This document shows, one piece after another, positions 1 to 64,000 of a stretch of DNA of 64,000 nt. Each line of letters starts with the position of its first letter. Position 1 is the stretch's first letter. The stretch is from Acidobacteriota bacterium. Its GTDB lineage: Bacteria > Acidobacteriota > CAIWXX01. The DNA lies in the NCBI GenBank assembly GCA_040755995.1, contig JBFMAF010000003.1, positions 32,001-96,000 of the forward strand. The letters run 5' to 3'. A program made the translations under genes and the position numbers. The notes below the pieces were generated by a model, which had not been told where the DNA came from, searched no databases, and was given only the letters and a program-made list of their open reading frames with translations.

Positions 1-222
1 CGATTTCGAATTGTGGATATCGGATCGGGTCCATTCAGAGCTGGTCCGGGATCCATGTTCTGAAATCCCACACCGAGGCCCCGCCTCCGGCGGAGGTGGC
101 AGGTCGAGGTTCCTAGTGACTCTACGAGTCGCGCATCGGGCGCAATACCACCATCTCGGTGGTTTCGCACGGTGGATTGGATTCTTGGATGGCAGTGGGC
201 GCGAATCAGGAAGCTCGACTCG

Positions 223-1398
223 ATGACCGTCCTCTTCATCTCGCCGGCGCCGTTCTACCAGGAACGGGGGACGCCGATCGCAATTGACCGGATCTTGAGG
301 GTGTTGTCCGAGCGCGGAGAGCGAGTGGATGTCCTCACGAATCACCTGGGGCGCAACGTAGACTATCCGAACGTCACAATTCACCGCACGGCAGCCCTGC
401 CGTTCATTCGCAACATCAGGCCGGGCTTCTCGTGGAACAAGGTGCTCTGCGACGTTCTCATACTCGCCAAAGCGATCCGGCTCGTGCTCAGGAAGCGCCC
501 GCATCTGGTGCACGCAGTAGAGGAGGCGGTCTTCATCGCTGTTGCGCTCAGAGGGTTCTTCCGGATTCCCTATGTGTATGACATGGATTCGTCGATTCCG
601 GACAAGCTCGTCGAGCAGTACAGTTGGCTGCGCCATTTCTGGCATGTCTTCATGTACCTGGTGGGACGCGCCGTACGGCATGCCGAGGCGGTAGTACCGG
701 TCTGCGACGCCATAGCCGCCGTTATCGAGAAGTATGAGCCCAAGAAAGTGCTGGTGTTGCCCGATTTTTCGCTGCTCGACCGGGCGGAACCGGGGGCCGT
801 CGAGGATCTCAGGTTGCGACTCGGAATCGGCGGGCTCCTCATGATGTACGTCGGGAATCTCGAGATCTACCAGGGGATCGACCTGCTTCTAGACAGCTAC
901 GCCGTGCTGCTCCGGCAGCCGGATAGCGCGGACCTGGTGGTGATCGGCGGAGACCCGGCCGGCATCGTTCGCTATCAGCAGAAGTCCCGCGATCTCGGCA
1001 TTGCGGAGAGGGTGCACTTCATCGGGCCGAGACCTGTCGAACACCTTTCAGCCTACCTGTCCCAGGCGGACATACTCGTCTCGCCGAGGATCAGAGGAAG
1101 CAACACTCCGATGAAGATCTACTCGTACCTGGACAGTGGGAAGCCTGTCGCAGCAACCGATCTCCCGACGCACACGCAGGTTCTCACCGCCGAAGTGGCG
1201 GTGCTCTCCGGGCCGACGCCGGAGGAATTCGCGGGCGGAATACGGCGTCTGGTGGAGGATGCTGCCTTGAGGGCCCGGCTGGGGCAGGCGGGCAGGCGGC
1301 TGATCGCGGAAAAGTACAACGAAGCGGTATTCCGCGATCGTGTCAACGAGCTGTACGATTGGCTGGAGAGAAAGGCAGCAGGGCCCGGGAGCCGCTGA
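223..1398 (+). CDS. Glycosyltransferase family 4 (GT-B)
   Basis: C-terminal GT4 signature (YVGNLEIYQGIDLL ... ADILVSPR ... PMKIYSYLDSGKPVAATD). Start set at ATG 223; the ORF track extends to GTG 172. Confidence 0.88.
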   Translation: MTVLFISPAPFYQERGTPIAIDRILRVLSERGERVDVLTNHLGRNVDYPNVTIHRTAALPFIRNIRPGFSWNKVLCDVLILAKAIRLVLRKRPHLVHAVEEAVFIAVALRGFFRIPYVYDMDSSIPDKLVEQYSWLRHFWHVFMYLVGRAVRHAEAVVPVCDAIAAVIEKYEPKKVLVLPDFSLLDRAEPGAVEDLRLRLGIGGLLMMYVGNLEIYQGIDLLLDSYAVLLRQPDSADLVVIGGDPAGIVRYQQKSRDLGIAERVHFIGPRPVEHLSAYLSQADILVSPRIRGSNTPMKIYSYLDSGKPVAATDLPTHTQVLTAEVAVLSGPTPEEFAGGIRRLVEDAALRARLGQAGRRLIAEKYNEAVFRDRVNELYDWLERKAAGPGSR

Positions 1399-1565
1399 CG
1401 GGGCGCGTGTTCGTGGACGCGCGCTGAGACATGCCAAGCCGCCGGCAGGCGGCGCAGTATTGTCGTCCGCGTCCACCAACAGATGGTGCCCGCACACGCG
1501 ACTTTGCCCATGCGGGCATTCCTGCAATACGGCGCGTCACACACCGCATGGACCTGTTGAATATG

Positions 1566-1594
1566 TTGCGGACTTGTGACGCGCTGTGTAGAAT
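1566..1594 (+). promoter_or_regulatory. Putative sigma70 promoter for the radical SAM/methyltransferase genes
   Basis: TTGCGG-17 bp-TAGAAT just upstream of the ORF. Confidence 0.4.
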
Positions 1595-1609
1595 CATGCT
1601 TCGCGGGCG

Positions 1610-3097
1610 GTGATCTTGGAGAGAGATGAAATGGATGTTCTGTTGATACTCCCCCCCGGCGGGTACTACGCCGAGAGATGGCAGAGGGGTTCGCTGCAGC
1701 CGCCGCTGGGTGTACTGTACCTGGGTGCAGTTCTGGAGGAGAACGGTTTTCAGGTCGGGATCATTGACGCGCATGTCGAACGTCTGACGTATGCAGGACT
1801 GGCCGGGAGGGTGTCTGAAGTCGGCCCCAAGATCGTGGGGATCTCGTTCTGTACGGACAACCGGTTCGAGGCGTTTCAGACGATCAGCGAGATTCGGAAG
1901 GCGCTCCCGAAGGTGCCGCTTGTGGTGGGCGGGCCGCATCCATCGCTTGCCGCGCAGGATACGCTCGAAAACATCAGCGGCATTGACTACGTCGTGCAGG
2001 GCGAGGGAGAGGTCTCGTTCCTGAAGCTGGTGAGAGCCATTCTCGGCAACAAGGAGGAGGTGTCCGGCATCGCAGGCGTGTCGTACCGGAAGAACGGCAA
2101 CATCGTCCACAACCCGGGGCACGAATTCATCCTCGACCTCGACAAGGTCCCATTCCCTGCCCGGCATCTCATCCCGTGGAAGAAGTACAACTTCACGATG
2201 GAGGTCCCTGGAAGAGGAGCTCTGCGAGGCGGCACGATCATGGCATCCAGGGGATGTCCCTTCACCTGCAATTTCTGCTCCTCGGCAGAGATGTGGGGAC
2301 GCAAGGTGCGCTTCCGCACGCCGGCCAACATCGTGCAGGAGATCCAGCTGATGAAGGAGAAGCTCGGCGTCCAGGCGCTCTGGTACCTGGACGACGTCTT
2401 CGCGATCAAGAAGCAGCATGCGATGGATCTCTGCAAAGCGATGGTCGAAGCGAAGCTCGACATTCCGTGGATATGCGAGATCAGGGTGGATATCGTCGAC
2501 TTCGAGCTGCTGGAGACGCTGAAGAACACGGGCTGCTACTGCGTCGGCTTCGGCGTCGAGTCCGGCTCGCAGAGAGTGCTCGACCGCGTGGTCCACAAGA
2601 AGATCAAGGTCGAAAAGGTCAGACAGGTCAGAGACTGGTGCCAGAAGCTGGGTTTGATTTCGAATCCGTTCTTTATCTACAGCCATCCAGATGAAACCGA
2701 AGAGGACCTCAGAATGACCCTAGACCTGATCAAGAGCTTCCCCAAGGAGAGCTGGATCGGGATGAAGCTGCTACACATATACCCGGGCACGGAGGTTGAG
2801 CGGATAGCATACGAGAAGGGGATGCTGCCCCGGGATTTCTCGTGGGCGAAGCCGATGGACAAGAGGGTCGAGGTGCTCCCATCCACGCAGGGGGACGTGC
2901 CGATATTCAGAGACAAGCTCTCGTGGGAGCAGCTCGGCCGAGCGATGTTCGAATGGGCGAGCATCCGCAAGTACCCCGTCTGGAAGAAGATACCGACTGT
3001 GCTGAAGGACATCCGCTCTCCGCGGGACATAGCCAGGTACATCTCGCTCGCCTGGAGCTTCCTCGGTTTCAAGCTCGGGTGGGGAGCGAAGGCCTAG
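1610..3097 (+). CDS. Cobalamin-binding (class B-type) radical SAM protein
   Basis: N-terminal B12-binding domain (PPLGVLYLGAVL ... VVGGPHPS ... GEGE), SRGCPFTCNFC CxxxCxxC motif, GFGVESGSQRVL. True start may be ATG 1631. Confidence 0.9.
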   Translation: MILERDEMDVLLILPPGGYYAERWQRGSLQPPLGVLYLGAVLEENGFQVGIIDAHVERLTYAGLAGRVSEVGPKIVGISFCTDNRFEAFQTISEIRKALPKVPLVVGGPHPSLAAQDTLENISGIDYVVQGEGEVSFLKLVRAILGNKEEVSGIAGVSYRKNGNIVHNPGHEFILDLDKVPFPARHLIPWKKYNFTMEVPGRGALRGGTIMASRGCPFTCNFCSSAEMWGRKVRFRTPANIVQEIQLMKEKLGVQALWYLDDVFAIKKQHAMDLCKAMVEAKLDIPWICEIRVDIVDFELLETLKNTGCYCVGFGVESGSQRVLDRVVHKKIKVEKVRQVRDWCQKLGLISNPFFIYSHPDETEEDLRMTLDLIKSFPKESWIGMKLLHIYPGTEVERIAYEKGMLPRDFSWAKPMDKRVEVLPSTQGDVPIFRDKLSWEQLGRAMFEWASIRKYPVWKKIPTVLKDIRSPRDIARYISLAWSFLGFKLGWGAKA

Positions 3098-3137
3098 GGT
3101 CCGGTCCGCGGGGCCCGAGAAACCGGCAGGAGGCTCT

Positions 3138-3932
3138 GTGTCCATGGGTGCAGGATTGAAGGGGTATCACCGCTACAGCGATTACGCGCGCTTCCCCGGG
3201 GGCCGCAAGAAGATCGACTACCTCATGACAGCCATCTCACGGCTGGCAGCCCCGGGTGTCGAAGGCAAGCTGAGGGTACTCGACGTCGGGTGCGGCAACG
3301 GAAGCATCTCGTTCCCGCTGGCAAGCGTCGGGCACCAGGTGATCGGGGTCGACATCGACGAGGCCTCGGTCGCGTACTGTCGCGGACATTCATCTTTTAA
3401 CAATGCCTCGTTCCAATGCGTGCCGGATGGACGCCTGCCGTTCAAGGATTCTTTCGACGTGGTCGTCTGCTCGGAGGTGCTCGAGCATCTCGCAGAACCG
3501 CAGGTGCTCGTCAACGACATGTTCAACGCCCTTCTCCGCGGAGGCTTGCTGCTCATAACAGTGCCGAACGGCTACGGCGCGCGCGAGGTGCTCGGCCGCT
3601 TCGAGAAATTCCTGCGCGTGCGACTCCGCCTCGACGGCCTCGTACGATTGCTCAGGCGCACCGCCGGGATGATGTCGGCCGAAGAGAAACATGCGATGCA
3701 TACGTCGAACCCTGACCAGGAACATGTCCAGAAATTCAAGTGGGGCAGGCTGCGACGCACGCTGGAGCAGTCCGGGCTCACGGTCCTGGAGCAGGTGAAT
3801 TCGTTCGTGATCCTCAGCGTGTTCCTGAGGAAGGGCCGGATCGGAGAACTGGTGGAGCGCGTGGACTGCCGCGCCGCCGATCTGCTTCCGGCATTTATGG
3901 CGAGCGGCTGGTACGTGGCCAGCAGGAAGTAG
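3138..3932 (+). CDS. Class I SAM-dependent methyltransferase
   Basis: VLDVGCGNG motif I; FDVVVCSEVLEHL; LLITVPN. Confidence 0.88.
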   Translation: MSMGAGLKGYHRYSDYARFPGGRKKIDYLMTAISRLAAPGVEGKLRVLDVGCGNGSISFPLASVGHQVIGVDIDEASVAYCRGHSSFNNASFQCVPDGRLPFKDSFDVVVCSEVLEHLAEPQVLVNDMFNALLRGGLLLITVPNGYGAREVLGRFEKFLRVRLRLDGLVRLLRRTAGMMSAEEKHAMHTSNPDQEHVQKFKWGRLRRTLEQSGLTVLEQVNSFVILSVFLRKGRIGELVERVDCRAADLLPAFMASGWYVASRK

Positions 3933-4137
3933 AATCGTCGGCGCTCTCAACAGCGGCGGGGACGCGGTGCGGTCCAGGCGGGTGTTGCCTGGCTCAGCGT
4001 TCCAGATCACCCTGGCGCCTGCGAATGACCATGCCGCGGCCTTTCGCCACGCCGACACCCTCTTGCCTTCTTGCTCGGCGGTGCCCGAAACCAGCCTGTC
4101 TCTTGGTAGAATGTGGGCAGGGTGAGGAGCTGCGATC

Positions 4138-5142
4138 ATGCGAGCGATGATACTCAGAGCACAACGGCAGCCGCTCGAACTGGCGGATCTGCCGGATCCC
4201 AGCCCGGGCGATGGGCAGGTCTTGATCCGGGTTCACGCATGCGGCGTGTGTAGGACGGACCTGCACGTGGTGGACGGCGACCTGAAGGATCCCGTCCTGC
4301 CCGTTGTCCCAGGGCACCAGATCGTCGGGACCGTCTTGGCAGCTGGCCCCGGTGCGAAGGCGTTTGCCGCCGGCGACCGGGTCGGCGTGCCGTGGCTCGG
4401 CGGGAGCTGCGGCGAGTGCCGTTTCTGCCGGTCGGGCCGAGAGAACCTGTGCGACGCGGCGCGTTATACGGGATACCAGATTCACGGAGGCTTCGCCGAA
4501 AGTTGCGTTGCAGACGAGCGCTTCTGCTTTCCGATTCCCGGAGGCTATCCGGACCTGCAGGCAGCTCCGCTGCTCTGCGCCGGCCTGATCGGCTACCGCG
4601 CGTTGCGGATGGCGGGAGACGCCGAGCGCTTGGGGCTCTACGGCTTCGGAGCCGCAGCACACATCGTCGCGCAGGTCGCGGTGTATCAGGGACGCACGGT
4701 CTACGCCTTCACGCGCGTCGGCGACAGGTCGTCGCAGGAGTTCGCGAGAGGCCTTGGAGCGGCCTGGGCCGGAGTCGCCGATGAGCAGCCTCCGGCCCGC
4801 CTGGACGCCGCCATCATTTTTGCGCCGGTCGGCAGCCTGGTGCCCGCAGCGCTGAAGGCGGTTGACAAGGGTGGGGTCGTTGTGTGCGCCGGAATCCACA
4901 TGAGCGACATCCCGTCGTTCCCTTATTCGATTCTATGGGGAGAGCGCGTTGTGCGCTCGGTAGCGAACCTGACGCGCAGAGACGGAGAGGAGTTCCTCGC
5001 GTTGGCACCGAAGGTCCCGGTGAGGACGGAGGTCATCCCGTATCCGCTCGAAGAGGCCGATCAGGCCCTCGAAGACCTGCGCGAAGGTCGCTTCAACGGG
5101 GCGGCGGTAATCGTCACACGCGCTGACGGTCCGGTCCCGTGA
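4138..5142 (+). CDS. Zinc-dependent alcohol dehydrogenase family protein
   Basis: ACGVCRTDLH, GHQIVG, structural Zn CGECRFC...C, GLYGFGAAA. Confidence 0.92.
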   Translation: MRAMILRAQRQPLELADLPDPSPGDGQVLIRVHACGVCRTDLHVVDGDLKDPVLPVVPGHQIVGTVLAAGPGAKAFAAGDRVGVPWLGGSCGECRFCRSGRENLCDAARYTGYQIHGGFAESCVADERFCFPIPGGYPDLQAAPLLCAGLIGYRALRMAGDAERLGLYGFGAAAHIVAQVAVYQGRTVYAFTRVGDRSSQEFARGLGAAWAGVADEQPPARLDAAIIFAPVGSLVPAALKAVDKGGVVVCAGIHMSDIPSFPYSILWGERVVRSVANLTRRDGEEFLALAPKVPVRTEVIPYPLEEADQALEDLREGRFNGAAVIVTRADGPVP

Positions 5143-5212
5143 GGGCGGTGCAGGGCTAGCGGAGGGCGGGTCGAGCGGGGACGCGGGAGGTAGTTGAGTA
5201 ACTCATTCCACT

Positions 5213-5246
5213 TCTCCGCGTCTCCGTTTCTCCGTATCTCCGCGTC
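5213..5246. repeat. Octamer tandem repeat (TCTCCGYN)x4 between convergent genes
   Basis: TCTCCGCG TCTCCGTT TCTCCGTA TCTCCGCG TC; a G-rich, loosely complementary stretch lies at about 5158-5190. Confidence 0.7.
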
Positions 5247-5306
5247 GGTGGCGGAGAGAGCCGGCCCCGCTTGGGAACGAGAGCAGTGTACGATCGCGCT
5301 CTGCCC

Positions 5307-6055
5307 CTACATCGGCGGGTCCATCACGCAGCGGAAGCCTAGCCAGTAGATCCCGATCTGCGATTTCGGATCGGCGGTGCCGCGCTGCGTCAGGCGGCAG
5401 CCTTGCGGGTCGGTGGTGTATGAGCCTCCCCGCAGCATCGCCCGGCCGCGACGGTTGGGTGCCAGGGACATCTGGTCGACGACCTTGTCGAGCGGGTACG
5501 GGTTGAACGGCGAGCCCGTCCACTCGGTGACGTTGCCTGCCATGTCGTAGACGCCGTAGGGACTGACGTCGGAGGAGTATGTGCCGACGGCGGTCGTCGA
5601 CTTCAAGCCTTCCTCCACCGAGTTGCACTTCTTCGGCTGGAACTCCGGTCCCCACGGATAACGCAGCTGCTTCGTGCCGCGCGCGGCCTTCTCCCATTCG
5701 GCCTCGGTGGGCAGCCGCTTGCCGGCCCAGGTGGCGTAGGCGAGGCAGTCGGAGTATGTCAGATTTTGGACGGGATGGTTGCCGAGCTTCTCTCCGGCGT
5801 ACTTGCGCCAGTCGCCCTGGCTCTTGAAGCCGGTTGCGTTCACGAACTTCTCGTAAAGGGCATTGGTGACCTCGTATCTGTCGATGTAGTAGGCCGGCAG
5901 ATCGAGCTCGTGCACCGGCTGCTCGACCTTGACGTCATCGCTGCCCATCTTGAACGGGCCGGCGGGGATCAGGACCATCTCCGCGCCGTCCTTCGTGCTC
6001 GTGATGGTCGACGGAAGTGCGGCTTGCGCCAGGAGGAGGAGACAGAGGCCGAGGA

Positions 6056-6059
<4 letters not shown>
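5307..6059 (-). CDS. Secreted formylglycine-generating-enzyme-fold (SUMF1/FGE-sulfatase domain) protein
   Basis: Signal peptide MILGLCLLLLAQAA; MVLIPAGPFKMG, RYEVTNALY, RLPTEAEWEKAARG, DMAGNVTEW, RGGSY, GFRC. ATG overlaps the pfk stop codon. Confidence 0.88.
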
Positions 6060-7165
<1,106 letters not shown>

Positions 7166-7354
7166 GGCCATGCCCTCCGTAGTTCGTATTCTCGACCCAT
7201 TATGCTTCAGGACTCCTCGCCGAGACAAGTCGCCTTTGGTCCGTTTCGCTCGACAGATGCCAGCGTTCGGACGAAGCAGCGGGGAACTCGACGCAGTTCC
7301 CCTGCTTTGATGTGCTACAAATGATCTCGCCTGGTAGTGGCGGAGAGGAAGTCC

Positions 7355-7660
7355 ATGAACAGCCAGTATGTCGAGGAGATCGAGGGGGTCTTTCGGGTGA
7401 CCGGCAGCCGCGTCTCGCTGGATTCCATTGTCCATGCTTTCTGGGGCGGACAGACAGCTGAGACCATCGGGCAATCATTTCCTGTGTTGACGCTCGAACA
7501 GGTATACGGAGCCCTTACCTTCTATCTGGCCAACAGCTCGGAGGTGGATGCCCGTCTGGCGAAAGCGGAATCCGAGTTTGAGGCTCTGAGGAGGGCATCC
7601 AGGGAGAAGGACCCGCTCTTTTATCAGAAACTGGCGGACGCGCGCCGCCGGGCCGCGTGA
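7355..7660 (+). CDS. DUF433-family antitoxin
   Basis: FRVTGSRVSLDSIV ... AETIGQSFPVLTLEQVYGALTFY pattern; directly upstream of a PIN-like gene. Confidence 0.8.
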   Translation: MNSQYVEEIEGVFRVTGSRVSLDSIVHAFWGGQTAETIGQSFPVLTLEQVYGALTFYLANSSEVDARLAKAESEFEALRRASREKDPLFYQKLADARRRAA

Positions 7661-7672
7661 GCGCACTTCCTG

Positions 7673-8023
7673 ATGACGGTGCGCTATCAAGCTGACGCCG
7701 ATCTCAATCAGATCATACTCCTGGCGACCGTACGGCGCGCGCCGACTATCGATTTCCAAACGGCGGTTGCTGCCGACCTGGCAGGCGTAATCGACGCTGA
7801 GGTGCTGGCAAGGGCGGCCTTCCAGGGTCGGGTATTGGTCACGCATGACCGAAAGACCGTGCCGCGACGATTCGCTGAATTCATCGCTCGGGAGACCAGC
7901 CCAGGACTTATACTTATTCCGCAATACCTCTCAGTGGCCAGCGCAGCAGAGGACCTTGTCTTGATCTGGTCGGCCTCGGAGGCCGAGGAGTGGATCAACC
8001 GAATAACTGTTCTCCCTCTGTGA
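7673..8023 (+). CDS. DUF5615/Mut7-C PIN-like toxin (VapC45-type)
   Basis: YQADADLN, DAEVLARAAFQGRVLVTHD, SPGLILI; paired with DUF433. Confidence 0.8.
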   Translation: MTVRYQADADLNQIILLATVRRAPTIDFQTAVAADLAGVIDAEVLARAAFQGRVLVTHDRKTVPRRFAEFIARETSPGLILIPQYLSVASAAEDLVLIWSASEAEEWINRITVLPL

Positions 8024-8144
8024 AGCGACGCCAGTCCCGCTTCCCGTTCGGTTGACAGCGAAACGCTCCGAACGGTCATCGCACGCGCCTTCACGGAGAC
8101 CCAAGATCGCATACACCAGGCCCAGGCAGCCCCGCGGCCGGGGC

Positions 8145-8834
8145 TCACAATAGCGACAGGATCGGCAGCGGGTACTCCTCACGCAGCGTGGCGAGCGCCA
8201 TCTTTTCTACATATGTAGTAAAGGCGTCGTGGGATGAGTATTCCGCCAGGTCGCGCCGCGCCCTTGCGCGAGCCTCCTCGACGACATCCGGCTCCAGCGA
8301 AGCCGGTAGCGCGCGGTCCAGCCCGGCAGCTGCCTTTCCCAGCCATTCCTCGGCCTCGAACACAGATGCATCCGGCCTCGCGCGCCGGAGGTAGCCGGCG
8401 ACCGCAAGCAGCCGGGCGGCTAGTTTCTGGTGGCCGCGCGATTCCGCCGTCGCGGTCGCGGCGTCGAGCTGCTCCAGGAGATCCCGGAGTCGCTGCATGT
8501 GGCCCGAGACTCGACCGAAGTCCGCTTTCCTGCGCCGGCCGCCGGCCCGGCGCGCGCCTGCGCGCAGCTCTTTGTATGCCTCCCACGCGCGCTCCACGTG
8601 GCGGACGGCGAAGTCGAGGTTTCTCGGAGGGACTCTGCGCAGCCGTCCATGGCGCAGGCGAGCGAGGTAGGCCGAGTCGATGCCGGTGAGCACCACCCCG
8701 CGCGGGATCCTCAGGTTCCACCAGGACTGTATGATCTCGTAGTCCCGGGACGAGAGGAAGAGACGGTGGAGGCCGTAACGAAGGCAGTGGGTGGCGAGCG
8801 AGTCCACGTACTCGGACCGCTCGAAGTCTGCCAT
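8145..8834 (-). CDS. Hypothetical protein
   Basis: MADFERSEYVDSL... ATG overlaps the stop codon of the upstream gene; FLSSRDYEIIQSW...IPRGVVLTGID motif; no function recognised. Confidence 0.65.
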   Translation of the reverse strand: MADFERSEYVDSLATHCLRYGLHRLFLSSRDYEIIQSWWNLRIPRGVVLTGIDSAYLARLRHGRLRRVPPRNLDFAVRHVERAWEAYKELRAGARRAGGRRRKADFGRVSGHMQRLRDLLEQLDAATATAESRGHQKLAARLLAVAGYLRRARPDASVFEAEEWLGKAAAGLDRALPASLEPDVVEEARARARRDLAEYSSHDAFTTYVEKMALATLREEYPLPILSLL

Positions 8835-9749
8835 CAGGCCGCGTCGAGCTTTGCGGCGCCCGTGGTCTCGGGCAGTGGGCGTGAAACCTCGACGATGCGG
8901 TACGTCCACTTCACCATCTCGCGGGTCTCCTCGGCGGCTGCGCGGTACTTCGCGAACTTCACCATGTCGGCGCGGCGAAGGAATTCGCGAAGCAGCTGGA
9001 ACACCTCGGATGGCAATACGGCCGATGAGTCGCGAACGATTTCGTCGGTGGTCCGCTCCTCCACGGCCACACCGTGCCGCCTGTAGACGTAGTGCTTGAG
9101 GATCTCGGTCAGCTCGACGTAGAACTCCTTGATCCGCCCCTCCACAAGCAGGCTCGATGCTTCGAGACGCTTCAGCGCCTCCAGGGCCTCCTCCTCGGGC
9201 GAGAGCTGCGGCACGGCTGCGAGAGGCGCCAGGCCTCCGCCTGCGCGCTTTCCCCGTCGCAGCCACCACACGAGCGCTGCCAGCGCGAGGGCGGCCAGAG
9301 CGAGAGCCAGGACCCACATCCACTGGACCTCGAAAGGAATGGTCATCGGGCTCTTGATATCTTCGATGTCGGTCTCTTTGCCCGTCAAGATCGTCACGAT
9401 CTCGACCTCGCCCGGCTGGCTCGGCAGCACCATTGCCTGCGGCGCGGTCTGCTTTATCTGGACGGACGGAATCGTGAACTTCCCGGGCTTGTATGCGGTG
9501 AGCTGGTAGGTGACCGTCTGGACATAGCTTCCATCAGGCTGCCGCTGGACCTCACCGATTTCGTGGCTCAACACATCGAGGTCCCCCAGCTTCTCACCCA
9601 ACGGCGGCACGGAGAAGGCGGCCCCCTCCTTGAACCTGAGGGTCACCTTCAGGTTGATCGGATCGCCCACGTGCGCCTTGGCCGGCGCGATCTCGGTCGG
9701 CAGGTACTCCGCAGAGAACCCCAGCGACACTGCGCAGAGCAGCGCCATG
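8834..9749 (-). CDS. BatD-like exported Ig-fold membrane protein (MoxR/DUF58 neighbourhood)
   Basis: Signal peptide, beta-rich domain, DIEDIK-P followed by a TM helix, and a C-terminal FY..L..IL..Y...TTDE...ADMVKFAK motif. Start approximate. Confidence 0.75.
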
Positions 9750-9807
9750 GCAGCGTGGCGGATGACATGGTGCCGGGCACGGACGGCCCTGGGCCCGCCG
9801 CCCCCCC

Positions 9808-9839
9808 AATCTGAAATCTGAAATTTGAAATCCGAAATC
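9808..9839. repeat. Heptamer tandem repeat (AATCTGA-like)
   Basis: AATCTGA AATCTGA AATTTGA AATCCGA AATC, an AT-rich patch between two co-directional genes. Confidence 0.75.
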
Positions 9840-10716
9840 ATCTCCGTCTCTTGGCACGGGCACCGAAGAACGCCTTCAGGCTGGCGTCGTAAGGGCGGTC
9901 GGTCGAGAGTTCGATCTTGTCTACACCTGTCGTAAGAAACAGCCGCGCAGCCTTCGCGCGCCGTTGTTGCATGGTCTTCTCGATCGTGGAGCGGACTCGC
10001 GGGGAGCTGGTGTCGACGAGCTCCTCCCGTCCGGTTTCGGCGTCGCGCAGAGCGACGATTCCGACGTCCGGCACGCGGAACTCGCGCTCATCCCCGGTCA
10101 GCACGGCGATGAGGTCGTACTTGTGGGCCGCCACGCGAAAGACCTTCTCGTAGCCGTCGTCGATGAAGTCGGACAGGATGAAGACGACGGCGGTCTTCTT
10201 GAGGGCGTTGATGAGGTAGCGGAGGGCCGTGTCGAGCGAGGTGCGGGTGCCCTTCGGCTCGAAGTAGAGCACGTCGCGGATGATGCTGAGTGCGTGCGTC
10301 CTCCCCTTCTTCGGCGGGATGAACTTCTCGACCTGATCGGTGAAGACGAGCATCCCTACGCGGTCGTTGTTGAGGACTGCCGAGAAGGCGAGGGTCGCGG
10401 CGATCTCGGCCTGCAGCTCGCGTTTCGTCCGCACGGCTGTGCCGAACAGGGACGACCCGCTGGCGTCGAGGACCAGCATCACGGTGAGCTCGCGCTCTTC
10501 CATGAACTGCTTCACGAACAGGTGACCCATCCTGGACGACACGTTCCAGTCGATGAGCCGCACGTCGTCGCCCGGGACATACTCGCGCACCTCGGCGAAC
10601 TCCATCCCGCGCCCCTTGAACACGGAATGGTACTCGCCGGCGAAGGTATCTTCGACCAGCTTCCGCGTCCGGATCTCCAGCCTCCTGATCCGTCGCAGGA
10701 ACTCACGCGGTATCAT
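9838..10716 (-). CDS. DUF58 domain protein (VWA-like, MoxR-associated)
   Basis: GEYHSVFKGRGMEFAEVREYVPGDDVRLIDWNVSSR; LVLDASGS MIDAS-like motif. Confidence 0.92.
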   Translation of the reverse strand: MIPREFLRRIRRLEIRTRKLVEDTFAGEYHSVFKGRGMEFAEVREYVPGDDVRLIDWNVSSRMGHLFVKQFMEERELTVMLVLDASGSSLFGTAVRTKRELQAEIAATLAFSAVLNNDRVGMLVFTDQVEKFIPPKKGRTHALSIIRDVLYFEPKGTRTSLDTALRYLINALKKTAVVFILSDFIDDGYEKVFRVAAHKYDLIAVLTGDEREFRVPDVGIVALRDAETGREELVDTSSPRVRSTIEKTMQQRRAKAARLFLTTGVDKIELSTDRPYDASLKAFFGARAKRRR

Positions 10717-10910
10717 GCCCTGATGTCCATTCGTCGCAGCTGATCTAAATATCACATCAGCGCGCCGACTGCCAGACGAGTTTACGGTCCCACGGTCCCC
10801 TACCTAGTCCGGTGGCAGCGTCCTTGCACGGCCCCTGGACCGGCGGGCTCGTCTATGCATTGGTGGAGAGCCTCATTGCGAGGAGGGACTGTTGTGACTA
10901 TGATCAGGCT

Positions 10911-12959
10911 ATGCACGTTCGCTCGATCGGCATCGCGATGATCCTCGCGCTGTCGGTGTCGGCATCGAGAGCAGCCTCGACGGCGCCGGATCACGTCGTG
11001 CTAATCTCGATAGATACCCTCCGTGCAGATCACTTGGGCTGTTACGACTATGAGGCCGTGACCTCGCCCGCGATCGACGGCCTGGCTCGCGACGGAACTC
11101 TCTTCGAGAACGCCTTCACCCCCGTCCCCTTGACGCTCCCGGCTCACGCCTCGCTGCTCTCCGGACTCTACCCGACGCGCACGTCCGTGCGCGACAACGG
11201 CGGCTATCGGGTGCCGGAGTCGATCGAGCTGCTGAGCGAGTCGCTCCTGGGCTTCGCCACCGGGGCGTTCGTATCGGGCTTCCCGCTGAACAAGCGGTTT
11301 GGTTTGGGCCAGGGGTTCGGCGTCTATGACGACCGCCCGGAGTCGCAGTCGGCGCCCGCGCACGCTTATCTGGAGCGGCGTGCCGAGCTCACTGTTCAAG
11401 CCGCCATGGACTGGGTGCTAGAACAGCGCGGGCGATTCTTCCTCTTTCTTCACCTGTTCGATCCTCACGCCCCGTATCTTGGTCATCCGGGCTTCGAGCA
11501 TCTCGCGCCGTACGACGGCGAGATCGCTTACGCGGATCGCCATATCGGGCGGCTTCTGGATATGCTGCGCTCGAAAGGTTTGTACGAGCGGTCGCTGATC
11601 ATCCTCACGTCCGATCACGGCGAGAGCCTGGGAGAACATGGTGAGAAGACACACGGCATCTTTCTGTACGACTGCACGCTGCACGTGCCCCTGATCATAC
11701 ACGGCGGCGGATTCCCCGCGGGCCGGCGCGACGGACGACTCGTATCGCTGGTTGACGTTGTGCCCACAGTCCGACGAGTCTTGGGACTGCCTGCGCGTCC
11801 TGATCTCGACGGGATGGACCTCAGGGAGGGCCGTGCAATCGACTCGATTTATGCCGAGAGTCTGTACTCGCGGATCGAGCTTGGATGGTCGGACCTGCGC
11901 GCACTCAGGACGATCGACAGCAAGTTCGTTCTGGCTCCGAAACCCGAGCTCTACGACCTGCGCAAGAACCCGGCGGAGACGGTGAACATGTACGCGACGG
12001 ACAGGGCCAGGGCTGCACGATTCGAGGAGACCATCAGGCAACGCTTCATGACCCGTGAGTCGGCGGCATACGCAATGCGACCAGACGCCGAGACTGCACG
12101 CATGCTGCAGACGTTGGGCTACGTGCAGGGCGGAGACCCGGCTGCAGCCGGGTCGTCCACCCGGCCGCTGGCCGATCCCAAGGATCGCATTGGACTGGTC
12201 GGGAAGATCGACGACGCCGTCGCGCTGTCGCAGCAGGGCCGTGCCAAAGAGGCGGCCGAGCTGCTATCGCCCGAGATAGCGGCCGACCCGGACAATCCGG
12301 AAATGGCCATGATCTATGCCGACCTGCTCGGGAGTGCCGGCCAGACAGCGGAGCTGGAGAAGTTCCTCTGGTCTTGCCGGCGGCTCCGGTATCCCCGGCT
12401 TCTGATCGCATTGGCCAACGCGCTGTCGAATCGCGGCCAGATCGAGCAGGCACGGGAGCTGTTGCAGGACGCGCTGGCGACAGGGGGTGACGAGGCGCAG
12501 ATCCGAAACGAGATGGCGATCTGCTTCTTGCAGGAGGGCGACATGACGAGGGCGGAGTCCGAGCTGCGAATCGCCCTCGCGCTCGATCCCAACTTCCGTG
12601 AAGCCTGGGTGAATCTGGGGCACCTTCTGTGCCAGCGCGGGCAATACGGGCAGGCGATCGAGTGCTACCGGCGCGCCATGGGCCTAGGCGAACCGTCCGT
12701 CTCGCTGCTCAACGGAGCCGGTGTTGCGGCTCACCTGGCGGGCGACGACGCCGGCGCCGAGGCGCTGCTGCGCCAGGCCCTGCGTATCGAGCCCGATAGC
12801 GCGGAGGCCCAGGTGAACCTGGCGCGCATTCTTGTCAGGCTCGGAAAGAAGGCCGCTGCGCTGGAGATACTGAGAGCGCTGGCGGAGAGGTCCGGGCTGC
12901 CCGAAGCCATCGCTACGGCGGCACGGGCCTTGCTTCGCGAGGTGTCGGCGCCAAAGTAG
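10911..12959 (+). CDS. Exported sulfatase/alkaline-phosphatase-superfamily hydrolase with C-terminal TPR repeats
   Basis: VVLISIDTLRADHLG, PLTLPAHASLLSGLYP, FDPHAPY, SDHGESLGEHGE; several TPR motifs in the C-terminal third. Confidence 0.9.
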   Translation: MHVRSIGIAMILALSVSASRAASTAPDHVVLISIDTLRADHLGCYDYEAVTSPAIDGLARDGTLFENAFTPVPLTLPAHASLLSGLYPTRTSVRDNGGYRVPESIELLSESLLGFATGAFVSGFPLNKRFGLGQGFGVYDDRPESQSAPAHAYLERRAELTVQAAMDWVLEQRGRFFLFLHLFDPHAPYLGHPGFEHLAPYDGEIAYADRHIGRLLDMLRSKGLYERSLIILTSDHGESLGEHGEKTHGIFLYDCTLHVPLIIHGGGFPAGRRDGRLVSLVDVVPTVRRVLGLPARPDLDGMDLREGRAIDSIYAESLYSRIELGWSDLRALRTIDSKFVLAPKPELYDLRKNPAETVNMYATDRARAARFEETIRQRFMTRESAAYAMRPDAETARMLQTLGYVQGGDPAAAGSSTRPLADPKDRIGLVGKIDDAVALSQQGRAKEAAELLSPEIAADPDNPEMAMIYADLLGSAGQTAELEKFLWSCRRLRYPRLLIALANALSNRGQIEQARELLQDALATGGDEAQIRNEMAICFLQEGDMTRAESELRIALALDPNFREAWVNLGHLLCQRGQYGQAIECYRRAMGLGEPSVSLLNGAGVAAHLAGDDAGAEALLRQALRIEPDSAEAQVNLARILVRLGKKAAALEILRALAERSGLPEAIATAARALLREVSAPK

Positions 12960-13080
12960 ACAACGCGACCCATCCTGCCCGGTTGCGCGATCGTTCCGCT
13001 TCACTCCGGCGCTCCAAAGGTGTACAATCATTTTTCGGTTGTTCGGTGTAGCACTCGGGTCGGACAAGGGGGGAGAGTAA

Positions 13081-13341
13081 ATGCCGTTCCAAGCGGGACA
13101 GAAGGCGTCTTTGAATGCCGGACAGATGGCGAGGGATGTCCTGACGCCCATCCTCGGGGAGTTCGTGGCGAAGACTTCCGTGAGCATGGCGGCGAAGCGC
13201 ATTGGGAAGACGCCGGACACGCTCGTGCAGGAGGACCTCCCGAAGCTTTCCGAAGCGCTCAGGCCGGCGCTGCGTACTCTATTGGGGCTTCAGGCCGCCG
13301 AGTCGCTGGTCGAGCAGCTGCGCGCGCTCGGCCATTCGTAG
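13081..13341 (+). CDS. Small helical hypothetical protein
   Basis: RBS GGGGAGAG before ATG; 86-aa amphipathic helical sequence; 13-nt gap to the next gene. Confidence 0.7.
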   Translation: MPFQAGQKASLNAGQMARDVLTPILGEFVAKTSVSMAAKRIGKTPDTLVQEDLPKLSEALRPALRTLLGLQAAESLVEQLRALGHS

Positions 13342-13354
13342 AAAGGATTCAAAC

Positions 13355-14179
13355 GTGGACAACGACCGAGGCTCCCCGAATGCTCGCGCTGCCGGGCGCG
13401 TCCGATACTCCTCAGTGGTCGCCGTCATCGCGGCCATTGCGCTGCTGGTACTGCTGCTCGCAGCCAGAGGTGCTTGGCTCGAGCCGCGCGTGTGGCTGCG
13501 CACGTATGCCGTCACAGCCCTTGTGACCCTCGTCGCCGCCGCCGTGTCGTTCTGGCAGGTCTCGCACGCTACCGGTGGAGGCACGGCAGCGTCGGCGGCA
13601 TGGCGGGTGCTCTTTGCAGGAATGGCCATCTTTCTCCTGGGTCATGCGCACTTGACCTACCAGCGATTCGTGAGCCCGACGGCCGACACCGCTTTCCCAT
13701 CGCTCGCCGACGTCTTCTTCGTCGTGGGGCAGACCCTCTTGATCGCCGGCCTCGTCATCCACCTCATCGCCTACCTTCGAACAGGGCTGCCGGTAGGCCA
13801 CCGGCTGTCGTACGTGCTGATGTACGTCATCGTGGCGGTCGTGGTGGCCTATCTCACCGCGAAACTCAATCTCCCGATGTGGGATGATGTCACAAGAACT
13901 TTCGGCTGGAAGATGGTGAACACGGTCTATCACGTCATCGACATGTTGACGCTTTGCGTTGCCCTGGCGTTACTCCGCATGGCCCTGCTCTTCCGGGGAG
14001 GCGCGCTGGCGCAGGGATGGGCGGCCATTGCCGTGGGGTTCGTGTTCATGATGGTTGCCGACCTGACCTTTGGCATAGGCGTACCCGCCGAGTACTCGGC
14101 CCTGGGCTACTTCGCCTCCTACGCGTCGATTACTTACGGAGTCGTGCGCCACCGAGAGGTGATACTAAGCGTGCGCTAG
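13355..14179 (+). CDS. Polytopic membrane protein (sensor-like, no cytoplasmic output domain)
   Basis: About 8 hydrophobic segments; FPSLADVFF motif seen in membrane sensor modules; GTG start after AAAGGA. Confidence 0.7.
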   Translation: MDNDRGSPNARAAGRVRYSSVVAVIAAIALLVLLLAARGAWLEPRVWLRTYAVTALVTLVAAAVSFWQVSHATGGGTAASAAWRVLFAGMAIFLLGHAHLTYQRFVSPTADTAFPSLADVFFVVGQTLLIAGLVIHLIAYLRTGLPVGHRLSYVLMYVIVAVVVAYLTAKLNLPMWDDVTRTFGWKMVNTVYHVIDMLTLCVALALLRMALLFRGGALAQGWAAIAVGFVFMMVADLTFGIGVPAEYSALGYFASYASITYGVVRHREVILSVR

Positions 14180-14336
14180 CAGGCCGGGATGCGATTAGTG
14201 GCCGACGCAGACCGTTTCCTGGGCGAGCAGCAGCCGAACGACGGTCTGTCGCTGATCGTGCTGAAGCGGTCAAGCTGAAGACGAAGAGGAACGCGCGTGG
14301 CCATCGCGCTCAGACCGCGCGCTCTCTCTTGCCGGG

Positions 14337-14870
14337 CTATTCGCCGGGGGCCTTGACGTGCTGGACCTGCTGCTTGGACTTCGCGTGCACGTCCACCCTC
14401 TCAGCTGACCTATCCTTGCCCTTCCGCTCGGGCGTAGGCCTGCCCTCTTCCTTCTTCGCCTCTTCCTTCTTCGCCGCCTTGCCCTTGGTCTTCTCTTTGA
14501 TTTTCGGCTTGAACTCGCTTCCGATGAGCTCCAGGTAGGCCATCTCGGCGCCGTCGCCCTTGCGAGGTCCCACTCGGATGATTCTGGTGTAGCCGCCATG
14601 CCTGGCGGTGAACCGAGGGGCGATCTGGTCGAAGAGCTTCTTCACTGTGCTGCGGCGCGGGACCACCTTGATCACCTGCCGGCGATGGTGGACCTCGCCG
14701 CGCTTGGCCAGTGTGATCAGCCGCTCGGCCACCGATCTCAGCTCCTTGGCCCGCTGGACCGTCGTGCGGATTCGTTCCTTCTCGAAGAACGACATCGCGA
14801 GGTTCCTCAACATGCTGATACGATGGCCGGTGGGCCGGCCCAGCTTCCTGCCATCCACTAGGTGTCTCAT
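14337..14870 (-). CDS. rplQ: 50S ribosomal protein L17 with Lys/Glu-rich C-terminal extension
   Basis: MRHLVDGRKLGR...RIRTTVQRAKE...GGYTRIIRVGPRKGDGAEMA. Confidence 0.97.
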   Translation of the reverse strand: MRHLVDGRKLGRPTGHRISMLRNLAMSFFEKERIRTTVQRAKELRSVAERLITLAKRGEVHHRRQVIKVVPRRSTVKKLFDQIAPRFTARHGGYTRIIRVGPRKGDGAEMAYLELIGSEFKPKIKEKTKGKAAKKEEAKKEEGRPTPERKGKDRSAERVDVHAKSKQQVQHVKAPGE

Positions 14871-14945
14871 CTCACTCTCACTTCTTCTGGAAAGTCGCGA
14901 GGATTGCGGGGGTAACTTGTGACTCGATTCGCAGCCAGCAGGGCC

Positions 14946-15977
14946 CTACTCCTGATCCTCGATCTCCGACTCCTCCTCCTGCCCCATCTCGATGCCGGCG
15001 GATTCCTCCGACGGCCTTGCTATGCCGCCCTCAATCCTCATACCGAGGCTCAATCCCATCTGTTTCAGTATGTCCTTGATCTCGGACAGCGACTTGCGTC
15101 CGAAATTCTTCGTCTGCAGCATTTCGGTCTCGGTCTTCTGCACGAGCTCGCCGACGGTCTGGATGTTCGCGTTTTTGAGACAGTTGTAGCTTCGCACGGA
15201 GAGCTCAAGCTCATCGACGCGCTTCGACAGGATGTCGCTCATCTTCTCGGACTTCTTCTCTTCGACCTGGGCCTCGCTGATCGGCTCTTCCTCGAAATTC
15301 ATGAAAATCGTGAGGTGGTCCTTGAGCAGCTTCGCGGCCAGGCTGACGGCGTCTGACGGCGTCATGCTGCCGTTGGTCCAGACGTCCATGATCAGCTTCT
15401 CGTAGTCGGTTGTCTGCCCGAGGCGGGCCATCTCAACTTCGTACTTCACCTTCCGCACAGGCGAGTGGACGGAGTCCATCGGGATGAAGGTGAGGTCCTC
15501 TTCCGAGTTCTTATCGGCCGACACGTATCCGCGCCCGAACTTCAGCCTCATCTCCATGTTCAGCTTCCCGGTCTCGGAGATGGTGGCGATATGCTGGTCC
15601 GGGTTCAGTATCTCGACGTCGCCGTCGGTCTGGATGTCCCTCGCCCTGATGTCGCACGGACCGGTGGCCTTGATATACAGACTCTTGGATTGCTGGCCTC
15701 CCATCCTGAAGAAGACCTGCTTCAGGTTCAGGATGATGTCGGTCGTGTCTTCCACGACACCTGGCACCGAAGAGAACTCGTGCAGCACACCGTCGATCTT
15801 CACGGCGGTGATTGCCGGACCTTCGATCGATGAGAGCAGCGTCCGGCGCAAAGCGTTGCCAATGGTCGTGCCGAACCCGCGCTCGAACGGCTGCGCCGAG
15901 AACTGCCCGAAGTCGGACTTCGTCACCTCGGCATTCCATTCTATCTTCCTGGGCTTCTGAAACCCTTTCCAAAGCAT
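14946..15977 (-). CDS. rpoA: RNA polymerase subunit alpha
   Basis: [44 protein letters not shown]. Confidence 0.98.
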
Positions 15978-16010
15978 GTGCCCTCGCCTCCTTCCGTTAC
16001 CCCTGGCTCG

Positions 16011-16646
16011 CTATACCTTGCTGTAAAGCTCGACTATCAAATGTTCGCTGATCGGGTACTGCACATCCTCGCGCCTGGGCATCGCCAACACCTTCCCGGC
16101 ACGCGCCTCCCAGTCCATCTCGAGCCAGGGCACGAGTCCGCCCTTGCCGCGCGCCGACTCCAGCGAGCTCTGGATGTGAACGTTCTTGAGATCGCGCTCC
16201 TCGACCGTTATCAAATCGCCCATGTTGACAAGGTAAGACGGCACGTTCACTCTTCTGCCGTTGACCCGCACATGGCCGTGGCCGATCAGCTGGCGCGCGT
16301 TGGCCATGGAGGAAGCGAAACCGAGGCGGCGCAGGACGTTGTCGAGCCGGCGCTCGAGCAGGCTCAACAGGTTCTCGCCCGTGACGCCCTTCATCTTCTC
16401 GGCCCTTTCGAAATATCGCCTGAACTGCTTCTCCAGCAACCCGAACATCCTCTTCAGCTTCTGCTTCTCGCGCAGCTGCAGGCCGTAGCCCTGTATCTTT
16501 GCGCGCCGCGCGCCGCCATGCTGCCCCGGCGGAACGCTGTGCTTCTCCATCGCGCACGAATCCTTGAAGCATCGCTCGCCCTTCAGGTAGAGCTTCGCGC
16601 CCTCCTTGCGGCACAGCCGGCATACTCCCTCATGATATCGCGCCAC
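16011..16646 (-). CDS. rpsD: 30S ribosomal protein S4 (Zn-binding form)
   Basis: CRLCRKEG...C...C; LREKQKLKR; LERRLDNV. Confidence 0.98.
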   Translation of the reverse strand: MARYHEGVCRLCRKEGAKLYLKGERCFKDSCAMEKHSVPPGQHGGARRAKIQGYGLQLREKQKLKRMFGLLEKQFRRYFERAEKMKGVTGENLLSLLERRLDNVLRRLGFASSMANARQLIGHGHVRVNGRRVNVPSYLVNMGDLITVEERDLKNVHIQSSLESARGKGGLVPWLEMDWEARAGKVLAMPRREDVQYPISEHLIVELYSKV

Positions 16647-16663
16647 GTTTCCTCCCCTGCGAA

Positions 16664-16691
16664 TGTCCTATGTCCTGCGTCCCATCTCCTA
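16664..16691. repeat. Degenerate heptamer tandem repeat in the rpsK-rpsD spacer
   Basis: TGTCCTA TGTCCTG CGTCCCA TCTCCTA. Confidence 0.55.
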
Positions 16692-17102
16692 CACGCGCCT
16701 GCGCTTGGGCGGACGGCACCCATTGTGCGGGATGGGCGTCACGTCCCGGATCGACTTGATCTCCAGCCCGGCCGACTGCAGAGCGCGGATGGCGCTTTCG
16801 CGGCCGGCGCCGGGCCCCTTGATCAGCACGTCGAGCTGCCTCATCCCGTGGTCTCTGGCCAGATTGGCTGCGGTCGTGGCGGCGACCTGGGCGGCGAAGG
16901 GTGTGCCCTTGCGCGACCCCTTGAACCCCTGTGCGCCGGCACTGCTCTGGCAAACCAGGTTCCCCTCGACGTCGGTAATCGACACGATCGTGTTATTGAA
17001 CGTCGCCTGGATGTGGGCGATACCCACGAAGACGTTCTTCTTCTCTTTCTTCTTCTTGTAGCTGCGTTTGGCCCCCTTGGCCGGAGCCTGCTTCTGTGCC
17101 AT
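16689..17102 (-). CDS. rpsK: 30S ribosomal protein S11
   Basis: [42 protein letters not shown]. Confidence 0.98.
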
Positions 17103-17117
17103 GATGCATCCCCTCCG

Positions 17118-17504
17118 TTACTTCCTGGGCGGAGTCTTCCTGCCCTTGACGATGCCGCCCTTGCGCGGGCCCTTCCGCGTGCGGGCATTTGTGCGTGTGC
17201 GCTGGCCGCGCACCGGCAGGCCGCGCCTGTGCCGCATGCCGGCGTAACATCCGATCTCCATGAGGCGCTTGACGTTCATGGAGACCTCTTTGCGCAGATC
17301 GCCCTCGACGTTTCCTTCCCGCTCGATGATCTGCCGGATGCGATTGATCTCTTCCTCGGTCAGCTCTTTCACGCGCTTTGCGCTGCTGACACGCGCCTCT
17401 TCCAGGATCTGGCGCGACCGGCTGCGGCCGATCCCGAAGATGTACGTCAGTCCGATGTCTGCGCGCTTTTCACGCGGCAAATCGACGCCCGCAATTCGTG
17501 CCAC
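17118..17504 (-). CDS. rpsM: 30S ribosomal protein S13
   Basis: [32 protein letters not shown]. Confidence 0.98.
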
Positions 17505-17516
17505 CCCTGACCTCCC

Positions 17517-17630
17517 TTATCCCTGCCGCTGCTTGTGCTTGGGGTTCTTGCAGATGACCCGTATCACACCCTTGCGGCGAACAATCTTGCACTTGTCGCA
17601 GATGACCCTGACCGAGCTCCGCACTTTCAT
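17517..17630 (-). CDS. rpmJ: 50S ribosomal protein L36 (37 aa; below the ORF-track cutoff)
   Basis: Translated by hand: [37 protein letters not shown]. Confidence 0.97.
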
Positions 17631-17682
17631 AACTGCACCTCTTTCGAGCCTAATCTCCCCGGTCGCACTCGCGCCTGCCCAT

Positions 17683-17901
17683 TCACTTGAGTCTGTAGGT
17701 GATACGGCCGCGCGTGAGATCGTATGGCGAGAGTTCCACCATAACCCTGTCGCCAGGAAGAATTCGAATGAAATTCTTCCTCATCTTGCCGGAGATGTGG
17801 GCGAGCACCTGGTGCTTGTTGTCGAGCTCCACGCGGAACATCGCGTTCGGCAGCGGCTCGACCACCGTCCCTTCGACTTCGATTGCATCTTCCTTCGGCA
17901 T
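17683..17901 (-). CDS. infA: Translation initiation factor IF-1
   Basis: [11 protein letters not shown]...[10 protein letters not shown]...HISGKMR...[10 protein letters not shown]. Confidence 0.98.
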
Positions 17902-17906
17902 ATCTC

Positions 17907-18662
17907 TCAGCTACCCTCCCACTCCGACAGCACAACCGGGCCGTTGTCGGTCACGGCGACGCTGTGTTCGAAGTGAGCCGACAACTTCCCATCCGCGGTT
18001 TCCACGGTCCAGTTGTCGGGCAGTACCTTCACCTCGTGCGTGCCCTCGTTGACCATTGGCTCGATGGCCAAAACCATCCCCTGCTTCAGCTTCGGGCCCT
18101 TGCCGCGTGTGCCGAAGTTCGGGATCTGCGGATCCTCGTGCAGGTGCGTCCCTATGCCATGCCCGACGTAATTGCGGACCACCGAGTACCCGTTGGATTC
18201 GACGAAGTCCTGGATCGCGCACGAGATGTCTGAAACCCGGTTTCCGACCCTGGCCGGTTCGATTCCGATCGCAAGCGCGCGACGCGTGATGTCAATGATG
18301 CGCTGGGCGCGCGGGCTGGCGCGCCCGGCGACGGCCGTGAGCGCCGCGTCGCCGTAGTATCCGTCGAGCAGCACGCCCATGTCGATCGAGATGATATCGC
18401 CTTCGCGAAGCGGGCGGCTGTTCGGGACGCCGTGCACGACTCCCTGGTTGACCGACGCGCAGAGTGTCGCGGGGTAGCCGCGATAGCCCTTGAATGCGGG
18501 CTGAGCGTGAGCGGCGCGTATCTCAGCCTCGGCCATGGCATCCATTTCTTTCGTGGTCATTCCCGGCACAACTGCTTTCTCCAGCATTTTCAGGATCCGC
18601 GCCACCAGCTGGCAGCTGGTGCGGATCTTTCTGATCTCTTTTTCGGACTTGCAGAAAATCAC
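17907..18662 (-). CDS. map: Type I methionine aminopeptidase
   Basis: [19 protein letters not shown]...YYGDAA, GHGIG...HEDP, AIEPM, AHFEH; GTG start. Confidence 0.96.
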
Positions 18663-18676
18663 TTCCGGCGCTCGAA

Positions 18677-19315
18677 CTACAGCAGCGCGGCGATCCGCCT
18701 CTGGACCTCCTCCACCCCACCCGATCCGTCCACCTTCTGGTAGACCCCGCGGCTCTTGTAGAAGTCGATCAACGGGGCGGTCTGCTTGTGGAAAACCGCC
18801 AATCTCTGTGCGACCGTCTCCGGCCTGTCGTCGTCGCGGAGGATGAGGGAACCGCCGCAACCGTCGCACACGCCTTCGGTCTTGGGCGCGTTGGAAATCA
18901 CGTTGAAGGTTCTGGCGCAGCTCTTGCAAACTCGGCGGCTGGACAGCCGCTGGACGATCGCCTGGTCCTCCACGGCGACGTCGATCACCTTGAACGCGCC
19001 GCCGGCGTGTGTCGAGATTTTCTCGAGCATCTCGGCTTGCGCTACGGTTCTGGGGAAGCCGTCCAGCAGAAACCCCATGGTGCAGTCGGGTTGGGCGAGT
19101 CTCTCCCGGACGATGCCGACCACGATGTCGTCGCTCACGAGTCCGCCGGAGTCCATTATGGCCTTCGCCTTGCGGCCGAGCTCGGTGCCGTCCTTCACGG
19201 CCTGGCGCAGGATATCGCCGGTCGAGATCTTCGGTATGCCGAGTTTCCCGGCAACCATGTCGGCCTGGGTTCCCTTGCCTGCGCCTGGCGGGCCCAGCAT
19301 GATGATCTTCTTCAT
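18677..19315 (-). CDS. adk: Adenylate kinase (Zn-lid form)
   Basis: GPPGAGKGTQA, STGDILR, LDGFPRT, CKSC...CDGC lid. Confidence 0.97.
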   Translation of the reverse strand: MKKIIMLGPPGAGKGTQADMVAGKLGIPKISTGDILRQAVKDGTELGRKAKAIMDSGGLVSDDIVVGIVRERLAQPDCTMGFLLDGFPRTVAQAEMLEKISTHAGGAFKVIDVAVEDQAIVQRLSSRRVCKSCARTFNVISNAPKTEGVCDGCGGSLILRDDDRPETVAQRLAVFHKQTAPLIDFYKSRGVYQKVDGSGGVEEVQRRIAALL

Positions 19316-20694
19316 CCTCTCCTCCCTCGCAGTCTGCTGCTCTTCATGAAACCGTCGTAGTGCCGCATGATGAGCTGCGACTCAATCTGCTGCATGGTGT
19401 CCATGGCGACGCCGACGACGATCAGCAGCGAGGTGCCTCCGAAGTAGAAGTTGATCCCCATGCCGGTGGTGATGATCTCGGGGAGGTTGCGGTCGAGCCA
19501 GGCCCCGATGAACGGGAGGGGCGCGACCTTGAACCCTGCCATGAGGAATTCCGGGAGAATGGCGATTGCGGCCAGGTATACGGCACCGCCGAAGGTGATC
19601 CTGGTGAGGATCTTGTCGATGTACTCGGCCGTGCGCTTGCCCGGGCGGATGCCTGGGATGAAACCACCGTACTTCTGGAGGTTGTCTGCGACGTCGTTCG
19701 GGTTGAAGATGATTGCAACGTAGAAGTAGCAGAAGAAAATGATGCCGGCCACGTAGAGCAGATTGTAGAGCGGCATGCCCCACTGGAGCTGCTTGGCGAT
19801 TGCAGCGGTGATGGGATGCGTGATCAGCGAGGCGATTGTGGCTGGGAAGACGATGATCGACGAGGCGAAGATGACCGGGATGACGCCGCCGGTATTCACG
19901 CGCAGCGGCAGGTGTGTGGACTGCCCACCCATCATCCGGCGGCCGACGACTCGCTTCGCGTACTGGACCGTGATGCGCCTCTGACCGCGTTCGACGAAGA
20001 CGATTACAGCCACGACGGCCACCATCAAGACCACGAGCGGAATGAGCTGCAGGAGGCTGAAGCGGCCGGTCCGGAGGCTGGTCAGGAGGTCGGCCATGGC
20101 TGACGGCAGCCCGACTACGATCCCGGCGAAGATGATCAAGGAGATTCCGTTTCCGATCCCCCGTTCGGAGATCTGTTCGCCGAGCCACATGATGAAAGCA
20201 GTGCCCGTGGTCATCGTGATGACCGACATCAGCCGGAATCCCCAACCGGGGGTCTGCACGATGGCGGCCCCGCCGGGAGCTGTAAGTTTCTCGAGACCGA
20301 TGGCTATTCCGAGCGACTGGACGATGCTCAGCACTACCGTGCCGTAGCGCGTGTACTGGGTGATTTTCTTCCGGCCGGTCTCGCCTTCTTTCGAGAGCCT
20401 TTCCATATACGGCCACACGACGGTGAGCAGCTGCAGGATGATGGACGCGCTGATGTACGGCATGATGTTCAACGCGAAGATAGTCATCCTGGAGAGGTTC
20501 TTGCCGGAGAAGAGATCGACGAAACCGAAGACCGTGCCCTTGGCGGACTCGAAGAGCGCCTGGAGCGCATCGGCGTTGATCCCGGGTGTCGGGATCTGGG
20601 CGCCGAGCCTGTAGACCGCCAGCAGGGCGAGCGTGAAGAGGACTCTCTTCCTGAGATCGGGAATGCTGAAGATGTTCCGAATAGACGCGATCAC
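19312..20694 (-). CDS. secY: Preprotein translocase SecY
   Basis: IMPYISASIILQLL, GIGNGISLIIFAGI, GGFIPGIRPG, GGTSLLIVVGV. Confidence 0.98.
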   Translation of the reverse strand: MIASIRNIFSIPDLRKRVLFTLALLAVYRLGAQIPTPGINADALQALFESAKGTVFGFVDLFSGKNLSRMTIFALNIMPYISASIILQLLTVVWPYMERLSKEGETGRKKITQYTRYGTVVLSIVQSLGIAIGLEKLTAPGGAAIVQTPGWGFRLMSVITMTTGTAFIMWLGEQISERGIGNGISLIIFAGIVVGLPSAMADLLTSLRTGRFSLLQLIPLVVLMVAVVAVIVFVERGQRRITVQYAKRVVGRRMMGGQSTHLPLRVNTGGVIPVIFASSIIVFPATIASLITHPITAAIAKQLQWGMPLYNLLYVAGIIFFCYFYVAIIFNPNDVADNLQKYGGFIPGIRPGKRTAEYIDKILTRITFGGAVYLAAIAILPEFLMAGFKVAPLPFIGAWLDRNLPEIITTGMGINFYFGGTSLLIVVGVAMDTMQQIESQLIMRHYDGFMKSSRLRGRRG

Positions 20695-21131
20695 GCTGTG
20701 ATCACCTCCCAGCTCCCCCCAGCCGCCTTGATCTTTTCGATCGCCGCGTGGGAGAACTTGTGGGCGCGGACCTTGACGGCCCGTGTCAGCTCGCCGTCAC
20801 CGAGCACCTTCACTCGAGCGCCTGGACGAACCATCTTCTGAGCCGCCAGCTCGACCGGCCCGATCTCTACGCGGTCCGTCTTCTCCAGGGCGCCGACATT
20901 GACGATTTCGTAAGGAGTCCTGAACACGTTGGTGAATCCACGCTTCGGCACCCGCCTGTGCAACGGCATCTGGCCGCCCTCGAAGCCGCGTTTCTGCGAT
21001 GTCCCCGAGCGGCTCCACTGGCCCTTGTTCCCGCGGCCCGCCGTCTTGCCGTTGCCGCTGCCTGGACCGCGCCCTCGACGCTTGGACGTCTTGGTCGACC
21101 CCGACGCTTTCCTCAGTTGGGAGAGATTCAT
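20691..21131 (-). CDS. rplO: 50S ribosomal protein L15
   Basis: GRGPGSGNGKTAGRGNKGQ; GFEGGQMPLHRRVPKRGF. Confidence 0.97.
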   Translation of the reverse strand: MNLSQLRKASGSTKTSKRRGRGPGSGNGKTAGRGNKGQWSRSGTSQKRGFEGGQMPLHRRVPKRGFTNVFRTPYEIVNVGALEKTDRVEIGPVELAAQKMVRPGARVKVLGDGELTRAVKVRAHKFSHAAIEKIKAAGGSWEVITA

Positions 21132-21143
21132 GATCGGTCTCCT

Positions 21144-21347
21144 CTACTCGCCCGTGCCAATCACCTTGACCAGATGCGGGACCTTGTTGATCATCCCGCG
21201 GATCGAAGGGGTGTCCTTCAGACTGACCGTCTGATTCAGCTTGAGCAATCCCAAACCCCTCAGAATCTCCTTCTGATCCTTGCAGAATCCGATCCCGCTC
21301 TTGACCAGTTTCACCACAACCCTCTTGGCTTCACCCTGTTCCGCCAC
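21144..21347 (-). CDS. rpmD: 50S ribosomal protein L30
   Basis: VKLVKSGIG...LRGLGL...DTPSIRGMINKVPHLV; GTG start after AAGGAG. Confidence 0.93.
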   Translation of the reverse strand: MAEQGEAKRVVVKLVKSGIGFCKDQKEILRGLGLLKLNQTVSLKDTPSIRGMINKVPHLVKVIGTGE

Positions 21348-21394
21348 GACGAACGCTCCTTGGTCCATCCGCAGACAAGCCGCGGAAAATCGTC

Positions 21395-21423
21395 ATCATA
21401 TCAAAAAAACCCTTGGGAGACAA
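21395..21423 (-). promoter_or_regulatory. Putative internal sigma70 promoter upstream of rpmD
   Basis: Minus strand TTGTCT-17 bp-TATGAT with an extended -10 TG. Confidence 0.55.
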
Positions 21424-21452
21424 CGGAAAGAACCCGTCGGTTCGCCCAGGGC
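21403..21452 (-). terminator. Putative intrinsic terminator/attenuator after rpsE
   Basis: Imperfect hairpin CCCTGGG...GACGG-loop-CCGTT...CCCAAGGG followed by T7 on the minus strand. Confidence 0.4.
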
Positions 21453-21466
21453 TCGTCCCTAACCTG

Positions 21467-22027
21467 CTACGAGGATGCAACCGGCGCAGGCACCTCGGGA
21501 GGCGGTGCAGGCGCAACCTCGGGTTGCGCGACCGGCACCTCTTTGCCCCGTCTCTGCAACACTTCGACTGTGGTCTTGAGCCTCTTCAGCGCGTCGAATG
21601 TAGCCCTCATCACGTTGTGAGGGTTGGTGGTGCGGATGGATTTTGTCAAAACGTCCCGCACCCCCGCTGCCTGCAAGATTGAACGTACCGGCCCGCCCGC
21701 GATCACTCCGGTGCCCGGAGCCGCCGGCTTGAGGAGAACGCGGCCGGAACCATACTGGCCGATGACGGCATGCGGGATTGTCGAGCCCACCAGTGAGACG
21801 TGGATCAGGTGGTTTCGGGCCCGTTCGATCGCCTTCTTGATCGCCAGGGGCACCTCGCGCGCCTTGCCCTTGGAGAAGCCGACGTGCCCCGCGCTGTCTC
21901 CGACCACCACCAGAGCCGAAAAGCTCAGGTTCTTTCCCCCCTTGACCACCTTGGTGACGCGGTTGATCGAAACCACGTAGTCCTTCAACTCAAGCTGGCT
22001 AGGGTCGATCTTCAGTGTCTTGTGCAA
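21467..22027 (-). CDS. rpsE: 30S ribosomal protein S5
   Basis: [39 protein letters not shown] start; Pro/Ala-rich tail. Confidence 0.97.
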
Positions 22028-22055
22028 ACGATTTCCTCCTACCGGGTATCCCGCG

Positions 22056-22571
22056 TCAGAAACTCAGACCCGCCTCTCTGGCGCCGTCCGCAAAGGCCCT
22101 CACCCTGCCATGGTACAGGAAACCGCCGCGGTCGAAGACCGCCCGTGTGATACCCTTGGCCTTCATCTGTTCTGCCATGTACTTGCCCAGCTGCCGTGCG
22201 ACCAACACCGCTCGCCCGTTGTGGACCTTGGGCACGCTGTCGTCGACCTTTTCCACCGGCTTCTCGGGCTTGCCCTTTTTCTTCTTGGTTTCAGCGCCGG
22301 CATCCGGCGCCTTCTTCTTCTCCTCGACCTTGGCTTCCACCTTCTCCGGCATCGGAACCGGCTCGATCTTCAGCTGGTCGGCGAATTCCTTCTGTAGAGT
22401 CGACGCTGCGGCCAGCGTCTGCCCATGCAGATCATCGATCGCCTGCGCGTAGAAGTGCTTGCTGCTCCGATACACCGCCAGCCTCGGCCGCTCCGGCGTC
22501 CCCAGAACCTTCTTCCGGATCCGCAGGTGTACGCGGCCTCGCCGGTAACGCCTCAGGATGCTCCTATCCAT
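22056..22571 (-). CDS. rplR: 50S ribosomal protein L18 with a large internal insertion
   Basis: [46 protein letters not shown]; 171 aa. Confidence 0.95.
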
Positions 22572-22635
22572 TCTCTACCTCGACATGACTGACACAAACT
22601 TCAACATACTGCCGCCTTTCAAAAAGGCGAGAAGC

Positions 22636-22663
22636 ATTATACGCAAAACCGGCGCAAGTTCAA
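22636..22663 (-). promoter_or_regulatory. Putative sigma70 promoter for rplR
   Basis: Minus strand TTGAAC-16 bp-TATAAT, with an A-rich upstream tract (AAAAAGCCCGAAAAAG), 65 bp before the rplR ATG. Confidence 0.65.
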
Positions 22664-22864
22664 GAGCTTTTTCGGGCTTTTTCGAAGTTGGGTGACATGA
22701 CAGACGTCGACCGCCCCACCACTGTTCGGCCAAGGCGGCCCGCAGACCGTTGCGCCGAGGCGGAGTTGATTGAAGTAGTGCCATGTCCGCGCGGAGCGGG
22801 GAAGATGGTGTCGACGATGGGACGACGGCCGCCCCGGCGGATGCTCCTCCCATCGCGCAGGGAG

Positions 22865-22899
22865 CGCGGGACTCGGCAACGGCTGGCCGAAGTCCCGCG
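22865..22899. repeat. GC-rich hairpin downstream of the TolB-like gene
   Basis: CGCGGGACT-CGGC ... GCCG-A-AGTCCCGCG inverted repeat; no U-tract. Confidence 0.5.
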
Positions 22900-22927
22900 A
22901 CCCACTGCTACGCGATCTGGAGTAGAG

Positions 22928-24448
22928 CTACTTGCACTTGAGCAGGGGTCTGGTGATCGTCGATGTGGCGCCGTTGCCCGCTTCGTCGGTCGCCGTGAGT
23001 GTCACCTCGACCGACCACTCATGTCCGTTCGGGTAGACGTAGATGTCGTTGCGGATGATGTCGTAGACGCCGTTGCCGTGCACCGGGTTGCCGCCGTTGT
23101 TGAACACCTGCACGTTGTCGATAGACACAGTGCTGGACTGGGTGCAGTTGTCGCTCGCCCCCGCGGTAAGCTTGTTCGCGGTCTTTTTGCCTTTGCCCAC
23201 GGTGACGCAGATCGGATCGGTAAGCGTCGGTGCCGGGACCGTGTTGTCGACCACCCTCACGGTGGCATGGCAGCTGTCGGACTCGCCGTGCTCCTCGGTC
23301 ACGGTCAGTGTCACAGGGTGCTCGCCGAGCGGGAACGGCCCTGTGTCGTCGAGTGACAGCGTGATGTCGTCGCCGTCGGGATCGTAGGAGCCGCCGTCGA
23401 TGTCGCCCGCGGCGATCGTCGCTTCGCAGTTCTCGTCTGCTGAGACCTGCGCGTCCTTGCAGACGGCCACCGGTGGGTTGTTGGGCGGGATCGATAGGGA
23501 CTGCCAGTCAGGCATGGTATCTTCCGCGGAGTTCTTCGTCAGGTTTTCCTGGTCGCTTCCGTCGTGCGCATCCATCTCGTAAATCTCCCCGTTGCCATCC
23601 CGATTGCTGTAAAAGGCGATCTTCGATCCATCCGGGGACCAGGTGGGGAAGCAGTCAATCGCCAGGTTGGCGGTGAGGCGGATGACGTTGCTCCCGTCGG
23701 CCTTGGCTCTGTAGATATCGGGCTTGAACAGCCCTGCATCCCGGTCGCTGGGGAATGCGATCAGGGCGCCGTCGGGCGAATAGGCCGGATCGTCATCGTG
23801 TCCCGGCCCCGTGATGAGGGGAGCCTGCCCGGTGCCGTCACTGGAGTTCATGACATAGATGTCGATCCTTCCTGCAGCCGCGCCCACATCCCTTGGAAAC
23901 GCGATCAGGAGCCCATCGGGAGACCATTCGGGACAGCCTTCTCCGGCTGTGCTGTTGGTCAGATTCCTCGGATGGCTGCCGTCGGAGTCCATCACATAGA
24001 CTTCGCCGTTGCCATCTCGGTACGACAGGAAGGCGATCATGCTACCGTCGGGCGACCAACAGGGGCAGAGGTCCTCCGACACGTGGTTGGTCAAACGGGA
24101 ATGGTCGCTGCCATCGGCGTCCATCAGGTAGATCTCGGCGTTGCCGTCCCGAGTGGAGACGAACGCGATCTTGGAGCAGTCAGGCGACCACGCGGGATAG
24201 CGATCGTAGGCGGAGTTGTAGGTAAGCCGCATCACGCCGCTGCCGTCGGCTTCCATCGCGTAGATCTCGTAGTTGCCGTCGCGATTGGAGGCAAAAGCGA
24301 TCTTACCGCTGCATTCCTGACAAGCAGCTCGGTCGGCGGTGGCGGACATGGCCAACAAGAGCAACACGGCTAGCGCGGAGCGAACCACTGTGGACACGGA
24401 GCCAGCGCGGCGGGCAGGCGGGCTCGACGATTCACCCTTGGCGTTCAT
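22928..24448 (-). CDS. Secreted TolB-like (PD40) beta-propeller protein with C-terminal Ig-like domains
   Basis: Signal peptide; about 6 repeats of P.WSPDG..IAF.S.RDGN.EIY.M..DG; NNPPVAVC...SYDPDGD Ig-like module. Confidence 0.88.
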   Translation of the reverse strand: MNAKGESSSPPARRAGSVSTVVRSALAVLLLLAMSATADRAACQECSGKIAFASNRDGNYEIYAMEADGSGVMRLTYNSAYDRYPAWSPDCSKIAFVSTRDGNAEIYLMDADGSDHSRLTNHVSEDLCPCWSPDGSMIAFLSYRDGNGEVYVMDSDGSHPRNLTNSTAGEGCPEWSPDGLLIAFPRDVGAAAGRIDIYVMNSSDGTGQAPLITGPGHDDDPAYSPDGALIAFPSDRDAGLFKPDIYRAKADGSNVIRLTANLAIDCFPTWSPDGSKIAFYSNRDGNGEIYEMDAHDGSDQENLTKNSAEDTMPDWQSLSIPPNNPPVAVCKDAQVSADENCEATIAAGDIDGGSYDPDGDDITLSLDDTGPFPLGEHPVTLTVTEEHGESDSCHATVRVVDNTVPAPTLTDPICVTVGKGKKTANKLTAGASDNCTQSSTVSIDNVQVFNNGGNPVHGNGVYDIIRNDIYVYPNGHEWSVEVTLTATDEAGNGATSTITRPLLKCK

Positions 24449-24905
24449 CGTACTCCTCCTTCTCTACACGCAGCAGTGTGTGGGTTATGTTTGGGCTTGA
24501 TCCCGCACTGACTGCACATCGCAGCCAGGGAGTCAGCCCCGGTGTGTGCATCACACGGAAGTTGACGATACTGGGTCACCCGGAGGGCATCCCGGACGCA
24601 TTCCTGGGCGCACAACGCACATCGGCGACCACTGGCGAACCGGCAAGCTAGACACGAATGCATCCTGAGCTTCCCCCCTCACTCGTATAAGTGTCATGAC
24701 CGGACCGCCGTCTTGGGTTTTAGCGAAGAGGAGTGTGACTTGAAAGTAGCAGTCAAGCGCTGTGGAGAAGACGCTGACGGACCGCGCCACACCAGGCACG
24801 GGAGTGCGTGGCCTCAGTAGCTACGTGCGGCGCTAGCGCTGCGAAGACCCGGTCGTTCGGCGGCGGCGACGGATGGTCGCCGTTATTGGACTTCGCGGAG
24901 AAGCA

Positions 24906-25169
24906 TCAATAGCCAACTCGCCGAGGGTCCCAGCCGAAGGCGCGCACCATCAGTTCGGGCTCGACCGATCGCGACGCGAGGCGGAGTGCCAGCTCACGCG
25001 AGTCGGCGTCCGGGTGCCGGCGGCGGATGTCCATAAGAGCGAGCTCCTGGACAGCGCGTGTAAGGGCCCGGACGCGATCGAGCTTCTGCGCAGGCGACAT
25101 CCGGCGGAGGCCCGCCACGAGCATGGCCTCGATCTGGGGGTGGGTATCGTTCGGTGTTCCAGCGGTCAC
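24906..25169 (-). CDS. Small protein of the DT.P...MSP.EK type (usually beside a nucleotidyltransferase)
   Basis: NDTHPQIEAMLVAGLRRMSPAQKL...IRRRHPDADSRELALRLASR; GTG start inferred. Confidence 0.6.
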   Translation of the reverse strand: MTAGTPNDTHPQIEAMLVAGLRRMSPAQKLDRVRALTRAVQELALMDIRRRHPDADSRELALRLASRSVEPELMVRAFGWDPRRVGY

Positions 25170-25336
25170 ACGTCTAGTCCACCAGCACAGCCCGCTCTCA
25201 AGTTCCTGCCACACGTACCCGTCGCACAATCCGATCAGGGCCCGGCAATGTCCGCCGGCTCTCCGGTGGGGCCGGCGGCGTGTGAGAGGCGGTACGGCGA
25301 GTAGAGAGGAGATGCCGGAGATACTGGGCAGAGGTT

Positions 25337-26992
25337 TCATTGTGATTGGAGCAGTGCCGAGACATCGCGGACGGTGTCGAGGTAGTGAGTTGTCAGTTCC
25401 CTGAGCCTGTCCACTGTCATCGGCGGCACCATTCCGTCCGGGACGATGGGTAGGAGCGCGTTCACGACCCTGTTGACGTCTTCGGCCTTGACTCCGCGGC
25501 GCAGCCGATCGAGAAGATCCGTCATCGTGTTCCCATTCATCGCTTCCATGAGCGCTTTCTGAAATTGGACGCTGATTCCGCGGAGGTGTTTCTGCTCATC
25601 GTCGGTGAGTCCTGCAAGATCGACAAACGGAATCCGGAGCAGCTCGTTGAGGAGAACCGAAGGATCCTTCGCGTACTCCAGGACCGAGAGGAGGTCCGGT
25701 GTTTCGAGGCCGTGAGCCAGGAGCGACTGGAGCTTGACGATCGCCTGACGTTCGGTCACCTCGGGTACGTCGAGGTAGTAGTAGTCCCTGCCTGAAAGAC
25801 CCAGCCGATGGAGAAGGATCTCCGCGCCTTGGGTGTCACCTGGGTCCACCCCTTCCAGTTGCACGGACGGGACTCTGAAAATCTTCTGTAGGTCATCTTG
25901 CAGAGTGCGGGCGAATGCCTCGAAGGTATCCTCCTGCGTAGCTCCAGCGGGCGCAACCTGCTCTCGAGGGACCAGGCCGATTCTAGCGTTCTGCGTGTAC
26001 TGGCGGTAACTGTAAGTAGTGCTCACGCCCTCAGACTGAAGCCGAGCCCAATTCAGAGGTTCGCTGAGGGCGTTCAGTCGTTGAGCCACACTCCCCCTCT
26101 CCGGGTTGCTGAAGGTCAACAGATACGCCTCGTGGTGCCGAGAGGCCAGGTAGCGCTCGATGACGGCGGAGGGCAGCGAGGCGAAGAGGTCCTGCAGCGC
26201 CGTCCTCAACCACGGCCTGTTGTCCAGCAGCTCCTTCAGCGAAATCGCGAAGCGGCGCGGACTCCGAGGATTGTAGGTTTGCCGCAGCACCAGCGGAAGG
26301 GAGGTAGGCCACTCGCCAGCTTCCAGTTTCTCCCGGATCGCTTGCAGCTCCTTCTCGAAGCCTGGTCCCAACTCGCGCCGACGCTTCTCGACGCGTGCCT
26401 TTGCATTTCGGAGCAGATAGTCAAGCGAAACGAATCCGTCAGTCCCGAGGGTTCCGCGCACGGCCAGGTCCTCGCGAAACTCGAGATACGCGTGGACGAC
26501 AGGCAGCGTTTGGTGATCGGCTGCGGCCTCCTGGCATGCCCTGGCCCGCAACGCCGGCGCGTCTCGCAGGAACGTGGCAATCGACACGAGCGCATAGCTG
26601 CGAGGCTCGGCAACGATTGGGGAGTATCTTGATACCTCCTCGATAGCCAGCCCTTTCAGCAGATCGTACCGCGGGTCGCCTGACAACGAGAGCCAGCGCC
26701 GCGCGCCTTTCAAGAGGAGCATGACCGGCGACCTGCGCTGAGGGTGAAGGCCGTTGCGTTCCAGGAAAGCCAGATACTGCATCGCGAGGCGGTGCGGTGT
26801 CGTCTCACGGCGCCAGTAGGATAGTCCCAAGAGCAGGTAGCCGAAGAGGATCAGCACGGGCTCCTGTTGGAACGGGAGGGCTATGTCAAGGATCCAGGTG
26901 AAGAGAAGCACGCAGCAGGCAACGGTGATAACGACGAACAATGTGGTGAGGATCCTCCGCCTCAGGTTCTCAGCCTTGATTGTCTTTGTCAT
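25337..26992 (-). CDS. Hypothetical protein, two N-terminal TM helices plus a large soluble region
   Basis: RBS GGAGG before ATG 26992; 551 aa; 26 nt downstream of the DUF6765 gene. Confidence 0.7.
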   Translation of the reverse strand: MTKTIKAENLRRRILTTLFVVITVACCVLLFTWILDIALPFQQEPVLILFGYLLLGLSYWRRETTPHRLAMQYLAFLERNGLHPQRRSPVMLLLKGARRWLSLSGDPRYDLLKGLAIEEVSRYSPIVAEPRSYALVSIATFLRDAPALRARACQEAAADHQTLPVVHAYLEFREDLAVRGTLGTDGFVSLDYLLRNAKARVEKRRRELGPGFEKELQAIREKLEAGEWPTSLPLVLRQTYNPRSPRRFAISLKELLDNRPWLRTALQDLFASLPSAVIERYLASRHHEAYLLTFSNPERGSVAQRLNALSEPLNWARLQSEGVSTTYSYRQYTQNARIGLVPREQVAPAGATQEDTFEAFARTLQDDLQKIFRVPSVQLEGVDPGDTQGAEILLHRLGLSGRDYYYLDVPEVTERQAIVKLQSLLAHGLETPDLLSVLEYAKDPSVLLNELLRIPFVDLAGLTDDEQKHLRGISVQFQKALMEAMNGNTMTDLLDRLRRGVKAEDVNRVVNALLPIVPDGMVPPMTVDRLRELTTHYLDTVRDVSALLQSQ

Positions 26993-27018
26993 GACCGAAC
27001 CTCCATTCTCATCTGCCG

Positions 27019-28188
27019 CTAAATCAGGACAATCCCGTTTGAGGGCAGGTACTCTCTGAGGACAAACTCTCTGTACCAGCTCGCGGCCTGGTAGAACCTG
27101 TAGATGGGATGCTGGACGGCGTCCCATGGCTTCGGAAGCGAGCAGAGCTGATCGCGGCTGTCTGACCACGCCTTCAGGTTGTACGGGGGTATCGTCTGCT
27201 CTTGGAAGGTACCCGACTGCTGCGCAGAAAAGGCCGTCTGCCACGCGCGTGAGCGCGTTTCGATGTCGCCTGTCGTGCCTAGAATCTGCGCAACTTGCGC
27301 CGCCTTGAACAGGTGGGAGACTTGCGAGTCTGCAATCCGAGGCGCCGCGTTCGCGAGTTGTACGAACCATACGTAGAGGGCCTCGCATGCCTCCAGGTAG
27401 TCGACAGGGTTGCTGCGTGCCTGTGTCTGGGCACGGGTCCTGTCGGAGTCGTGTGCCTCGTACTGGAAACTCCATTGGAGAAAAGGCACGTCGGGGAGAG
27501 TGGCCACGGCGCTATGGCCCAGGGCGCCCGAAATGTCCTCTGCGAAGAAGGACGCGATCGGGAGAAGCCGGCGCTTCGCCCAGTGCCTGACGCGGTCCCA
27601 GAAACCCTCGGGCGACCTGTTCTCTGTTCTCAGTCTGGGGTAGGCGGGGGCGCGGCGCCTGATGCTCCGTTCCAGTTCGCTCATCACGGCGGCTGGCGCC
27701 TGGCCGGAGGGAGGCCGGCCAAGCGTGATTGACCCGCCCTTCACACGGTTCAGGCTCGTACTGATCCCGGCGAATCCGTGATGGGCGAACGTATCAGCGT
27801 ACATGTGGGCAGCCACCCCCGCGAGCTGGAGAAAGCAGGGCCTCTCGATCTCCTTCAGGCAGGCGGCCAGGACTCCCTGGGCGTTCTTGCTGTTCTTCGT
27901 GCAAACCAGCATGTCACTCAGGTGCGGGCCTTCTCCGCCCGGCATGAAGTGGAAGGGAACCCAGACCTGGAGCTGATCATCCGGATCCGTGTTCGCGTCG
28001 AGATCGAGCAGACTGTGGGCCGTCGTCTCGACTTTGAACCGAGCGCAGTCGTTGCGTATCAGGACGCCTTCCGCCGTCGAGTCGTCCACATACTGCGATA
28101 CCCCGGCGATTGTCTCGGCGGCATCCTGCCTCAGCCCGGCCATCCGAGCCAGACAATAGACGCCATAGTAGTGCATGTCGATCTGCAT
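27019..28188 (-). CDS. DUF6765-family protein (Zn phospholipase C/P1-nuclease-like)
   Basis: MQIDMHYYGVYCLARMAG...SQYVDD, VWVPFHFMPG, GVAAHMYADTFAHHGFAG, LGH...PD motifs. Confidence 0.75.
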   Translation of the reverse strand: MQIDMHYYGVYCLARMAGLRQDAAETIAGVSQYVDDSTAEGVLIRNDCARFKVETTAHSLLDLDANTDPDDQLQVWVPFHFMPGGEGPHLSDMLVCTKNSKNAQGVLAACLKEIERPCFLQLAGVAAHMYADTFAHHGFAGISTSLNRVKGGSITLGRPPSGQAPAAVMSELERSIRRRAPAYPRLRTENRSPEGFWDRVRHWAKRRLLPIASFFAEDISGALGHSAVATLPDVPFLQWSFQYEAHDSDRTRAQTQARSNPVDYLEACEALYVWFVQLANAAPRIADSQVSHLFKAAQVAQILGTTGDIETRSRAWQTAFSAQQSGTFQEQTIPPYNLKAWSDSRDQLCSLPKPWDAVQHPIYRFYQAASWYREFVLREYLPSNGIVLI

Positions 28189-28359
28189 GATTCACCTCGC
28201 TAGCCAGGATGGGAGCATTACACCATCCCCTGCTACATCTATAAGTGTCTTAAGCAGGACAGAATCTTGGCCACCGCCGGGAGGAAGACCCTGGGCTTGA
28301 TGGCCTCCCGGTTGCGGCTGGTGCCGCGCAAGCGCCTGTCCCGCTTCGAGGCGGCCCCG

Positions 28360-30522
28360 TCAGAGTTGCCCCTCGAAGTAGTCGCGGAACACGGCATCCC
28401 AACTCAATGCGTCGTCCAGAGGCAGTGCGCCTTCAATGCGAGCCAGGCGGTCGACTAGCAGCGCATTCCTGACGGATTTGGCGCACTGCCTTGCGACGGC
28501 ATCTTCGATCCGTGCCCGCGCGGCCGAGTCGACGCGTCCGTGCAAACCACCGTGGGCGATGTAGTCCGCCAGCACGAGGTTATTCAATCCCGCCCCGCCG
28601 GTGCGTTGGAGAAGCTCAGCGCATCCGAAGGCATCCGAGAGCACGCACACTTTCCCGGAGAAGAACGGCTCCAGTGGAGCGAGCCCGAAGGGCTCATACA
28701 CCGACAGGCCCAGCTCGACGTCCGAGCCAATCCGCATCTCCTCGAACTTGGCGCCGAAGAGATCATCGGCGGGCGCGTCTGGTCCGAACCCGAGCGCCCG
28801 CCCGCTCCAGCCAAACTGGTTTATGAAGACGATCAATGCCTCAGGGCCCGAGGGTTGCCAGAAATGGAGGAGATTGAAGCGTTCAATCCGTCCGTAGTGT
28901 GGACAGTCTCTGTCCAGCAAATCTCCCCCGGGTGCCCGTGAACTATGTGCAAACGGCCACCCGAAAGCACTACGCCACCGTTGCGTGTCAGCCGGGGAAG
29001 GCACATCGGGGTACGGACTCGCCAGCCAAAGCATGACGACCCGGCGACCGGGGTGTGCCCTTACGTATTCGTGCAAGAGACCGGCTAGTCTCCAGGGGCC
29101 CTTGCTGGTTTCGGTACGCGACACAGACGTCCAGATCTCGATCTGTCCCTCCTCCAGTCCGCCTGCGAAGCTCTGAAACTTCTCGACATCGGGTTCGGAT
29201 GCCTTGGTGCGCCGGTCGGCTTCCTGCGAGAACCATTTCGCAAGTGCCACGCGCAGCTTCCGTGTCGCATCGTCCACGACCGACTTGATGCTTTGTGCGG
29301 CATCCTGGGGGCTCTTCTTGGAGATCCTGGGAAGGTGATTGCGGAGAGCCGGTAGGGTCGGGATGCCGTTGGGTGCCATTGTCAGTCGAGAACCCAGGTT
29401 CGGCAGCATCCACGCGGTTTCATCCCGCACCCACTTCCCGACGGCGAACACGCGGCCGAATCGGTCCGCCTCGCGATTGATAGAGTGGAAGGGGATTTCC
29501 TGGAACGGTCGCCCAGGCACGGCAGCGACGTTCGCGAAGGCGACGTCGAGCGAAACGCCGTCCCTCGATGCGTCCTGCATGAACGGGTAGAAACCGACAT
29601 CGTGACCGCGAAGGTCGTATCCTGCGGAGAGAAGCGCCGCGCGTTTGTCAAGGAGGGCGCCCTCAACGAGGAGTCGGGCGATCCGGCACTCATGCGCCAT
29701 GTAGACGCTCCGGCATCCGATGTCCGGGGCCGCCATGCGCATCGCCCACCACAAAGGCACTCCGAGCCAGTCGTGCACGATGAAGACATCGGGGACGCCC
29801 GCGCAACGCGGTGGCTCCGTGAGGCCCAGTGTGACGGTCCTCGTAGCCGCCCAAAGGAGAGGAGCCGCGTGGACATAGAACTCGGTCTCCACGAGGAAGG
29901 GATTGCATTTGTACGGGCGGACCACGTCTTCGGGGTAGTACGCTCTGCCTCGATGGAACTCGACCCCTCCTGAAAGAGGCTTTCCAGACGCGAAGACGCG
30001 CTCGTCGTCGCAGAGGACCGGGCCGGACTCCGGGTGGATGGCTGGAAAGCGCCGCTCGTACCAGCGGAGGTTGAAGTACCCGGAGCGGGCCAGATCGATC
30101 GTGAATCGCCGTATGCGGTCTTCGCGAAGGCCGTGGGGGGATGCCACGACAATGCCGATCCAGCGTTCCTCGCCCAGCTCCGTGACGAAATGGCGTTCGC
30201 CGTATGCGATCCGCCCACCCCACTCCGCGACGAGGGCGTCAAGTTTCGAAAACGTATCCGCGGGCTTACAAAGGAGTTCTGATTGCGCCGGTGGGCCGGT
30301 TCGCCATTGCTGGGAGTCGTACAGAAGGGATCCGCTGGTCCCCCATCTGCTCAAGCGTCCGGCGGGCTCCCTGAATTCGTACGCCCCTGCGAGGATCGTG
30401 GTGCCGGCATGCTTGTGGTAGCGGTCAAGGAGCAGCAGCCCCTCGTAGAGGACCGCGCCGATCCCCGCGATCTTTCCCGCCGCTTCGTGAGTGGAGTGAA
30501 CGGTCACCTTTCCGTGCGTCAA
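28360..30522 (-). CDS. Divergent glycogen-synthase-like GT-B glycosyltransferase
   Basis: THEAAGKIAGIGAV (cf. KxGG), IVHDWLG, SVSR, SVYEPFGLAPLEP; TTG start after AAGGAGG. Confidence 0.65.
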   Translation of the reverse strand: MTHGKVTVHSTHEAAGKIAGIGAVLYEGLLLLDRYHKHAGTTILAGAYEFREPAGRLSRWGTSGSLLYDSQQWRTGPPAQSELLCKPADTFSKLDALVAEWGGRIAYGERHFVTELGEERWIGIVVASPHGLREDRIRRFTIDLARSGYFNLRWYERRFPAIHPESGPVLCDDERVFASGKPLSGGVEFHRGRAYYPEDVVRPYKCNPFLVETEFYVHAAPLLWAATRTVTLGLTEPPRCAGVPDVFIVHDWLGVPLWWAMRMAAPDIGCRSVYMAHECRIARLLVEGALLDKRAALLSAGYDLRGHDVGFYPFMQDASRDGVSLDVAFANVAAVPGRPFQEIPFHSINREADRFGRVFAVGKWVRDETAWMLPNLGSRLTMAPNGIPTLPALRNHLPRISKKSPQDAAQSIKSVVDDATRKLRVALAKWFSQEADRRTKASEPDVEKFQSFAGGLEEGQIEIWTSVSRTETSKGPWRLAGLLHEYVRAHPGRRVVMLWLASPYPDVPSPADTQRWRSAFGWPFAHSSRAPGGDLLDRDCPHYGRIERFNLLHFWQPSGPEALIVFINQFGWSGRALGFGPDAPADDLFGAKFEEMRIGSDVELGLSVYEPFGLAPLEPFFSGKVCVLSDAFGCAELLQRTGGAGLNNLVLADYIAHGGLHGRVDSAARARIEDAVARQCAKSVRNALLVDRLARIEGALPLDDALSWDAVFRDYFEGQL

Positions 30523-30862
30523 GTCTGGCCTCCTTACATCGTCTTGGTCTCACAGACCGAGGGTAGATCGCGCCTCACCGTTCCGTCCCGGCGCCGACGA
30601 TCGCCCGCTGAGGAACCCGCGAGGCTCGAACCGAGGCAGCGACCACCCTCACACAGAGAAGTGTCACGACCCCATCGGCATCTTGGCCTCCGACCCCGGG
30701 TCTTCGGCAACGAGCCCTCCACCCGAGTTCCGGTTGCAGCTGCATTCGAGACCGTTTCCGTGAAGCGTGGATCGCCTCCTCCCCGACTGAGTAGCCACAG
30801 CGCTTTTCATCCTCCACGACCACCACGTGCCCGCTGATCGTGGTGTGTCGCGCCCGGCGTCA

Positions 30863-31207
30863 TCATCTGCTCGCCGGTGACGGCGCCAGAAGACCCGCCA
30901 AGGCGCCGATGGCAGCGGCACCTAATGCAGTCAGGGCATCAGGAATGTTCGGCGCACTGCCGGCGGAGGCAATGGCACTGAGGTAGATGGCCCCACCTAT
31001 CGCCGCGATGCAGACGATGCCAAGGGCGAGCACGACGATGCGGTAAGTCCAGCGATCTGAGACGAATGCAGGGGGCGGCCACTCGCGTGTGACTTGTTCG
31101 GCAAGGTCGCGAAGGACCGCTGGATTCGACTTGACCTGGTCGAGGAGGCCAGGCGTGTCGAGTAGACGGTCGACGAGAATCTTCGCGGAACGTGGCGGTT
31201 CGCTCAT
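30863..31207 (-). CDS. Small two-TM membrane protein
   Basis: RBS GGAGG; DRWTYRIVVLALG...PDALTALGAAAIGALAGLLAPSP. Confidence 0.7.
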   Translation of the reverse strand: MSEPPRSAKILVDRLLDTPGLLDQVKSNPAVLRDLAEQVTREWPPPAFVSDRWTYRIVVLALGIVCIAAIGGAIYLSAIASAGSAPNIPDALTALGAAAIGALAGLLAPSPASR

Positions 31208-31986
31208 AGTATCCTCCAATCCCTTCAGGGCTACCGAAGAACACGCAGCCAACAACCTGGTTGGCGAGCCACGGGGGTTGACCCGTGGCGGCCAACGGCT
31301 CGCGTCGGCCATCGCGTTGAGGCCCGGGCCAGGCTGCAGACCAGGTCTCATGACGGGCGTTACTTCTTTCCTCACAAGGTTCCGGGTTGAGGAGAACTAA
31401 CCTCGACTCGCGTCAAGCGCGGTGAATGATCGATCCGCCTCAGCCCCGCATTGTTCACGAGCGAGACGGGTGTTTGCCTGCTCACGACCCGGCAAACGTC
31501 ATGCCAGCGCGCCATACACTTCTCTCCTTATCATAGTAGTGTCGCGAGCGCATGCGTATCTTGGTAGACGTGTAAGAGATGCGACTGGGCCTCCCGCGAG
31601 CGTTGCGCCAGGGGCTCCTGCCAGCGGTCGCGGGGTTCTGATGCAGGCATCGCCTTCCCGTGCAGCGGGCTGACTCCCCTCGCCCGGTGCTTCAATCCTT
31701 GCAAGCAGGTCCTCGTTCACGATGTCGTCGTGGCTTGAGCGTGGCTCGTCGATGAGAATTTCACGGGCACCGCAATTCGTAAGTAACAGAAAAACAAAGC
31801 ACCGGAACCACATCCAGCACGTGCTCCCCGTGACTGAGCCCGGGGTTGACCGGGTCGGCAGTCGGAGTACCAGAAGAATGCGGCGCCGCGGTCCAAGATT
31901 TCTGCCGCTGTCGAGACACTTATCACTCTAGGAGGGAGTTCGGTGACCAGTCTTGAACCTTGCGATAGGAAGGGAGCACGACGACG

Positions 31987-32790
31987 ATGCGGGCGAAATC
32001 GAAGCAATGGCCACTATCCATATTCTTACTGAAGGAGGAGCTGACCGATGTCGACGCTGCGGTGCGATCGGCTCGGGACATCCACCGGATACCTATCGGA
32101 CGAGGGCGGGGAACCGTCGGCCCCTTGTTCTACCGGTCGACGCCATTGCGGCCTCCGCGGTGGGCCGCGTTTTTCGGGAGCTATCTCGACGCAAAAGACA
32201 TACTGTGCGCCGGCGTCGCAGCTGCGCTGATTGTGCGCGCCGATGACAGGCTGTTCGCCGTGACATTCGGTACCGGTAGACACCTCCCGACTCCAGGGAC
32301 ATTCCAGGAGGGGTTCGGGCTTCGTGTAACCCTCAACTCCGTCAGCCCTGAGAGCATTCGTATGATTGCCCGAAAGACACTTGATGCAACTGGATGTCGT
32401 TCGAGGGAGCAGGCCAGTCGAAACATCCCTATCATCGAATTCGGTGTGGGCATCGGCGAGGAAGTACTCTGTGGCGTCATCGAGACCCCCCGAGGACAGC
32501 ACCCTCGGGATTCGCATCGCTGGCGCGGACGCCCTCTCCGTCAGCGTAGAAATGGATCTCGAGGATCTTCGATCACTGCTTGAAGCGTACTTGGTGCAAT
32601 CCAAGACGCCCACCTACAGGGAGAGATTCCCTCGGGTGGACAATATCCGCGAGGTTGGCGATCCCCGGATCTCTCAGGAGCTCGATGCACAGCTGGAGAC
32701 GAGAATTGGGAGCCGAGTCCTGGAGTGTGTCTGGATGGCTGTGCCGGAGCTGGGCGATTCGCACGACGTCGCAGATTGGACAACAGACCA
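31987..32790 (+). pseudogene. Frameshifted, truncated TIGR04141/DUF6119-like gene
   Basis: LSIFLLKE, PRWAAFF, FAVTFGTGRHL, GFGLRVTLNSV in one frame; continues as EDSTLGIRIAGADAL...FPRVDNIREV...WMAVPE in another frame after a C6 run at 32486-32491. Confidence 0.7.
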
Positions 32791-32935
32791 CGTTGTGCCG
32801 TGTGGACCGTGGGCGCTATACTCCTGTGAACGCGCCCTGATCTGGAGGAGGTGGAGATGCGCTGGGATCTGGCCCCGCACATGCTGTCCGTCCCTCCCGC
32901 TGTCGATTCACCTAGCATTCGTATGAGAGGGTACC

Positions 32936-35134
32936 ATGCCAATGCGATCAAGCCTCGTTATAGCTCACATCTCTGACCTGCACTATCCTCTCTGGGAGGA
33001 TGACGCCTGGCAGGATCTGAGAACCTACATCTCCTCGAAGAAGCCCGATTTGATAGTCGCCACTGGAGACCTAACAGACCATCCTTGGTCTCGGAAAGGA
33101 ACAAGAGACAAGTTGCTTGAGCTTGTGCGAGACTGTCAGCGGGTCAGAAACAATTCCGAAAGCCCCGCAGGAAAGGTGGTGCTGAGCGTAGTGCCCGGAA
33201 ATCATGACTACCGAATCTCTGGCATTCTCCCTTCGGCGTTTGGCAGAAGGCTCTTTGCCCGGGTTTTCAGCGAGCACTTCGGACGGTTCCTGGAACTGGA
33301 GGCGGGGGATTGCTTGGTCTATCTGTTCAGCTTCGACTCGAACCACTTGATGGCCGGCTGGGCGAAAGGCAGAGTCAGCGCCCGTCAGCTTAAGGGATTC
33401 GCTCGCACGATCAACAACCTGCGAACTGACGGGGAGAAATACAAGCGCGCGTATAAGATCGCGGTGCTACATCACCATCCGTTGCCGATTCTCCATGCGG
33501 GGCTGCTGGAGTCGTTCCTCGTTCTCATCAATGCGGGAGAGTTCCTTCGTCATATGGCTCAAGCTGGGGTGGATCTCATCTTGCACGGACACAGGCACCG
33601 CCGAGTTGTGTCGTTTCTGAATCTCGGATCAACGTCGGGTCTGAGGAGAAAGCTCTCTGTTGTAGCCAGTGGGACCACACTGATGAGGGGTGGCGGCGGG
33701 AGGGGCAATTCATGTAACGTGATCACTGTTCATGGTGACCATCTGGCTGTAGTCACCGAGGCTCTGAGGACGGGTGGAGCGGCTTTTGCTGAAGCCGATC
33801 CCGTCTTCTTGCCGCCATGGGAGGAGTACGTTGTGGATCGGTACCAGGACCTAGTTCGGTCACGGGGATACCGAATCGAAGCCATTAGCAAGTCCATCGT
33901 TATCGATGAGCAGGGATACGCTCGGGTAGAACTGAAGCTGGATCGAGTGGTGGTGGCGGACAGGATGGTGTTCAAGGGCGTCGAGCCATTGGAAGTGGAG
34001 GTAGAAAGGGGACGCATAGAGCATCTGGAGCTTACCGGATCACCGCACGCACCGAGCTTCCCGGTGCGAGGCGGCTCTCGGCATAAGACTATCGAGATAC
34101 CCCCGTCGGAACTCCTCAGAGGCAGTCCGCTGTCCTTGGCCGTTTCCTATTGGCATTTCAATTCTTGGGCTCTGGACACTGAACAGTTCAGAAGAAAATA
34201 CCCCCAGCGAAAGGAAGCTCGCGAGGAGTCCTGCTTTGAATGCATCCGACCGGTAAGAGTCTTCCATCAGATCATTGGCTTACCCAGAAACTGCAAGCTT
34301 GGCGAGCCTCCCGAGCTCATTGTCTACCGCATGATCAACGATGGAAAGAAGCCATTTCCGGAAGAGGACAGGCATCTCACAGAACACTTTTCATCATCAC
34401 TTCAGTTCTTTGAACGCGAGAATACCATCTCCTTGACGCTGAACCATCCCTTGCCGGGGTTCCGCTATGCCGTACGGTGGTGGCTGCCCAAGCCGTATGC
34501 GAGACAAGTCAGCCACGTGTACTCGGCCGAACAAGAACGCATGATTCAAGAGCTTCGAAAGGAAGCCAGCCACAGAAGACTCAACGAGTTGATGCGCAGA
34601 ATCGAGCGGGCAGCCAAAGATCAGTTGGGTATAGGGGATGCGGAGGAGATTGATGTCTCGTTTTCGATACCGGTCTACGAACCGGACAAGCCGGCTGCAA
34701 TGAAGTTCATTGCTTCAAATGACGCTAATCTTGCCATTTTGAGTTTGGAACTGGAGGTTGGCGACGGCGCGGCGGGGGCGGCTTATGAGGAGAATCGCAT
34801 CGTGTCCTTTGTTCGAAGAACCATCGACCCGCGTGATCCTAAGAACAACATCTACGTCGAGTTCGGGACGTATCAGCACCAGGCGCTATACGCAGTGCCA
34901 GTCCGGCATCCACTCGATAGAGAGCTGGTCATAGGAGTTCTGTCAGTGGGTTCGCAGCAGGTCAACTCCAAGTTGATTCCTGATAGCAAGGAGAAGCGTG
35001 AAATGATCGGAAACACAATCCAGGGGATCGCCTGTGAGCTCATGATCGGCGCGCTTTGCGCGCTTTATCCTGGCATTCTCACCGTGCACCCTCCCACCGG
35101 GGCGATCCCGGCATCGGCATCCCAGCCAGCTTGA
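32936..35134 (+). CDS. Calcineurin-like metallophosphoesterase fused to an unknown beta-rich domain and a C-terminal GAF-like domain
   Basis: HISDLH, TGDLT, PGNHD, LHHHP and LHGHRH motifs all intact; C-terminal GDGAAGAAY...YAVPV...IGVLSV resembles GAF. Confidence 0.78.
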   Translation: MPMRSSLVIAHISDLHYPLWEDDAWQDLRTYISSKKPDLIVATGDLTDHPWSRKGTRDKLLELVRDCQRVRNNSESPAGKVVLSVVPGNHDYRISGILPSAFGRRLFARVFSEHFGRFLELEAGDCLVYLFSFDSNHLMAGWAKGRVSARQLKGFARTINNLRTDGEKYKRAYKIAVLHHHPLPILHAGLLESFLVLINAGEFLRHMAQAGVDLILHGHRHRRVVSFLNLGSTSGLRRKLSVVASGTTLMRGGGGRGNSCNVITVHGDHLAVVTEALRTGGAAFAEADPVFLPPWEEYVVDRYQDLVRSRGYRIEAISKSIVIDEQGYARVELKLDRVVVADRMVFKGVEPLEVEVERGRIEHLELTGSPHAPSFPVRGGSRHKTIEIPPSELLRGSPLSLAVSYWHFNSWALDTEQFRRKYPQRKEAREESCFECIRPVRVFHQIIGLPRNCKLGEPPELIVYRMINDGKKPFPEEDRHLTEHFSSSLQFFERENTISLTLNHPLPGFRYAVRWWLPKPYARQVSHVYSAEQERMIQELRKEASHRRLNELMRRIERAAKDQLGIGDAEEIDVSFSIPVYEPDKPAAMKFIASNDANLAILSLELEVGDGAAGAAYEENRIVSFVRRTIDPRDPKNNIYVEFGTYQHQALYAVPVRHPLDRELVIGVLSVGSQQVNSKLIPDSKEKREMIGNTIQGIACELMIGALCALYPGILTVHPPTGAIPASASQPA

Positions 35135-35159
35135 CAGCGACTTGCATGGGTGATAGCAT
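35131..35159 (+). promoter_or_regulatory. Putative sigma70 promoter for the 49-aa ORF
   Basis: TTGACA-17 bp-TAGCAT with an extended -10 TG; the -35 overlaps the upstream stop codon. Confidence 0.5.
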
Positions 35160-35177
35160 AAGATGAGGAGATTCTCA

Positions 35178-35327
35178 ATGATTGTTGACTCACGGGATGA
35201 CGGAGGCGGACACGTCAGCTACGATTTTACGATAGAAGCCCCTGAAGAGACCATCGAAGACAGCAGTCTTTATAAGCAGGGATTGGACATAGGCAAGGAC
35301 ATCCGCAGCGAAGTGCCCGAAGAATAG
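35178..35327 (+). CDS. 49-aa acidic small protein (below the ORF-track cutoff)
   Basis: GAGGAG RBS 7 nt before ATG; MIVDSRDDGGGHVSYDFTIEAPEETIEDSSLYKQGLDIGKDIRSEVPEE. Confidence 0.6.
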   Translation: MIVDSRDDGGGHVSYDFTIEAPEETIEDSSLYKQGLDIGKDIRSEVPEE

Positions 35328-35443
35328 GCGGCAGCCAAGCCCGGCAAGCGGACTACGCCTCACCCATCCAGAAGTGAGAACGGGCGGATTGCCCGTTTCT
35401 GACGAGATTCGAGCGGACCACGCACTGGTCCATTCCACGGTCG

Positions 35444-35899
35444 TCACGGGCGCGACTTGCCTCCTGGCCGCTGACGCGATGCGCGAGACCGTGCCAGAGC
35501 GCCCCTGATTCGTCGAACGCAGCGCGACTCGTTCCTGTGCGTGAGTTCGTGCTGCCATATGCGAACGACACGCCATCCCGCCTTCCGCAGCGCACGCGTC
35601 ACGCGCCGGTCCCGGGCTTTGTTGGCCGCCAGCTTCCTCTGCCAGAAGGCGCGATTCGAGTCTGGCAGATGCGAGTGCTCTGGGCAGCAGTGCCAGAAGC
35701 ACCCGTCCACGAATACAGCCACATTACTCCCGGGGAAGACGAAATCGGGTCTGCCGTATAGCGGCCAGCGTCGTCGCCACCCGGAAATCTTGTGGTGTCG
35801 GAACAACCCGATCAATGCGAGTTCGGTCTTCTTGTTGCACCCTCCACGAACGTGGGACATGATCAACGCACGCTTGGCCTTGCTGTAGATGTCTGCCAC
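35444..35899 (-). CDS. vsr: Very short patch repair endonuclease
   Basis: MADIYSKAKR..IMS, GRPDFVF, VFVDGCFWH, FW..K...NKARD, GWRVVRIW. Confidence 0.92.
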   Translation of the reverse strand: MADIYSKAKRALIMSHVRGGCNKKTELALIGLFRHHKISGWRRRWPLYGRPDFVFPGSNVAVFVDGCFWHCCPEHSHLPDSNRAFWQRKLAANKARDRRVTRALRKAGWRVVRIWQHELTHRNESRCVRRIRGALARSRASRQRPGGKSRP

Positions 35900-35913
35900 T
35901 TTCCGTCGACAGT

Positions 35914-36990
35914 CTACGGGGCGAAACTGTGATCCTCTTGGAGCCGTGCTTCCCGGGCTCCGACCCCAGCCAGACGCAGGATTTGCTCTCCGATGGCTTC
36001 GCCTAATTTCACGGGGACCGCATTTCCGATCTGGGCTGCCAACGCTCCCATCGAGGGCCCGTAGAAGATGAAGTCATCCTCGAAAGATTGCAGCCGCGCC
36101 GCCTCCCTTACTGAGATGGCACGGTCCTGTTCAGGGTGTCCATACCTTCCGTTGGAAAGACTGACGCAACGGCATGTGAGCGCAGGCGCTGGCGCGTCCC
36201 AGCGCATCCGGCCGTATACGTCCGTATGACCGTCGTAGTTCTCCGAGTGACAGGGCAAAGCGAGGGAGCGCGGCCAATGCAATCGTCCACCGCCATCCTG
36301 GGGGGTCGCGCGGAGTCGACGGAGGTTGAGATCCGAGAGTCCGGCCGCTCGATGATTGGGAACGGTTGGGTCGGTCGAGCCGGCCTGGATTCTCGGATAG
36401 CCATAGATGGCCTCCCTGACAGTGCAATACGGCAGCCCCCCGGGCCCGTGCGTTCGCGGAGGCAGCGCAGCTTGCACTCCCAGCGCGGCAAGAACCAGCC
36501 AGCGGCAGCGCGTCTGCGGCACGCCGAAGAACTTGGAATCAGATCGACCCTCGGCCACTGAGTAGCCAAGCGACTCGAGGCGGCTCAGTAAGCGCCGGTA
36601 GGTGCTGTTTCCCGGCACCCTCACAATACCGGGTACGTTCTCCACTACCACGAACCGCGGCCTGAACTCGGCGACAAGCGCCGAAAAGGCACCGAGAAGG
36701 GTCCGATCCCGCCTGTCGCCGACCACGCGTCTTTGTTTGCTGAAGGGCTGGCACGGAGCACACGCCGCGAACACCAGCAGGTCGGGCGGGATGCCGTCGA
36801 CGAGCGCCGCGACATCCTGGCGTGTCATCTCCCGGAGATCGCACGCAACGAATCTTGCCGGAGCGTTGTTTTCCTCGTACGTCCGACGACACCCTTCGTC
36901 CACATCTATGCCTGCCACGACCTTGATTCCCACGTTGAGGAATCCTCGTGTCAGCCCGCCTGCGCCGCAAAAAAAGTCCAGAGCGAACAT
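35914..36990 (-). CDS. dcm: C5 DNA cytosine methyltransferase
   Basis: DFFCGAGG, APCQPFS, VENVPG, GVPQTR.R, ISVREAARLQSF, QIGNAVP. Confidence 0.93.
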   Translation of the reverse strand: MFALDFFCGAGGLTRGFLNVGIKVVAGIDVDEGCRRTYEENNAPARFVACDLREMTRQDVAALVDGIPPDLLVFAACAPCQPFSKQRRVVGDRRDRTLLGAFSALVAEFRPRFVVVENVPGIVRVPGNSTYRRLLSRLESLGYSVAEGRSDSKFFGVPQTRCRWLVLAALGVQAALPPRTHGPGGLPYCTVREAIYGYPRIQAGSTDPTVPNHRAAGLSDLNLRRLRATPQDGGGRLHWPRSLALPCHSENYDGHTDVYGRMRWDAPAPALTCRCVSLSNGRYGHPEQDRAISVREAARLQSFEDDFIFYGPSMGALAAQIGNAVPVKLGEAIGEQILRLAGVGAREARLQEDHSFAP

Positions 36991-36998
36991 GAGCCGAG

Positions 36999-38114
36999 TC
37001 AGGCGCCCTTGCCCGCCTTGATCGTCCGAATGATCTTCTCTGTGAAGTCGGCTGCGTTGGTCACGGGCATTGCCGGCCTTCCGCACACTTGTACGTAGGC
37101 CCATGCGAGCTGTTCGCGGAATGGGCTGTCAATGGAGCAGACTCGTACGAAGTCGCGCCCGGCATCCCCGTCTGTTAGGTCGATGGCAGTCAACGGAACC
37201 AGATGAAGATCTTTCAGATCGACCGCCATCAGCGGGATGTGATCCGGGAGGCCCGGGAGGATTCTCACGCCTTCTTGTTGGTCGCGTGTGACCTCCTTCG
37301 GTAGCCTCTCTCGCAACTTCTTCTCAGCCGTCGTGGCGTCAAGACCCACCTTCTTGAGCCACTTCGAGACACGATCGCAGCGGGCAACCAGGGCCTTCTC
37401 GACCGCGCCCTGGCTCACAACCAGGTCGCAGGAAGGCGAAAGAACTACACGAAAGGCGCTTGGCTCGTCCGGGTCTCCCCTCGTTTCCCGCAGTATGTCT
37501 CCAGTCAACAGGTCCGAACTCAGAGGGGGATAGATGTACTGCTCCCAGGCTTGCATCCGCGTGCCCCCGTAGGTCGGCGAGTCAAACGAAGCCGCCAGCC
37601 GCCTGCGAGTGAGACGAACGAGAATATCGCGCCGGTCATTCTCATTCGCCGCCTCCTTCCATACCAGGAGGCTGACATGCCGGAGTGATTCGGCTGCCTT
37701 CATGGCGACTTCATCATTGAATGCACGAAGACTGTCGACATGGGTGCGGTATGATGCCAGCTTGTCAACCACTCGCTCCTGGCTGTCCGCTGTCTTGGGC
37801 TGGAAGCACACGAACGGATGCTGTTGTTTCCCCTCCAGGAACGTAGGCATGTCGCGGGCGCTGTGAACGACGACGGGGCAGAAGTGGACGTCCCAAATGT
37901 GCTCCCAGGTGGCCCCCGCACTTGCCGTCGATCCTGTTTGGTCCTCGAAGACGTCCATGATCACAGCATCGGGTCGCAGCGACTCCACAGTGGTCCTGGC
38001 TTTCTCGAAGCCCGTCCCCTCCACCTTGACGTCGTCCAAACGTGTTTCAAGAACCGACCTCAGACTGTCGATCATGGTGGGGTCGTCCTCGATGATGAGA
38101 ACAGTGAACCTCAT
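36999..38114 (-). CDS. Receiver-domain protein with an uncharacterised C-terminal domain
   Basis: VLIIEDD, VIMDV, VVHSA, QPK receiver motifs; C-terminal LLTGDIL...VVLSPSCDL. Confidence 0.8.
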   Translation of the reverse strand: MRFTVLIIEDDPTMIDSLRSVLETRLDDVKVEGTGFEKARTTVESLRPDAVIMDVFEDQTGSTASAGATWEHIWDVHFCPVVVHSARDMPTFLEGKQQHPFVCFQPKTADSQERVVDKLASYRTHVDSLRAFNDEVAMKAAESLRHVSLLVWKEAANENDRRDILVRLTRRRLAASFDSPTYGGTRMQAWEQYIYPPLSSDLLTGDILRETRGDPDEPSAFRVVLSPSCDLVVSQGAVEKALVARCDRVSKWLKKVGLDATTAEKKLRERLPKEVTRDQQEGVRILPGLPDHIPLMAVDLKDLHLVPLTAIDLTDGDAGRDFVRVCSIDSPFREQLAWAYVQVCGRPAMPVTNAADFTEKIIRTIKAGKGA

Positions 38115-38123
38115 GTCAGTTGG

Positions 38124-40292
38124 TCACCTCGAAGCAATGGGCAGGTCGAACCTGAACGTTGCTCCGCCCAGCTTCCCGGGGCTCTTCACGCCCATCTTTC
38201 CCCCATGACCGAGGATTACTTCCGAGGCTATCGTGAGCCCCATCCCAAAGCCATTGGGGCGTCTCGTGACTCCCGGTAGGAAGATGCGAGTCTGGTCTTC
38301 CCGATCAACGCCCGGCCCCGAATCGTGTAGGAGGCACAGTATCCGCCCCGCCTCCCCTGTCGGCCGGGTTTCGAGAAGAATCCTTCGGGTCCCGTCCTTG
38401 GTGCGTCCCAGCCAGTACAACGTATTGTCGAGCAGGTTGTACAGCACAGTCCACAACTCACCGGGGTCGATCCTGAGCGAGTCAACACCCCTTAGGCTCG
38501 TATCGCACCTGACGCCCAGTTGGCGCAGTTCACCGCCCTTCGCTTCGAGGCATGCAGTCCATATCTCCCGTACAGACGCCTCGCGTTTGCCTCGCGCGAA
38601 GGTGCGACTCGCCAGAGGTCGGAACAACTCTGCCAAGCGACCCAGCGCCTGTACTGCTCGCTCGGCAAGCTCGGTGTGCTTCTGCAAGAGTGTAACATCG
38701 CGATTCGAACCCACGAAGAAGTCACGAACAAGCCGCAGGAACGCCCCGATGATGCTTACATTGTGCCCCACTTCGTGAACGAGTTTCTGAGCGATCGTCC
38801 CGATGCTAGCCAACCGGCTGTAGTAGCTGAACGTGGTCTGCAACTCCTTTTGGATCCGTTCTACCTTGCCGCCATAGTCCGCCAACAAGGGCACCATCTC
38901 GGAGGCAGACCCACCCTCTGCCACGACCTCCCGCGCCTGGGCGAGCAGTGGCTCCGGTGAGAGCTCGCGAAACATGTCGTGCATCGGCTTCTCCTCGGTT
39001 ACCTTGTCCTGGGCCCGTTCGGCCTCAAGGACACTGACCGTGTAGAGCAGCACATGTCGGAATTCCTTCGCCTCGGGTGTGTCAACGAGCCTCTCCCGAT
39101 CGCTCGTGTCCTCGATCTTCGTGTTCACCTCAGCCGAAATCGCAACATAGCCGACTATCTGGCTGGTACTTAGGCGACGCCCAACCAGGCTGACACGCCG
39201 AAGATCAAGGCCGAGCCAGTCCCGGTTCGTCTCGGACTTCGGCAGAACCAGGACCCCATCGCGATACAGAGAGAGACCTTTGAAGGACCGGATCTGACTC
39301 CTGAGATCCGAACGCGAAATGGAGAAGAGCTGTTCAGCCTCTTCGATGCTTTCCTTCTCAAAGTCCCAAGCGCGGACCTCGAAATCGAACGGCCCACACG
39401 TGGGCCTCAGCTCGTCTGCCACCTTGAAGTCGTAGTACCGCTCCAGGTCCGTCCGGATTTCGCGCCACGAGTAAGAGTTCCTCTGACGTGATCTGCCGCG
39501 TCCGTGGTATGGACGGAAAACATACTTGTACGACAGCTTTCCATCCGCCCCGAACTCACCCGTCAGGCGGTAGACCGGCTTGTCCAAGAACTCCGAGGTC
39601 TTGACCTCCATCGGGACCGCTAGCGAGCCGGGAGCCGTGAGGTAGATGGTGAAATCCAGCAGCTTGGAGAACGGTGATACCAAGCGGGAAAGCCCTTCAC
39701 GTAGCTCCTCCACTCGTTCGGGCGTCCACGAGGACTTCAGAAAGATGCGCAGTCTGGTTCCCGATTCGTGGGAGAGGTCCTCAGGTGGGTGTGCAGCACG
39801 GCGTGCAGAACACACGTTGATGTCTTGTGCGTTCGCGAGGTCATCCCATGACACATCCACCTTCCAGCACTGCCCGCCGGCGGTCTTCGTGACAAGTTCC
39901 AGCCGTGTCCCGAGTCTGGCGACCGACAGACGTCCCAGTCCCTTTGCGCCGGTCACGCGTCGCAGTGCATCTCCGCGCCTGGAGTGCTTCGCTGTCAGCC
40001 GGAATGGGGTTGCGACCGTGCACCATACCTCGTCTATGGTCTTGTCGTCCATGCCGTGGCCATTGTCTTCAACTTCGAGCACCGGCCGGCCAGTTTCGTC
40101 CTGGGTGAAGCGCACGTCAACTCTACGCGCGAAAGCGTCGTAAGAGTTCTTCACCTGTTCGATCACGGCAACGACATCGCTTGTGACGAGGTCGGCGCCC
40201 AGAGCAGCGAAGACACGCGGATGCAACTTGAATGGAACGTGAATCCCGGCTGGGCGTTCGCTCTCAGACTTGCTCTGAGATGCCATCTTCAT
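38124..40292 (-). CDS. MORC/MutL-type GHKL ATPase fused to a histidine kinase
   Basis: N-terminal EQVKNSYDA, EDNGHGM, GAKGLGRL; C-terminal HEVGH H-box, NLLDN, HDSGPGV, GFGMGL, GATF. Confidence 0.88.
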   Translation of the reverse strand: MKMASQSKSESERPAGIHVPFKLHPRVFAALGADLVTSDVVAVIEQVKNSYDAFARRVDVRFTQDETGRPVLEVEDNGHGMDDKTIDEVWCTVATPFRLTAKHSRRGDALRRVTGAKGLGRLSVARLGTRLELVTKTAGGQCWKVDVSWDDLANAQDINVCSARRAAHPPEDLSHESGTRLRIFLKSSWTPERVEELREGLSRLVSPFSKLLDFTIYLTAPGSLAVPMEVKTSEFLDKPVYRLTGEFGADGKLSYKYVFRPYHGRGRSRQRNSYSWREIRTDLERYYDFKVADELRPTCGPFDFEVRAWDFEKESIEEAEQLFSISRSDLRSQIRSFKGLSLYRDGVLVLPKSETNRDWLGLDLRRVSLVGRRLSTSQIVGYVAISAEVNTKIEDTSDRERLVDTPEAKEFRHVLLYTVSVLEAERAQDKVTEEKPMHDMFRELSPEPLLAQAREVVAEGGSASEMVPLLADYGGKVERIQKELQTTFSYYSRLASIGTIAQKLVHEVGHNVSIIGAFLRLVRDFFVGSNRDVTLLQKHTELAERAVQALGRLAELFRPLASRTFARGKREASVREIWTACLEAKGGELRQLGVRCDTSLRGVDSLRIDPGELWTVLYNLLDNTLYWLGRTKDGTRRILLETRPTGEAGRILCLLHDSGPGVDREDQTRIFLPGVTRRPNGFGMGLTIASEVILGHGGKMGVKSPGKLGGATFRFDLPIASR

Positions 40293-40362
40293 GGGCGTCC
40301 TACGTTCGACCGGAACTAGCATCAAGAGTATCACGGAGTCCGATGTAGCGACAAGTGTGTCT

Positions 40363-40386
40363 CGTGGATGCGTGGATGCGTGGATG
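40363..40386. repeat. Perfect octamer tandem repeat (CGTGGATG)x3
   Basis: Directly visible between the livF stop and the GHKL gene start. Confidence 0.75.
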
Positions 40387-40407
40387 GTCTATTCCTCTCA
40401 TCGAGAG

Positions 40408-41109
40408 TCAGAGAAAAAGCTCCTTCAGTTTCGCATCATCGCGCTTCAGATCATCTGGCGATCCATCGAAGGCCATCTTGCCGAGCTTCATCGAATACAC
40501 CCGGTTGCAGATTCCCAAGACTTGGCGGACTTTCTGCTCAACGACTAGAGTGGTGACTCCGCTCCCGCGGTTGATCTCTGCGATTGTCGCAAAAACGGTT
40601 CTGACAAGATCGGGCGACAGGCCGAGGGATGGTTCGTCAAGCATCAGCAGCTTCGGCTCAGGAACGAGAGCGCGCGACAACGCCAGCATCTGTTGCTGGC
40701 CGCTAGAGAGCCTGCCGGCGTCCTGGTTGATGCGCTCTTTGAGTGTCGGGAAAAGGTCCAACACGTACGCGATGCGTTCTCTGGCTGTCTTTCGTTGAAG
40801 CTGGTACCCCGCGATTTCGAGGTTCTCCATCACCGTTAGGTCGTGGAAGACGCGGCTTCCTTGGGGTGCGTAGACAATCCCGCGAGAGACGTTGTGCGCG
40901 GGCGTAGCACCTGCGGTCGACGACCCGCAAAAACGTATCTCGCCCTTCCATGGCGGAACCAAGCCGCACACGGCTTTCAGCACGGTGGACTTACCCGCCC
41001 CGTTGGGCCCTATGAGCGCTACGACCTCACCCTGACGGACCTCCAAGGACAGACCGAAAAGTACCTGCTTCTTGCCATATCCGGTCTCCAGCCTCCCGAT
41101 TTCCAACAT
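40408..41109 (-). CDS. livF: Liv-type ABC transporter ATP-binding protein
   Basis: GPNGAGKST, LSSGQQQMLA, LDEPSLGLSP, VEQ. Confidence 0.9.
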   Translation of the reverse strand: MLEIGRLETGYGKKQVLFGLSLEVRQGEVVALIGPNGAGKSTVLKAVCGLVPPWKGEIRFCGSSTAGATPAHNVSRGIVYAPQGSRVFHDLTVMENLEIAGYQLQRKTARERIAYVLDLFPTLKERINQDAGRLSSGQQQMLALSRALVPEPKLLMLDEPSLGLSPDLVRTVFATIAEINRGSGVTTLVVEQKVRQVLGICNRVYSMKLGKMAFDGSPDDLKRDDAKLKELFL

Positions 41110-41117
41110 CTGGATGC

Positions 41118-41876
41118 TCAGTCTATGTATGCTTCGATGACCCTAGGGTCGTTCCTGACCTCGTCGGGTGGACCCTCGCCTACCATGACGCCCGCGTCCA
41201 TGAAAATAGCCCGGTCGCACACCGTCATCACCGCATCGAGGTTGTGTTCGATGAGGATCACTGACTTGCCTCTCGACGGCAACCCACGGATTGTCGCCAG
41301 GATTCTCTCGGTCATTTCCGGCGCTATCCCAGCGACGGGCTCATCAAGAAGCAGCACCTCGGATCTGGCTGCCAAGCAGCATACAAGGCTCAGGATTTTC
41401 TGCTGTCCATAGGACAGCTCCACTGCCGGGTCACGTGCTTTGTGCGCCAAGCCTGCCTCCTCTAAGAGAGCCAGGGCCTGTTTCCGATGTTCATTCTCTC
41501 GTCCCCGAATGCGCCACCAGTTGAAGAATATGTTCCTCAGCTTCTCACCTGGCTGGTTTTGAAAACACAGTAATACGTTGTCTAGCACGCTAACCTGACG
41601 GATGAGACGAGGATTCTGGAAGGTCCGGCTGATCCCCTGGTTCGTGATGCGGTAGGGTGGAGCACCCGTGATGTCTTTGCCCTTGAAAAGAATCGTTCCG
41701 CGGTCGGGTGCTATGAATCCGGTCACGAGGTTGAAAAAGGTGGTCTTCCCGGCTCCGTTGGGGCCTATGAGTCCCAGTATTTCTCCATGCCGAAGAGAAC
41801 AGGAAAAGCTTGAAAGCGCCTTGACGCCATCGAAACGCTTGTCCACTGCTTGGACATCCAGCACCACTGCGTTCAT
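41118..41876 (-). CDS. livG: Liv-type ABC transporter ATP-binding protein
   Basis: GPNGAGKTT, RTFQ, LSYGQQK, LDEPVAG, IEHN. Confidence 0.9.
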   Translation of the reverse strand: MNAVVLDVQAVDKRFDGVKALSSFSCSLRHGEILGLIGPNGAGKTTFFNLVTGFIAPDRGTILFKGKDITGAPPYRITNQGISRTFQNPRLIRQVSVLDNVLLCFQNQPGEKLRNIFFNWWRIRGRENEHRKQALALLEEAGLAHKARDPAVELSYGQQKILSLVCCLAARSEVLLLDEPVAGIAPEMTERILATIRGLPSRGKSVILIEHNLDAVMTVCDRAIFMDAGVMVGEGPPDEVRNDPRVIEAYID

Positions 41877-42760
41877 CACCGGCCATCCACCCCAGGCAAC
41901 GTATACTCGCCCAGCAGCCCTCGCGGCCGCCACATCATGAACGCGACCAGTAGGCCACCGTAGAGAATCTGCCGGATGTCCGCGGCTGCTGAGCTGGGTA
42001 GCCCTAGAAACCGAATGAGCTCAGGGAGCAGTACCAGCACAGCCGCCCCAACCACGGGCCCCCAAAGGCTGCCGGCCCCGCCGACAATCACGGTGGAGAT
42101 GATGAAGATCGATTCCATAGTCGTGAAGCTGGTAGGATCGACGAAGCTGATATAGTAGGCGTGCATCACTCCCGCCGCAGCAGCCATACCTGCCCCGATG
42201 ATGAAGATTAGCACCTTGTAGGTGGCCACGTTCTTGCCGGCCGCTTGGGCGAAGATCTCATCTTCTCGGATGGCCTTCAGCACACGCCCGAACGGAGAAC
42301 GGACTATCCTCTGGGTCATGCTCAGGGTGATAGCGCAAACGATTCCGACAACTACAAGGAAGCCTACATGTGAGGAAATCGACAAGCCGAATAGCATCGG
42401 CTGAGGAACTCCCGGAAGGCCCATGGGACCACCGGTCAGAGCGACCCAGTTGTTGAAGACGCTGAATGTGATGATCTGGAACGCAAACGTCGCAATCACG
42501 AAGTAGTCATCGCGGATGCGTAGGGATGGGATGCCCACCGTCGCGCCGAGCAGGGCGCCAAGTATGATGGCGCAAACAAGGTTGATCAGGAAGCCACTAT
42601 GTACATTGAGCGCCATGAGCGCTGCAACATAGGCCCCAACACCGTAGAACGCTGCATGCCCGATAGAAAGGAGTCCGGTGTAGCCGGCGATGAGGTTGAG
42701 GGACACCGAGAGGATGACATAGATAGCTGCCAGGATCATGATATGCAGCACGTATTCCAT
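41876..42760 (-). CDS. livM: Liv-type ABC transporter permease
   Basis: GYTGLLSIGHAAFYGVGAY, LTGGPMG, SPFGRVLKAIREDE, RPRGLLG. Confidence 0.9.
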   Translation of the reverse strand: MEYVLHIMILAAIYVILSVSLNLIAGYTGLLSIGHAAFYGVGAYVAALMALNVHSGFLINLVCAIILGALLGATVGIPSLRIRDDYFVIATFAFQIITFSVFNNWVALTGGPMGLPGVPQPMLFGLSISSHVGFLVVVGIVCAITLSMTQRIVRSPFGRVLKAIREDEIFAQAAGKNVATYKVLIFIIGAGMAAAAGVMHAYYISFVDPTSFTTMESIFIISTVIVGGAGSLWGPVVGAAVLVLLPELIRFLGLPSSAAADIRQILYGGLLVAFMMWRPRGLLGEYTLPGVDGR

Positions 42761-42772
42761 CTTGCGTCTCTC

Positions 42773-43657
42773 TCACGCCGACGATTTTCTCAATCGCTTT
42801 CCCAGGATCCCTTGAGGGCGAAGCAGCAAGAAGGCCAACAACAAGAGGAAAGCTGCCGCTTCTTCCCAATGCGTTCCGAGATTCCAGCCAGCAAGCTCCT
42901 CAAGGAAGGCGAGGAGCAGAGACGCTACGGCCACGCCGATGGTCCTCCCGTTTCCGCCCACGACAACAGCCACCACTCCCTGCAACAGCATGGGCAGGCC
43001 CATAATAGGTGTCATCCCCACATCAAACGCTCGAAACAACCCCGTCGCACCTCCCAGGAATGACCCAAGGCAAAACGCAATCCCGATGATCTTGTCGCAG
43101 TCAATCCCGCTTACCCTCGCCAGTTCAGGGCTGTCTGCCACGGCTCTCAGAGCCAATCCGATCCTCATTTTGTCTACGAGAAAAATCTTGACGAACAGAA
43201 CTGCTACCGCGGCTCCCATCACCGCCACCTGGATGCTGGTTACACGGGCCCCCAGAAAGCTGTAAGAAGATGCAACTCCATGACCTGCAATGACCTTGGT
43301 ATCATCACCAAACGCAATCGATATGACGCTCTGAAGGACGGTATAAAGGCCGAGAGAGGCCAGCAACAAGACTAGCGGCGTCGCGCCGTCCCGCCTCAAC
43401 GGTCGGTATACGACCTTGTCAAGACTCCAGCCAAGTCCCGTACTAGCAGCCAGCGCGAGTACAACAGATGGCAAAGCCGACAGGCCGACCCACTGCGAAC
43501 AGGCCAAGCTCACGTACCCGGCGGTCGTGATGACTGCGGCATGGGCGAAATGGAAGAACCTGGCAGTCGAAAATGCTAACGAGAAGCTGATGCCCACCAA
43601 GAAGATGGTGGCAGCTGAGTAGAGGATGTTCGCCAGGAGCTGGGACCCTAGGGCCAC
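42773..43657 (-). CDS. livH: Liv-type ABC transporter permease
   Basis: FHFAHA, IGLALRAVADSPELARVSGI, LRPQGILG. Confidence 0.88.
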   Translation of the reverse strand: MALGSQLLANILYSAATIFLVGISFSLAFSTARFFHFAHAAVITTAGYVSLACSQWVGLSALPSVVLALAASTGLGWSLDKVVYRPLRRDGATPLVLLLASLGLYTVLQSVISIAFGDDTKVIAGHGVASSYSFLGARVTSIQVAVMGAAVAVLFVKIFLVDKMRIGLALRAVADSPELARVSGIDCDKIIGIAFCLGSFLGGATGLFRAFDVGMTPIMGLPMLLQGVVAVVVGGNGRTIGVAVASLLLAFLEELAGWNLGTHWEEAAAFLLLLAFLLLRPQGILGKRLRKSSA

Positions 43658-44922
43658 TTGGTGACACCGTTCAGTAGGTGGTCGACAACCACACCCACCT
43701 GGTCCTTCGGAACTACATACGGGGCCTCCCTACCATCGAGAGCCGAGAGATCGTTCTTGAACTTGCGGCCCCCTTTGTTTTCAGCCTCCTTGATCAGGTC
43801 ACTTGGGGTTGCAAACAACCTGTCGCAGAGCCCAAGCTCCACCGCCTTTTGCAGGTACGCAAAAGGCTTCCACCTTGCGTCGTTATCGTCGACATCCAAC
43901 AGAATCTGGGCCCTTTTCTCCCCGGGATCCCAGGATATCCCTATGCGTGTCCCTTGGACTTCGTAAAGGCCATAGTCGCCCCTTAACGCCTGCCCCAGTT
44001 CCGAGCGCTTGCCTATCTCTTTCAGTTGGGTAGCTTGGTCTGCTCTGTTCTCACCTACTTCGAGCATGCCCGGGTGGGAGAACCACAACTTCGTCCCTTG
44101 GAACTTGCTGAGGAACCTCCTCAATGCTTCGCGAACGTCGATGATACAAGTTCCATCCTGGTTATCGATCATGAGCCAGGCCGGGCTGGTTGTGACCTTG
44201 GCCACTAGCTCGGTAGATATGATGCTTAGCTTGTCCTCAAGGAGGAGTGTGTTGTAGAGGTTTGTGGGGAGATAGACGATGCGCAGAGCAGCGCCCTCAT
44301 AGGTACAGAACGCTGCCCATGGTGCTGGGTCCCCCCCTGTGTGCTCTCCAACAGAATGATAGACTGGTGAGAATGGGCATGTCCAATAGATACGTTCGAA
44401 GAGCTTGCCTTCCATGATGTCTTTGAGAGTTCCCTTGTAGCTATCCTTGTCCATGGCGAACTCCAGCGCGCCAAATGTCGCGCGGCCAAAGGCATGTAGG
44501 CATCGGGCCATCACGTATCGTGTTCGATGTGATCCAGCGCCCCTGACATGTAGCTGACGTAGCAAGCGGCCCAATGGCCTCTCATTGGGTGGTGCAGTGT
44601 CAGTGAGGTACATCAAGAGCGACCACTCTCGCCCAAACCCCGCTGCCACCTCTGCTTGCCAGTGGCTTTCGAGCTCGCGACACGCGCTCTCTGAGACAGC
44701 CCGCGCCAGATGCTTCGCCATCAAGTTGGCCAGTTCGATGACGAGCGTGAGCGCAGCCAATGTGTAGCCGAGTATCGATGCCAGGCGGTCGAATCGACCA
44801 AGATCCGCAAAGGCATCCCAACCGCCGATCACCAGTCCGAAGAAGATTATCAAGAAGGGCAACCAGGGAGAACGGCTCCCGCTCCACCACTCAAACGCGC
44901 GATACAGGTGGTCTTCTCTCAC
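43648..44922 (-). CDS. Hypothetical protein, two N-terminal TM helices plus a soluble domain
   Basis: GAGGAGGGGG RBS before GTG; overlaps both neighbouring genes; no family recognised. Confidence 0.7.
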   Translation of the reverse strand: MREDHLYRAFEWWSGSRSPWLPFLIIFFGLVIGGWDAFADLGRFDRLASILGYTLAALTLVIELANLMAKHLARAVSESACRELESHWQAEVAAGFGREWSLLMYLTDTAPPNERPLGRLLRQLHVRGAGSHRTRYVMARCLHAFGRATFGALEFAMDKDSYKGTLKDIMEGKLFERIYWTCPFSPVYHSVGEHTGGDPAPWAAFCTYEGAALRIVYLPTNLYNTLLLEDKLSIISTELVAKVTTSPAWLMIDNQDGTCIIDVREALRRFLSKFQGTKLWFSHPGMLEVGENRADQATQLKEIGKRSELGQALRGDYGLYEVQGTRIGISWDPGEKRAQILLDVDDNDARWKPFAYLQKAVELGLCDRLFATPSDLIKEAENKGGRKFKNDLSALDGREAPYVVPKDQVGVVVDHLLNGVTKWP

Positions 44923-45751
44923 GACCCCCTCCTCTAGACCCGTGGCTCCGACCGACCGCAGACTTTCTGGCCATCAGAATCGCCGCACTGGAGCGAGCAG
45001 CGTGGAACGCGTTTCCTGACCAGCTGCCCAGAACACAGATGTCGCCCTTGTCGAATCCGACCTGCACGAGCATGGAAGCCAATTCCTCCGCGGTGTACAG
45101 CCGAATCTTGAATGGAAGCTGCGTCACCTCGCTACCCGATTCATATTCGTAACTGCCAACCCACACGTGCCCGTCCTCCACGATCTTGGACCGCTTCCGG
45201 TACCGTAGGTGGTCGGCAAGGCCGCGTTCCTCGTTCAGCCTCCAACGTACCTGCCTCGCCCCGAAATTCACCTGTTCAAGTATGAAATACCCACCCGGCT
45301 CCAAGACCCGGAAAGCTCCTTCCAGTACTGACATATTCTCATCATGATCGGCGAAGTACCCCCACGACGTATCAAGGCACACCGCAAGTCTGTATTCCCT
45401 CGGCGGCCACCTCCAAGTCCGCAAATCCGCGAGTGTCAGCGTCACCTGCTTGCGTGCAGCTGCCGCACGCCGCAGCGCTTCCGAAAGCAATTCCGCCGAT
45501 TGATCAACACCGTGAACCAAGAATCCTTCTCGCGCGAACGCTAAACAGTGTCGGCCGTAACCACACGCGAAATCTATCACCGGGCCAGGAGGGTTGATGC
45601 CGGTCAGGCGCGAGATGCTCCTGGCTTGCATGGCTGCGACACGTCGTGGCTTCCGAATCTGATCGACAAGGGCATACCTGAGATCAAACAGGTCCACATA
45701 CCAATCGTCTGGAACCGATCTCCAGTCATGTTGCCAGTCCAAGGCACTCAT
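44891..45751 (-). CDS. Class I SAM-dependent methyltransferase
   Basis: VIDFACGYGRH, GVDQS, SWGYF, LEPGGYFILE; ATGA overlap with the rSAM stop codon. Confidence 0.88.
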   Translation of the reverse strand: MSALDWQHDWRSVPDDWYVDLFDLRYALVDQIRKPRRVAAMQARSISRLTGINPPGPVIDFACGYGRHCLAFAREGFLVHGVDQSAELLSEALRRAAAARKQVTLTLADLRTWRWPPREYRLAVCLDTSWGYFADHDENMSVLEGAFRVLEPGGYFILEQVNFGARQVRWRLNEERGLADHLRYRKRSKIVEDGHVWVGSYEYESGSEVTQLPFKIRLYTAEELASMLVQVGFDKGDICVLGSWSGNAFHAARSSAAILMARKSAVGRSHGSRGGGRERRPPVSRV

Positions 45752-46938
45752 TGTCGCACACCCAAGTTGAACGGGATGGTGTCACCGCGACGAGTACTCA
45801 CAAGATCAGGTGCCGATGAATGGCAGGTCGAGACCCGGCTGTCTAAGTAGAGGCACCTGTCGATCGTCCCGCTGAGGCATCTCTTGTGCATTGGCCCGCC
45901 GTGACAGAAGGACCACTCCTCGCACTGTGCACAAGGTCCCGTCTTCTTCCACTCGGCACGACGGAACGGTTCGTATCTGCCCTCCCAAACATCCTTGATT
46001 CGCTCACGGCGAAGGTCACCTTGCACGAAGCTACGTGAGATATTGCTGCAGGAGCTGAGTTTGCCATCAAATAGAACTCCAAGGTTGTTAAGCCCCGCAA
46101 TACAGTGAAACACAAAAGGGCGCAGACGGCCCTCCAACTCGGGGCCCATCCATCCGCCGCAGCCCAATTCCACCATGGTCACCGAGGAATCAGAGTAGTT
46201 CGAACACGAGCGCTCGTATTCCTGGCGGAGGAAACCGATGACCTCTCGCACTTGGTTCGCAGTCGGATAGAGATCCGAATTGCCCTGCGCACGTCCCTGC
46301 TTGTCGATGATCATCACCCTGAAGACCCTTGGTCGGATTTCCTGCTTCGCGAAACGATGAAACGCCGGGAGTTCGTGGATGTTCTTGGAGTGGGCCACGA
46401 AGGAGACCGTCACCACGTATCCGGCGTCAACCGCGAGGCGGGCGGCGTCGGTCGCCTTCGCCCACGTTCCTGGTTGGCCCCTCAAGGAATCGTGGCTTGA
46501 CTCAAAGCCATCGATGCTGATCCCCAAGCCGGTTACTCCCAGACTACTCAGTTCCTCGAGCACGCCCGGATTGTCGGAGAGGAAGACGCCATTTGTCTGG
46601 ATGTCGATGTTTCGATAGAAGGGCCAATGCGAGATGGCCCGTAGCACATCAAGGAGATCACGGCGAACGAACGGTTCGCCGCCCGTAATGTTGATGTGCC
46701 GGAACCGGTCCATGTCGAAATCGCGGGCGATCTCATCGAAGGCTCCGACAACTTCGTCGGTGGAGAGTTCGTCTGAGCTACTCACCTCCTCGCCTGGTGA
46801 GCCGCAGTGCAAACATCGCAGGTTGCATCGTCGAGTTGCTTCCCAGCTGATGATCTGGAGGGGGTGCTCCCTTATGAGGGCTTCAATCCGAGTCCTCCAG
46901 GTCTGGAAGAGAGCTCTTAGGTCCTCACCACGATTCAC
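45748..46938 (-). CDS. Radical SAM/SPASM peptide maturase, TIGR04133/splicease-like
   Basis: HPLQIISWEATRRCNLRCLHCGS, ITGGEP, SPASM cysteines CIAG...DG..SSC...CAQC...C.GG.MH.R. Confidence 0.88.
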   Translation of the reverse strand: MNRGEDLRALFQTWRTRIEALIREHPLQIISWEATRRCNLRCLHCGSPGEEVSSSDELSTDEVVGAFDEIARDFDMDRFRHINITGGEPFVRRDLLDVLRAISHWPFYRNIDIQTNGVFLSDNPGVLEELSSLGVTGLGISIDGFESSHDSLRGQPGTWAKATDAARLAVDAGYVVTVSFVAHSKNIHELPAFHRFAKQEIRPRVFRVMIIDKQGRAQGNSDLYPTANQVREVIGFLRQEYERSCSNYSDSSVTMVELGCGGWMGPELEGRLRPFVFHCIAGLNNLGVLFDGKLSSCSNISRSFVQGDLRRERIKDVWEGRYEPFRRAEWKKTGPCAQCEEWSFCHGGPMHKRCLSGTIDRCLYLDSRVSTCHSSAPDLVSTRRGDTIPFNLGVRQ

Positions 46939-47138
46939 TTGGCGAATACCACCTTGAAGTACTCGTTGCCGTCATCATTCGGGTGGCAGCCGTACATGTT
47001 GTTCACGTATTCCACTGGACTGGGCCATTCGAGCATCCGCTTTTTGAACTTGAGCACCTCCTCTTCACTCGCTGCGGGACGTTCACAGGCCTGATGGTCT
47101 TCGACCGCCTGGGATGTACGCCGTATCTCGATCCGCAT
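46935..47138 (-). CDS. 67-aa putative RiPP precursor with an M-Y-G motif
   Basis: AAGGAG RBS; stop codon overlaps the rSAM GTG start (GTGA); contains EYVNNMYGCHP. Confidence 0.72.
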   Translation of the reverse strand: MRIEIRRTSQAVEDHQACERPAASEEEVLKFKKRMLEWPSPVEYVNNMYGCHPNDDGNEYFKVVFAK

Positions 47139-47149
47139 TGGCTATCTCC

Positions 47150-48283
47150 TTAGCTGATGTCGACAGCTTGGCCGTTCTTGATGGTCTTCTTGCCGAAGGC
47201 CTCGGACTTGAGATCACCGTTGGGGCGGAAAGCGACTTCACCCGAAACTCCTTGGAAGGAGATCGCCAACAAGGCTTCGCGCACCTTCTCGGGGTCTGTA
47301 GTGCCAGCGGCCTCCATTGCCTTGAAGATGGCCATCGCTGCGTCGTAGGCATAGCATCCAAACACGTCCGGTTCCTCCCCATACTTGCCCTTGTATCGCC
47401 GGGCGAATTCATCAAATGTGGGGCTCGTACTCCCGGAAGGCGACGTGTAAAAGACACCTTCTGCCCCATCCCCGGCGACATTGCGAAATTCGGGAGACCC
47501 CCAATTGTCGCCTCCGAATAGTGGGACATTTAGGCCGAGTTCCTTCATTTGCCGCACAAACACTCCACCCTCTTTGGGGTAAGTAGGAGAGACTACCGCA
47601 TCAAGCATCTCCATTCCCTTGAGCTTTGCGATGATCGTGCGGAAATCTGCCGTGTTCTCCTGGACGCCTTCTGCATTGATCACCTGTCCGCCCAAGGCTT
47701 GGAATCTCGTCTGAAACCCCTCTGCGAGCGGCTTACCCCATGAGTTGTTCGTATAGACCACCGCGACTCTCCTTGCACCGGACTTGAAGACCCAGCCGCT
47801 CAGCACTTCTGCCTGCAAGTCATCGGCGGGAACGGTCCTGAAAAAGAATTCACCGCCCCGAGTCGAAAGCTGGGAAGATGAGGAAACGGGCGACATGAGA
47901 ACGACCTTGTACCTGGTCGCAAGGGGAGCAACGGCAAGACTCACGCCGCTCCCGGCCGAGCCAAATACGACGGGCACCTTGTCGATGGTGGCGAATTTAG
48001 TCATGATGCTGACCGCCTCTTTCTTGTCGTTGCGGTCATCCTGAAAGTCTACCACGATAGGCTTGCCGAATAGGCCGGCTTTGGCGTTCTGATCCTCCAC
48101 GGCCAACTCAATCCCGCGCTTCGCCTTCTGGCCGTATGAAGCAACCTCGCCAGTGAGGGGGAATGTCGCCCCGAGTTCAATCCTGTTGGAGGAGGGAGCC
48201 CGTGGCCTTGTTACCAGCAAGGCTACGGCGACGACGCCTACTACGAGGATCGCTGCTGCTACCCATCCCTTTCCTACCGTCAT
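47150..48283 (-). CDS. Liv-type ABC transporter substrate-binding protein
   Basis: N-terminal membrane anchor; GATFPLTGEVASYG, FFRTVPADDLQ, YAYDA, FQGVSG. Confidence 0.9.
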   Translation of the reverse strand: MTVGKGWVAAAILVVGVVAVALLVTRPRAPSSNRIELGATFPLTGEVASYGQKAKRGIELAVEDQNAKAGLFGKPIVVDFQDDRNDKKEAVSIMTKFATIDKVPVVFGSAGSGVSLAVAPLATRYKVVLMSPVSSSSQLSTRGGEFFFRTVPADDLQAEVLSGWVFKSGARRVAVVYTNNSWGKPLAEGFQTRFQALGGQVINAEGVQENTADFRTIIAKLKGMEMLDAVVSPTYPKEGGVFVRQMKELGLNVPLFGGDNWGSPEFRNVAGDGAEGVFYTSPSGSTSPTFDEFARRYKGKYGEEPDVFGCYAYDAAMAIFKAMEAAGTTDPEKVREALLAISFQGVSGEVAFRPNGDLKSEAFGKKTIKNGQAVDIS

Positions 48284-48607
48284 CGAGTTTCTCCTTCCAA
48301 GAAGATCTGCTTCGTTTCACCGCAACGCCGATTGCGACTCCGTAGAAAACGACTGAGTGCGACGTCGATTGCCGGCCGCCACTCCGCTCCGGTGCTGGTT
48401 GCTCTATTGGCAGGGCTTCGCACCCCGCTTTCATGCACGTGACGAAGGATAGTGCGTTCCCGCCTGCAACAAACCTGCCCTGTCTCTTCACCAGCCCGGT
48501 AAGTGTCCTGTGGCAGGTCGTCGGGTTCGCCGGCGTCAGATCGCCCTCGTTCTCGTCACAGAGATCCGCCGATGGCGGCACCTGACGTCGTCTAGTAGCC
48601 TGCCGGC

Positions 48608-49024
48608 TCAAGCGTCGCTGGCCCGGCTGTTGAGAAGCCATTTCTTGTAATTCACAATGTCGCTCTTCGCGGACTCATGTGCCACGAGCGCAGCGAAGGC
48701 GGATGCCAGGCCGGCGACCCACAGGGCAATATCACGCAATCCCCATAGGAAGACGAAAGCAACCATAGCCAAGAGCGTCTTCACGCCATTCCTGCCAAAT
48801 CGGAACCCCGAGACCGCCAGGACCAATACTATCACCATGTGGGGGAGATCGCCCAACCCGATCTCATGCAGATCGGCAAGGCTTATCCTTCGGGAATGGA
48901 CGAGGGCGAGAAGCCGGGGGTCGGAGGCGAGGGGCAGCGCGACTGAGCACACGAGAACCCACGCCAACAGCCGGTAGTGTTTGATGGGTCGAAGCTCTCC
49001 CTCACGAGCTGCGAACACACTCAT
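48608..49024 (-). CDS. Small membrane protein
   Basis: About 4 hydrophobic segments; plausible RBS; no family recognised. Confidence 0.55.
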   Translation of the reverse strand: MSVFAAREGELRPIKHYRLLAWVLVCSVALPLASDPRLLALVHSRRISLADLHEIGLGDLPHMVIVLVLAVSGFRFGRNGVKTLLAMVAFVFLWGLRDIALWVAGLASAFAALVAHESAKSDIVNYKKWLLNSRASDA

Positions 49025-49312
49025 CCTACCCCGCCATGATTGCTTGCTTCCAACATTCCCGCAGCCTACCTGATCCCTACCGGCAAAGCCGCACTACAAA
49101 CCGTCTCGTATCATATCACGAGAGCGCGAGGACGCGGGACTCTCTTCTTCCGTACCACCCCGTGCGTGATCGCCGTTTCTAGTCCGCGCTTCCTGCGCCG
49201 TTGGCACGGGTCGGCTCACTTGAAGACAACCCGTGTGATCGCCGCACTGTCCAACGGTCTGAACCGGACAAACACCGACGGCATGTTCAGGTTTGTCAGG
49301 CAGTCCGTGTTG

Positions 49313-50200
49313 CTATCTCTGCTCATGTCTGATGAAGGTCAAGATCGAAGGGCACTCGTCGGTAATCATACAAAGGACTAGCACCAGACCGACGACTCGG
49401 AAGATCCCATCCGATTTCTCAACGAGCGCATTCACTAGGACCCTTACATTGGGGCGGGCGATCGCCCGATCGATCTCAACCTGCAAAGCTTCGACCAAGG
49501 ACGGGACCAAGCTCTGACCGCGTGCCGTATCCACTCTCCGAATGCCGGCCACACCGGCCAACCATGTCTGGAGCTTCTGTGCGATGTCGGTCGCCTCTCT
49601 GAAGGTTATGGCCGAGCCCACCCCAGGCGCGGCACCCACGTGCTCCCTCGAGTTGCATGAAAGGAAGATCGGCAGTTTCCCCTGCTTCGTTGCCTCCCTG
49701 GCTAGGCCAAGCAGGCCGAGCCCACTGCCGTCAGGAAGCCGGAGAATCCCAGCGGCGTTGTGCCCGATGATAAGAACGATCTTGGCGGGTGCATTGGCGA
49801 TCGCCTTCCTCAGCACTTCGTCGCCACCCGTGTTCTCCAGGAATCTAAGCTCCGCGAAAGTACTGAGGAGATTCTGCTTCGCCTCCAGTAGTTCATCCGC
49901 TCTTGTCTGGCTGTAGACAGCTTCGTGACCGAACACGTTCTTGAACGGCACCTCTTCGGTGGGCACGATGGCGACCACCGCGACAGTTCGTAGGTCGGAC
50001 GCCGACAACACCGGAAAGGACAGCCGATTCGGATCCACCGCAACGTTGGGTGCAAGACGTTCCGTGAACTCCTCAGGCGATGTTCGTGCGAAGAGCTTCG
50101 AACATTCCTCACTTGTCGCCGAAGTCGGTACCCCGATGAGCAGAATCGCAAGTCCTGCAGAAGCGATCCCATCGCAGCTGCGCATGATCACGCACCTCAT
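49313..50200 (-). CDS. Exported hypothetical protein with a CHAT/caspase-like His-Cys pattern
   Basis: Signal-like N-terminus; VLIIGHN ... LRLPDG ... IFLSCNS; C-terminal hydrophobic helix. Confidence 0.55.
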   Translation of the reverse strand: MRCVIMRSCDGIASAGLAILLIGVPTSATSEECSKLFARTSPEEFTERLAPNVAVDPNRLSFPVLSASDLRTVAVVAIVPTEEVPFKNVFGHEAVYSQTRADELLEAKQNLLSTFAELRFLENTGGDEVLRKAIANAPAKIVLIIGHNAAGILRLPDGSGLGLLGLAREATKQGKLPIFLSCNSREHVGAAPGVGSAITFREATDIAQKLQTWLAGVAGIRRVDTARGQSLVPSLVEALQVEIDRAIARPNVRVLVNALVEKSDGIFRVVGLVLVLCMITDECPSILTFIRHEQR

Positions 50201-50201
50201 C

Positions 50202-50564
50202 TCAGCGAATCGCTAGATAGGCACGCAGGAGACTCTTGATTCCCGCGGGAGACGCACCCAGCTGCAGATCGCCACGATCGAGGAAGGCCGTGCCGACCTT
50301 CTTCATGAGGAGTGGGAATGCAAAACCGAAAAGCATGGCCGTTCGCGCAGTCGGCCAAGGATCTCCGTGAAACCAATAGTATGCGCCGGGCCCAGCGATA
50401 CCAATCATCACGATAGTGATGCCCCAGTAAGCGATCGACCGTCGCAATCGGCGGTACTTCGCGAGCTCCAATCTCTCTCTGACCTCCCAGTGGTGAATAG
50501 CCTCCTGGATTAGAGAGCCGAAGCAGGACGCAACCATGACCTCGAACCCTGTCTCAAGGCTCAT
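50202..50564 (-). CDS. Small three-TM membrane protein
   Basis: GAGGTGG RBS; ASCFGSLIQE, YWGITIVMIGIAG, FGFAFPLLMKK. Confidence 0.65.
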   Translation of the reverse strand: MSLETGFEVMVASCFGSLIQEAIHHWEVRERLELAKYRRLRRSIAYWGITIVMIGIAGPGAYYWFHGDPWPTARTAMLFGFAFPLLMKKVGTAFLDRGDLQLGASPAGIKSLLRAYLAIR

Positions 50565-50581
50565 ATTTCCACCTCTCTGCC

Positions 50582-52372
50582 TCAGTGTCCCTGGCCTGCC
50601 TGCGACCAGACGCAATCCAGAAGCCCGACGGGCATCTGCAAGTGGGATGCCATCCATTCCCTGACATTCGTGGCGAACACTCTCCGATCAAACGAGTACA
50701 CTGCTGGGGCACTCTCCACCGCGGCCCCATCAGCGACCAAGTAGTGTGGCCCGGGCAGTGCCGCGACCCAGTCGGGATCGAAAAACGGAGTATCCCCGGT
50801 ATCCCTCCGTAAGACGGAGGTGCGGAGCGAAGCTTCCTCCACCGACATGCCTTCCTCCTCAAGGGTCTTGCGCACATCTGTCCACTCATCGCATAGGAAG
50901 AATACGAAATCGACGTTGTCAAGATACCCTGCGAGCCGGATGTCCCTGACCACCCGTACGAACTGCTGTGAGTAATGGCACCAGGATGCGACTGCGACCG
51001 GAATCTGATTGACTCCGATGATCAGATCGCGCTCCTGCCCAGCTTCGATGACCGGGACTGCTCGCTGCTCGACCTCTCTCTCCCAGTCGGCGAGCGGATG
51101 GCTCGAGCGTGACAATGCGGTGAGCAGGTCAGAGGCGATGTCTGGGGAATGATCGGCGATTTGGCGGAGGCGACGCTCGAAACGAGCAGGCTGTGGCCCG
51201 AGCCGTCCCAGAAGGGATGCTGCGGCTGTCCGAACCTCGGGGTACCTGCTCTGCATCATTTTCTCGACTGACGGCCACGCCCGCGAGAGGTCAACTCCGT
51301 GCGCTGCGAGCAACTCGAGTGCGCGGAGCTGCACGGTGGGATCCCAGTCGGTCAACGCTTTCACGACAGTGTCTCGGAAATCCGTGCCGCAAGCGCCGAT
51401 CGAGTTGAGGGCATCGAGGGCCGCGGCCCTCACCTCTCCCAGTGGGGCGACGGTGAGCCCGAGAAGGGCCGGAATTGCATCTTCCGCCCCGCGACCAATC
51501 GACTTCAGCGCACCGGCTGCCGCCACCTGGACATCGGTGTCATTATCCGTGAGCAGCGATACCAGGGAACTGACAGCGGCGGGTCTCTCCCGAAGCTCCT
51601 CTGCCTCGGCCCTCTTGTCAGCAGCCAACTCCTCGGGGGAGAGGAAGACTTTCTGCAGGGCTTCTGCCAATTGGCTCGTCGTCCTATCGGCATGAATCTG
51701 GCCAAGCGCTGCAGCCGCCTTCACCCGGACCGACCAATTCTGGTCTCGTACCATGCCTCGGATGGCAGCCAGCGCTGGGACTGCGTGTATGTCGAAGGAG
51801 GCCAGCGTTTCCAAGGCCATCTCTTTCACCCACGGGTGCTCATCACTCAGACTGCTGGCTACCATCTCTACCAGGCGATCATCGGGCGTAGCGAGTTTCG
51901 CGGCGTACTCTGCTGCTGCTGCACGCACGCTTAGAACCGGATCGCGCAGTAGGCTGCCGAGCGCATCTACGCTGCCCCTGGGACTGGCACGACCCAGGGC
52001 CTTCGGCACAGCGGCGCGAACCTCGGCCACCGGGTCTCTTGCCGCATCTAGCAATACTCCTCCCACCTGCTCTGGGGCTTGTGGGTGCGCCGCGAGTACT
52101 TCGACTGCGAGCAGCCGGATGGAAGGGTCTGGGTGCTTGACGGCCGCAACCAGCGACGGTACGATGCAAGCCGGAACGACGGCGTCTTCCTCAGCGAGGC
52201 GCTCCAGCGCAGGGGCAAGAACTGCCGGATCGCACCCCGCGAGTATCTCTACATTGTCTTGTCGAGCTGACGCAGGCACGTTGATGACGGCGAGTACCAA
52301 GAGGCCCGAAATGAGTGTGCTGAACTCTCCTGGCTTTGCTGCGGTACCCGAGGGCGTGGCGTGGATTCGCAT
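50582..52372 (-). CDS. HEAT-repeat protein with a signal-like N-terminus
   Basis: Repeated L.D....VR..A..AL units; AAGGAG RBS before ATG 52372. Confidence 0.8.
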   Translation of the reverse strand: MRIHATPSGTAAKPGEFSTLISGLLVLAVINVPASARQDNVEILAGCDPAVLAPALERLAEEDAVVPACIVPSLVAAVKHPDPSIRLLAVEVLAAHPQAPEQVGGVLLDAARDPVAEVRAAVPKALGRASPRGSVDALGSLLRDPVLSVRAAAAEYAAKLATPDDRLVEMVASSLSDEHPWVKEMALETLASFDIHAVPALAAIRGMVRDQNWSVRVKAAAALGQIHADRTTSQLAEALQKVFLSPEELAADKRAEAEELRERPAAVSSLVSLLTDNDTDVQVAAAGALKSIGRGAEDAIPALLGLTVAPLGEVRAAALDALNSIGACGTDFRDTVVKALTDWDPTVQLRALELLAAHGVDLSRAWPSVEKMMQSRYPEVRTAAASLLGRLGPQPARFERRLRQIADHSPDIASDLLTALSRSSHPLADWEREVEQRAVPVIEAGQERDLIIGVNQIPVAVASWCHYSQQFVRVVRDIRLAGYLDNVDFVFFLCDEWTDVRKTLEEEGMSVEEASLRTSVLRRDTGDTPFFDPDWVAALPGPHYLVADGAAVESAPAVYSFDRRVFATNVREWMASHLQMPVGLLDCVWSQAGQGH

Positions 52373-52802
52373 TGTGTCCTTCTCCTTGTAATCTAGCCAT
52401 TGCCAGCCGAAGGCCTGGGCCGCGGCCAGCATGCGCGTTCGGCGATGCCGACCCCGGCTTCGGGGGGCGGACTCGCTAGGTACTGCGTGGCCGTAAAACG
52501 GATCGAAGGTAGCCGTTCTTGGGCTCCAGAACTTCGGCGGGCCTCGCACACGGCATGCCTTCGTCTGGAGCGCCCAGCGCTTGGCTTGAAGCAAGCGGCA
52601 AGAGATCGATCTCCGCATTGGCATAGCTTTCCACATCGTTCCCGAGTCGAGACGCCGTATGTCCGCGCGCTGGGCTATCATCTCCTTTCCCGGGCGATCT
52701 CCAGATGTGGCCCCTCGCAGCATTCGCGCATTCCTATCACCACCTGTAGCCGGACTTAGCGGTGGCCGTGGTTCGTCCCAAATGGTCCACCCCCTGCACC
52801 TT

Positions 52803-53699
52803 CTAGCCGACTCCCGCGGACCCCCCAAATCGCTGCCGTGCTTTCAATATGTACGCCACCTCGCGACCTGGTGCTTGGCGTTCAGCTTCGTACAGGGCGG
52901 CCCGCTGACGCACCACTTCGAAGGGTGCCTTGGCCATCTTGCCCCACTTCATCTTCACGAGGTCTTCGGCTATTTCGGCCGCCGTCGTCACAAGGACTTC
53001 GACGATGCCCTTCGTGCTCTTGATGCGATGTGACTTCATGAACTCCTCATACTCATACTGCAGGTGAAGCAGCTCATCTTCGAGCTCGTGAATGGGAACG
53101 GAGAGCTTGGCCACCTTGTTGATCCAGTCCTTGAGGCGCATGTGCTTCAGGATCGAGTCTGGATCTCGACGGAACTCGGCGATCGCCTCCCAGGGAGTCA
53201 GGTCAGACGGTGTAGGCAGCGCGTTGAGCGTAATGCGCACAACATCGCCCCTATCCGCCGGCGCGTCAATCGAGACCTGATTCTCCCTTCCTGCAGCCAC
53301 TGCGTCAAATTGTCGGGTCTCTCGGAGGTGAAGAGCAAGTTGACGGAGCCCGGGTCGCTGAATGCGCGCGGCCGGGCCAACACGGCCAGCGGCGATAGCC
53401 AGCACGCGGCCTATGCCCTGAAGGCCTACCACATCGGCATCCTGTGGGTCGGGGGTGACTTCGGGAAGATACTTCCGATCCGCTGCCCTTGTACCCTCAA
53501 CAGTCGTTAGCAGCCCCTCCTTGCGTAGGAACTCAAAATCGTTCTTGCCCAAGGAGAGTGCTCGCCGCTCAACAAGCGTCAGATGCTGCTGAGTCAGATC
53601 CAAAGCGAGCCGCTCGAACAGGAGGAGTAGCCGCTTCAACTCCCCTGGATCCGCGAAGGTGCTGGCTGCGATCACGGCGACGAACAACGGCATCGTCAT
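52803..53699 (-). CDS. Hypothetical protein (possibly DUF6236-like)
   Basis: 298-aa ORF with GAGG RBS; LPTPSDLTPWEAIAEFRRD motif. Family assignment tentative. Confidence 0.6.
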   Translation of the reverse strand: MTMPLFVAVIAASTFADPGELKRLLLLFERLALDLTQQHLTLVERRALSLGKNDFEFLRKEGLLTTVEGTRAADRKYLPEVTPDPQDADVVGLQGIGRVLAIAAGRVGPAARIQRPGLRQLALHLRETRQFDAVAAGRENQVSIDAPADRGDVVRITLNALPTPSDLTPWEAIAEFRRDPDSILKHMRLKDWINKVAKLSVPIHELEDELLHLQYEYEEFMKSHRIKSTKGIVEVLVTTAAEIAEDLVKMKWGKMAKAPFEVVRQRAALYEAERQAPGREVAYILKARQRFGGSAGVG

Positions 53700-53759
53700 C
53701 CTCGGCAGAATCCGCTCAGTCCTCCGCCCAGCCCAGGTTCAGATGGTTTCCAGGCAAGG

Positions 53760-54154
53760 TGGGTGGCGGCCAGTCGGCGTACTGACCATGAGAGCATGTC
53801 AATCAACTCACTCTCGCTGTCCGAATGCCCGTCGGCGAGGCTGATCTTGAGGTGCTGCCACACGCCCTCATCCGTCCTCAATTCGGCCGGGTGGACAAGA
53901 AGAGGAATCCGATGGAGGTGTGATGTGTGGGAGAGAAGCTCCTCGAGAGCCTGTGCTTCGTGGATGTTGCGAATGTCCAGGGCGACGAGGTCATAGTGTT
54001 TCTCCGGCACCTGTCCCGACGAGTGCCCGGCCACCCGATCGTTCTCCTGGATGTTGTCGTGACATGGCGGGCATTGGAGCGCGCAATGGCGGCGGCCCGG
54101 ACTGGCGGAGATCCCGGAGATAGATCTCGGCACAGCGAAAGCAGGATCGACCAT
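53760..54154 (-). mobile_element. Degenerate IS630-family transposase remnant (DDE C-terminal part)
   Basis: SISGISASPGRR...VALDIRNIH...HPAELRTDEGVWQHLK resembles the IS630 D....H and Y.PELNP.E.VW..LK motifs. No N-terminal HTH or terminal repeats found. Confidence 0.6.
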
Positions 54155-54203
54155 GTTGTCACTAGCCTCCTCTCAGCCGGGGTATGATGCGTGGAATCAT
54201 TCC

Positions 54204-54304
54204 AGGAGGGCCATGGGGCGCGGGGTCGATGTCGGGCGGGGATGCCCTCGGATCATGGCTCCGGTGACCTTCCTCTGGCGCTCCCCGCTGTCCATGGCCC
54301 TCCT
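54204..54304. repeat. 13-bp inverted repeat forming a long GC-rich hairpin
   Basis: AGGAGGGCCATGG (54204-54216) and CCATGGCCCTCCT (54292-54304), with further inner pairing. Confidence 0.6.
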
Positions 54305-54319
54305 ATGCCCTCCTATCTT

Positions 54320-55654
54320 TTATAGTGCGATGTGGCTGCAACAATCCTGGAGAGATGAAAAAAATACCTGTGCGGCAGATGCTGGGCCTGGGACTGAGCC
54401 CTGGCAGGCTTGCATCTTATTGATAATTCGTCTCGCTGGCTGCGCCAACTGCCGGAGCAGGGCCGTGTTGTGGCACCGGATGCTCTGTGTGTCGGTGGCT
54501 ACTACGCAGGCGTTGCAATTGTCGCATCGGGCGCGGTCGGTCCGGCCGCTGCGGAACTTGTTCGGCAGGTCGGGCTCCAGGATCAGCGGCCTGGCCATAG
54601 AGCAGAAGTCGGTGTGCCCCTGGTCGATGGCGGCCTCCATGAACGCGCGCTCCCGCATCCCCCCGACCGTCACTACCGGCAGCTTGATGCTTCGTTTCAC
54701 TCTTGCGGCCGTCGCCAGGTTGTAGCCTTCGCGGAACCTGGGCTGGAAGAGGCTGGCTGCCGGCATCACTAGGCGCTTCGTGACGAACCGGTACGGTGGC
54801 GACATGTGGCAGAAGGGGCGAAGGTATCGAAGCATCGCGTTTGCCGGGAATGCTCCGCGGGTCATCACGAACCCAGCCTCGTTCGTTCCGCAGCTCAGCT
54901 CGATCGCATCGCAACAGCCGGTCTGTTCGACTCGCCGCGCGGTCTCGACGCACTCATCCGGCGTGATGCCGCCGGAAACGCGCTCCTCTGTGTTCAGCTT
55001 GATCAGCACCGGATAGCCTGGCCCGACTGCATCCCGCACGGCCTTCAGGACATCGCCGACGATTCGGAAGCGGTTGCTCAAGTCTCCGCCCCAGCGATCC
55101 TTGCGCCGGTTCGACCGTCTGGCCAGGAAGGACGACAACAGATACCCGTGGGCACCGTGGACCTGCACGCCGTCGTAGCCGGCATCCTTCGCCCTTCGCG
55201 CCGCGTCGCCGAATCCCCGGACTACCTCGGCGATGTCCGCTTCGGTCATCTCCTCAGGCTTCTCGCCGTAGAACCCGCACGGGATCGCCGAAGGAGCCTT
55301 CAGCGGCTGCCGGGTCTCCGTTGACCAGGTCTGCCGGCCGCAGTGGGCGATCTGCAGCACGATCCGCCCACCGATGGCGTGAAGACGTTCGACCATCTCC
55401 CGGTGAGCAGGCACCAGGTCGTCTGAGTCGATCATGGTCATGCGGTATAGAGCGCTCCGGCCGGCTTGCAGCACTCTGGCGTAGCCGGTGATCACCAAGC
55501 CGATCCCGCCTTCGACGAAGCCCTTGTAGAACCGGAACTGCTCTTCGGTGGGCCGGCCACGCGCGTCGGCCAGGCCCTCGTGCGAGGCTGCCCGGATCAT
55601 CCGGTTGGGCAGCTCATGCCTCCCAATCGCTTTGGGCGAAAACAGGATGGACAT
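54320..55654 (-). CDS. NADH:flavin oxidoreductase (Old Yellow Enzyme-like ene-reductase)
   Basis: LPNRMIRAASHEG, LQIAHCGRQ, VHGAHGYLLSSF, D.WGG...NR, VGGMR, MARPLI.EP; C-terminal CDNCNAC...C. Confidence 0.9.
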   Translation of the reverse strand: MSILFSPKAIGRHELPNRMIRAASHEGLADARGRPTEEQFRFYKGFVEGGIGLVITGYARVLQAGRSALYRMTMIDSDDLVPAHREMVERLHAIGGRIVLQIAHCGRQTWSTETRQPLKAPSAIPCGFYGEKPEEMTEADIAEVVRGFGDAARRAKDAGYDGVQVHGAHGYLLSSFLARRSNRRKDRWGGDLSNRFRIVGDVLKAVRDAVGPGYPVLIKLNTEERVSGGITPDECVETARRVEQTGCCDAIELSCGTNEAGFVMTRGAFPANAMLRYLRPFCHMSPPYRFVTKRLVMPAASLFQPRFREGYNLATAARVKRSIKLPVVTVGGMRERAFMEAAIDQGHTDFCSMARPLILEPDLPNKFRSGRTDRARCDNCNACVVATDTQSIRCHNTALLRQLAQPARRIINKMQACQGSVPGPASAAQVFFSSLQDCCSHIAL

Positions 55655-55674
55655 GGCTCGCTGTCCTCGGTTTC

Positions 55675-56262
55675 CTACTTCTTGGACCGCGCCGCTTTGA
55701 CGAAACGACGATCCCGGGCGCGGAGCCACAGGTAGCAGAGGACTAGCGAGCCCCAGAAATACACGCTCACTATCAGCCAGCCCGTGAAGAAGGGGTGTGA
55801 CCAGAAGGAGTAGAACTGCCCGGCCTCGTACTTGTCCATGGTGCTGGCGATGTTGAACGTGATCTTGCGTGTCGCCAGAACTATGACTCCGATCAGGACG
55901 GCCATGGATATGTACCCGATGCGAACCCAGAGGTCGCGGCCCTGTCTGAGCCAGCGCCTGCCGATCTCGAAACCGATGTAGGCCGGCCCCGCTGTCAGCA
56001 GAAATACCGCGAACGACACCGCAGCTCTCAGCGGGCTGTCGTGCAGGTTGTCCTGCCAGCGCCATAGGAAATTCACTTCCCAGGCGGGCCACCCCATGAA
56101 GAAGTAGAACGGAATTGGAGTAATGAAGAACACGGCAAACAAGAGCACCGTCGTCCGCATGAAGTAGTGGCGGTTCTGGTTGTCGCTCTTGAGCATGTTC
56201 TTGCCGGCTTCCGCAAGCGCTAGCCCGGAAAGCAGGGCGACCGGAACATCAATGGCCAACAT
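55675..56262 (-). CDS. Five-TM membrane protein (paralog A)
   Basis: AAGGAGGTG RBS; AIDVP, GWPAWE, GFEIGRRWL. Confidence 0.75.
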   Translation of the reverse strand: MLAIDVPVALLSGLALAEAGKNMLKSDNQNRHYFMRTTVLLFAVFFITPIPFYFFMGWPAWEVNFLWRWQDNLHDSPLRAAVSFAVFLLTAGPAYIGFEIGRRWLRQGRDLWVRIGYISMAVLIGVIVLATRKITFNIASTMDKYEAGQFYSFWSHPFFTGWLIVSVYFWGSLVLCYLWLRARDRRFVKAARSKK

Positions 56263-56322
56263 GCTGTCACCTCCTTTGAGTAGTCTCGCCTGCTGCCCAT
56301 GGCAGCCCGGCTGCGCTTCGCA

Positions 56323-56940
56323 TCATTTCCCTGCGGCCTCTGCGCTGTCTCTCCGGATGCGCCACACCGCAACAGCCAGCCCTGCCACGAAATAGCACAT
56401 CACACCCACCCAGGCGGCCGAAAACCCGTACGCATTGCTCCACACCGACGCCATCTCATCGCGGCTCTGGCCATTCAGGTTGTGGTACTGGTCGTAGGTG
56501 CCTACCAGCAGGAACGAGGGATAGTTGCACAGCACGACGATTCCTACGGCGACGAGGACTCCGATGTACGTCCATCGCAGGAGCCTCTCTTTGCCCGCCA
56601 TGAGCCATCGGTAGCCCAGAACGTGACCAAGGTAGCCGGCGAGGACTATGGCCATGACGAAGCCGGCAGGGAGAAGCGGGTTCAACCACCCCGTGTGCAT
56701 CACCTCCTCGAATCGCCTGCTCCAGTAGATCTGCTCCCACCCCGGCCAACCCGCCAAAAGGTAGATTCCTGCCGGCGCAATCACGAAGCCTGCAAAGAAG
56801 ACGGCGCGATAGAGGTAGCGATAGTAGATCGCCGGTTTCCGGCGTTCTTCTGTCGATGAATCGGCCTTCAGGGTCTTTCGACCCAGGTCGATGAAGAGCA
56901 TGCTGGCCACGAATGCGGCCGGGATATCGATCTGAACCAT
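56323..56940 (-). CDS. Five-TM membrane protein (paralog B)
   Basis: GAGGAGG RBS; QIDIP, GWPGWE, GHVLGYRWL. Confidence 0.75.
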   Translation of the reverse strand: MVQIDIPAAFVASMLFIDLGRKTLKADSSTEERRKPAIYYRYLYRAVFFAGFVIAPAGIYLLAGWPGWEQIYWSRRFEEVMHTGWLNPLLPAGFVMAIVLAGYLGHVLGYRWLMAGKERLLRWTYIGVLVAVGIVVLCNYPSFLLVGTYDQYHNLNGQSRDEMASVWSNAYGFSAAWVGVMCYFVAGLAVAVWRIRRDSAEAAGK

Positions 56941-56959
56941 ATGCGTCCTCCTCTTGCGC

Positions 56960-57970
56960 CTACGTGCTGAGCCTCACCGCACAGCCCCCAGGGCCAAACT
57001 CCATATCAGTACCCGCACCCGAGCGCGGCACCCCAGCGGTGATTCGCCGCAACATCTCCTCGATCGATCGCTCCTCTGCAGCGCTCAAGAAACGTCGCGG
57101 GAGCGCCGGCGTAAGCCTCCCGAGGGCGCGGTGCATCGCCAGCCCAAGCGGGTTGTACGGCAGCAGCTCCACCTGGCTCACACGCAGCTCCCTCAGGATC
57201 GCGACCAGCCCGGACAGATTCTCCTCGGTCGCCGTGATCCCTGGCACCACGGGAATGCGGACCGCCGTTTGGACCGGCTCGCGCAAGAGTCGTTCCAGAT
57301 TCATCAGAATACGGCGATTGCCGCGCCCGGTGAGCTGGCGGTGAGCTCGCTCGTCGGCCAGCTTCAGGTCGAAATAGACGAGATCGACATGTGGCAGGAT
57401 CTGCTGATGGAACGAAGCATAGTCGAACCAGCCCGCAGTCTGAATCGCCACGTGGACGCCCCGAGCCTTCAGCGGCTCGAGCAGCATCTCCAGGTACTCG
57501 GGGTAGAGCGCGCACTCGCCGCCCGAGAGCGTCACGCCTCCACCCGAGTGCCTGTAGTACGGCTCGTCCCGCAAGAGCAGATCCACGAGCGCTCCCGGCG
57601 AGTAGTACCGGCCCACCGTCCGCAACGCACCGCCCGTGCAGGCGTCGACACAAGAGCCGCAGCGTGAACAGCGGTCGCGGTCGATGCGGCCGTCCAGCTG
57701 GACGCTCGCCGCGCCCGCCGGGCATGCTTTCACGCATTCGCCGCAGCCGACGCACTTCTGTACGAAGAACGCGATCTCCAGCCGCGCGTCCTGTGTCTCG
57801 GGGTTCTGGCAGAAAACGCAGCGCAGGGCGCAGCCCTTGAAGAAGACGACGCTCCGGATGCCGGGGCCGTCTTCGAGACTGTGGCGTTTGACGTCCACCA
57901 CCAGAGGGTAGTCGCTCGCGACCCGGCCGGTCGCCACCTCATCCAACACGGTTATTGTCGTCTCCATCAC
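56960..57970 (-). CDS. Glycyl-radical enzyme activating enzyme with ferredoxin-like insert
   Basis: DGPGIRSVVFFKGCALRCVFCQNPE; CVGCGEC...CP and CSRCGSC...C; GGGVTLSGGE; LLPYN.LG. Confidence 0.93.
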   Translation of the reverse strand: MMETTITVLDEVATGRVASDYPLVVDVKRHSLEDGPGIRSVVFFKGCALRCVFCQNPETQDARLEIAFFVQKCVGCGECVKACPAGAASVQLDGRIDRDRCSRCGSCVDACTGGALRTVGRYYSPGALVDLLLRDEPYYRHSGGGVTLSGGECALYPEYLEMLLEPLKARGVHVAIQTAGWFDYASFHQQILPHVDLVYFDLKLADERAHRQLTGRGNRRILMNLERLLREPVQTAVRIPVVPGITATEENLSGLVAILRELRVSQVELLPYNPLGLAMHRALGRLTPALPRRFLSAAEERSIEEMLRRITAGVPRSGAGTDMEFGPGGCAVRLST

Positions 57971-58455
57971 ACCAATCCCAGCTCTTTTCCAAGGTCGCGC
58001 GCCATGAAGGCGAACTTGTAGACGTAATTGAGGTTGCCGTCGATCTCGACTTCGTTGCGCAGCAGCGAACTCAGGATGTCCTGGTCGCGTGAGAACAGGA
58101 AGGACCTGAGCGCCGGTACGTTCTTGAAGCTGACGCGCACGTCCCAGTCCTCGATTCCATTGGGATGGCGCATGATTCTCTCATTGTCGAACACGACGCC
58201 GCTTCTGACGCGATCGTCTACCGTTCTGAACAGGTACCGCCCGCGGAAACCTTTGATGTTCCTGCGATAGGGCTTCCACAGGCGCAAGAACAGCTGCATG
58301 CCAACCAACAGCAGGTCCACGAAAGCGTCGGTCGCCGCCCCGGAAAGTTGGTCCGAGAGCTGCCTGCAGCCCTGCCTGGCGATACGGTGTCCCAGCTGCT
58401 CGGGCCAGAGATACCGAAATGGACGCCATGACGCAACTCTTGGCCAGAAAGACAT
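57967..58455 (-). CDS. SCP2 (sterol carrier)-like protein
   Basis: YLFRT...VVF...DVRVSFKN...DILSSLLRNEVEIDGNLNYVYKF fits the SCP2 fold pattern; sits between the GRE and its activase. Confidence 0.62.
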   Translation of the reverse strand: MSFWPRVASWRPFRYLWPEQLGHRIARQGCRQLSDQLSGAATDAFVDLLLVGMQLFLRLWKPYRRNIKGFRGRYLFRTVDDRVRSGVVFDNERIMRHPNGIEDWDVRVSFKNVPALRSFLFSRDQDILSSLLRNEVEIDGNLNYVYKFAFMARDLGKELGLV

Positions 58456-58457
58456 GT

Positions 58458-61013
58458 TCAGTCCCTCGCTTGTTGAATTGGGAATGGCTTGTAGAACACC
58501 ATCGAGCCCGTGGACAGCAGGTACTCGGTGCGGTCGATGATCTCTTTCTGCATCTGTGGATTCAGGTCCTTGAAGTAGGCCGTGTAGCCCGAGACTCGCA
58601 CCAGCAGCTCTGGGTAATTCTCCGGATGCGCAACTGCATCCACGAATGTGTCGTGCGTCGTCACGTTGAACTGGATCTCCATGCCGCCCTCGGTTCGGCC
58701 GTCGCGATCGTCGAAATAGCCCTCCACCGAGGCCACGAAGTTGTCGAGCATCCGCTCGGGATCCCCGCTCTCCGGCGTGTACTTGAGATTCAAGGCCACG
58801 CCGTTTGAAAGGCATTGGGCAGGCTGGCGGGCGACCGAGTTCAACGCCTTGGTCAGACAGGGGGTGACTCCGGATACAGGCGTGATGCCGCTGGTGAAGT
58901 TCTCGTGGGCCTTGCGGCCGTTCGGAGTGGCTCCCATGAGGCGGCCGAAGCCGGCGTGGTTGGTCATGGTCCAGTAGCCCACTCGATAGCGCCCTCCACG
59001 GTAGTTCACCTTCTCGCCAAAGGCCTGGTCGAGCATGTCGACGATCCACGTGACAGTGGCATCGGCGTCGGCATCGTCGTTGCCGTACTTGGGTGTCTTC
59101 TCGGGGTCGATCAGGCGCTTGTGCAACGCTTCGTGCCCTTCGAAGTCCTTCTGAAGCGCATCCAGGAGAGTGGCGAAGCTCACCCTCTTGTCTTGAAAGA
59201 CGACTCGACGTAGGGCGCTGAGCGAGTCGGCAACGTCCGCGAGGCCGATGATTGTGGCGGCCGAGGCGTTGATGACCGCGCCGCCCTGGATCAGATCACG
59301 ACCGCTGTCCATGGGTCCTTCGAAGAAGGCAGAGAGAATCGGAGTCGGATAGAAATCCTGGTGGACTCGCCCGAGCAGCTCGTTCAGGCGCACCGCCTGC
59401 TCGATCAGCCAGCGGGTCTGCTTGCGGAACGCGGTTCGAAAGTCGGCAAACGAGGCGAACCGCGCGGGATCGCCGGTCTCGAAGCTGATGAGCCGGTCCG
59501 GCCCCGTGTGCCGGTGCCGGCCGTTGAACAGCGTGAGCTCCAGAGCCGACGTCAGGTTGAGCAGGATCGACGCGCTGCTCCCGTAGGACCTCCCGTTGCT
59601 GCCCGGCTCCACACACCCGATCACTCCGTAGTCACGCGCCTGTTCCGGAGTGTCGTGCTTGGAGGTCAGCGCCTTGATGACGGCGCGATCGTTGTGCAGA
59701 GCAGGAGTGGCGCCGGTCGTGATATTGACCTCGCACAATCTGCGGAGGTATCCCTTCGAGTTGACTCCCGGGAAGTACCGGGCATTGAGGTTCGGATCTC
59801 TCAGGCGCATCAGCTCGGTGGCTCTGAGCATCACGTAGGTCAAGTCGTTTACCGCGTCGTTGCCGTCTCGGTCAACACCGCCGATAGTGATGGCCTGGTT
59901 GGAGCCCGTGCCGCCGAACAGCTGCTCGCCGGTCTCGGGGATCATGGGGACGTGGTCGCCGATCTTGAGCCACAGGCAGCAGATCAGGTCGACGGCGTCC
60001 TGCACGGTGATGACGCCGGTTTCGACGTCGTGGCGATAGAGGGGCCAGAGCACCCGGTCCAGCCTGCCGAGGCTCATACCGATGTTCGGGTTTTCGAGAT
60101 GGATCGCGGTCCAGCAGATCCAGACCGTCGTGAGCCCCTCGCGGAAGCTCTGCGCGGGGTGCTCGGGCACGCGCCTGTGGACTTGGGCCAGATCCAGAAG
60201 CTCGCGCTTGCGGACGGGGTCCGGCTCGGTCCGGGCCATGGCTTCTGCCTGATCCGCCAGCCGCCGCGAGTAGCTGACCACACCTTCGAGCACCTCGGCG
60301 ACGGCCTGGTAGAACTCCTTCTGAGACGAATCGCTCGTGGCTGCCGCCCGGGCTGTCGCTTCTTCGATCATCGCCCGCAAGCCGACGCCGATGGCCTTGC
60401 TGAAGTCCGGGATGGTGTGAGAGATGCATTCGGGCTTGCTGACCAGGAAGAAGACCAGCCACTGGAGGAGCTTGAACTCGAGCAAATTGTGTTCGGATGC
60501 GCGGCAGGCCGGTTTCCCGTTCAGCGCCCGCTTCCGTGCCAACTCCAGAATCGTGTTCTCGATCCAATGCGGGAAGATCTCCTCGTTGAGCGCCTTCACT
60601 TCGGCTTCAGTGATCTGAAACGGGTTGCTCGCACGGCTCTGCATCGTCCAGAGCTCCGGCCAGAGACTCAGCGCGAGGAACTCCGGGTACAGGGGGACTC
60701 CCTTGAACTTGCTGGTGGTGGAGCCGGCGAAGAGCGAGTCCTCGACGAACTCGAACCGCTTCATCCCCTTTTCGTAGCCGCACGTGTGGCTGACGACGGG
60801 CGTGCGGTTTTCCAGCACGTACCGGTACATCCTGGCCTTTTCCAAGATGGAGATCCGAGCTCGGCCGAAGAGCCCGTGTTCGAGGCTGTACCGGGTGATC
60901 AAGCGAGGCCGTTCGACGCAGATCTCGGGCATTGCCCGGAAGTAGATCTGCTTGAGTTGGGTCACACGGGGAGTCAGCCAGCACTCCCGTAGCGAGATGT
61001 CCTGAAGTGCCAT
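58458..61013 (-). CDS. Glycyl radical enzyme (eliminase-type CxE loop), substrate unknown
   Basis: ICVERP, SLGRLD, Cys loop GVIGCVEPG, GATPNGR, QFNV, Gly loop LLVRVSGYTAYF; RBS GAGGTG before ATG 61013. Confidence 0.95.
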   Translation of the reverse strand: MALQDISLRECWLTPRVTQLKQIYFRAMPEICVERPRLITRYSLEHGLFGRARISILEKARMYRYVLENRTPVVSHTCGYEKGMKRFEFVEDSLFAGSTTSKFKGVPLYPEFLALSLWPELWTMQSRASNPFQITEAEVKALNEEIFPHWIENTILELARKRALNGKPACRASEHNLLEFKLLQWLVFFLVSKPECISHTIPDFSKAIGVGLRAMIEEATARAAATSDSSQKEFYQAVAEVLEGVVSYSRRLADQAEAMARTEPDPVRKRELLDLAQVHRRVPEHPAQSFREGLTTVWICWTAIHLENPNIGMSLGRLDRVLWPLYRHDVETGVITVQDAVDLICCLWLKIGDHVPMIPETGEQLFGGTGSNQAITIGGVDRDGNDAVNDLTYVMLRATELMRLRDPNLNARYFPGVNSKGYLRRLCEVNITTGATPALHNDRAVIKALTSKHDTPEQARDYGVIGCVEPGSNGRSYGSSASILLNLTSALELTLFNGRHRHTGPDRLISFETGDPARFASFADFRTAFRKQTRWLIEQAVRLNELLGRVHQDFYPTPILSAFFEGPMDSGRDLIQGGAVINASAATIIGLADVADSLSALRRVVFQDKRVSFATLLDALQKDFEGHEALHKRLIDPEKTPKYGNDDADADATVTWIVDMLDQAFGEKVNYRGGRYRVGYWTMTNHAGFGRLMGATPNGRKAHENFTSGITPVSGVTPCLTKALNSVARQPAQCLSNGVALNLKYTPESGDPERMLDNFVASVEGYFDDRDGRTEGGMEIQFNVTTHDTFVDAVAHPENYPELLVRVSGYTAYFKDLNPQMQKEIIDRTEYLLSTGSMVFYKPFPIQQARD

Positions 61014-61105
61014 GGTTGTCGTCACCTCAAAATGGGTTGCCCTGGGTAACGGGACCTTGCTTCTCCGTCAAGCAAATCCCTGCGCCATTGTCCTTCCGCA
61101 GGTCT

Positions 61106-61426
61106 CTATGGGCATTTCCGCGGGGGCTTGCAGACGGAGCAAGGCTTGTAGCCGTGGCTCTTGGCCCAGTCGAGCGTGACCCGTTTCTTCGAGCGGTTCA
61201 AGTACCGGCAATTGGCCCGGTGATACTTGGTGCCGGTCTTGGTGATGTAGACGTAGCAGGTCGCGAGGTCATTCTCGGACATGGTGGGTTCCGGGGCGCT
61301 CGGCGCAACGAGAGCCAGTTCCTGGCTTGGCAGAGTCGGGGTCTGCTGGCATGAGGCTGCGGAGAAGACGACGGCGAAAACGAATGCAACGCATGCGAGC
61401 AATAGGACGGTGCGGTGCCTGTGCAT
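61106..61426 (-). CDS. Small putative lipoprotein with an Ada-like Zn-binding domain
   Basis: Hydrophobic signal ending AASC; VYITKTGTKYH...C..L...GYKPCSVCKPP; AAGGAGG RBS. Confidence 0.75.
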   Translation of the reverse strand: MHRHRTVLLLACVAFVFAVVFSAASCQQTPTLPSQELALVAPSAPEPTMSENDLATCYVYITKTGTKYHRANCRYLNRSKKRVTLDWAKSHGYKPCSVCKPPRKCP

Positions 61427-61728
61427 GGTCAACCTCCTTGATAGTGAGCACGCCTGGGGCTTGCGAGGGAACGTCGGCGAGATCCCGGCAGCGCCGGGTG
61501 CGTCATCGATTCCCACACATCCCTCTCTGCAGTATTAGTGGCACCTGGAAGTGAGAATCTTGGGTCATCAGAAATAGAGCTCCCCGCCCGCCAATCTCGC
61601 CCCTCGTTCCGGCAGCCTTCCTGGCTTCAAGTGCTACTTCCACTCATCAAGCATCCCCCCTCACGCGTGGCTCAAAGACCGTCGACCTCGCCCGGCCAGC
61701 GGGTGTAGGCTGAGTCATTCGGTGGTCT

Positions 61729-62835
61729 TCACCACATCATCACCACCGTCTGGCCGGCGCGTTCGCTGTAATACAAACGAATACGGAGCACGTATTTGAG
61801 ATCTTTGGTCAGTTTCAGCCGGATGTGGGCGTTGTAGTCCTCGCCACTATCATCATCGGCAGTCAGGTAGCGCAGCTCCCCGGCGGCGTCCTCGAAGAGG
61901 ACCATGACGGTGTCGGACTCACCGAAGGTCCTGATTTCGTAGTAGCGAGTCGCATCGGGCTTGATGAGGAAGTTGCGTTGCTCACCCGGCGCGATCGCGA
62001 GCTCCACCGACTTCAGTGGCAGTAGCTCCGTGTAGTCGGCTGCCGTCAGCGGAGGGTAGAACGTTCTGACCCATTGCTTGTCGCGATCGGAAAGGCCGCC
62101 TGCCGGCGCCAGACCATCGCGGTACTGCGCCGGTTCCTTGATGAGGCCGGCCTCGAAGGGGTAGTGCATGATGGAATTCGGGTCCCAACTCGACCCCTGC
62201 ACAGCGTCAGGGCTGATCTTGCGGATGATGTTGTAGTATGTCTTGTCCCGATCCCACTCATTCGGCGGCTGGGCGAGCGCTGCATATACGGCTTCCTCGT
62301 CCCAGACGATTCCGGCGTTCGGATTCTGATGCTCGTGGGGGAAACCGAGCGTGTGGCCGATCTCGTGGACGGCCGTGTCGATCTCAGTCGGATCTCGGGT
62401 GAGATCCCAGCCGAAGTTCATGGTCCGCTCATCACGCCCTTGACCGAGGATGTCTCTACCGACGTACGACCATGCTCCATCGCCCCGCATGAACCCAATC
62501 CTGATTTCCGCGTCATCGCGCGAAGCCACTTCCTTGAGATCGAGCCCGATACCCATCTGCTTCCAGACTGCGAATGCCTGACGTACTACGTCCTTCTCCT
62601 CCTGAGTGGTGGTCCACGGGCGCCACTCGCTCGTGCCGTTGGACAAGAGAACGGACTGGCCGTCGGTTGGCTTGTCGAAGAAGTAGTAGTGCAGCACGGT
62701 GCCGTTCACCCACTTCTTGGCCGTCATGAGTATTAGCCGGGCTCTCACAAGTCCGACATCAGGTCCGAAGACCCGTTCCGAAACCTGCGGCAACGAACAG
62801 TAGGAATGCTTGTGTCTCGCTGCTGAATCGACCAT
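61729..62835 (-). CDS. M12/astacin-like zinc metallopeptidase with a C-terminal PPC-like beta domain
   Basis: WSYVG, HEIGHTLGFPHEH, Met-turn SIMHY, DDDSG; no signal peptide. Confidence 0.9.
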   Translation of the reverse strand: MVDSAARHKHSYCSLPQVSERVFGPDVGLVRARLILMTAKKWVNGTVLHYYFFDKPTDGQSVLLSNGTSEWRPWTTTQEEKDVVRQAFAVWKQMGIGLDLKEVASRDDAEIRIGFMRGDGAWSYVGRDILGQGRDERTMNFGWDLTRDPTEIDTAVHEIGHTLGFPHEHQNPNAGIVWDEEAVYAALAQPPNEWDRDKTYYNIIRKISPDAVQGSSWDPNSIMHYPFEAGLIKEPAQYRDGLAPAGGLSDRDKQWVRTFYPPLTAADYTELLPLKSVELAIAPGEQRNFLIKPDATRYYEIRTFGESDTVMVLFEDAAGELRYLTADDDSGEDYNAHIRLKLTKDLKYVLRIRLYYSERAGQTVVMMW

Positions 62836-62930
62836 CTGTCTCGACCTCCTAAATGGCGAAATCGTCTAACCCTTGTTCATGCGGCATTGATACGACGCCC
62901 TACGGGCAAGCCTCAGAGCGCGCCCACTGC

Positions 62931-63746
62931 CTACCCCAGTACCTTCCATTTCTTCATGGACTTCGAGCCATACAGATTCGGCGTCTGCGGATATTGCTGC
63001 GAGGGCAGCGCATCGCGTATGGCCCTGTACCAATCCGCGTATGTGGCGTTCGCCGGCAACGGCGAAAGGGCGCGCAGGGCCACGAACGTGAAGGCACCGT
63101 TGGGACGTCCCTGGAAATAGGCGTCGTAGCTGTACTCAGTGTCCTGGCATCCCGCCATGAGGAGCGCGGCGTAGCGCCCGGGCGGGCTGGATTTGCGCAT
63201 TGCACGCCGCACACCGAGCTTCGCAGCGTCGCGCTTCGCCAGAAACACAGACGGAGGCAGGAAGCGGACTTTCCGCTGGGGCGCGTGCTTTGCCTTCGTG
63301 GTTGGGGGAGTTGTGATCGGAGCGAATCTCGCCACGGTGCCGGAGTGGCAGGAATCAGAGATCATGAGGAGGTTCACGCCCTGCTGCCTTGCGCTATAGA
63401 TCTCGAACAGCTCGTCGTCGGTGATTGGACCCTTGGCGCCGATGTCGTAAGGGCAGAGGCACTCATCCGTGCCGTCTGGCTCGTCACCGTCCTCATCGGG
63501 CACGAACGACCCATGGCCGGAGTACTGAATCACGACGAGGTCGCCCGCGCTTGCACCGGTGACCGCCGCAAGCATGGCCGACCGCATCGCCTTTCCCGTG
63601 GCCTGCTGATCGAACAGCTGCTTCACGGCGAATCCTCGGTTCGAGAGTGCCTTGGCCCAGTCGTTCGCGTCGTTGACGCATCCGGCAAGGTCACTGTTGG
63701 TTCCAGGGTAGTTGTTGATCCCCATGCACAATGCATACTTAGCCAT
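62931..63746 (-). CDS. Metacaspase (peptidase C14)
   Basis: ALCMGINNY...LAGCVNDA, YSGHGS, SDSCHSG, GAFT, QTPNL. Confidence 0.93.
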   Translation of the reverse strand: MAKYALCMGINNYPGTNSDLAGCVNDANDWAKALSNRGFAVKQLFDQQATGKAMRSAMLAAVTGASAGDLVVIQYSGHGSFVPDEDGDEPDGTDECLCPYDIGAKGPITDDELFEIYSARQQGVNLLMISDSCHSGTVARFAPITTPPTTKAKHAPQRKVRFLPPSVFLAKRDAAKLGVRRAMRKSSPPGRYAALLMAGCQDTEYSYDAYFQGRPNGAFTFVALRALSPLPANATYADWYRAIRDALPSQQYPQTPNLYGSKSMKKWKVLG

Positions 63747-63798
63747 GTCTTGTTCTCCTTTCTCTGAAAGCCGATAATCTTGTTCACCCGGGGAACTG

Positions 63799-63999
63799 CT
63801 AGCCGCCGGCTGCCGAATTGACGGCGGGCTTGGGCGCTTTGAGCCTTGCCAGGCGCTCGGTCGCGGTCTCCTGCACGATCATGCCCTGCTCCATCAGAAC
63901 CCCGAGCGTGAAGAGGTAGGTTCCCAGGTCCCTGACGATTGCGTCCCGCACCGCGGCGAGAACGGGGGAGACGATCAGGAGAGATAGCGGGATCCCGAG
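63799..63999 (-). CDS. 3' end of an unknown gene running off the window
   Basis: Open frame LGIPLSLLIVSPVLAAVRDAIVRDLGTYLF...AAGG* ending 52 bp upstream of the metacaspase. Confidence 0.5.
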   Translation of the reverse strand, partial: LGIPLSLLIVSPVLAAVRDAIVRDLGTYLFTLGVLMEQGMIVQETATERLARLKAPKPAVNSAAGG

Positions 64000-64000
64000 C

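Follow-up and report, generated by a model that had tools for sequence, protein, structure and literature searches.

A strongly conserved Tyr-Gly peptide coupled to an unnamed radical SAM/SPASM enzyme within a Liv-type importer operon

Does a 67-residue open reading frame with a single Met-Tyr-Gly motif, placed directly upstream of a radical SAM/SPASM gene, encode a substrate for tyramine excision? The question arises in the window, by which we mean the whole 64,000-nucleotide stretch of DNA from an Acidobacteriota bacterium analysed here, where an initial annotation had proposed a spliceotide-like system with an attached methyltransferase. Spliceases remove C8H9NO (about 135.06 Da) at a Tyr residue and leave an alpha-keto-beta-amino amide. 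Our analysis suggests that the peptide is a dedicated substrate of the adjacent enzyme, with splicease-type tyramine excision at Tyr49 as the likeliest outcome, a reading to which we assign a probability of roughly 0.5.

The putative precursor or substrate ORF occupies positions 46935..47138 of the minus strand, which carries all the features described here. An AAGGAG ribosome binding site (47146..47151), read from the sequence, lies seven bases ahead of its ATG and shares bases with the TAA stop of the gene for a substrate-binding protein (47150..48283). The TGA stop of the peptide gene overlaps the GTG start of the radical SAM/SPASM gene (45748..46938; 396 aa) in a shared GTGA, and the stop of the latter overlaps the ATG of a class I SAM methyltransferase gene (44891..45751; 286 aa) in a shared ATGA; the three genes are translationally coupled. 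The ORF, its ribosome binding site, the M48-Y49-G50 codons (46989..46997) and both overlaps lie exactly where the initial annotation had placed them.

A protein search retrieved 136 homologues of the peptide, which reduce to 58 representatives at 50% identity, and VNNMYG is present in all 120 of the homologues listed. The N-terminal 27 or so residues are variable and the C-terminal 40 or so are nearly invariant; R34, M35, P41, V42, E43, V45, N46, N47, M48, Y49 and G50, together with H52, Y60, F61 and F65, do not change in a 40-sequence alignment. The motif reads N-N-M48-Y49-G50-C-H-P in the window peptide. Across 21 divergent members the residue ahead of Y-G is M (18), L (2) or I (1), and Y-G-x-H is always next; the part of the small ORF that never changes is Y-G, as would be expected from the initial annotation. 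PlpX and the Rheinheimera spliceases act naturally on M, L and I at this position, according to two reports (PMC10533398, PMC11626197). Some members have Ser, Ala or Thr in place of the Cys that follows Gly, which makes a thioether cross-link unlikely; His52 is retained. In a 23-codon block (76 distinct DNAs, 2850 pairs) pS is 0.94 and pN 0.144, a pN/pS of 0.15; synonymous sites are saturated and purifying selection is strong. The small ORF is a real gene, beyond chance.

The peptide has no family match in Pfam or NCBIfam, and therefore neither a Nif11 nor an NHLP leader; it has no lipobox and no match to TIGR04134, and is cytoplasmic. Likewise, no PqqD/RRE or Y-type helper gene or domain was found with Pfam and NCBIfam in the enzyme or the neighbouring ORFs. 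The initial annotation had already noted that the Nif11 leader and the PqqD/RRE helper are absent, and its impression of an unfamiliar precursor architecture is supported in that no curated model in the two collections covers the peptide. Predicted alone with AlphaFold2, the peptide forms a helix followed by a loop at an overall pLDDT of 57.6, the best block (pLDDT about 67-75) being an amphipathic helix at residues 23-37 (47028..47072; the K-F-K-K-R-M-L-E-W region). This helix may be the element by which the enzyme recognizes the peptide, like the leader helix of binary spliceases (PMC11414181).

In all 21 genome loci compared, the peptide gene immediately precedes the enzyme gene. In a larger set of 86 distinct loci, 80 of which have at least 400 bases of downstream flank, the enzyme gene is adjacent downstream in 77 and upstream in one more (L107), a total adjacency of 78/80, and tblastn places the two genes 0-57 bases apart at nearly all loci. 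Against the preferred reading, 2 of the 80 loci have the peptide with no enzyme next to it, upstream or downstream, over 7 kb; at L117, no enzyme gene was found within 7 kb upstream and a downstream flank of 3.1 kb. The distribution spans seven or more bacterial groups as well as DPANN and other archaea. What stays constant in this widespread, unnamed cassette is the pair of peptide and enzyme genes.

The enzyme contains a radical SAM core with the CX3CX2C motif (Pfam Radical_SAM, 71.8 bits) and a SPASM domain (34.4 bits) bearing the auxiliary-cluster cysteines; 21 sequences all retain C38, C42, C45, C260, C279, C297, C336, C339, C345 and C362. Both motif blocks given for it in the initial annotation, the N-terminal EHPLQIISWEATRRCNLRCLHCGS and the SPASM-region GCGGWMGPELEGRLRPFVFHCIAG, are present. 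The likeness to TIGR04133 also holds, in that this is the best NCBIfam match, but the score of 217.7 bits is far under the cut-off of 425, as are those against TIGR03913 (100.7 bits, cut-off 591.75) and TIGR04103 (84.3 bits, cut-off 725), and assignment to any of these three families fails. Scores against MftC (95.9 bits, cut-off 265) and PqqE (87.8 bits, cut-off 381) are similar to that for TIGR04103, Tes reaches 61.9 bits over the N-terminal domain alone, and the closest solved chain is PqqE (6c8v, 51.7 bits). Four cassette enzymes tested against TIGR04133 score 220.7-228.6 bits, compared with 516-591 bits for true members. The enzyme is outside every curated family and is the founder of an unnamed one.

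In a tree that includes one TIGR04103 sequence and no experimentally verified splicease, the cassette enzymes form their own clade (99/99), sister to TIGR04133 (93/84) and outside the clade of TIGR04103 and TIGR03913(-like) enzymes (98/96), with values of only 38-52 on the deeper branches. The position outside that clade does not support membership among the spliceases. A tree constrained to unite all 26 Y-G-associated enzymes apart from 10 outgroups has a slightly better likelihood and is not rejected (+2.4 lnL, p-AU 0.61), which is compatible with a common clade of cassette enzymes and the PlpX splicease class. In addition, E33, S47, G262 and D291 are common to all Y-G families and rare among the 10 outgroups, and an intermediate enzyme (L029) scores 217, 198 and 184 bits against TIGR04103, TIGR03913 and TIGR04133, respectively, above all other families.

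A possible course of the reaction can be outlined. The enzyme, which has neither an RRE domain nor a Y-type helper, would most likely hold helix 23-37 of the peptide, and this binding would put the loop N-N-M48-Y49-G50-x-H52-P into the active site, where the 5'-deoxyadenosyl radical would attack Tyr49. Most probably the tyramine unit would be excised, leaving an alpha-keto-beta-methionine amide. Methylation may come next, by the class I methyltransferase at this locus and by a B12-radical SAM enzyme in half of the others; many loci would omit this step.

The nearest precedents are the spliceotide systems (PlpX/PlpY/PlpA type I, TIGR04103 / IPR026482, and the binary RhaX/RhaA, RcsX and RasX), which likewise have a SPASM enzyme gene adjoining a ribosomal x-Tyr-Gly precursor, with Met or Leu as x. 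The binary systems also do without a separate RRE and have a helix N-terminal to the site as a possible handle, as described in sections of PMC11414181 and PMC11626197. Spliceotide precursors differ, however, in having a Nif11/NHLP leader, a Gly-Gly cleavage site and a variable core, none of which is seen in the peptide with its almost invariant 40 residues. The present system also differs in the position of Pro, in the location of the genes inside an ABC importer operon and in its presence in DPANN archaea. Pro is at Gly+3 here and at Gly+2 in the TIGR04134 partners and in the Nif11 precursor, ending in L-Y-G-L-P, that adjoins the Nostoc TIGR04103 enzyme; this shift counts against splicing, as do the failure of the enzyme to reach any curated cut-off and its position outside the TIGR04103 and TIGR03913 clade.

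In the TIGR04133/TIGR04134 systems of Bacteroidota and Treponema the substrate gene is also directly upstream of the enzyme gene and overlaps it, and neither enzyme has an RRE. As stated in the initial annotation, true TIGR04133 members adjoin Y-G lipoproteins: these belong to TIGR04134 ('radical SAM-associated putative lipoprotein'; 87.8 and 43.7 bits for those at L026 and L037, cut-off 39.8), and their x-Y-G-x-P, seen as C-x-Y-G-x-P and with M, E, C or A ahead of Y-G, resembles the x-Y-G of the peptide. The partner there is a lipoprotein in another genomic context, unlike the cytoplasmic, lipobox-free peptide, and membership is rejected because the score is under 425 and the partner is not TIGR04134. 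Our literature search found no experimental result for TIGR04133, so this sister family brings no proven chemistry. The TIGR03913 'GDL motif peptide-associated' maturases also adjoin small peptides (DUF1843), some with x-Y-G (N-terminal in 2 of 3), but differ in this N-terminal Y-G, in several peptide genes per locus, in longer enzymes (474-518 aa) and in clade; membership is rejected on the score and on the lack of a Pfam (DUF1843) match for the peptide. Genes for a solute-binding protein and a PotA ABC ATPase come after the Azospirillum TIGR03913 enzyme, and one for a class I methyltransferase after that of Aureibacter, so an attached importer or methyltransferase is not unique to the window locus.

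The same peptide-enzyme pair might instead carry out other Tyr chemistry, either a C-C or C-O cross-link as made by PqqE, MftC or cyclophane enzymes (Tyr49-His52 or Glu43-Tyr49, for example) or an oxidative tailoring, giving a cross-linked small protein or a cofactor-like precursor. We consider this a serious possibility, though not a probable one. Mycofactocin (MftA/B/C) and PQQ (PqqA/D/E) also pair a short conserved peptide bearing a reactive Tyr with a SPASM enzyme, and their product need not be secreted. Their maturases score against our enzyme about as TIGR04103 does, no solved chain is closer to it than PqqE, support for the deep branches of the tree is weak, and E43, Y49 and H52 are all invariant. 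Moreover, 40 nearly invariant residues in two domains of life count against the usual RiPP core and recall PqqA and MftA, being nearer to cofactor precursors than to antibiotic cores. The Tyr of our peptide, however, is internal and followed by Gly, unlike those of mycofactocin and PQQ; no PqqB/C/D/F or MftB/D/E-type genes occur in 148 neighbouring ORFs scanned; and membership in either maturase family is rejected, the scores being under the cut-offs and the chaperone and pathway genes absent. Against this chemistry, too, the families nearest to the enzyme by score and tree all have x-Y-G partners, and the restriction of x to M, L or I is of consequence for splicing, whereas a side-chain cross-link would have no evident need of it.

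Beyond the scope of the initial annotation, we observed a Liv-type importer operon around the genes, a recurrent B12-radical SAM gene, and archaeal occurrence. The window operon, which has no intergenic gaps, contains a complete HAAT importer set: it begins with the substrate-binding protein (Peripla_BP_6, 194.6 bits) and ends, after the cassette, with LivH- and LivM-type permeases (42773..43657 and 41876..42760; BPD_transp_2, 97.6 and 162.4 bits), a LivG-type ATPase (41118..41933; ABC_tran 108 bits, BCA_ABC_TP_C 34.3 bits) and a LivF-type ATPase (40408..41109; ABC_tran, 110.4 bits). Across the loci compared, 43 of 62 have a Liv-type binding protein upstream and 25 of 26 have Liv permeases downstream; bacteria carry the cassette inside a dedicated operon for a Liv-type amino-acid ABC importer. 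The binding protein has an N-terminal hydrophobic signal or anchor, and the solved chains closest to it (4gnr, 3td9 and 3ipc; 143-149 bits) are those of amino-acid binding proteins. It is 50-88% identical to the same-position gene in other cassette loci, its best match elsewhere in its own genome being 22% identical and those in 60 sampled relatives at most 38%. Its pairwise identities are uncorrelated with those of the enzyme (36 loci; rho 0.12, a value attained in 180 of 2000 permutations), which weighs against the preferred reading. The archaeal cassette adjoins Lrp/AsnC-type regulators.

The importer operon in bacteria and the Lrp-type neighbours in archaea suggest a product that probably has a role in amino-acid-linked physiology, not one of a secreted antibiotic. 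Against the preferred reading, the operon has no conserved protease or exporter. More speculatively, and with little confidence, the modified peptide could be a conserved intracellular effector. Splicing at Tyr49 would give an internal alpha-ketoamide, an electrophilic carbonyl akin to pyruvoyl, that might work as a protein-derived cofactor on amino acids or amines imported by the Liv-type importer, or as a ligand or switch coupling the importer in bacteria and Lrp-type regulators in archaea to the state of the cell. If true, this would be the first physiological role for tyramine splicing, and one common to bacteria and DPANN archaea.

The same context could mean that the peptide is no substrate but a small protein with a regulatory or accessory function for the transporter or for the Lrp-type regulators, with the radical SAM, B12-radical SAM and methyltransferase enzymes acting on an imported small molecule. 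At the archaeal locus L084 the peptide is indeed flanked by a pair of Lrp-type regulators and a pair of Liv-type binding proteins, and no radical SAM gene lies within 7 kb; the peptide gene at L122 is solitary; and the binding protein is conserved as much as the enzyme (mean identity 0.64 vs 0.66). We find this unlikely all the same, as the enzyme is adjacent and translationally coupled in nearly all loci, the transporter is mostly missing from archaeal ones, the nearest families of the enzyme are peptide or protein maturases with Y-G partners, and the peptide alone is not predicted to fold.

A B12-radical SAM gene follows the SPASM gene in 20 of 40 loci, in archaea and anaerobic bacteria, an arrangement also found in gms/gmm, where a SPASM/Twitch GMGT synthase gene clusters with that of a B12-radical SAM methylase in anaerobes (sections of PMC11214058). 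That our cassette is such a lipid-modifying pair and the small ORF incidental is nevertheless highly improbable: Gms homologues carry an extra COG4001 domain, as described in the same sections, whereas our enzyme has Radical_SAM and SPASM only; the similarity to Tes is low and confined to one domain; and the B12 enzyme is missing from half of the loci while the peptide, under strong purifying selection, is kept in all. The idea of a chance reading frame next to an orphan enzyme, which has nothing but the small size of the ORF in its favour, is ruled out by the homologues, the codon statistics, the ribosome binding site and the coupled stop and start codons.

For the preferred reading, a Tyr49 substrate with its dedicated enzyme, the methyltransferase is accessory. 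Of 40 loci with sufficient flank, only 6 have a class I methyltransferase downstream, and it is not a defining partner. The methyltransferase of this locus (Methyltransf_25, 55.7 bits) has a generic class I fold; its best NCBIfam match is the daptide methyltransferase NF041820, and identity as a daptide-type RiPP methyltransferase is rejected (49 bits, cut-off 175). The methyltransferase module of fusion proteins of 875-904 aa at L004 and L007 is a homologue (hhalign 97.4%, 250 columns). The 424-aa product of the next gene (43648..44922) falls in no recognized family; it has two transmembrane helices near its N terminus (hydropathy segments 20-39 and 47-65), no Pfam or NCBIfam match and only two homologues besides itself in 5.8 billion proteins. 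Counterparts of both proteins occur at L052, the methyltransferase being 60% and the 424-aa protein 48% identical. The 424-aa protein occupies a variable slot of the operon, filled in other loci by unrelated proteins with 2-4 transmembrane segments.

The nine genes on the minus strand between 40408 and 48283 form a string without gaps when the window sequence is read directly. They encode a binding protein (47150-48283), the 67-aa peptide (46935-47138), a radical SAM/SPASM enzyme (45748-46938), a class I methyltransferase (44891-45751), an unknown protein of 424 aa (43648-44922), and the importer components LivH (42773-43657), LivM (41876-42760), LivG (41118-41933) and LivF (40408-41109). The sequence AAGGAG (47151-47146) shares bases with the stop codon of the binding-protein gene; the TGA of the peptide gene overlaps the GTG start of the enzyme gene, whose stop in turn overlaps the methyltransferase ATG; and codons 46997-46989 encode Met48-Tyr49-Gly50 of the peptide. 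The peptide ORF with its ribosome binding site and MYG motif, and the three overlapping genes described in the initial annotation, are all present. No riboswitch was detected by Rfam in 39000-51000, where a single sub-threshold sRNA match was the only hit, and promoter and terminator scans gave results at chance level. The genome carries one copy of the cassette, and the peptide was not found in any of 60 sampled relatives (two of the same family and 58 of the same phylum).

Among 5.8 billion proteins searched there are 136 relatives of the peptide, 36-118 aa in length, and VNNMYG is present in all 120 among the matches listed. In these 120 the next three residues are CHP (106), SHP (12), AHP (1) or CHT (1). 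A 40-sequence alignment shows free variation over the first ~27 residues and no variation at R34, M35, P41, V42, E43, V45, N46, N47, M48, Y49, G50, H52, Y60, F61 and F65. By profile search, 58 family members are found in 1.84 billion representatives, 47 of them at E <=1e-10 and nearly all 42-95 aa long. Among these, the 21 most divergent that were read share the pattern N-P-V-E-x-V-N-N-(M, L or I)-Y-G-x-H, with Met before Y-G in 18, Leu in two and Ile in one. Y-G, which had been proposed as the conserved core of the small ORF, is retained in every listed relative and in each of these 21 members. In 2850 pairwise comparisons of 76 distinct DNAs over a block of 23 codons, pN is 0.144 while pS, at 0.94, shows saturation of the synonymous sites. 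Sequence comparison indicates that the small ORF is a real gene under strong conservation. It has no match in Pfam or NCBIfam and, modelled alone, is not predicted to fold (pLDDT 57.6), with a helix at residues 23-37 followed by a loop that carries M-Y-G. A search among longer proteins for fused forms of the peptide found one 158-aa protein, on a 783-base contig. Two proteins, P0162 (247 aa) and P0164 (193 aa), contain the peptide module joined to a domain with an R-H-G/A motif, C-terminally in one and N-terminally in the other; the match of P0162 to histidine-phosphatase-type families is weak (E about 5e-4), and both could be true fusions or gene-calling read-through. A third, P0165 (78 aa), has a degenerate additional N-P-V-E-x-V-N-N-M copy, lacking Y-G, ahead of the intact one.

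The peptide and the enzyme are a fixed pair. The enzyme gene lies directly downstream of the peptide gene in 21 of 21 genome loci, which by record title are 11 bacterial (Sedimentisphaerales, Thermoguttaceae, Phycisphaerae, a deltaproteobacterium, Zixiibacteriota, Cloacimonadales, Thermodesulfovibrionia, Armatimonadota, two Bacteroidetes and one unclassified) and 10 archaeal (Woese-, Pace-, Nano- and Iainarchaeota, Methanosarcinales and one unclassified). Scanned metagenomes contribute 80 more loci, and merging identical gene ends reduces the 101 to 86; where at least 400 bases are available downstream, 77 of 80 loci have an adjacent enzyme gene. The enzyme gene is upstream of the peptide gene in L107, and no enzyme gene occurs within the available flank of L084, L117 and L122. 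In L084, an archaeal metagenome contig (5862-12998), the peptide gene (6956-7135) is flanked by two double-HTH regulators of the Lrp/AsnC type and by two Peripla_BP_6 binding proteins; a Liv permease follows farther along, and there is no radical SAM gene within 7 kb on either side. The L117 peptide gene (region 4517-8318) has as neighbours a class I methyltransferase, an Fe-hydrogenase-like protein and a DUF4344 putative metallopeptidase. Other cassette loci are flanked by mobile or conflict genes such as RHS/HINT pretoxin, zeta toxin, DDE transposase and AbiEii (L001 24-2888, L002 2488-3078, L006 2737-4341 and L017 3184-4083), which fits horizontal spread of the cassette.

The enzyme contains a CX3CX2C motif and seven more invariant cysteines. 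Among NCBIfam models, it scores 217.7 bits against TIGR04133 (cut-off 425), 100.7 against TIGR03913 (cut-off 591.75), 95.9 against MftC (cut-off 265), 87.8 against PqqE (cut-off 381) and 84.3 against TIGR04103 (cut-off 725), the PlpX class (PMC11002830). The resemblance to TIGR04133 noted in the initial annotation stands as the best match, but TIGR04133, TIGR03913 and TIGR04103 all fall below their cut-offs. Four further cassette enzymes score 220.7-228.6 bits against TIGR04133, while true members, present in three genomes out of 301 sampled from one Bacteroidota-type phylum, score 516-591 bits. An IQ-TREE phylogeny of 36 rows covers 14 of the 22 cassette enzymes, six TIGR04133, one TIGR04103, three TIGR03913-like, two intermediate and ten outgroup enzymes; eight cassette rows are left out, as is L032, a probable wrong-strand ORF with a branch length of 10. 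The cassette enzymes form a clade (99/99) that is sister (93/84) to TIGR04133 (100/100). The TIGR04103, TIGR03913-like and intermediate enzymes form a separate clade (98/96), and all deeper branches have supports of 38-52. The placement within a splicease clade that had been anticipated is not recovered in this tree, where the cassette enzymes fall outside the clade holding TIGR04103, itself represented by one row. Holding the 26 Y-G-partnered enzymes together against the ten outgroups is not rejected (p-AU 0.61, likelihood +2.4 over the free search); the constrained tree allows, and does not prove, a single superfamily. Residues E33, S47, G262 and D291 are common to all Y-G-partnered families and rare among the ten outgroups. 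The intermediates are radical SAM/SPASM enzymes from two Bacteroidota loci, L029 (1465-2529) and L030, with nearly equal scores against the three families: the L029 enzyme scores 217 bits against TIGR04103, 198 against TIGR03913 and 184 against TIGR04133, with all other families lower. L029 also has a methyltransferase-like ORF downstream, and no Y-G partner is seen in its 100-aa upstream ORF.

Each of the related families has Tyr-Gly partners. The TIGR04134 lipoproteins beside true TIGR04133 enzymes carry I-C-M-Y-G-T-P, I-C-M-Y-G-V-P, P-C-E-Y-G-S-P, S-C-Y-G-M-P or C-A-Y-G-P-P; a TIGR04103 enzyme on a Nostoc plasmid is flanked by a Nif11 precursor with an L-Y-G-L-P end and a 71-aa Y-like ORF; and TIGR03913 enzymes in Azospirillum lie downstream of three DUF1843 peptides, two with an N-terminal x-Y-G. 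To our knowledge, tyramine excision is the only chemistry of SPASM enzymes at x-Y-G sites. We consider that the peptide is the substrate of the enzyme, with Tyr49 as the target, at a probability of about 0.85; that the reaction is tyramine excision has roughly even odds. Such excision converts x-Y-G to an alpha-keto-beta-amino amide (PMC11414181, PMC9811515, PMC10533398, PMC11626197), and the natural x in splicease substrates is Met or Leu, as in the cassette peptide (PMC10533398, PMC11626197). Binary spliceases are described as using a leader helix and no Y protein (PMC11414181), a role that the helix at residues 23-37 would fit by analogy. Counting against kinship with the spliceases, Pro is one residue more distant from Gly than in the related Y-G partners. 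Our literature search found no published experiment on TIGR04133 and no splicease linked with a lipoprotein. Some other chemistry at the tyrosine, giving a cross-link or a cofactor-type product, is a possible though less favoured outcome: the 40-residue invariance of the peptide and the weakly supported deep tree (38-52) both allow it. A thioether of the sactipeptide or ranthipeptide kind is unlikely because Cys51 is replaced by Ser or Ala in 13 of the 120 listed relatives. A lipid role like that of the archaeal bridging and methylating radical SAM pair Gms/Gmm is also unlikely.

In bacterial loci the binding-protein gene comes first, followed by the genes for the peptide, the enzyme, a variable protein and, often, a B12-radical SAM enzyme, with livH, livM, livG and livF at the end. 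In the 62 loci that extend 1.1 kb or more upstream, the upstream gene encodes the binding protein in 43, a divergent double winged-helix Lrp/AsnC-type regulator (the archaeal type) in 15 and neither in four; of the binding-protein-type loci, 26 extend 4.6 kb or more downstream, and 25 of these have Liv permeases. Across phyla the binding protein keeps 50-88% identity, whereas its best match is 22% identical in its own genome and at most 38% in the 60 sampled relatives, which marks it as a cassette-specific orthologue. By these comparisons the whole operon looks acquired. Pairwise identities of binding proteins and enzymes, most of them 60-70%, are uncorrelated (rho 0.12, reached in 180 of 2000 permutations), which speaks against strict co-inheritance. 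The closest solved structures to the binding protein are amino-acid binders. A second case of a Y-G-peptide and radical SAM cassette beside an ABC importer is seen on Azospirillum plasmids (L039 1531-5909 and L041 540-3909), where an extracellular solute-binding protein and, in L039, a PotA-type ABC ATPase are encoded after three DUF1843 genes and a TIGR03913 maturase gene.

The attached methyltransferase, which the initial annotation had counted as part of the system, does not generalize: of the 40 loci that extend 4.6 kb or more downstream, just six have a class I methyltransferase, 20 a B12-radical SAM enzyme, 23 either one and 17 neither. The bacterial and archaeal B12 enzymes are homologous (22-28% identity) and resemble class B methylases only generically. 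The window methyltransferase aligns to the methyltransferase module of 875-904-aa fusion proteins in L004 and L007 (hhalign 97.4%), and its best curated match is the daptide methyltransferase (49 bits, cut-off 175). Locus L052 has the exact window architecture, with a methyltransferase 60% and a 424-aa protein homologue 48% identical. On an Aureibacter plasmid (L044 644-3414), genes for three DUF1843 peptides are followed in series by those for a radical SAM enzyme of 474 aa and a class I SAM methyltransferase, so that a methyltransferase beside a Y-G-peptide enzyme is not unique to the window. The proteins encoded after the enzyme are mutually unrelated and have in common only two to four N-terminal transmembrane helices; the one in L005 matches only unnamed Atlas clusters. 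The 424-aa protein matches no Pfam or NCBIfam family and lacks HExxH and GxSxG motifs; it has two homologues besides itself among 5.8 billion proteins, hypothetical clusters alone in the Atlas (<=0.87; pLDDT 0.39) and hhalign values of at most 5% against its counterparts in other loci. No conserved protease or exporter is seen in the cassette neighbourhoods.

No curated family model covers the peptide or the enzyme, which is below every NCBIfam family cut-off, and a literature search on the motif and family names found nothing relevant. Scott et al. 2022 searched reference proteomes for SPASM enzymes whose neighbours are rich in Y-G and are cited for systems in 189 bacterial genera, with 27 pairs verified and 939 predicted (PMC10849128, PMC10533398); PMC11626197 describes the survey as covering bacterial and archaeal genomes. 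The enzyme clade, the precursor family and the operon context appear to be new, although the supplements of that study may already list the peptide family. For spliceotides in general, neither the native products nor the natural roles have yet been established. Unlike the known examples, the cassette has an almost invariant peptide and no genes for leader cleavage or export; in at least seven bacterial groups it is a fixed part of an amino-acid-type ABC importer operon, and genome-reduced DPANN archaea retain it beside Lrp-type regulators. These features point to a physiological function, and the importer and regulator context suggests such a role rather than an antibiotic one. The cassette offers a simple two-gene test system. 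If splicing is true, the reaction reaches the archaea as well as an enzyme clade and a precursor family that are both new to it; if another chemistry is true, there is a new tyrosine modification in a peptide conserved over two domains of life.

Just past livF, the window encodes a protein with two HATPase domains (38124-40334), a C-5 cytosine DNA methylase (35914-37104), a Metallophos protein of 732 aa (32936-35134) and a fragment of DUF6119 (31987-32583); the region 31987-40334 may represent a defence island or a mobile one next to the apparently acquired operon. On the other side, a glycyl radical enzyme (PFL-like, 509.8 bits, with Gly_radical) and its radical SAM activase (56960-61025, minus strand), together with an Old Yellow Enzyme-type flavoprotein (54320-56092), indicate an anaerobic lifestyle.

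Follow-up and report, generated by a model that had tools for sequence, protein, structure and literature searches.

Gene content of the operon

The locus lies on the minus strand between positions 61013 and 54320 of the window, by which we mean the whole stretch of 64,000 nucleotides analysed. It comprises six intact, co-directional ORFs separated by gaps of 2, −4, 19, 60 and 20 bp, in agreement with the first-pass annotation, which had described six co-directional genes with gaps of at most 60 bp. The promoter scan found no candidates where 1.3 were expected, and the terminator scan found 8 against an expected 5.0, numbers that carry no information on transcript ends.

The first ORF (58458..61013, minus strand, like all the others) encodes a glycyl radical enzyme (GRE) of 851 aa, recognised from Pfam and NCBIfam profiles, a residue map and phylogenetic trees. 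We placed its start at the ATG at 61013, upstream of which the sequence GAGGTG resembles a ribosome site; with the alternative GTG start at 61025 the protein would have 855 aa. The second ORF (57967..58455) encodes a protein of 162 aa with a predicted SCP2 fold, and the third (56960..57970) the putative radical SAM enzyme activating the GRE (activase). The activase scored 275 bits with TIGR02494 (cut-off 174), matched Radical_SAM and Fer4 from Pfam and carries an inserted ferredoxin-like domain, its cysteine motifs being CxxxCxxC and two copies of CxxCxxCxxxC.

The next two ORFs encode membrane proteins M1 (205 aa, 56323..56940) and M2 (195 aa, 55675..56262). They are paralogues with 28–29 % mutual identity, and the hydropathy of each shows five hydrophobic segments, predicted to be transmembrane; M1 is also characterised by its co-occurrence with the GRE module. 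Among 68 homologues of the family no Pfam match exceeded the cut-off and Foldseek returned nothing at E ≤ 0.001. The best VIA-align match (Z 7.2, rmsd 5.5) gave no clear fold, and the best Atlas score for a membrane protein, 0.80, pointed to a cluster without a name.

The last ORF (54320..55654) encodes an OYE-type flavoprotein of 444 aa, hereafter the reductase, which we identified by Pfam (Oxidored_FMN, PF00724, E 9.9e-57), motifs and the distribution of its orthologues. It falls below all named equivalog cut-offs, and its best solved relative is the 2,4-dienoyl-CoA reductase FadH (PDB 1PS9). The active-site motif HGAHGY is of the His-x-x-His-x-Tyr type, and the C-terminal CxxCxxC-x10-C motif is likely an Fe-S site. 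With the FMN barrel and both motifs, the protein fits a FadH/BaiCD-like old yellow enzyme.

Family and active site of the glycyl radical enzyme

The GRE matched the Pfam families PFL-like (PF02901, 510 bits, E 1.7e-152) and Gly_radical (PF01228, 73 bits). Both motifs reported in the first-pass annotation are present, GCVEP at residue 466 and RVSGY at residue 806. The PFL-like barrel, the Gly loop, the Cys loop and the cognate radical SAM activase place it in the GRE superfamily. The protein nevertheless scored below every NCBIfam equivalog cut-off and shares only 28–31 % identity with GD, PD, CutC, HypD, PflD and YbiW.

None of the characterised families could accommodate the protein. Pyruvate formate-lyase was rejected on the single Cys in place of Cys-Cys, a TIGR01255 score of 131 of 994 bits and 21 % identity to PflB, and CutC on the His replacing its Asp at the H164 position (GD numbering) and a TIGR04394 score of 418 of 1050 bits. 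HypD scored 411 of 1100 bits (NF043068), and its residues D278, S334, D339, F340, Y450 and T645 correspond to I/V, F, S, N, L and M. For IslA/IseG/HpsG/HpfG the profiles NF048011 and NF048009 gave 427 and 381 bits, each of 1000; the Gln position in the Arg-Gln-Arg sulfonate site of these enzymes is presumably occupied by His, as we deduce through the correspondence with GD in an alignment without an IslA sequence. HPAD and IAD reached 190 of 1150 and 264 of 1100 bits with NCBIfam profiles, and the Fe-S gamma subunit of HPAD has no counterpart here, the small partner protein lacking a Cys motif.

The glycerol and propanediol dehydratases are among the known systems closest to the enzyme. GD from C. 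butyricum (1R8W/1R9D) and PD (5I2A/5I2G) have the same Gly loop, CVE loop, His at H164 and ferredoxin-type activase. However, identity is 30–31 %, and of H164, H281, S282, D447, Y339/F and Y640 only H164 is retained; S642 and R325 are replaced as well. The GD/PD loci also differ in having microcompartment and propanediol dehydrogenase genes and no SCP2 partner. In the trees the SCP2-linked GREs form their own branch, separate from GD/PD, and all of them fall into it with support of 100/100 (the trees were built without 2F3O, IslA, HpsG, HplG, AAD and PAD, and locus L189 was left out of the tree and of the count of 42 locus groups given below). The comparison with characterised enzymes that the first-pass annotation had proposed thus showed clustering with none of them, and their substrate residues are missing. 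By sequence, the GRE belongs to an uncharacterised SCP2-linked branch outside the characterised families. We found no description of this branch in the literature, which we covered thinly for subscription papers and without supplements; the cluster could sit unnamed in network figures or tables of GRE papers.

The residues expected of an eliminase are present. Gly809, Cys467, Glu469 and His199 align with G763, C433, E435 and H164 of GD, of which E435 acts as the base and H164 as the acid (PMC13450708). In the 103-row alignment of the split branch, in which SCP2 protein and GRE are separate, they are invariant wherever a row has a residue at the position (H199 in 92/92, C467 in 99/99, E469 in 99/99 and G809 in 98/98). 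The C467-V-E469 loop, found in 99/99 rows, marks the eliminase/isomerase class without being exclusive to it. The first-pass annotation was right about the CxE loop but overstated it as typical of eliminases, since isomerases and the decarboxylase HPAD share it (PMC13450708).

The surrounding pocket appears to be remodelled. In the residue map, which is a sequence alignment and not a GRE structure model, the GD residues H281, S282, Y336 and Y339 correspond to V/I, G, T/S and N, and H446, D447, F450 and R325 to S/T, A/G, L and I/V/M, so that substrate-binding residues of GD are exchanged for smaller or apolar ones. Lys193, His354, Trp681, Met683 and His686 are specific to the SCP2-linked branch, with Lys193 invariant in 92/92 rows of the split branch and found also in 20/21 rows of the sister branch with N-terminal fusions. 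Lys193 lies near the anion-binding arginine positions of HypD and IslA.

Such a lysine could bind a fatty or hydroxy acid in a decarboxylase or another C-C-cleaving enzyme, and the Cys-x-Glu loop occurs in HPAD and IAD too. We regard this reading as very improbable, because the HPAD and IAD scores are far from the 411–427 bits reached with dehydratase/lyase profiles, and the His at the H164 position is common to GD, PD, HypD, PflD and YbiW.

Among solved GREs the best single-stretch match was PFL2 of Archaeoglobus fulgidus (2F3O, 371.6 bits), in which the motifs ISH (at His199) and NQA (at Asn372) of the enzyme are also present. PFL2 retains Asp at D447 and Tyr at Y640 of GD, where the SCP2-linked branch has Ala/Gly and Trp. 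PFL2 itself is uncharacterised and its function is debated between GD and MASS (PMC13450708). PflD and YbiW resemble the enzyme in the CxE loop and the His, PflD also in the His at position 686. These isomerases break the C-O bond of an ether in 1,5-anhydrosugar phosphates (PMC13450708), a precedent for radical ether cleavage adjacent to a carbinol. They differ in identity (28–30 %), in the Arg at GD R325, which is lost here, and in the PTS and aldolase neighbours, which are lacking here.

The predicted SCP2-fold partner and its genomic context

The 162-aa protein itself had no Pfam SCP2 match, and 19 of its 69 homologues matched the family weakly (best E 1.5e-4). Its AlphaFold model (pLDDT 85) was more informative. 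The top Foldseek match was UbiJ-SCP2 (E 2.8e-5), and ranks 1–10 of VIA-align were all SCP2-type (top Z 9.8, rmsd 2.9, 108 aligned residues). The model therefore agrees with the earlier SCP2-like label, and the protein is predicted to have the SCP2 alpha/beta fold. About 40 extra N-terminal residues are basic and amphipathic, and a count of Cys residues showed no conserved cysteine motif. A search of PDB sequences with the profile of the family gave only matches to FtsH, which were weak (E ≥ 0.027) and which we disregarded.

The SCP2 gene was found within 5 kb of the GRE gene in 42/42 well-flanked locus groups. Relatives fuse the two proteins at either end of the GRE, C-terminally in L015, L017 and P0084 and N-terminally in a family for which at least 120 clusters were listed. 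This constant linkage bears out the partnership suggested from the operon, and the 162-aa protein is predicted to be a partner of the GRE. In its modelled fold it resembles UbiJ, a stand-alone SCP2 protein that serves enzymes acting on greasy substrate, but identity is 15–22 %, the N-terminal helices are extra and the partner is a radical enzyme. Domains with an SCP2 fold are likewise present in alkylsulfatases and Eis/GNAT acetyltransferases (Foldseek, VIA-align), so the fold alone is no proof of lipid cargo.

HPAD, BSS and MASS likewise have a small gene product beside the catalytic subunit, but these are Fe-S or Fe proteins and the present one has an SCP2 fold without a conserved Cys motif. 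The small GRE subunits described so far shield hydrophobic patches and control access to the channel (PMC13450708). Like the BSS subunits beta and gamma, the SCP2-fold protein could have such a structural or gating role in an enzyme with a small soluble substrate. The SCP2-like domains of Eis/GNAT proteins and the loci without any accessory gene (see below) would fit. Against this, several aromatic and polar pocket residues are lost, the sister N-terminal-fusion branch has fatty-acid catabolic neighbours and the split branch has no recurring transporter or sugar/amino-acid gene. We consider such a role unlikely, though worth keeping in mind.

The other genes of the operon are less constant. 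Conservation of the six-gene set did not hold, as a membrane gene was near the GRE in 11/42 and the reductase in 7/42 well-flanked groups, and apart from this operon the exact gene order is shared only by L045, L103 and a second copy in the same genome. The core consists of GRE, SCP2 protein and activase, with the membrane proteins and the reductase as an optional add-on. These accessory genes are not fixed members, but they do track the module across genomes; close reductase orthologues were confined to module-bearing genomes (5/5) in a sample of 401 genomes.

Two kinds of neighbours, equally or more frequent, had been overlooked in the first-pass annotation. A calcineurin-like phosphoesterase was near the GRE in 22/42 groups and any phosphoesterase-like gene in 25/42, counted with profiles built from the same loci, and a duplicated GXWXG-like protein in 12/42; all three were found in 0/19 N-terminal-fusion loci. 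The second copy of the module has a calcineurin-like phosphoesterase beside the GRE, and the window's copy has none within 5 kb; the whole 7.7-Mb genome has 5 calcineurin-like matches. Among solved structures the phosphoesterase profile matched only lipid pyrophosphatases of the LpxH type, and weakly so (E 5e-5 and 3e-4). For the duplicated neighbour of 600 aa the nearest named Atlas clusters, GXWXG/DUF4334 at 0.79, give only a lead. In the neighbour DUF6765, hhalign aligned an H-x3-D-x3-H motif with PF00882 (Zn-dependent phospholipase C) at a probability of only 1.5 and 2.5. A zinc alcohol dehydrogenase was near the GRE in 2/93 groups, and none of the accessory genes was present in 13/42. As the first-pass annotation had noted, microcompartment, aldehyde dehydrogenase and P5C reductase genes were absent from the operon, and we found none among recurring neighbours (Pfam assignments cover sets of 23, 105 and 65 selected neighbours out of 1297 ORFs).

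The module was present in 38/401 sampled genomes of one phylum and had at least 533 metagenome matches. It is spread patchily over many phyla, was absent from 40 relatives of the source genome and occurs twice in that genome (99.8 % complete). An endogenous hopanoid side chain was rejected as the substrate, since squalene-hopene cyclase was not found in this genome. The cyclase exceeded the cut-off in 4/37 module-bearing and 3/20 module-negative genomes; the distribution of the module does not follow that of hopanoid synthesis, which bears on endogenous, not scavenged, hopanoids.

Islands with protease, CHAT, STAND and kinase genes may carry the phosphoesterase genes as general cargo. Kinase/cyclase-STAND-TPR genes were neighbours in 9/93 groups, and other recurring neighbours were CHAT, papain, astacin and thermolysin proteases and nSTAND. 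In such conflict-type islands the cassette could turn lipids into a reactive aldehyde that serves signalling or defence and not feeding, with the membrane protein and the reductase protecting the producer. The patchy spread, the absence from relatives, the two copies and the lack of a recurring regulator are consistent with this. However, the neighbours are variable, without a fixed sensor-effector pairing, and glycyl radicals require anoxia and are slow to be activated. We find a defence role quite improbable; it is compatible with the same chemistry on lipid heads that we propose below.

Operons of the N-terminal-fusion branch are accompanied by TetR, SDR, aldehyde:ferredoxin oxidoreductase, acyl-CoA dehydrogenase/enoyl-CoA hydratase or fatty-acid-CoA ligase genes. 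The split branch had no recurring regulator or aldehyde-oxidising gene among its neighbours, and a catabolic role is therefore not evident there. The SDR adjoins the fusion GRE in 5/20 loci and has close homologues in 7/9 genomes of that branch. For the C-terminal half of the SDR the best match over a single stretch was the 3-ketodihydrosphingosine reductase TSC10. This could indicate that the GRE is a lyase cleaving the C-N bond of sphingoid bases or similar long-chain amino alcohols, acting after a sphingomyelinase-like phosphoesterase, with the reductase handling the enal. Yet TSC10 leads FabG only narrowly (44.3 versus 42.6 bits) and was missing from the best 60 matches of the full-length SDR. 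CutC, moreover, has Asp where this GRE has His199. The SDR was rejected as a partner of the split branch, being found in 0/37 of its genomes, the source genome included; the sphingoid-reductase-like gene tracks only the N-terminal-fusion branch. A sphingoid substrate seems improbable.

Proposed function and significance

We propose that the GRE may catalyse an oxygen-independent radical 1,2-elimination at the polar head group of a lipid, a claim that we hold to have about even chances. In its favour we count the catalytic set, the remodelled pocket, the SCP2 linkage and fusions, the phosphoesterase neighbours and the fatty-acid genes at N-terminal-fusion loci. Against it we count the ambiguity of the SCP2 fold, the lack of a phosphoesterase within 5 kb of the window's copy, the 13/42 groups without accessory genes and the weak LpxH match.

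In the proposed sequence of steps, the activase likely installs the glycyl radical on the GRE. Where a calcineurin-like phosphoesterase is encoded next to the GRE, as in roughly every second locus and in the second copy, it would remove the phosphate head group. Extraction of the lipid from the bilayer could be the task of the membrane proteins together with the basic helix at the N-terminus of the SCP2 protein, whose fold is predicted to accommodate the fatty tail. Cys467 would abstract hydrogen from the carbinol carbon while Glu469 takes the hydroxyl proton, and His199 would donate a proton to the adjacent leaving group (water or an alkoxide), so that an aldehyde or a ketone results. The reductase may then saturate an alpha,beta-unsaturated carbonyl (enal) derived from the product.

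Our best guess of the substrate, tentative and on balance unlikely, is a glycerol lipid freed of its phosphate, either mono-alkyl or mono-acyl glycerol, which would be split into a fatty alcohol or acid and a three-carbon carbonyl such as acrolein. A neutral glycerol lipid would fit less well than an anionic substrate with the position of the invariant Lys193 near the anion-binding arginines of HypD and IslA. More broadly, the SCP2-carrier branch might cleave membrane-lipid backbones, glycerol ether bonds included, which we put forward as a speculative proposal of somewhat greater weight. The split branch, with phosphoesterase, membrane presenter, GRE-SCP2 and enal reductase, would then process lipids, and the N-terminal-fusion branch would be catabolic and feed beta-oxidation.

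The characterised GRE eliminases and isomerases in a 2026 review all act on small polar molecules, and the sole known GRE small subunits are the iron proteins of HPAD, BSS and MASS (PMC13450708). A lipid carrier as partner would extend this range by a new type of subunit and probably a new class of substrate. The module is common in uncultured anaerobes and offers an expressible candidate for oxygen-free attack on lipid head groups or ether bonds, for which the neighbouring genes narrow the panel of candidate substrates. If the broader proposal is true, a GRE would for the first time be known to act on the head group of a lipid, and the enzyme would be a candidate for the anaerobic turnover of ether lipids in sediments and groundwater.

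Gene content of the operon and its relatives

The first-pass annotation described a tightly packed operon of six co-directional genes, and this description holds. All six minus-strand genes (54320..61013) are intact, and the successive gaps between them measure 2, -4, 19, 60 and 20 bp. By Pfam and NCBIfam, the operon encodes a PFL-like glycyl radical enzyme (GRE), a GRE activase that carries a ferredoxin insert, and an FMN oxidoreductase (the OYE-type reductase); no family scored over the cut-off for the 162-aa protein or the membrane proteins M1 and M2. A second copy of the operon, with approximately 80 % DNA identity, is located on another contig of the source genome (C56:11187-20700, minus strand). 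Its GRE is 84 % identical to the window GRE, M2 is interrupted by an insertion of ~215 bp, and a gene for a 745-aa calcineurin-like phosphoesterase is inserted before the reductase. A partial additional reductase copy lies at 6642-7540 of C56. Immediately upstream of the window GRE we noticed a small lipoprotein-like ORF (61106-61516, minus strand) whose Cys-rich C-terminal part resembles the metal-binding stretch of Ada (Pfam E 0.05, below the cut-off); its homologue also precedes the C56 copy, and it is not a general neighbour of this GRE branch. A search of 40 relatives of the source genome did not recover the SCP2-like gene, so the distribution of the cassette is patchy.

Loci for comparison were taken from GTDB genomes (48 of 51, excluding three distant Planctomycetota GREs), from metagenomes (the best 80 of 533) and from a 401-genome sample of the phylum of locus L008 (17 fetched). 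Grouping at 90 % GRE identity resulted in 103 groups, of which 42 are flanked by 3 kb or more on either side. At distances of up to 5 kb from the core, SCP2 was present in all 42 groups and the activase in 39, whereas a membrane gene was present in 11, the reductase in 7 and both in 6. The conserved core therefore consists of three genes, GRE, SCP2 and activase; the proposed conservation of all six genes was not borne out, and only a minority of loci have twin membrane genes. A calcineurin-like phosphoesterase was found in 22/42 groups, DUF6765 in 4 and either of them in 25, a duplicated GXWXG-like protein in 12, and none of the accessory genes in 13. The shares were similar when grouped at 80 %.

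The optional membrane and reductase genes are still tied to the SCP2-GRE module. Of the 401 sampled genomes, 15 were found to carry a member of the membrane family and 38 the SCP2 module, and 11 of the 15 have both (Fisher p ~1e-9, overstated since related genomes are not independent). Five genomes of the sample yielded close orthologues of the reductase; each of them has the split SCP2 gene and a membrane gene immediately upstream of the reductase, and in three the pair is on a different contig than the GRE. Four of the five share a common gene order and are apparently close kin. The search gave no membrane gene for 33 of 46 GRE-carrying genomes, many of which are incomplete. The membrane family comprises 224 representatives at 50 % identity and has no recognised family or fold by Pfam, Foldseek or VIA-align.

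The phosphoesterases belong to at least six subfamilies and are located immediately ahead of the GRE or following the activase; among solved structures, a profile of four subfamilies matches only LpxH, weakly. DUF6765 proteins adjoin a more distant split sub-branch (L252, L255, L261, L262, L264 and L267), and their conserved His/Asp motifs hint at a zinc phosphoesterase; an hhalign comparison with PF00882 (zinc-dependent phospholipase C) lined up the H-x3-D-x3-H motif at low probabilities (1.5 and 2.5). In the window, a DUF6765-like open frame (profile match; ~27022-28191, minus strand) and an ORF of 732 aa, assigned by a metallophosphoesterase-like DLH motif alone (32936-35134, plus strand), lie at a distance of 20-27 kb from the operon and share its lower-GC3 region. 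The GXWXG/DUF4334-like protein adjoining the core is an unnamed protein of ~600 aa with two domain copies, sometimes two separate genes (e.g. L038:5497-7299, L033:9986-11854, L006:14903-17050), and was not found in the source genome by profile search. Kinase or cyclase STAND-TPR proteins, DUF362, proteases and CHAT domains also recur as neighbours, which marks these regions as islands. Astacin-like metallopeptidase and caspase-domain genes, typical of such islands, lie upstream of the operon (61729-63746, minus strand). That the cassette itself has a signalling or defence role we consider improbable.

The GRE and its active site

The window GRE belongs to the GRE superfamily and to none of its characterised families, as the first-pass annotation had suspected. 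It scored 411-427 bits against the NCBIfam models of HpsG, CutC and HypD (cut-offs 1000-1100), and 131 against PFL. The decarboxylase models IAD and HPAD reached 264 and 190 bits, well short of the HpsG, CutC and HypD values; this speaks against a decarboxylase, which we consider very improbable. Compared with proteins from named records, it is 30 % identical to glycerol dehydratase (GD), 31 % to a propanediol dehydratase, 30 % to PflD, 28 % to YbiW and 29 % to CutC and HypD. The C. butyricum record is annotated only as "glycyl radical protein", and the name GD used here rests on the agreement of its C433, E435 and H164 with the numbering in the available text of the 2026 GRE review (PMC13450708). 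A. fulgidus PFL2, whose function is described there as under debate (PMC13450708), was the top single-stretch match among solved structures.

The active-site comparison with CutC, GD/PD and HypD indicated that the catalytic set is kept and the GD substrate-pocket residues are replaced. Across the 103 split-branch groups (GRE with a separate SCP2 gene; fragments lack some columns), His199 (92/92), Cys467 (99/99), Glu469 (99/99) and Gly809 (98/98) align with GD H164, C433, E435 and G763, where E435 is the base and H164 the acid in the current mechanism (PMC13450708, section 26). As judged from the alignment, the pocket is remodelled relative to GD (H281 to V/I, S282 to G, R325 to I/V/M, Y336 to T/S, Y339 to N, H446 to S/T, D447 to A/G, F450 to L, Y640 to W, S642 to M). 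Lys193, His354, Trp681 and His686 are nearly invariant in split and fused branches and differ from most references. A second Cys at residue 196, three residues before His199, is kept in 86/92 split-branch rows, and not in the fused branch or the references.

The SCP2-fold partner and fused forms

For the 162-aa protein 83 homologues were found, and Pfam SCP2 weakly matched 19 of the 69 aligned. Its predicted structure (pLDDT 85) has an SCP2 fold, in agreement with the earlier identification: the first Foldseek match was UbiJ-SCP2 and the ten best VIA-align rows were SCP2-type domains. Residues 1-38 form a basic, amphipathic stretch (median net charge +4, moment 0.78 vs 0.44-0.62 in the rest of the protein), which is weak evidence for membrane contact. 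A purely structural role of this subunit seems rather unlikely. The only small GRE subunits listed in the available text of the review are those of HPAD, BSS and MASS, which are without exception iron proteins (PMC13450708, section 15), whereas the partner here has a predicted SCP2 fold and no conserved Cys motif. The terms sterol, SCP, membrane and fusion do not occur in that text, and an SCP2-type partner is absent from it.

In L015 and L017 (GREs 62 % identical) and in P0084, the SCP2 protein is joined to the C-terminal end of the GRE. The source genome holds the split form together with an N-fused GRE of 999 aa, followed by an activase (C44:54282-57281, plus strand; = L055:6283-9282), whose N-terminal SCP2-like domain is homologous to the SCP2-fold protein (hhalign probability 92.9). 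The family of this N-fusion comprises at least 120 clusters among those listed (67-100 % identity); clusters with a name come from Desulfobacterales, Desulfatibacillum, Syntrophales and Spirochaetota. The split, C-fused and N-fused GREs together make up one side of a branch that has IQ-TREE support 100/100 (12/24 rows) and FastTree support 100 (43/57 rows), in trees with the root not fixed and IslA, HpsG, HplG, AAD, PAD, BSS and 2F3O (A. fulgidus PFL2) left out. Sister to this SCP2-linked branch is a 1096-aa ORF with an activase at the GRE N-terminus (C15:31012-34302, minus strand; GRE 34 % identical to the window GRE), grouping with a Moraxella plasmid GRE. Uncharacterised GRE and activase genes are present on plasmids of aerobic genera, Moraxella osloensis (L063, flanked by Tn3 transposases) and Acinetobacter towneri (H3), the best plasmid match being 32 % identical to the window GRE.

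None of 19 well-flanked N-fusion groups had any accessory gene, as searched with home-made profiles and bit cut-offs from split-branch neighbours. The N-fusion branch looks catabolic: TetR stands beside most loci, an SDR in 5/20, aldehyde:ferredoxin oxidoreductase in two, and acyl-CoA dehydrogenase with enoyl-CoA hydratase, fatty-acid-CoA ligase and OYE in one each, several of these loci being close kin. The C-terminal half of the SDR best matches 3-ketodihydrosphingosine reductase, by a narrow margin. This sphingoid marker tracks N-fusion genomes (7/9, including the source of the query) and not split-branch genomes (0/37), and its absence from the latter speaks against the GRE being a sphingoid C-N lyase, which we regard as distinctly unlikely. 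A link to endogenous hopanoids was not supported, as hopanoid cyclase does not track the module.

Possible function of the module

The His/Glu-type catalytic set is complete, the pocket remodelled and the SCP2-fold companion constant, and membrane, reductase and phosphoesterase-like genes are linked to the module. The GRE is a candidate lipid-head eliminase, a proposal we consider evenly balanced. A head group would be removed from a lipid, the lipid would be presented to the GRE, a radical 1,2-elimination would yield a carbonyl, and an enal would then be reduced. The available text of the review offers precedents: PflD and YbiW use radical chemistry to break an ether C-O bond adjacent to a carbinol, and HpsG releases hydroxyacetone from a three-carbon diol (PMC13450708). 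Within the lipid-head reading a glycerol lipid would be the best single guess at the substrate, and a doubtful one; it leaves unexplained the invariance of Lys193, which argues for an anionic substrate (compare Arg156/Lys326 of HypD in the available text of PMC7077986).

For the split form, the negative hopanoid and sphingoid marker tests and the association with phosphoesterases are new, as are the measured structure of core versus optional genes and the linkage of the membrane-reductase pair to the module at the genome level.
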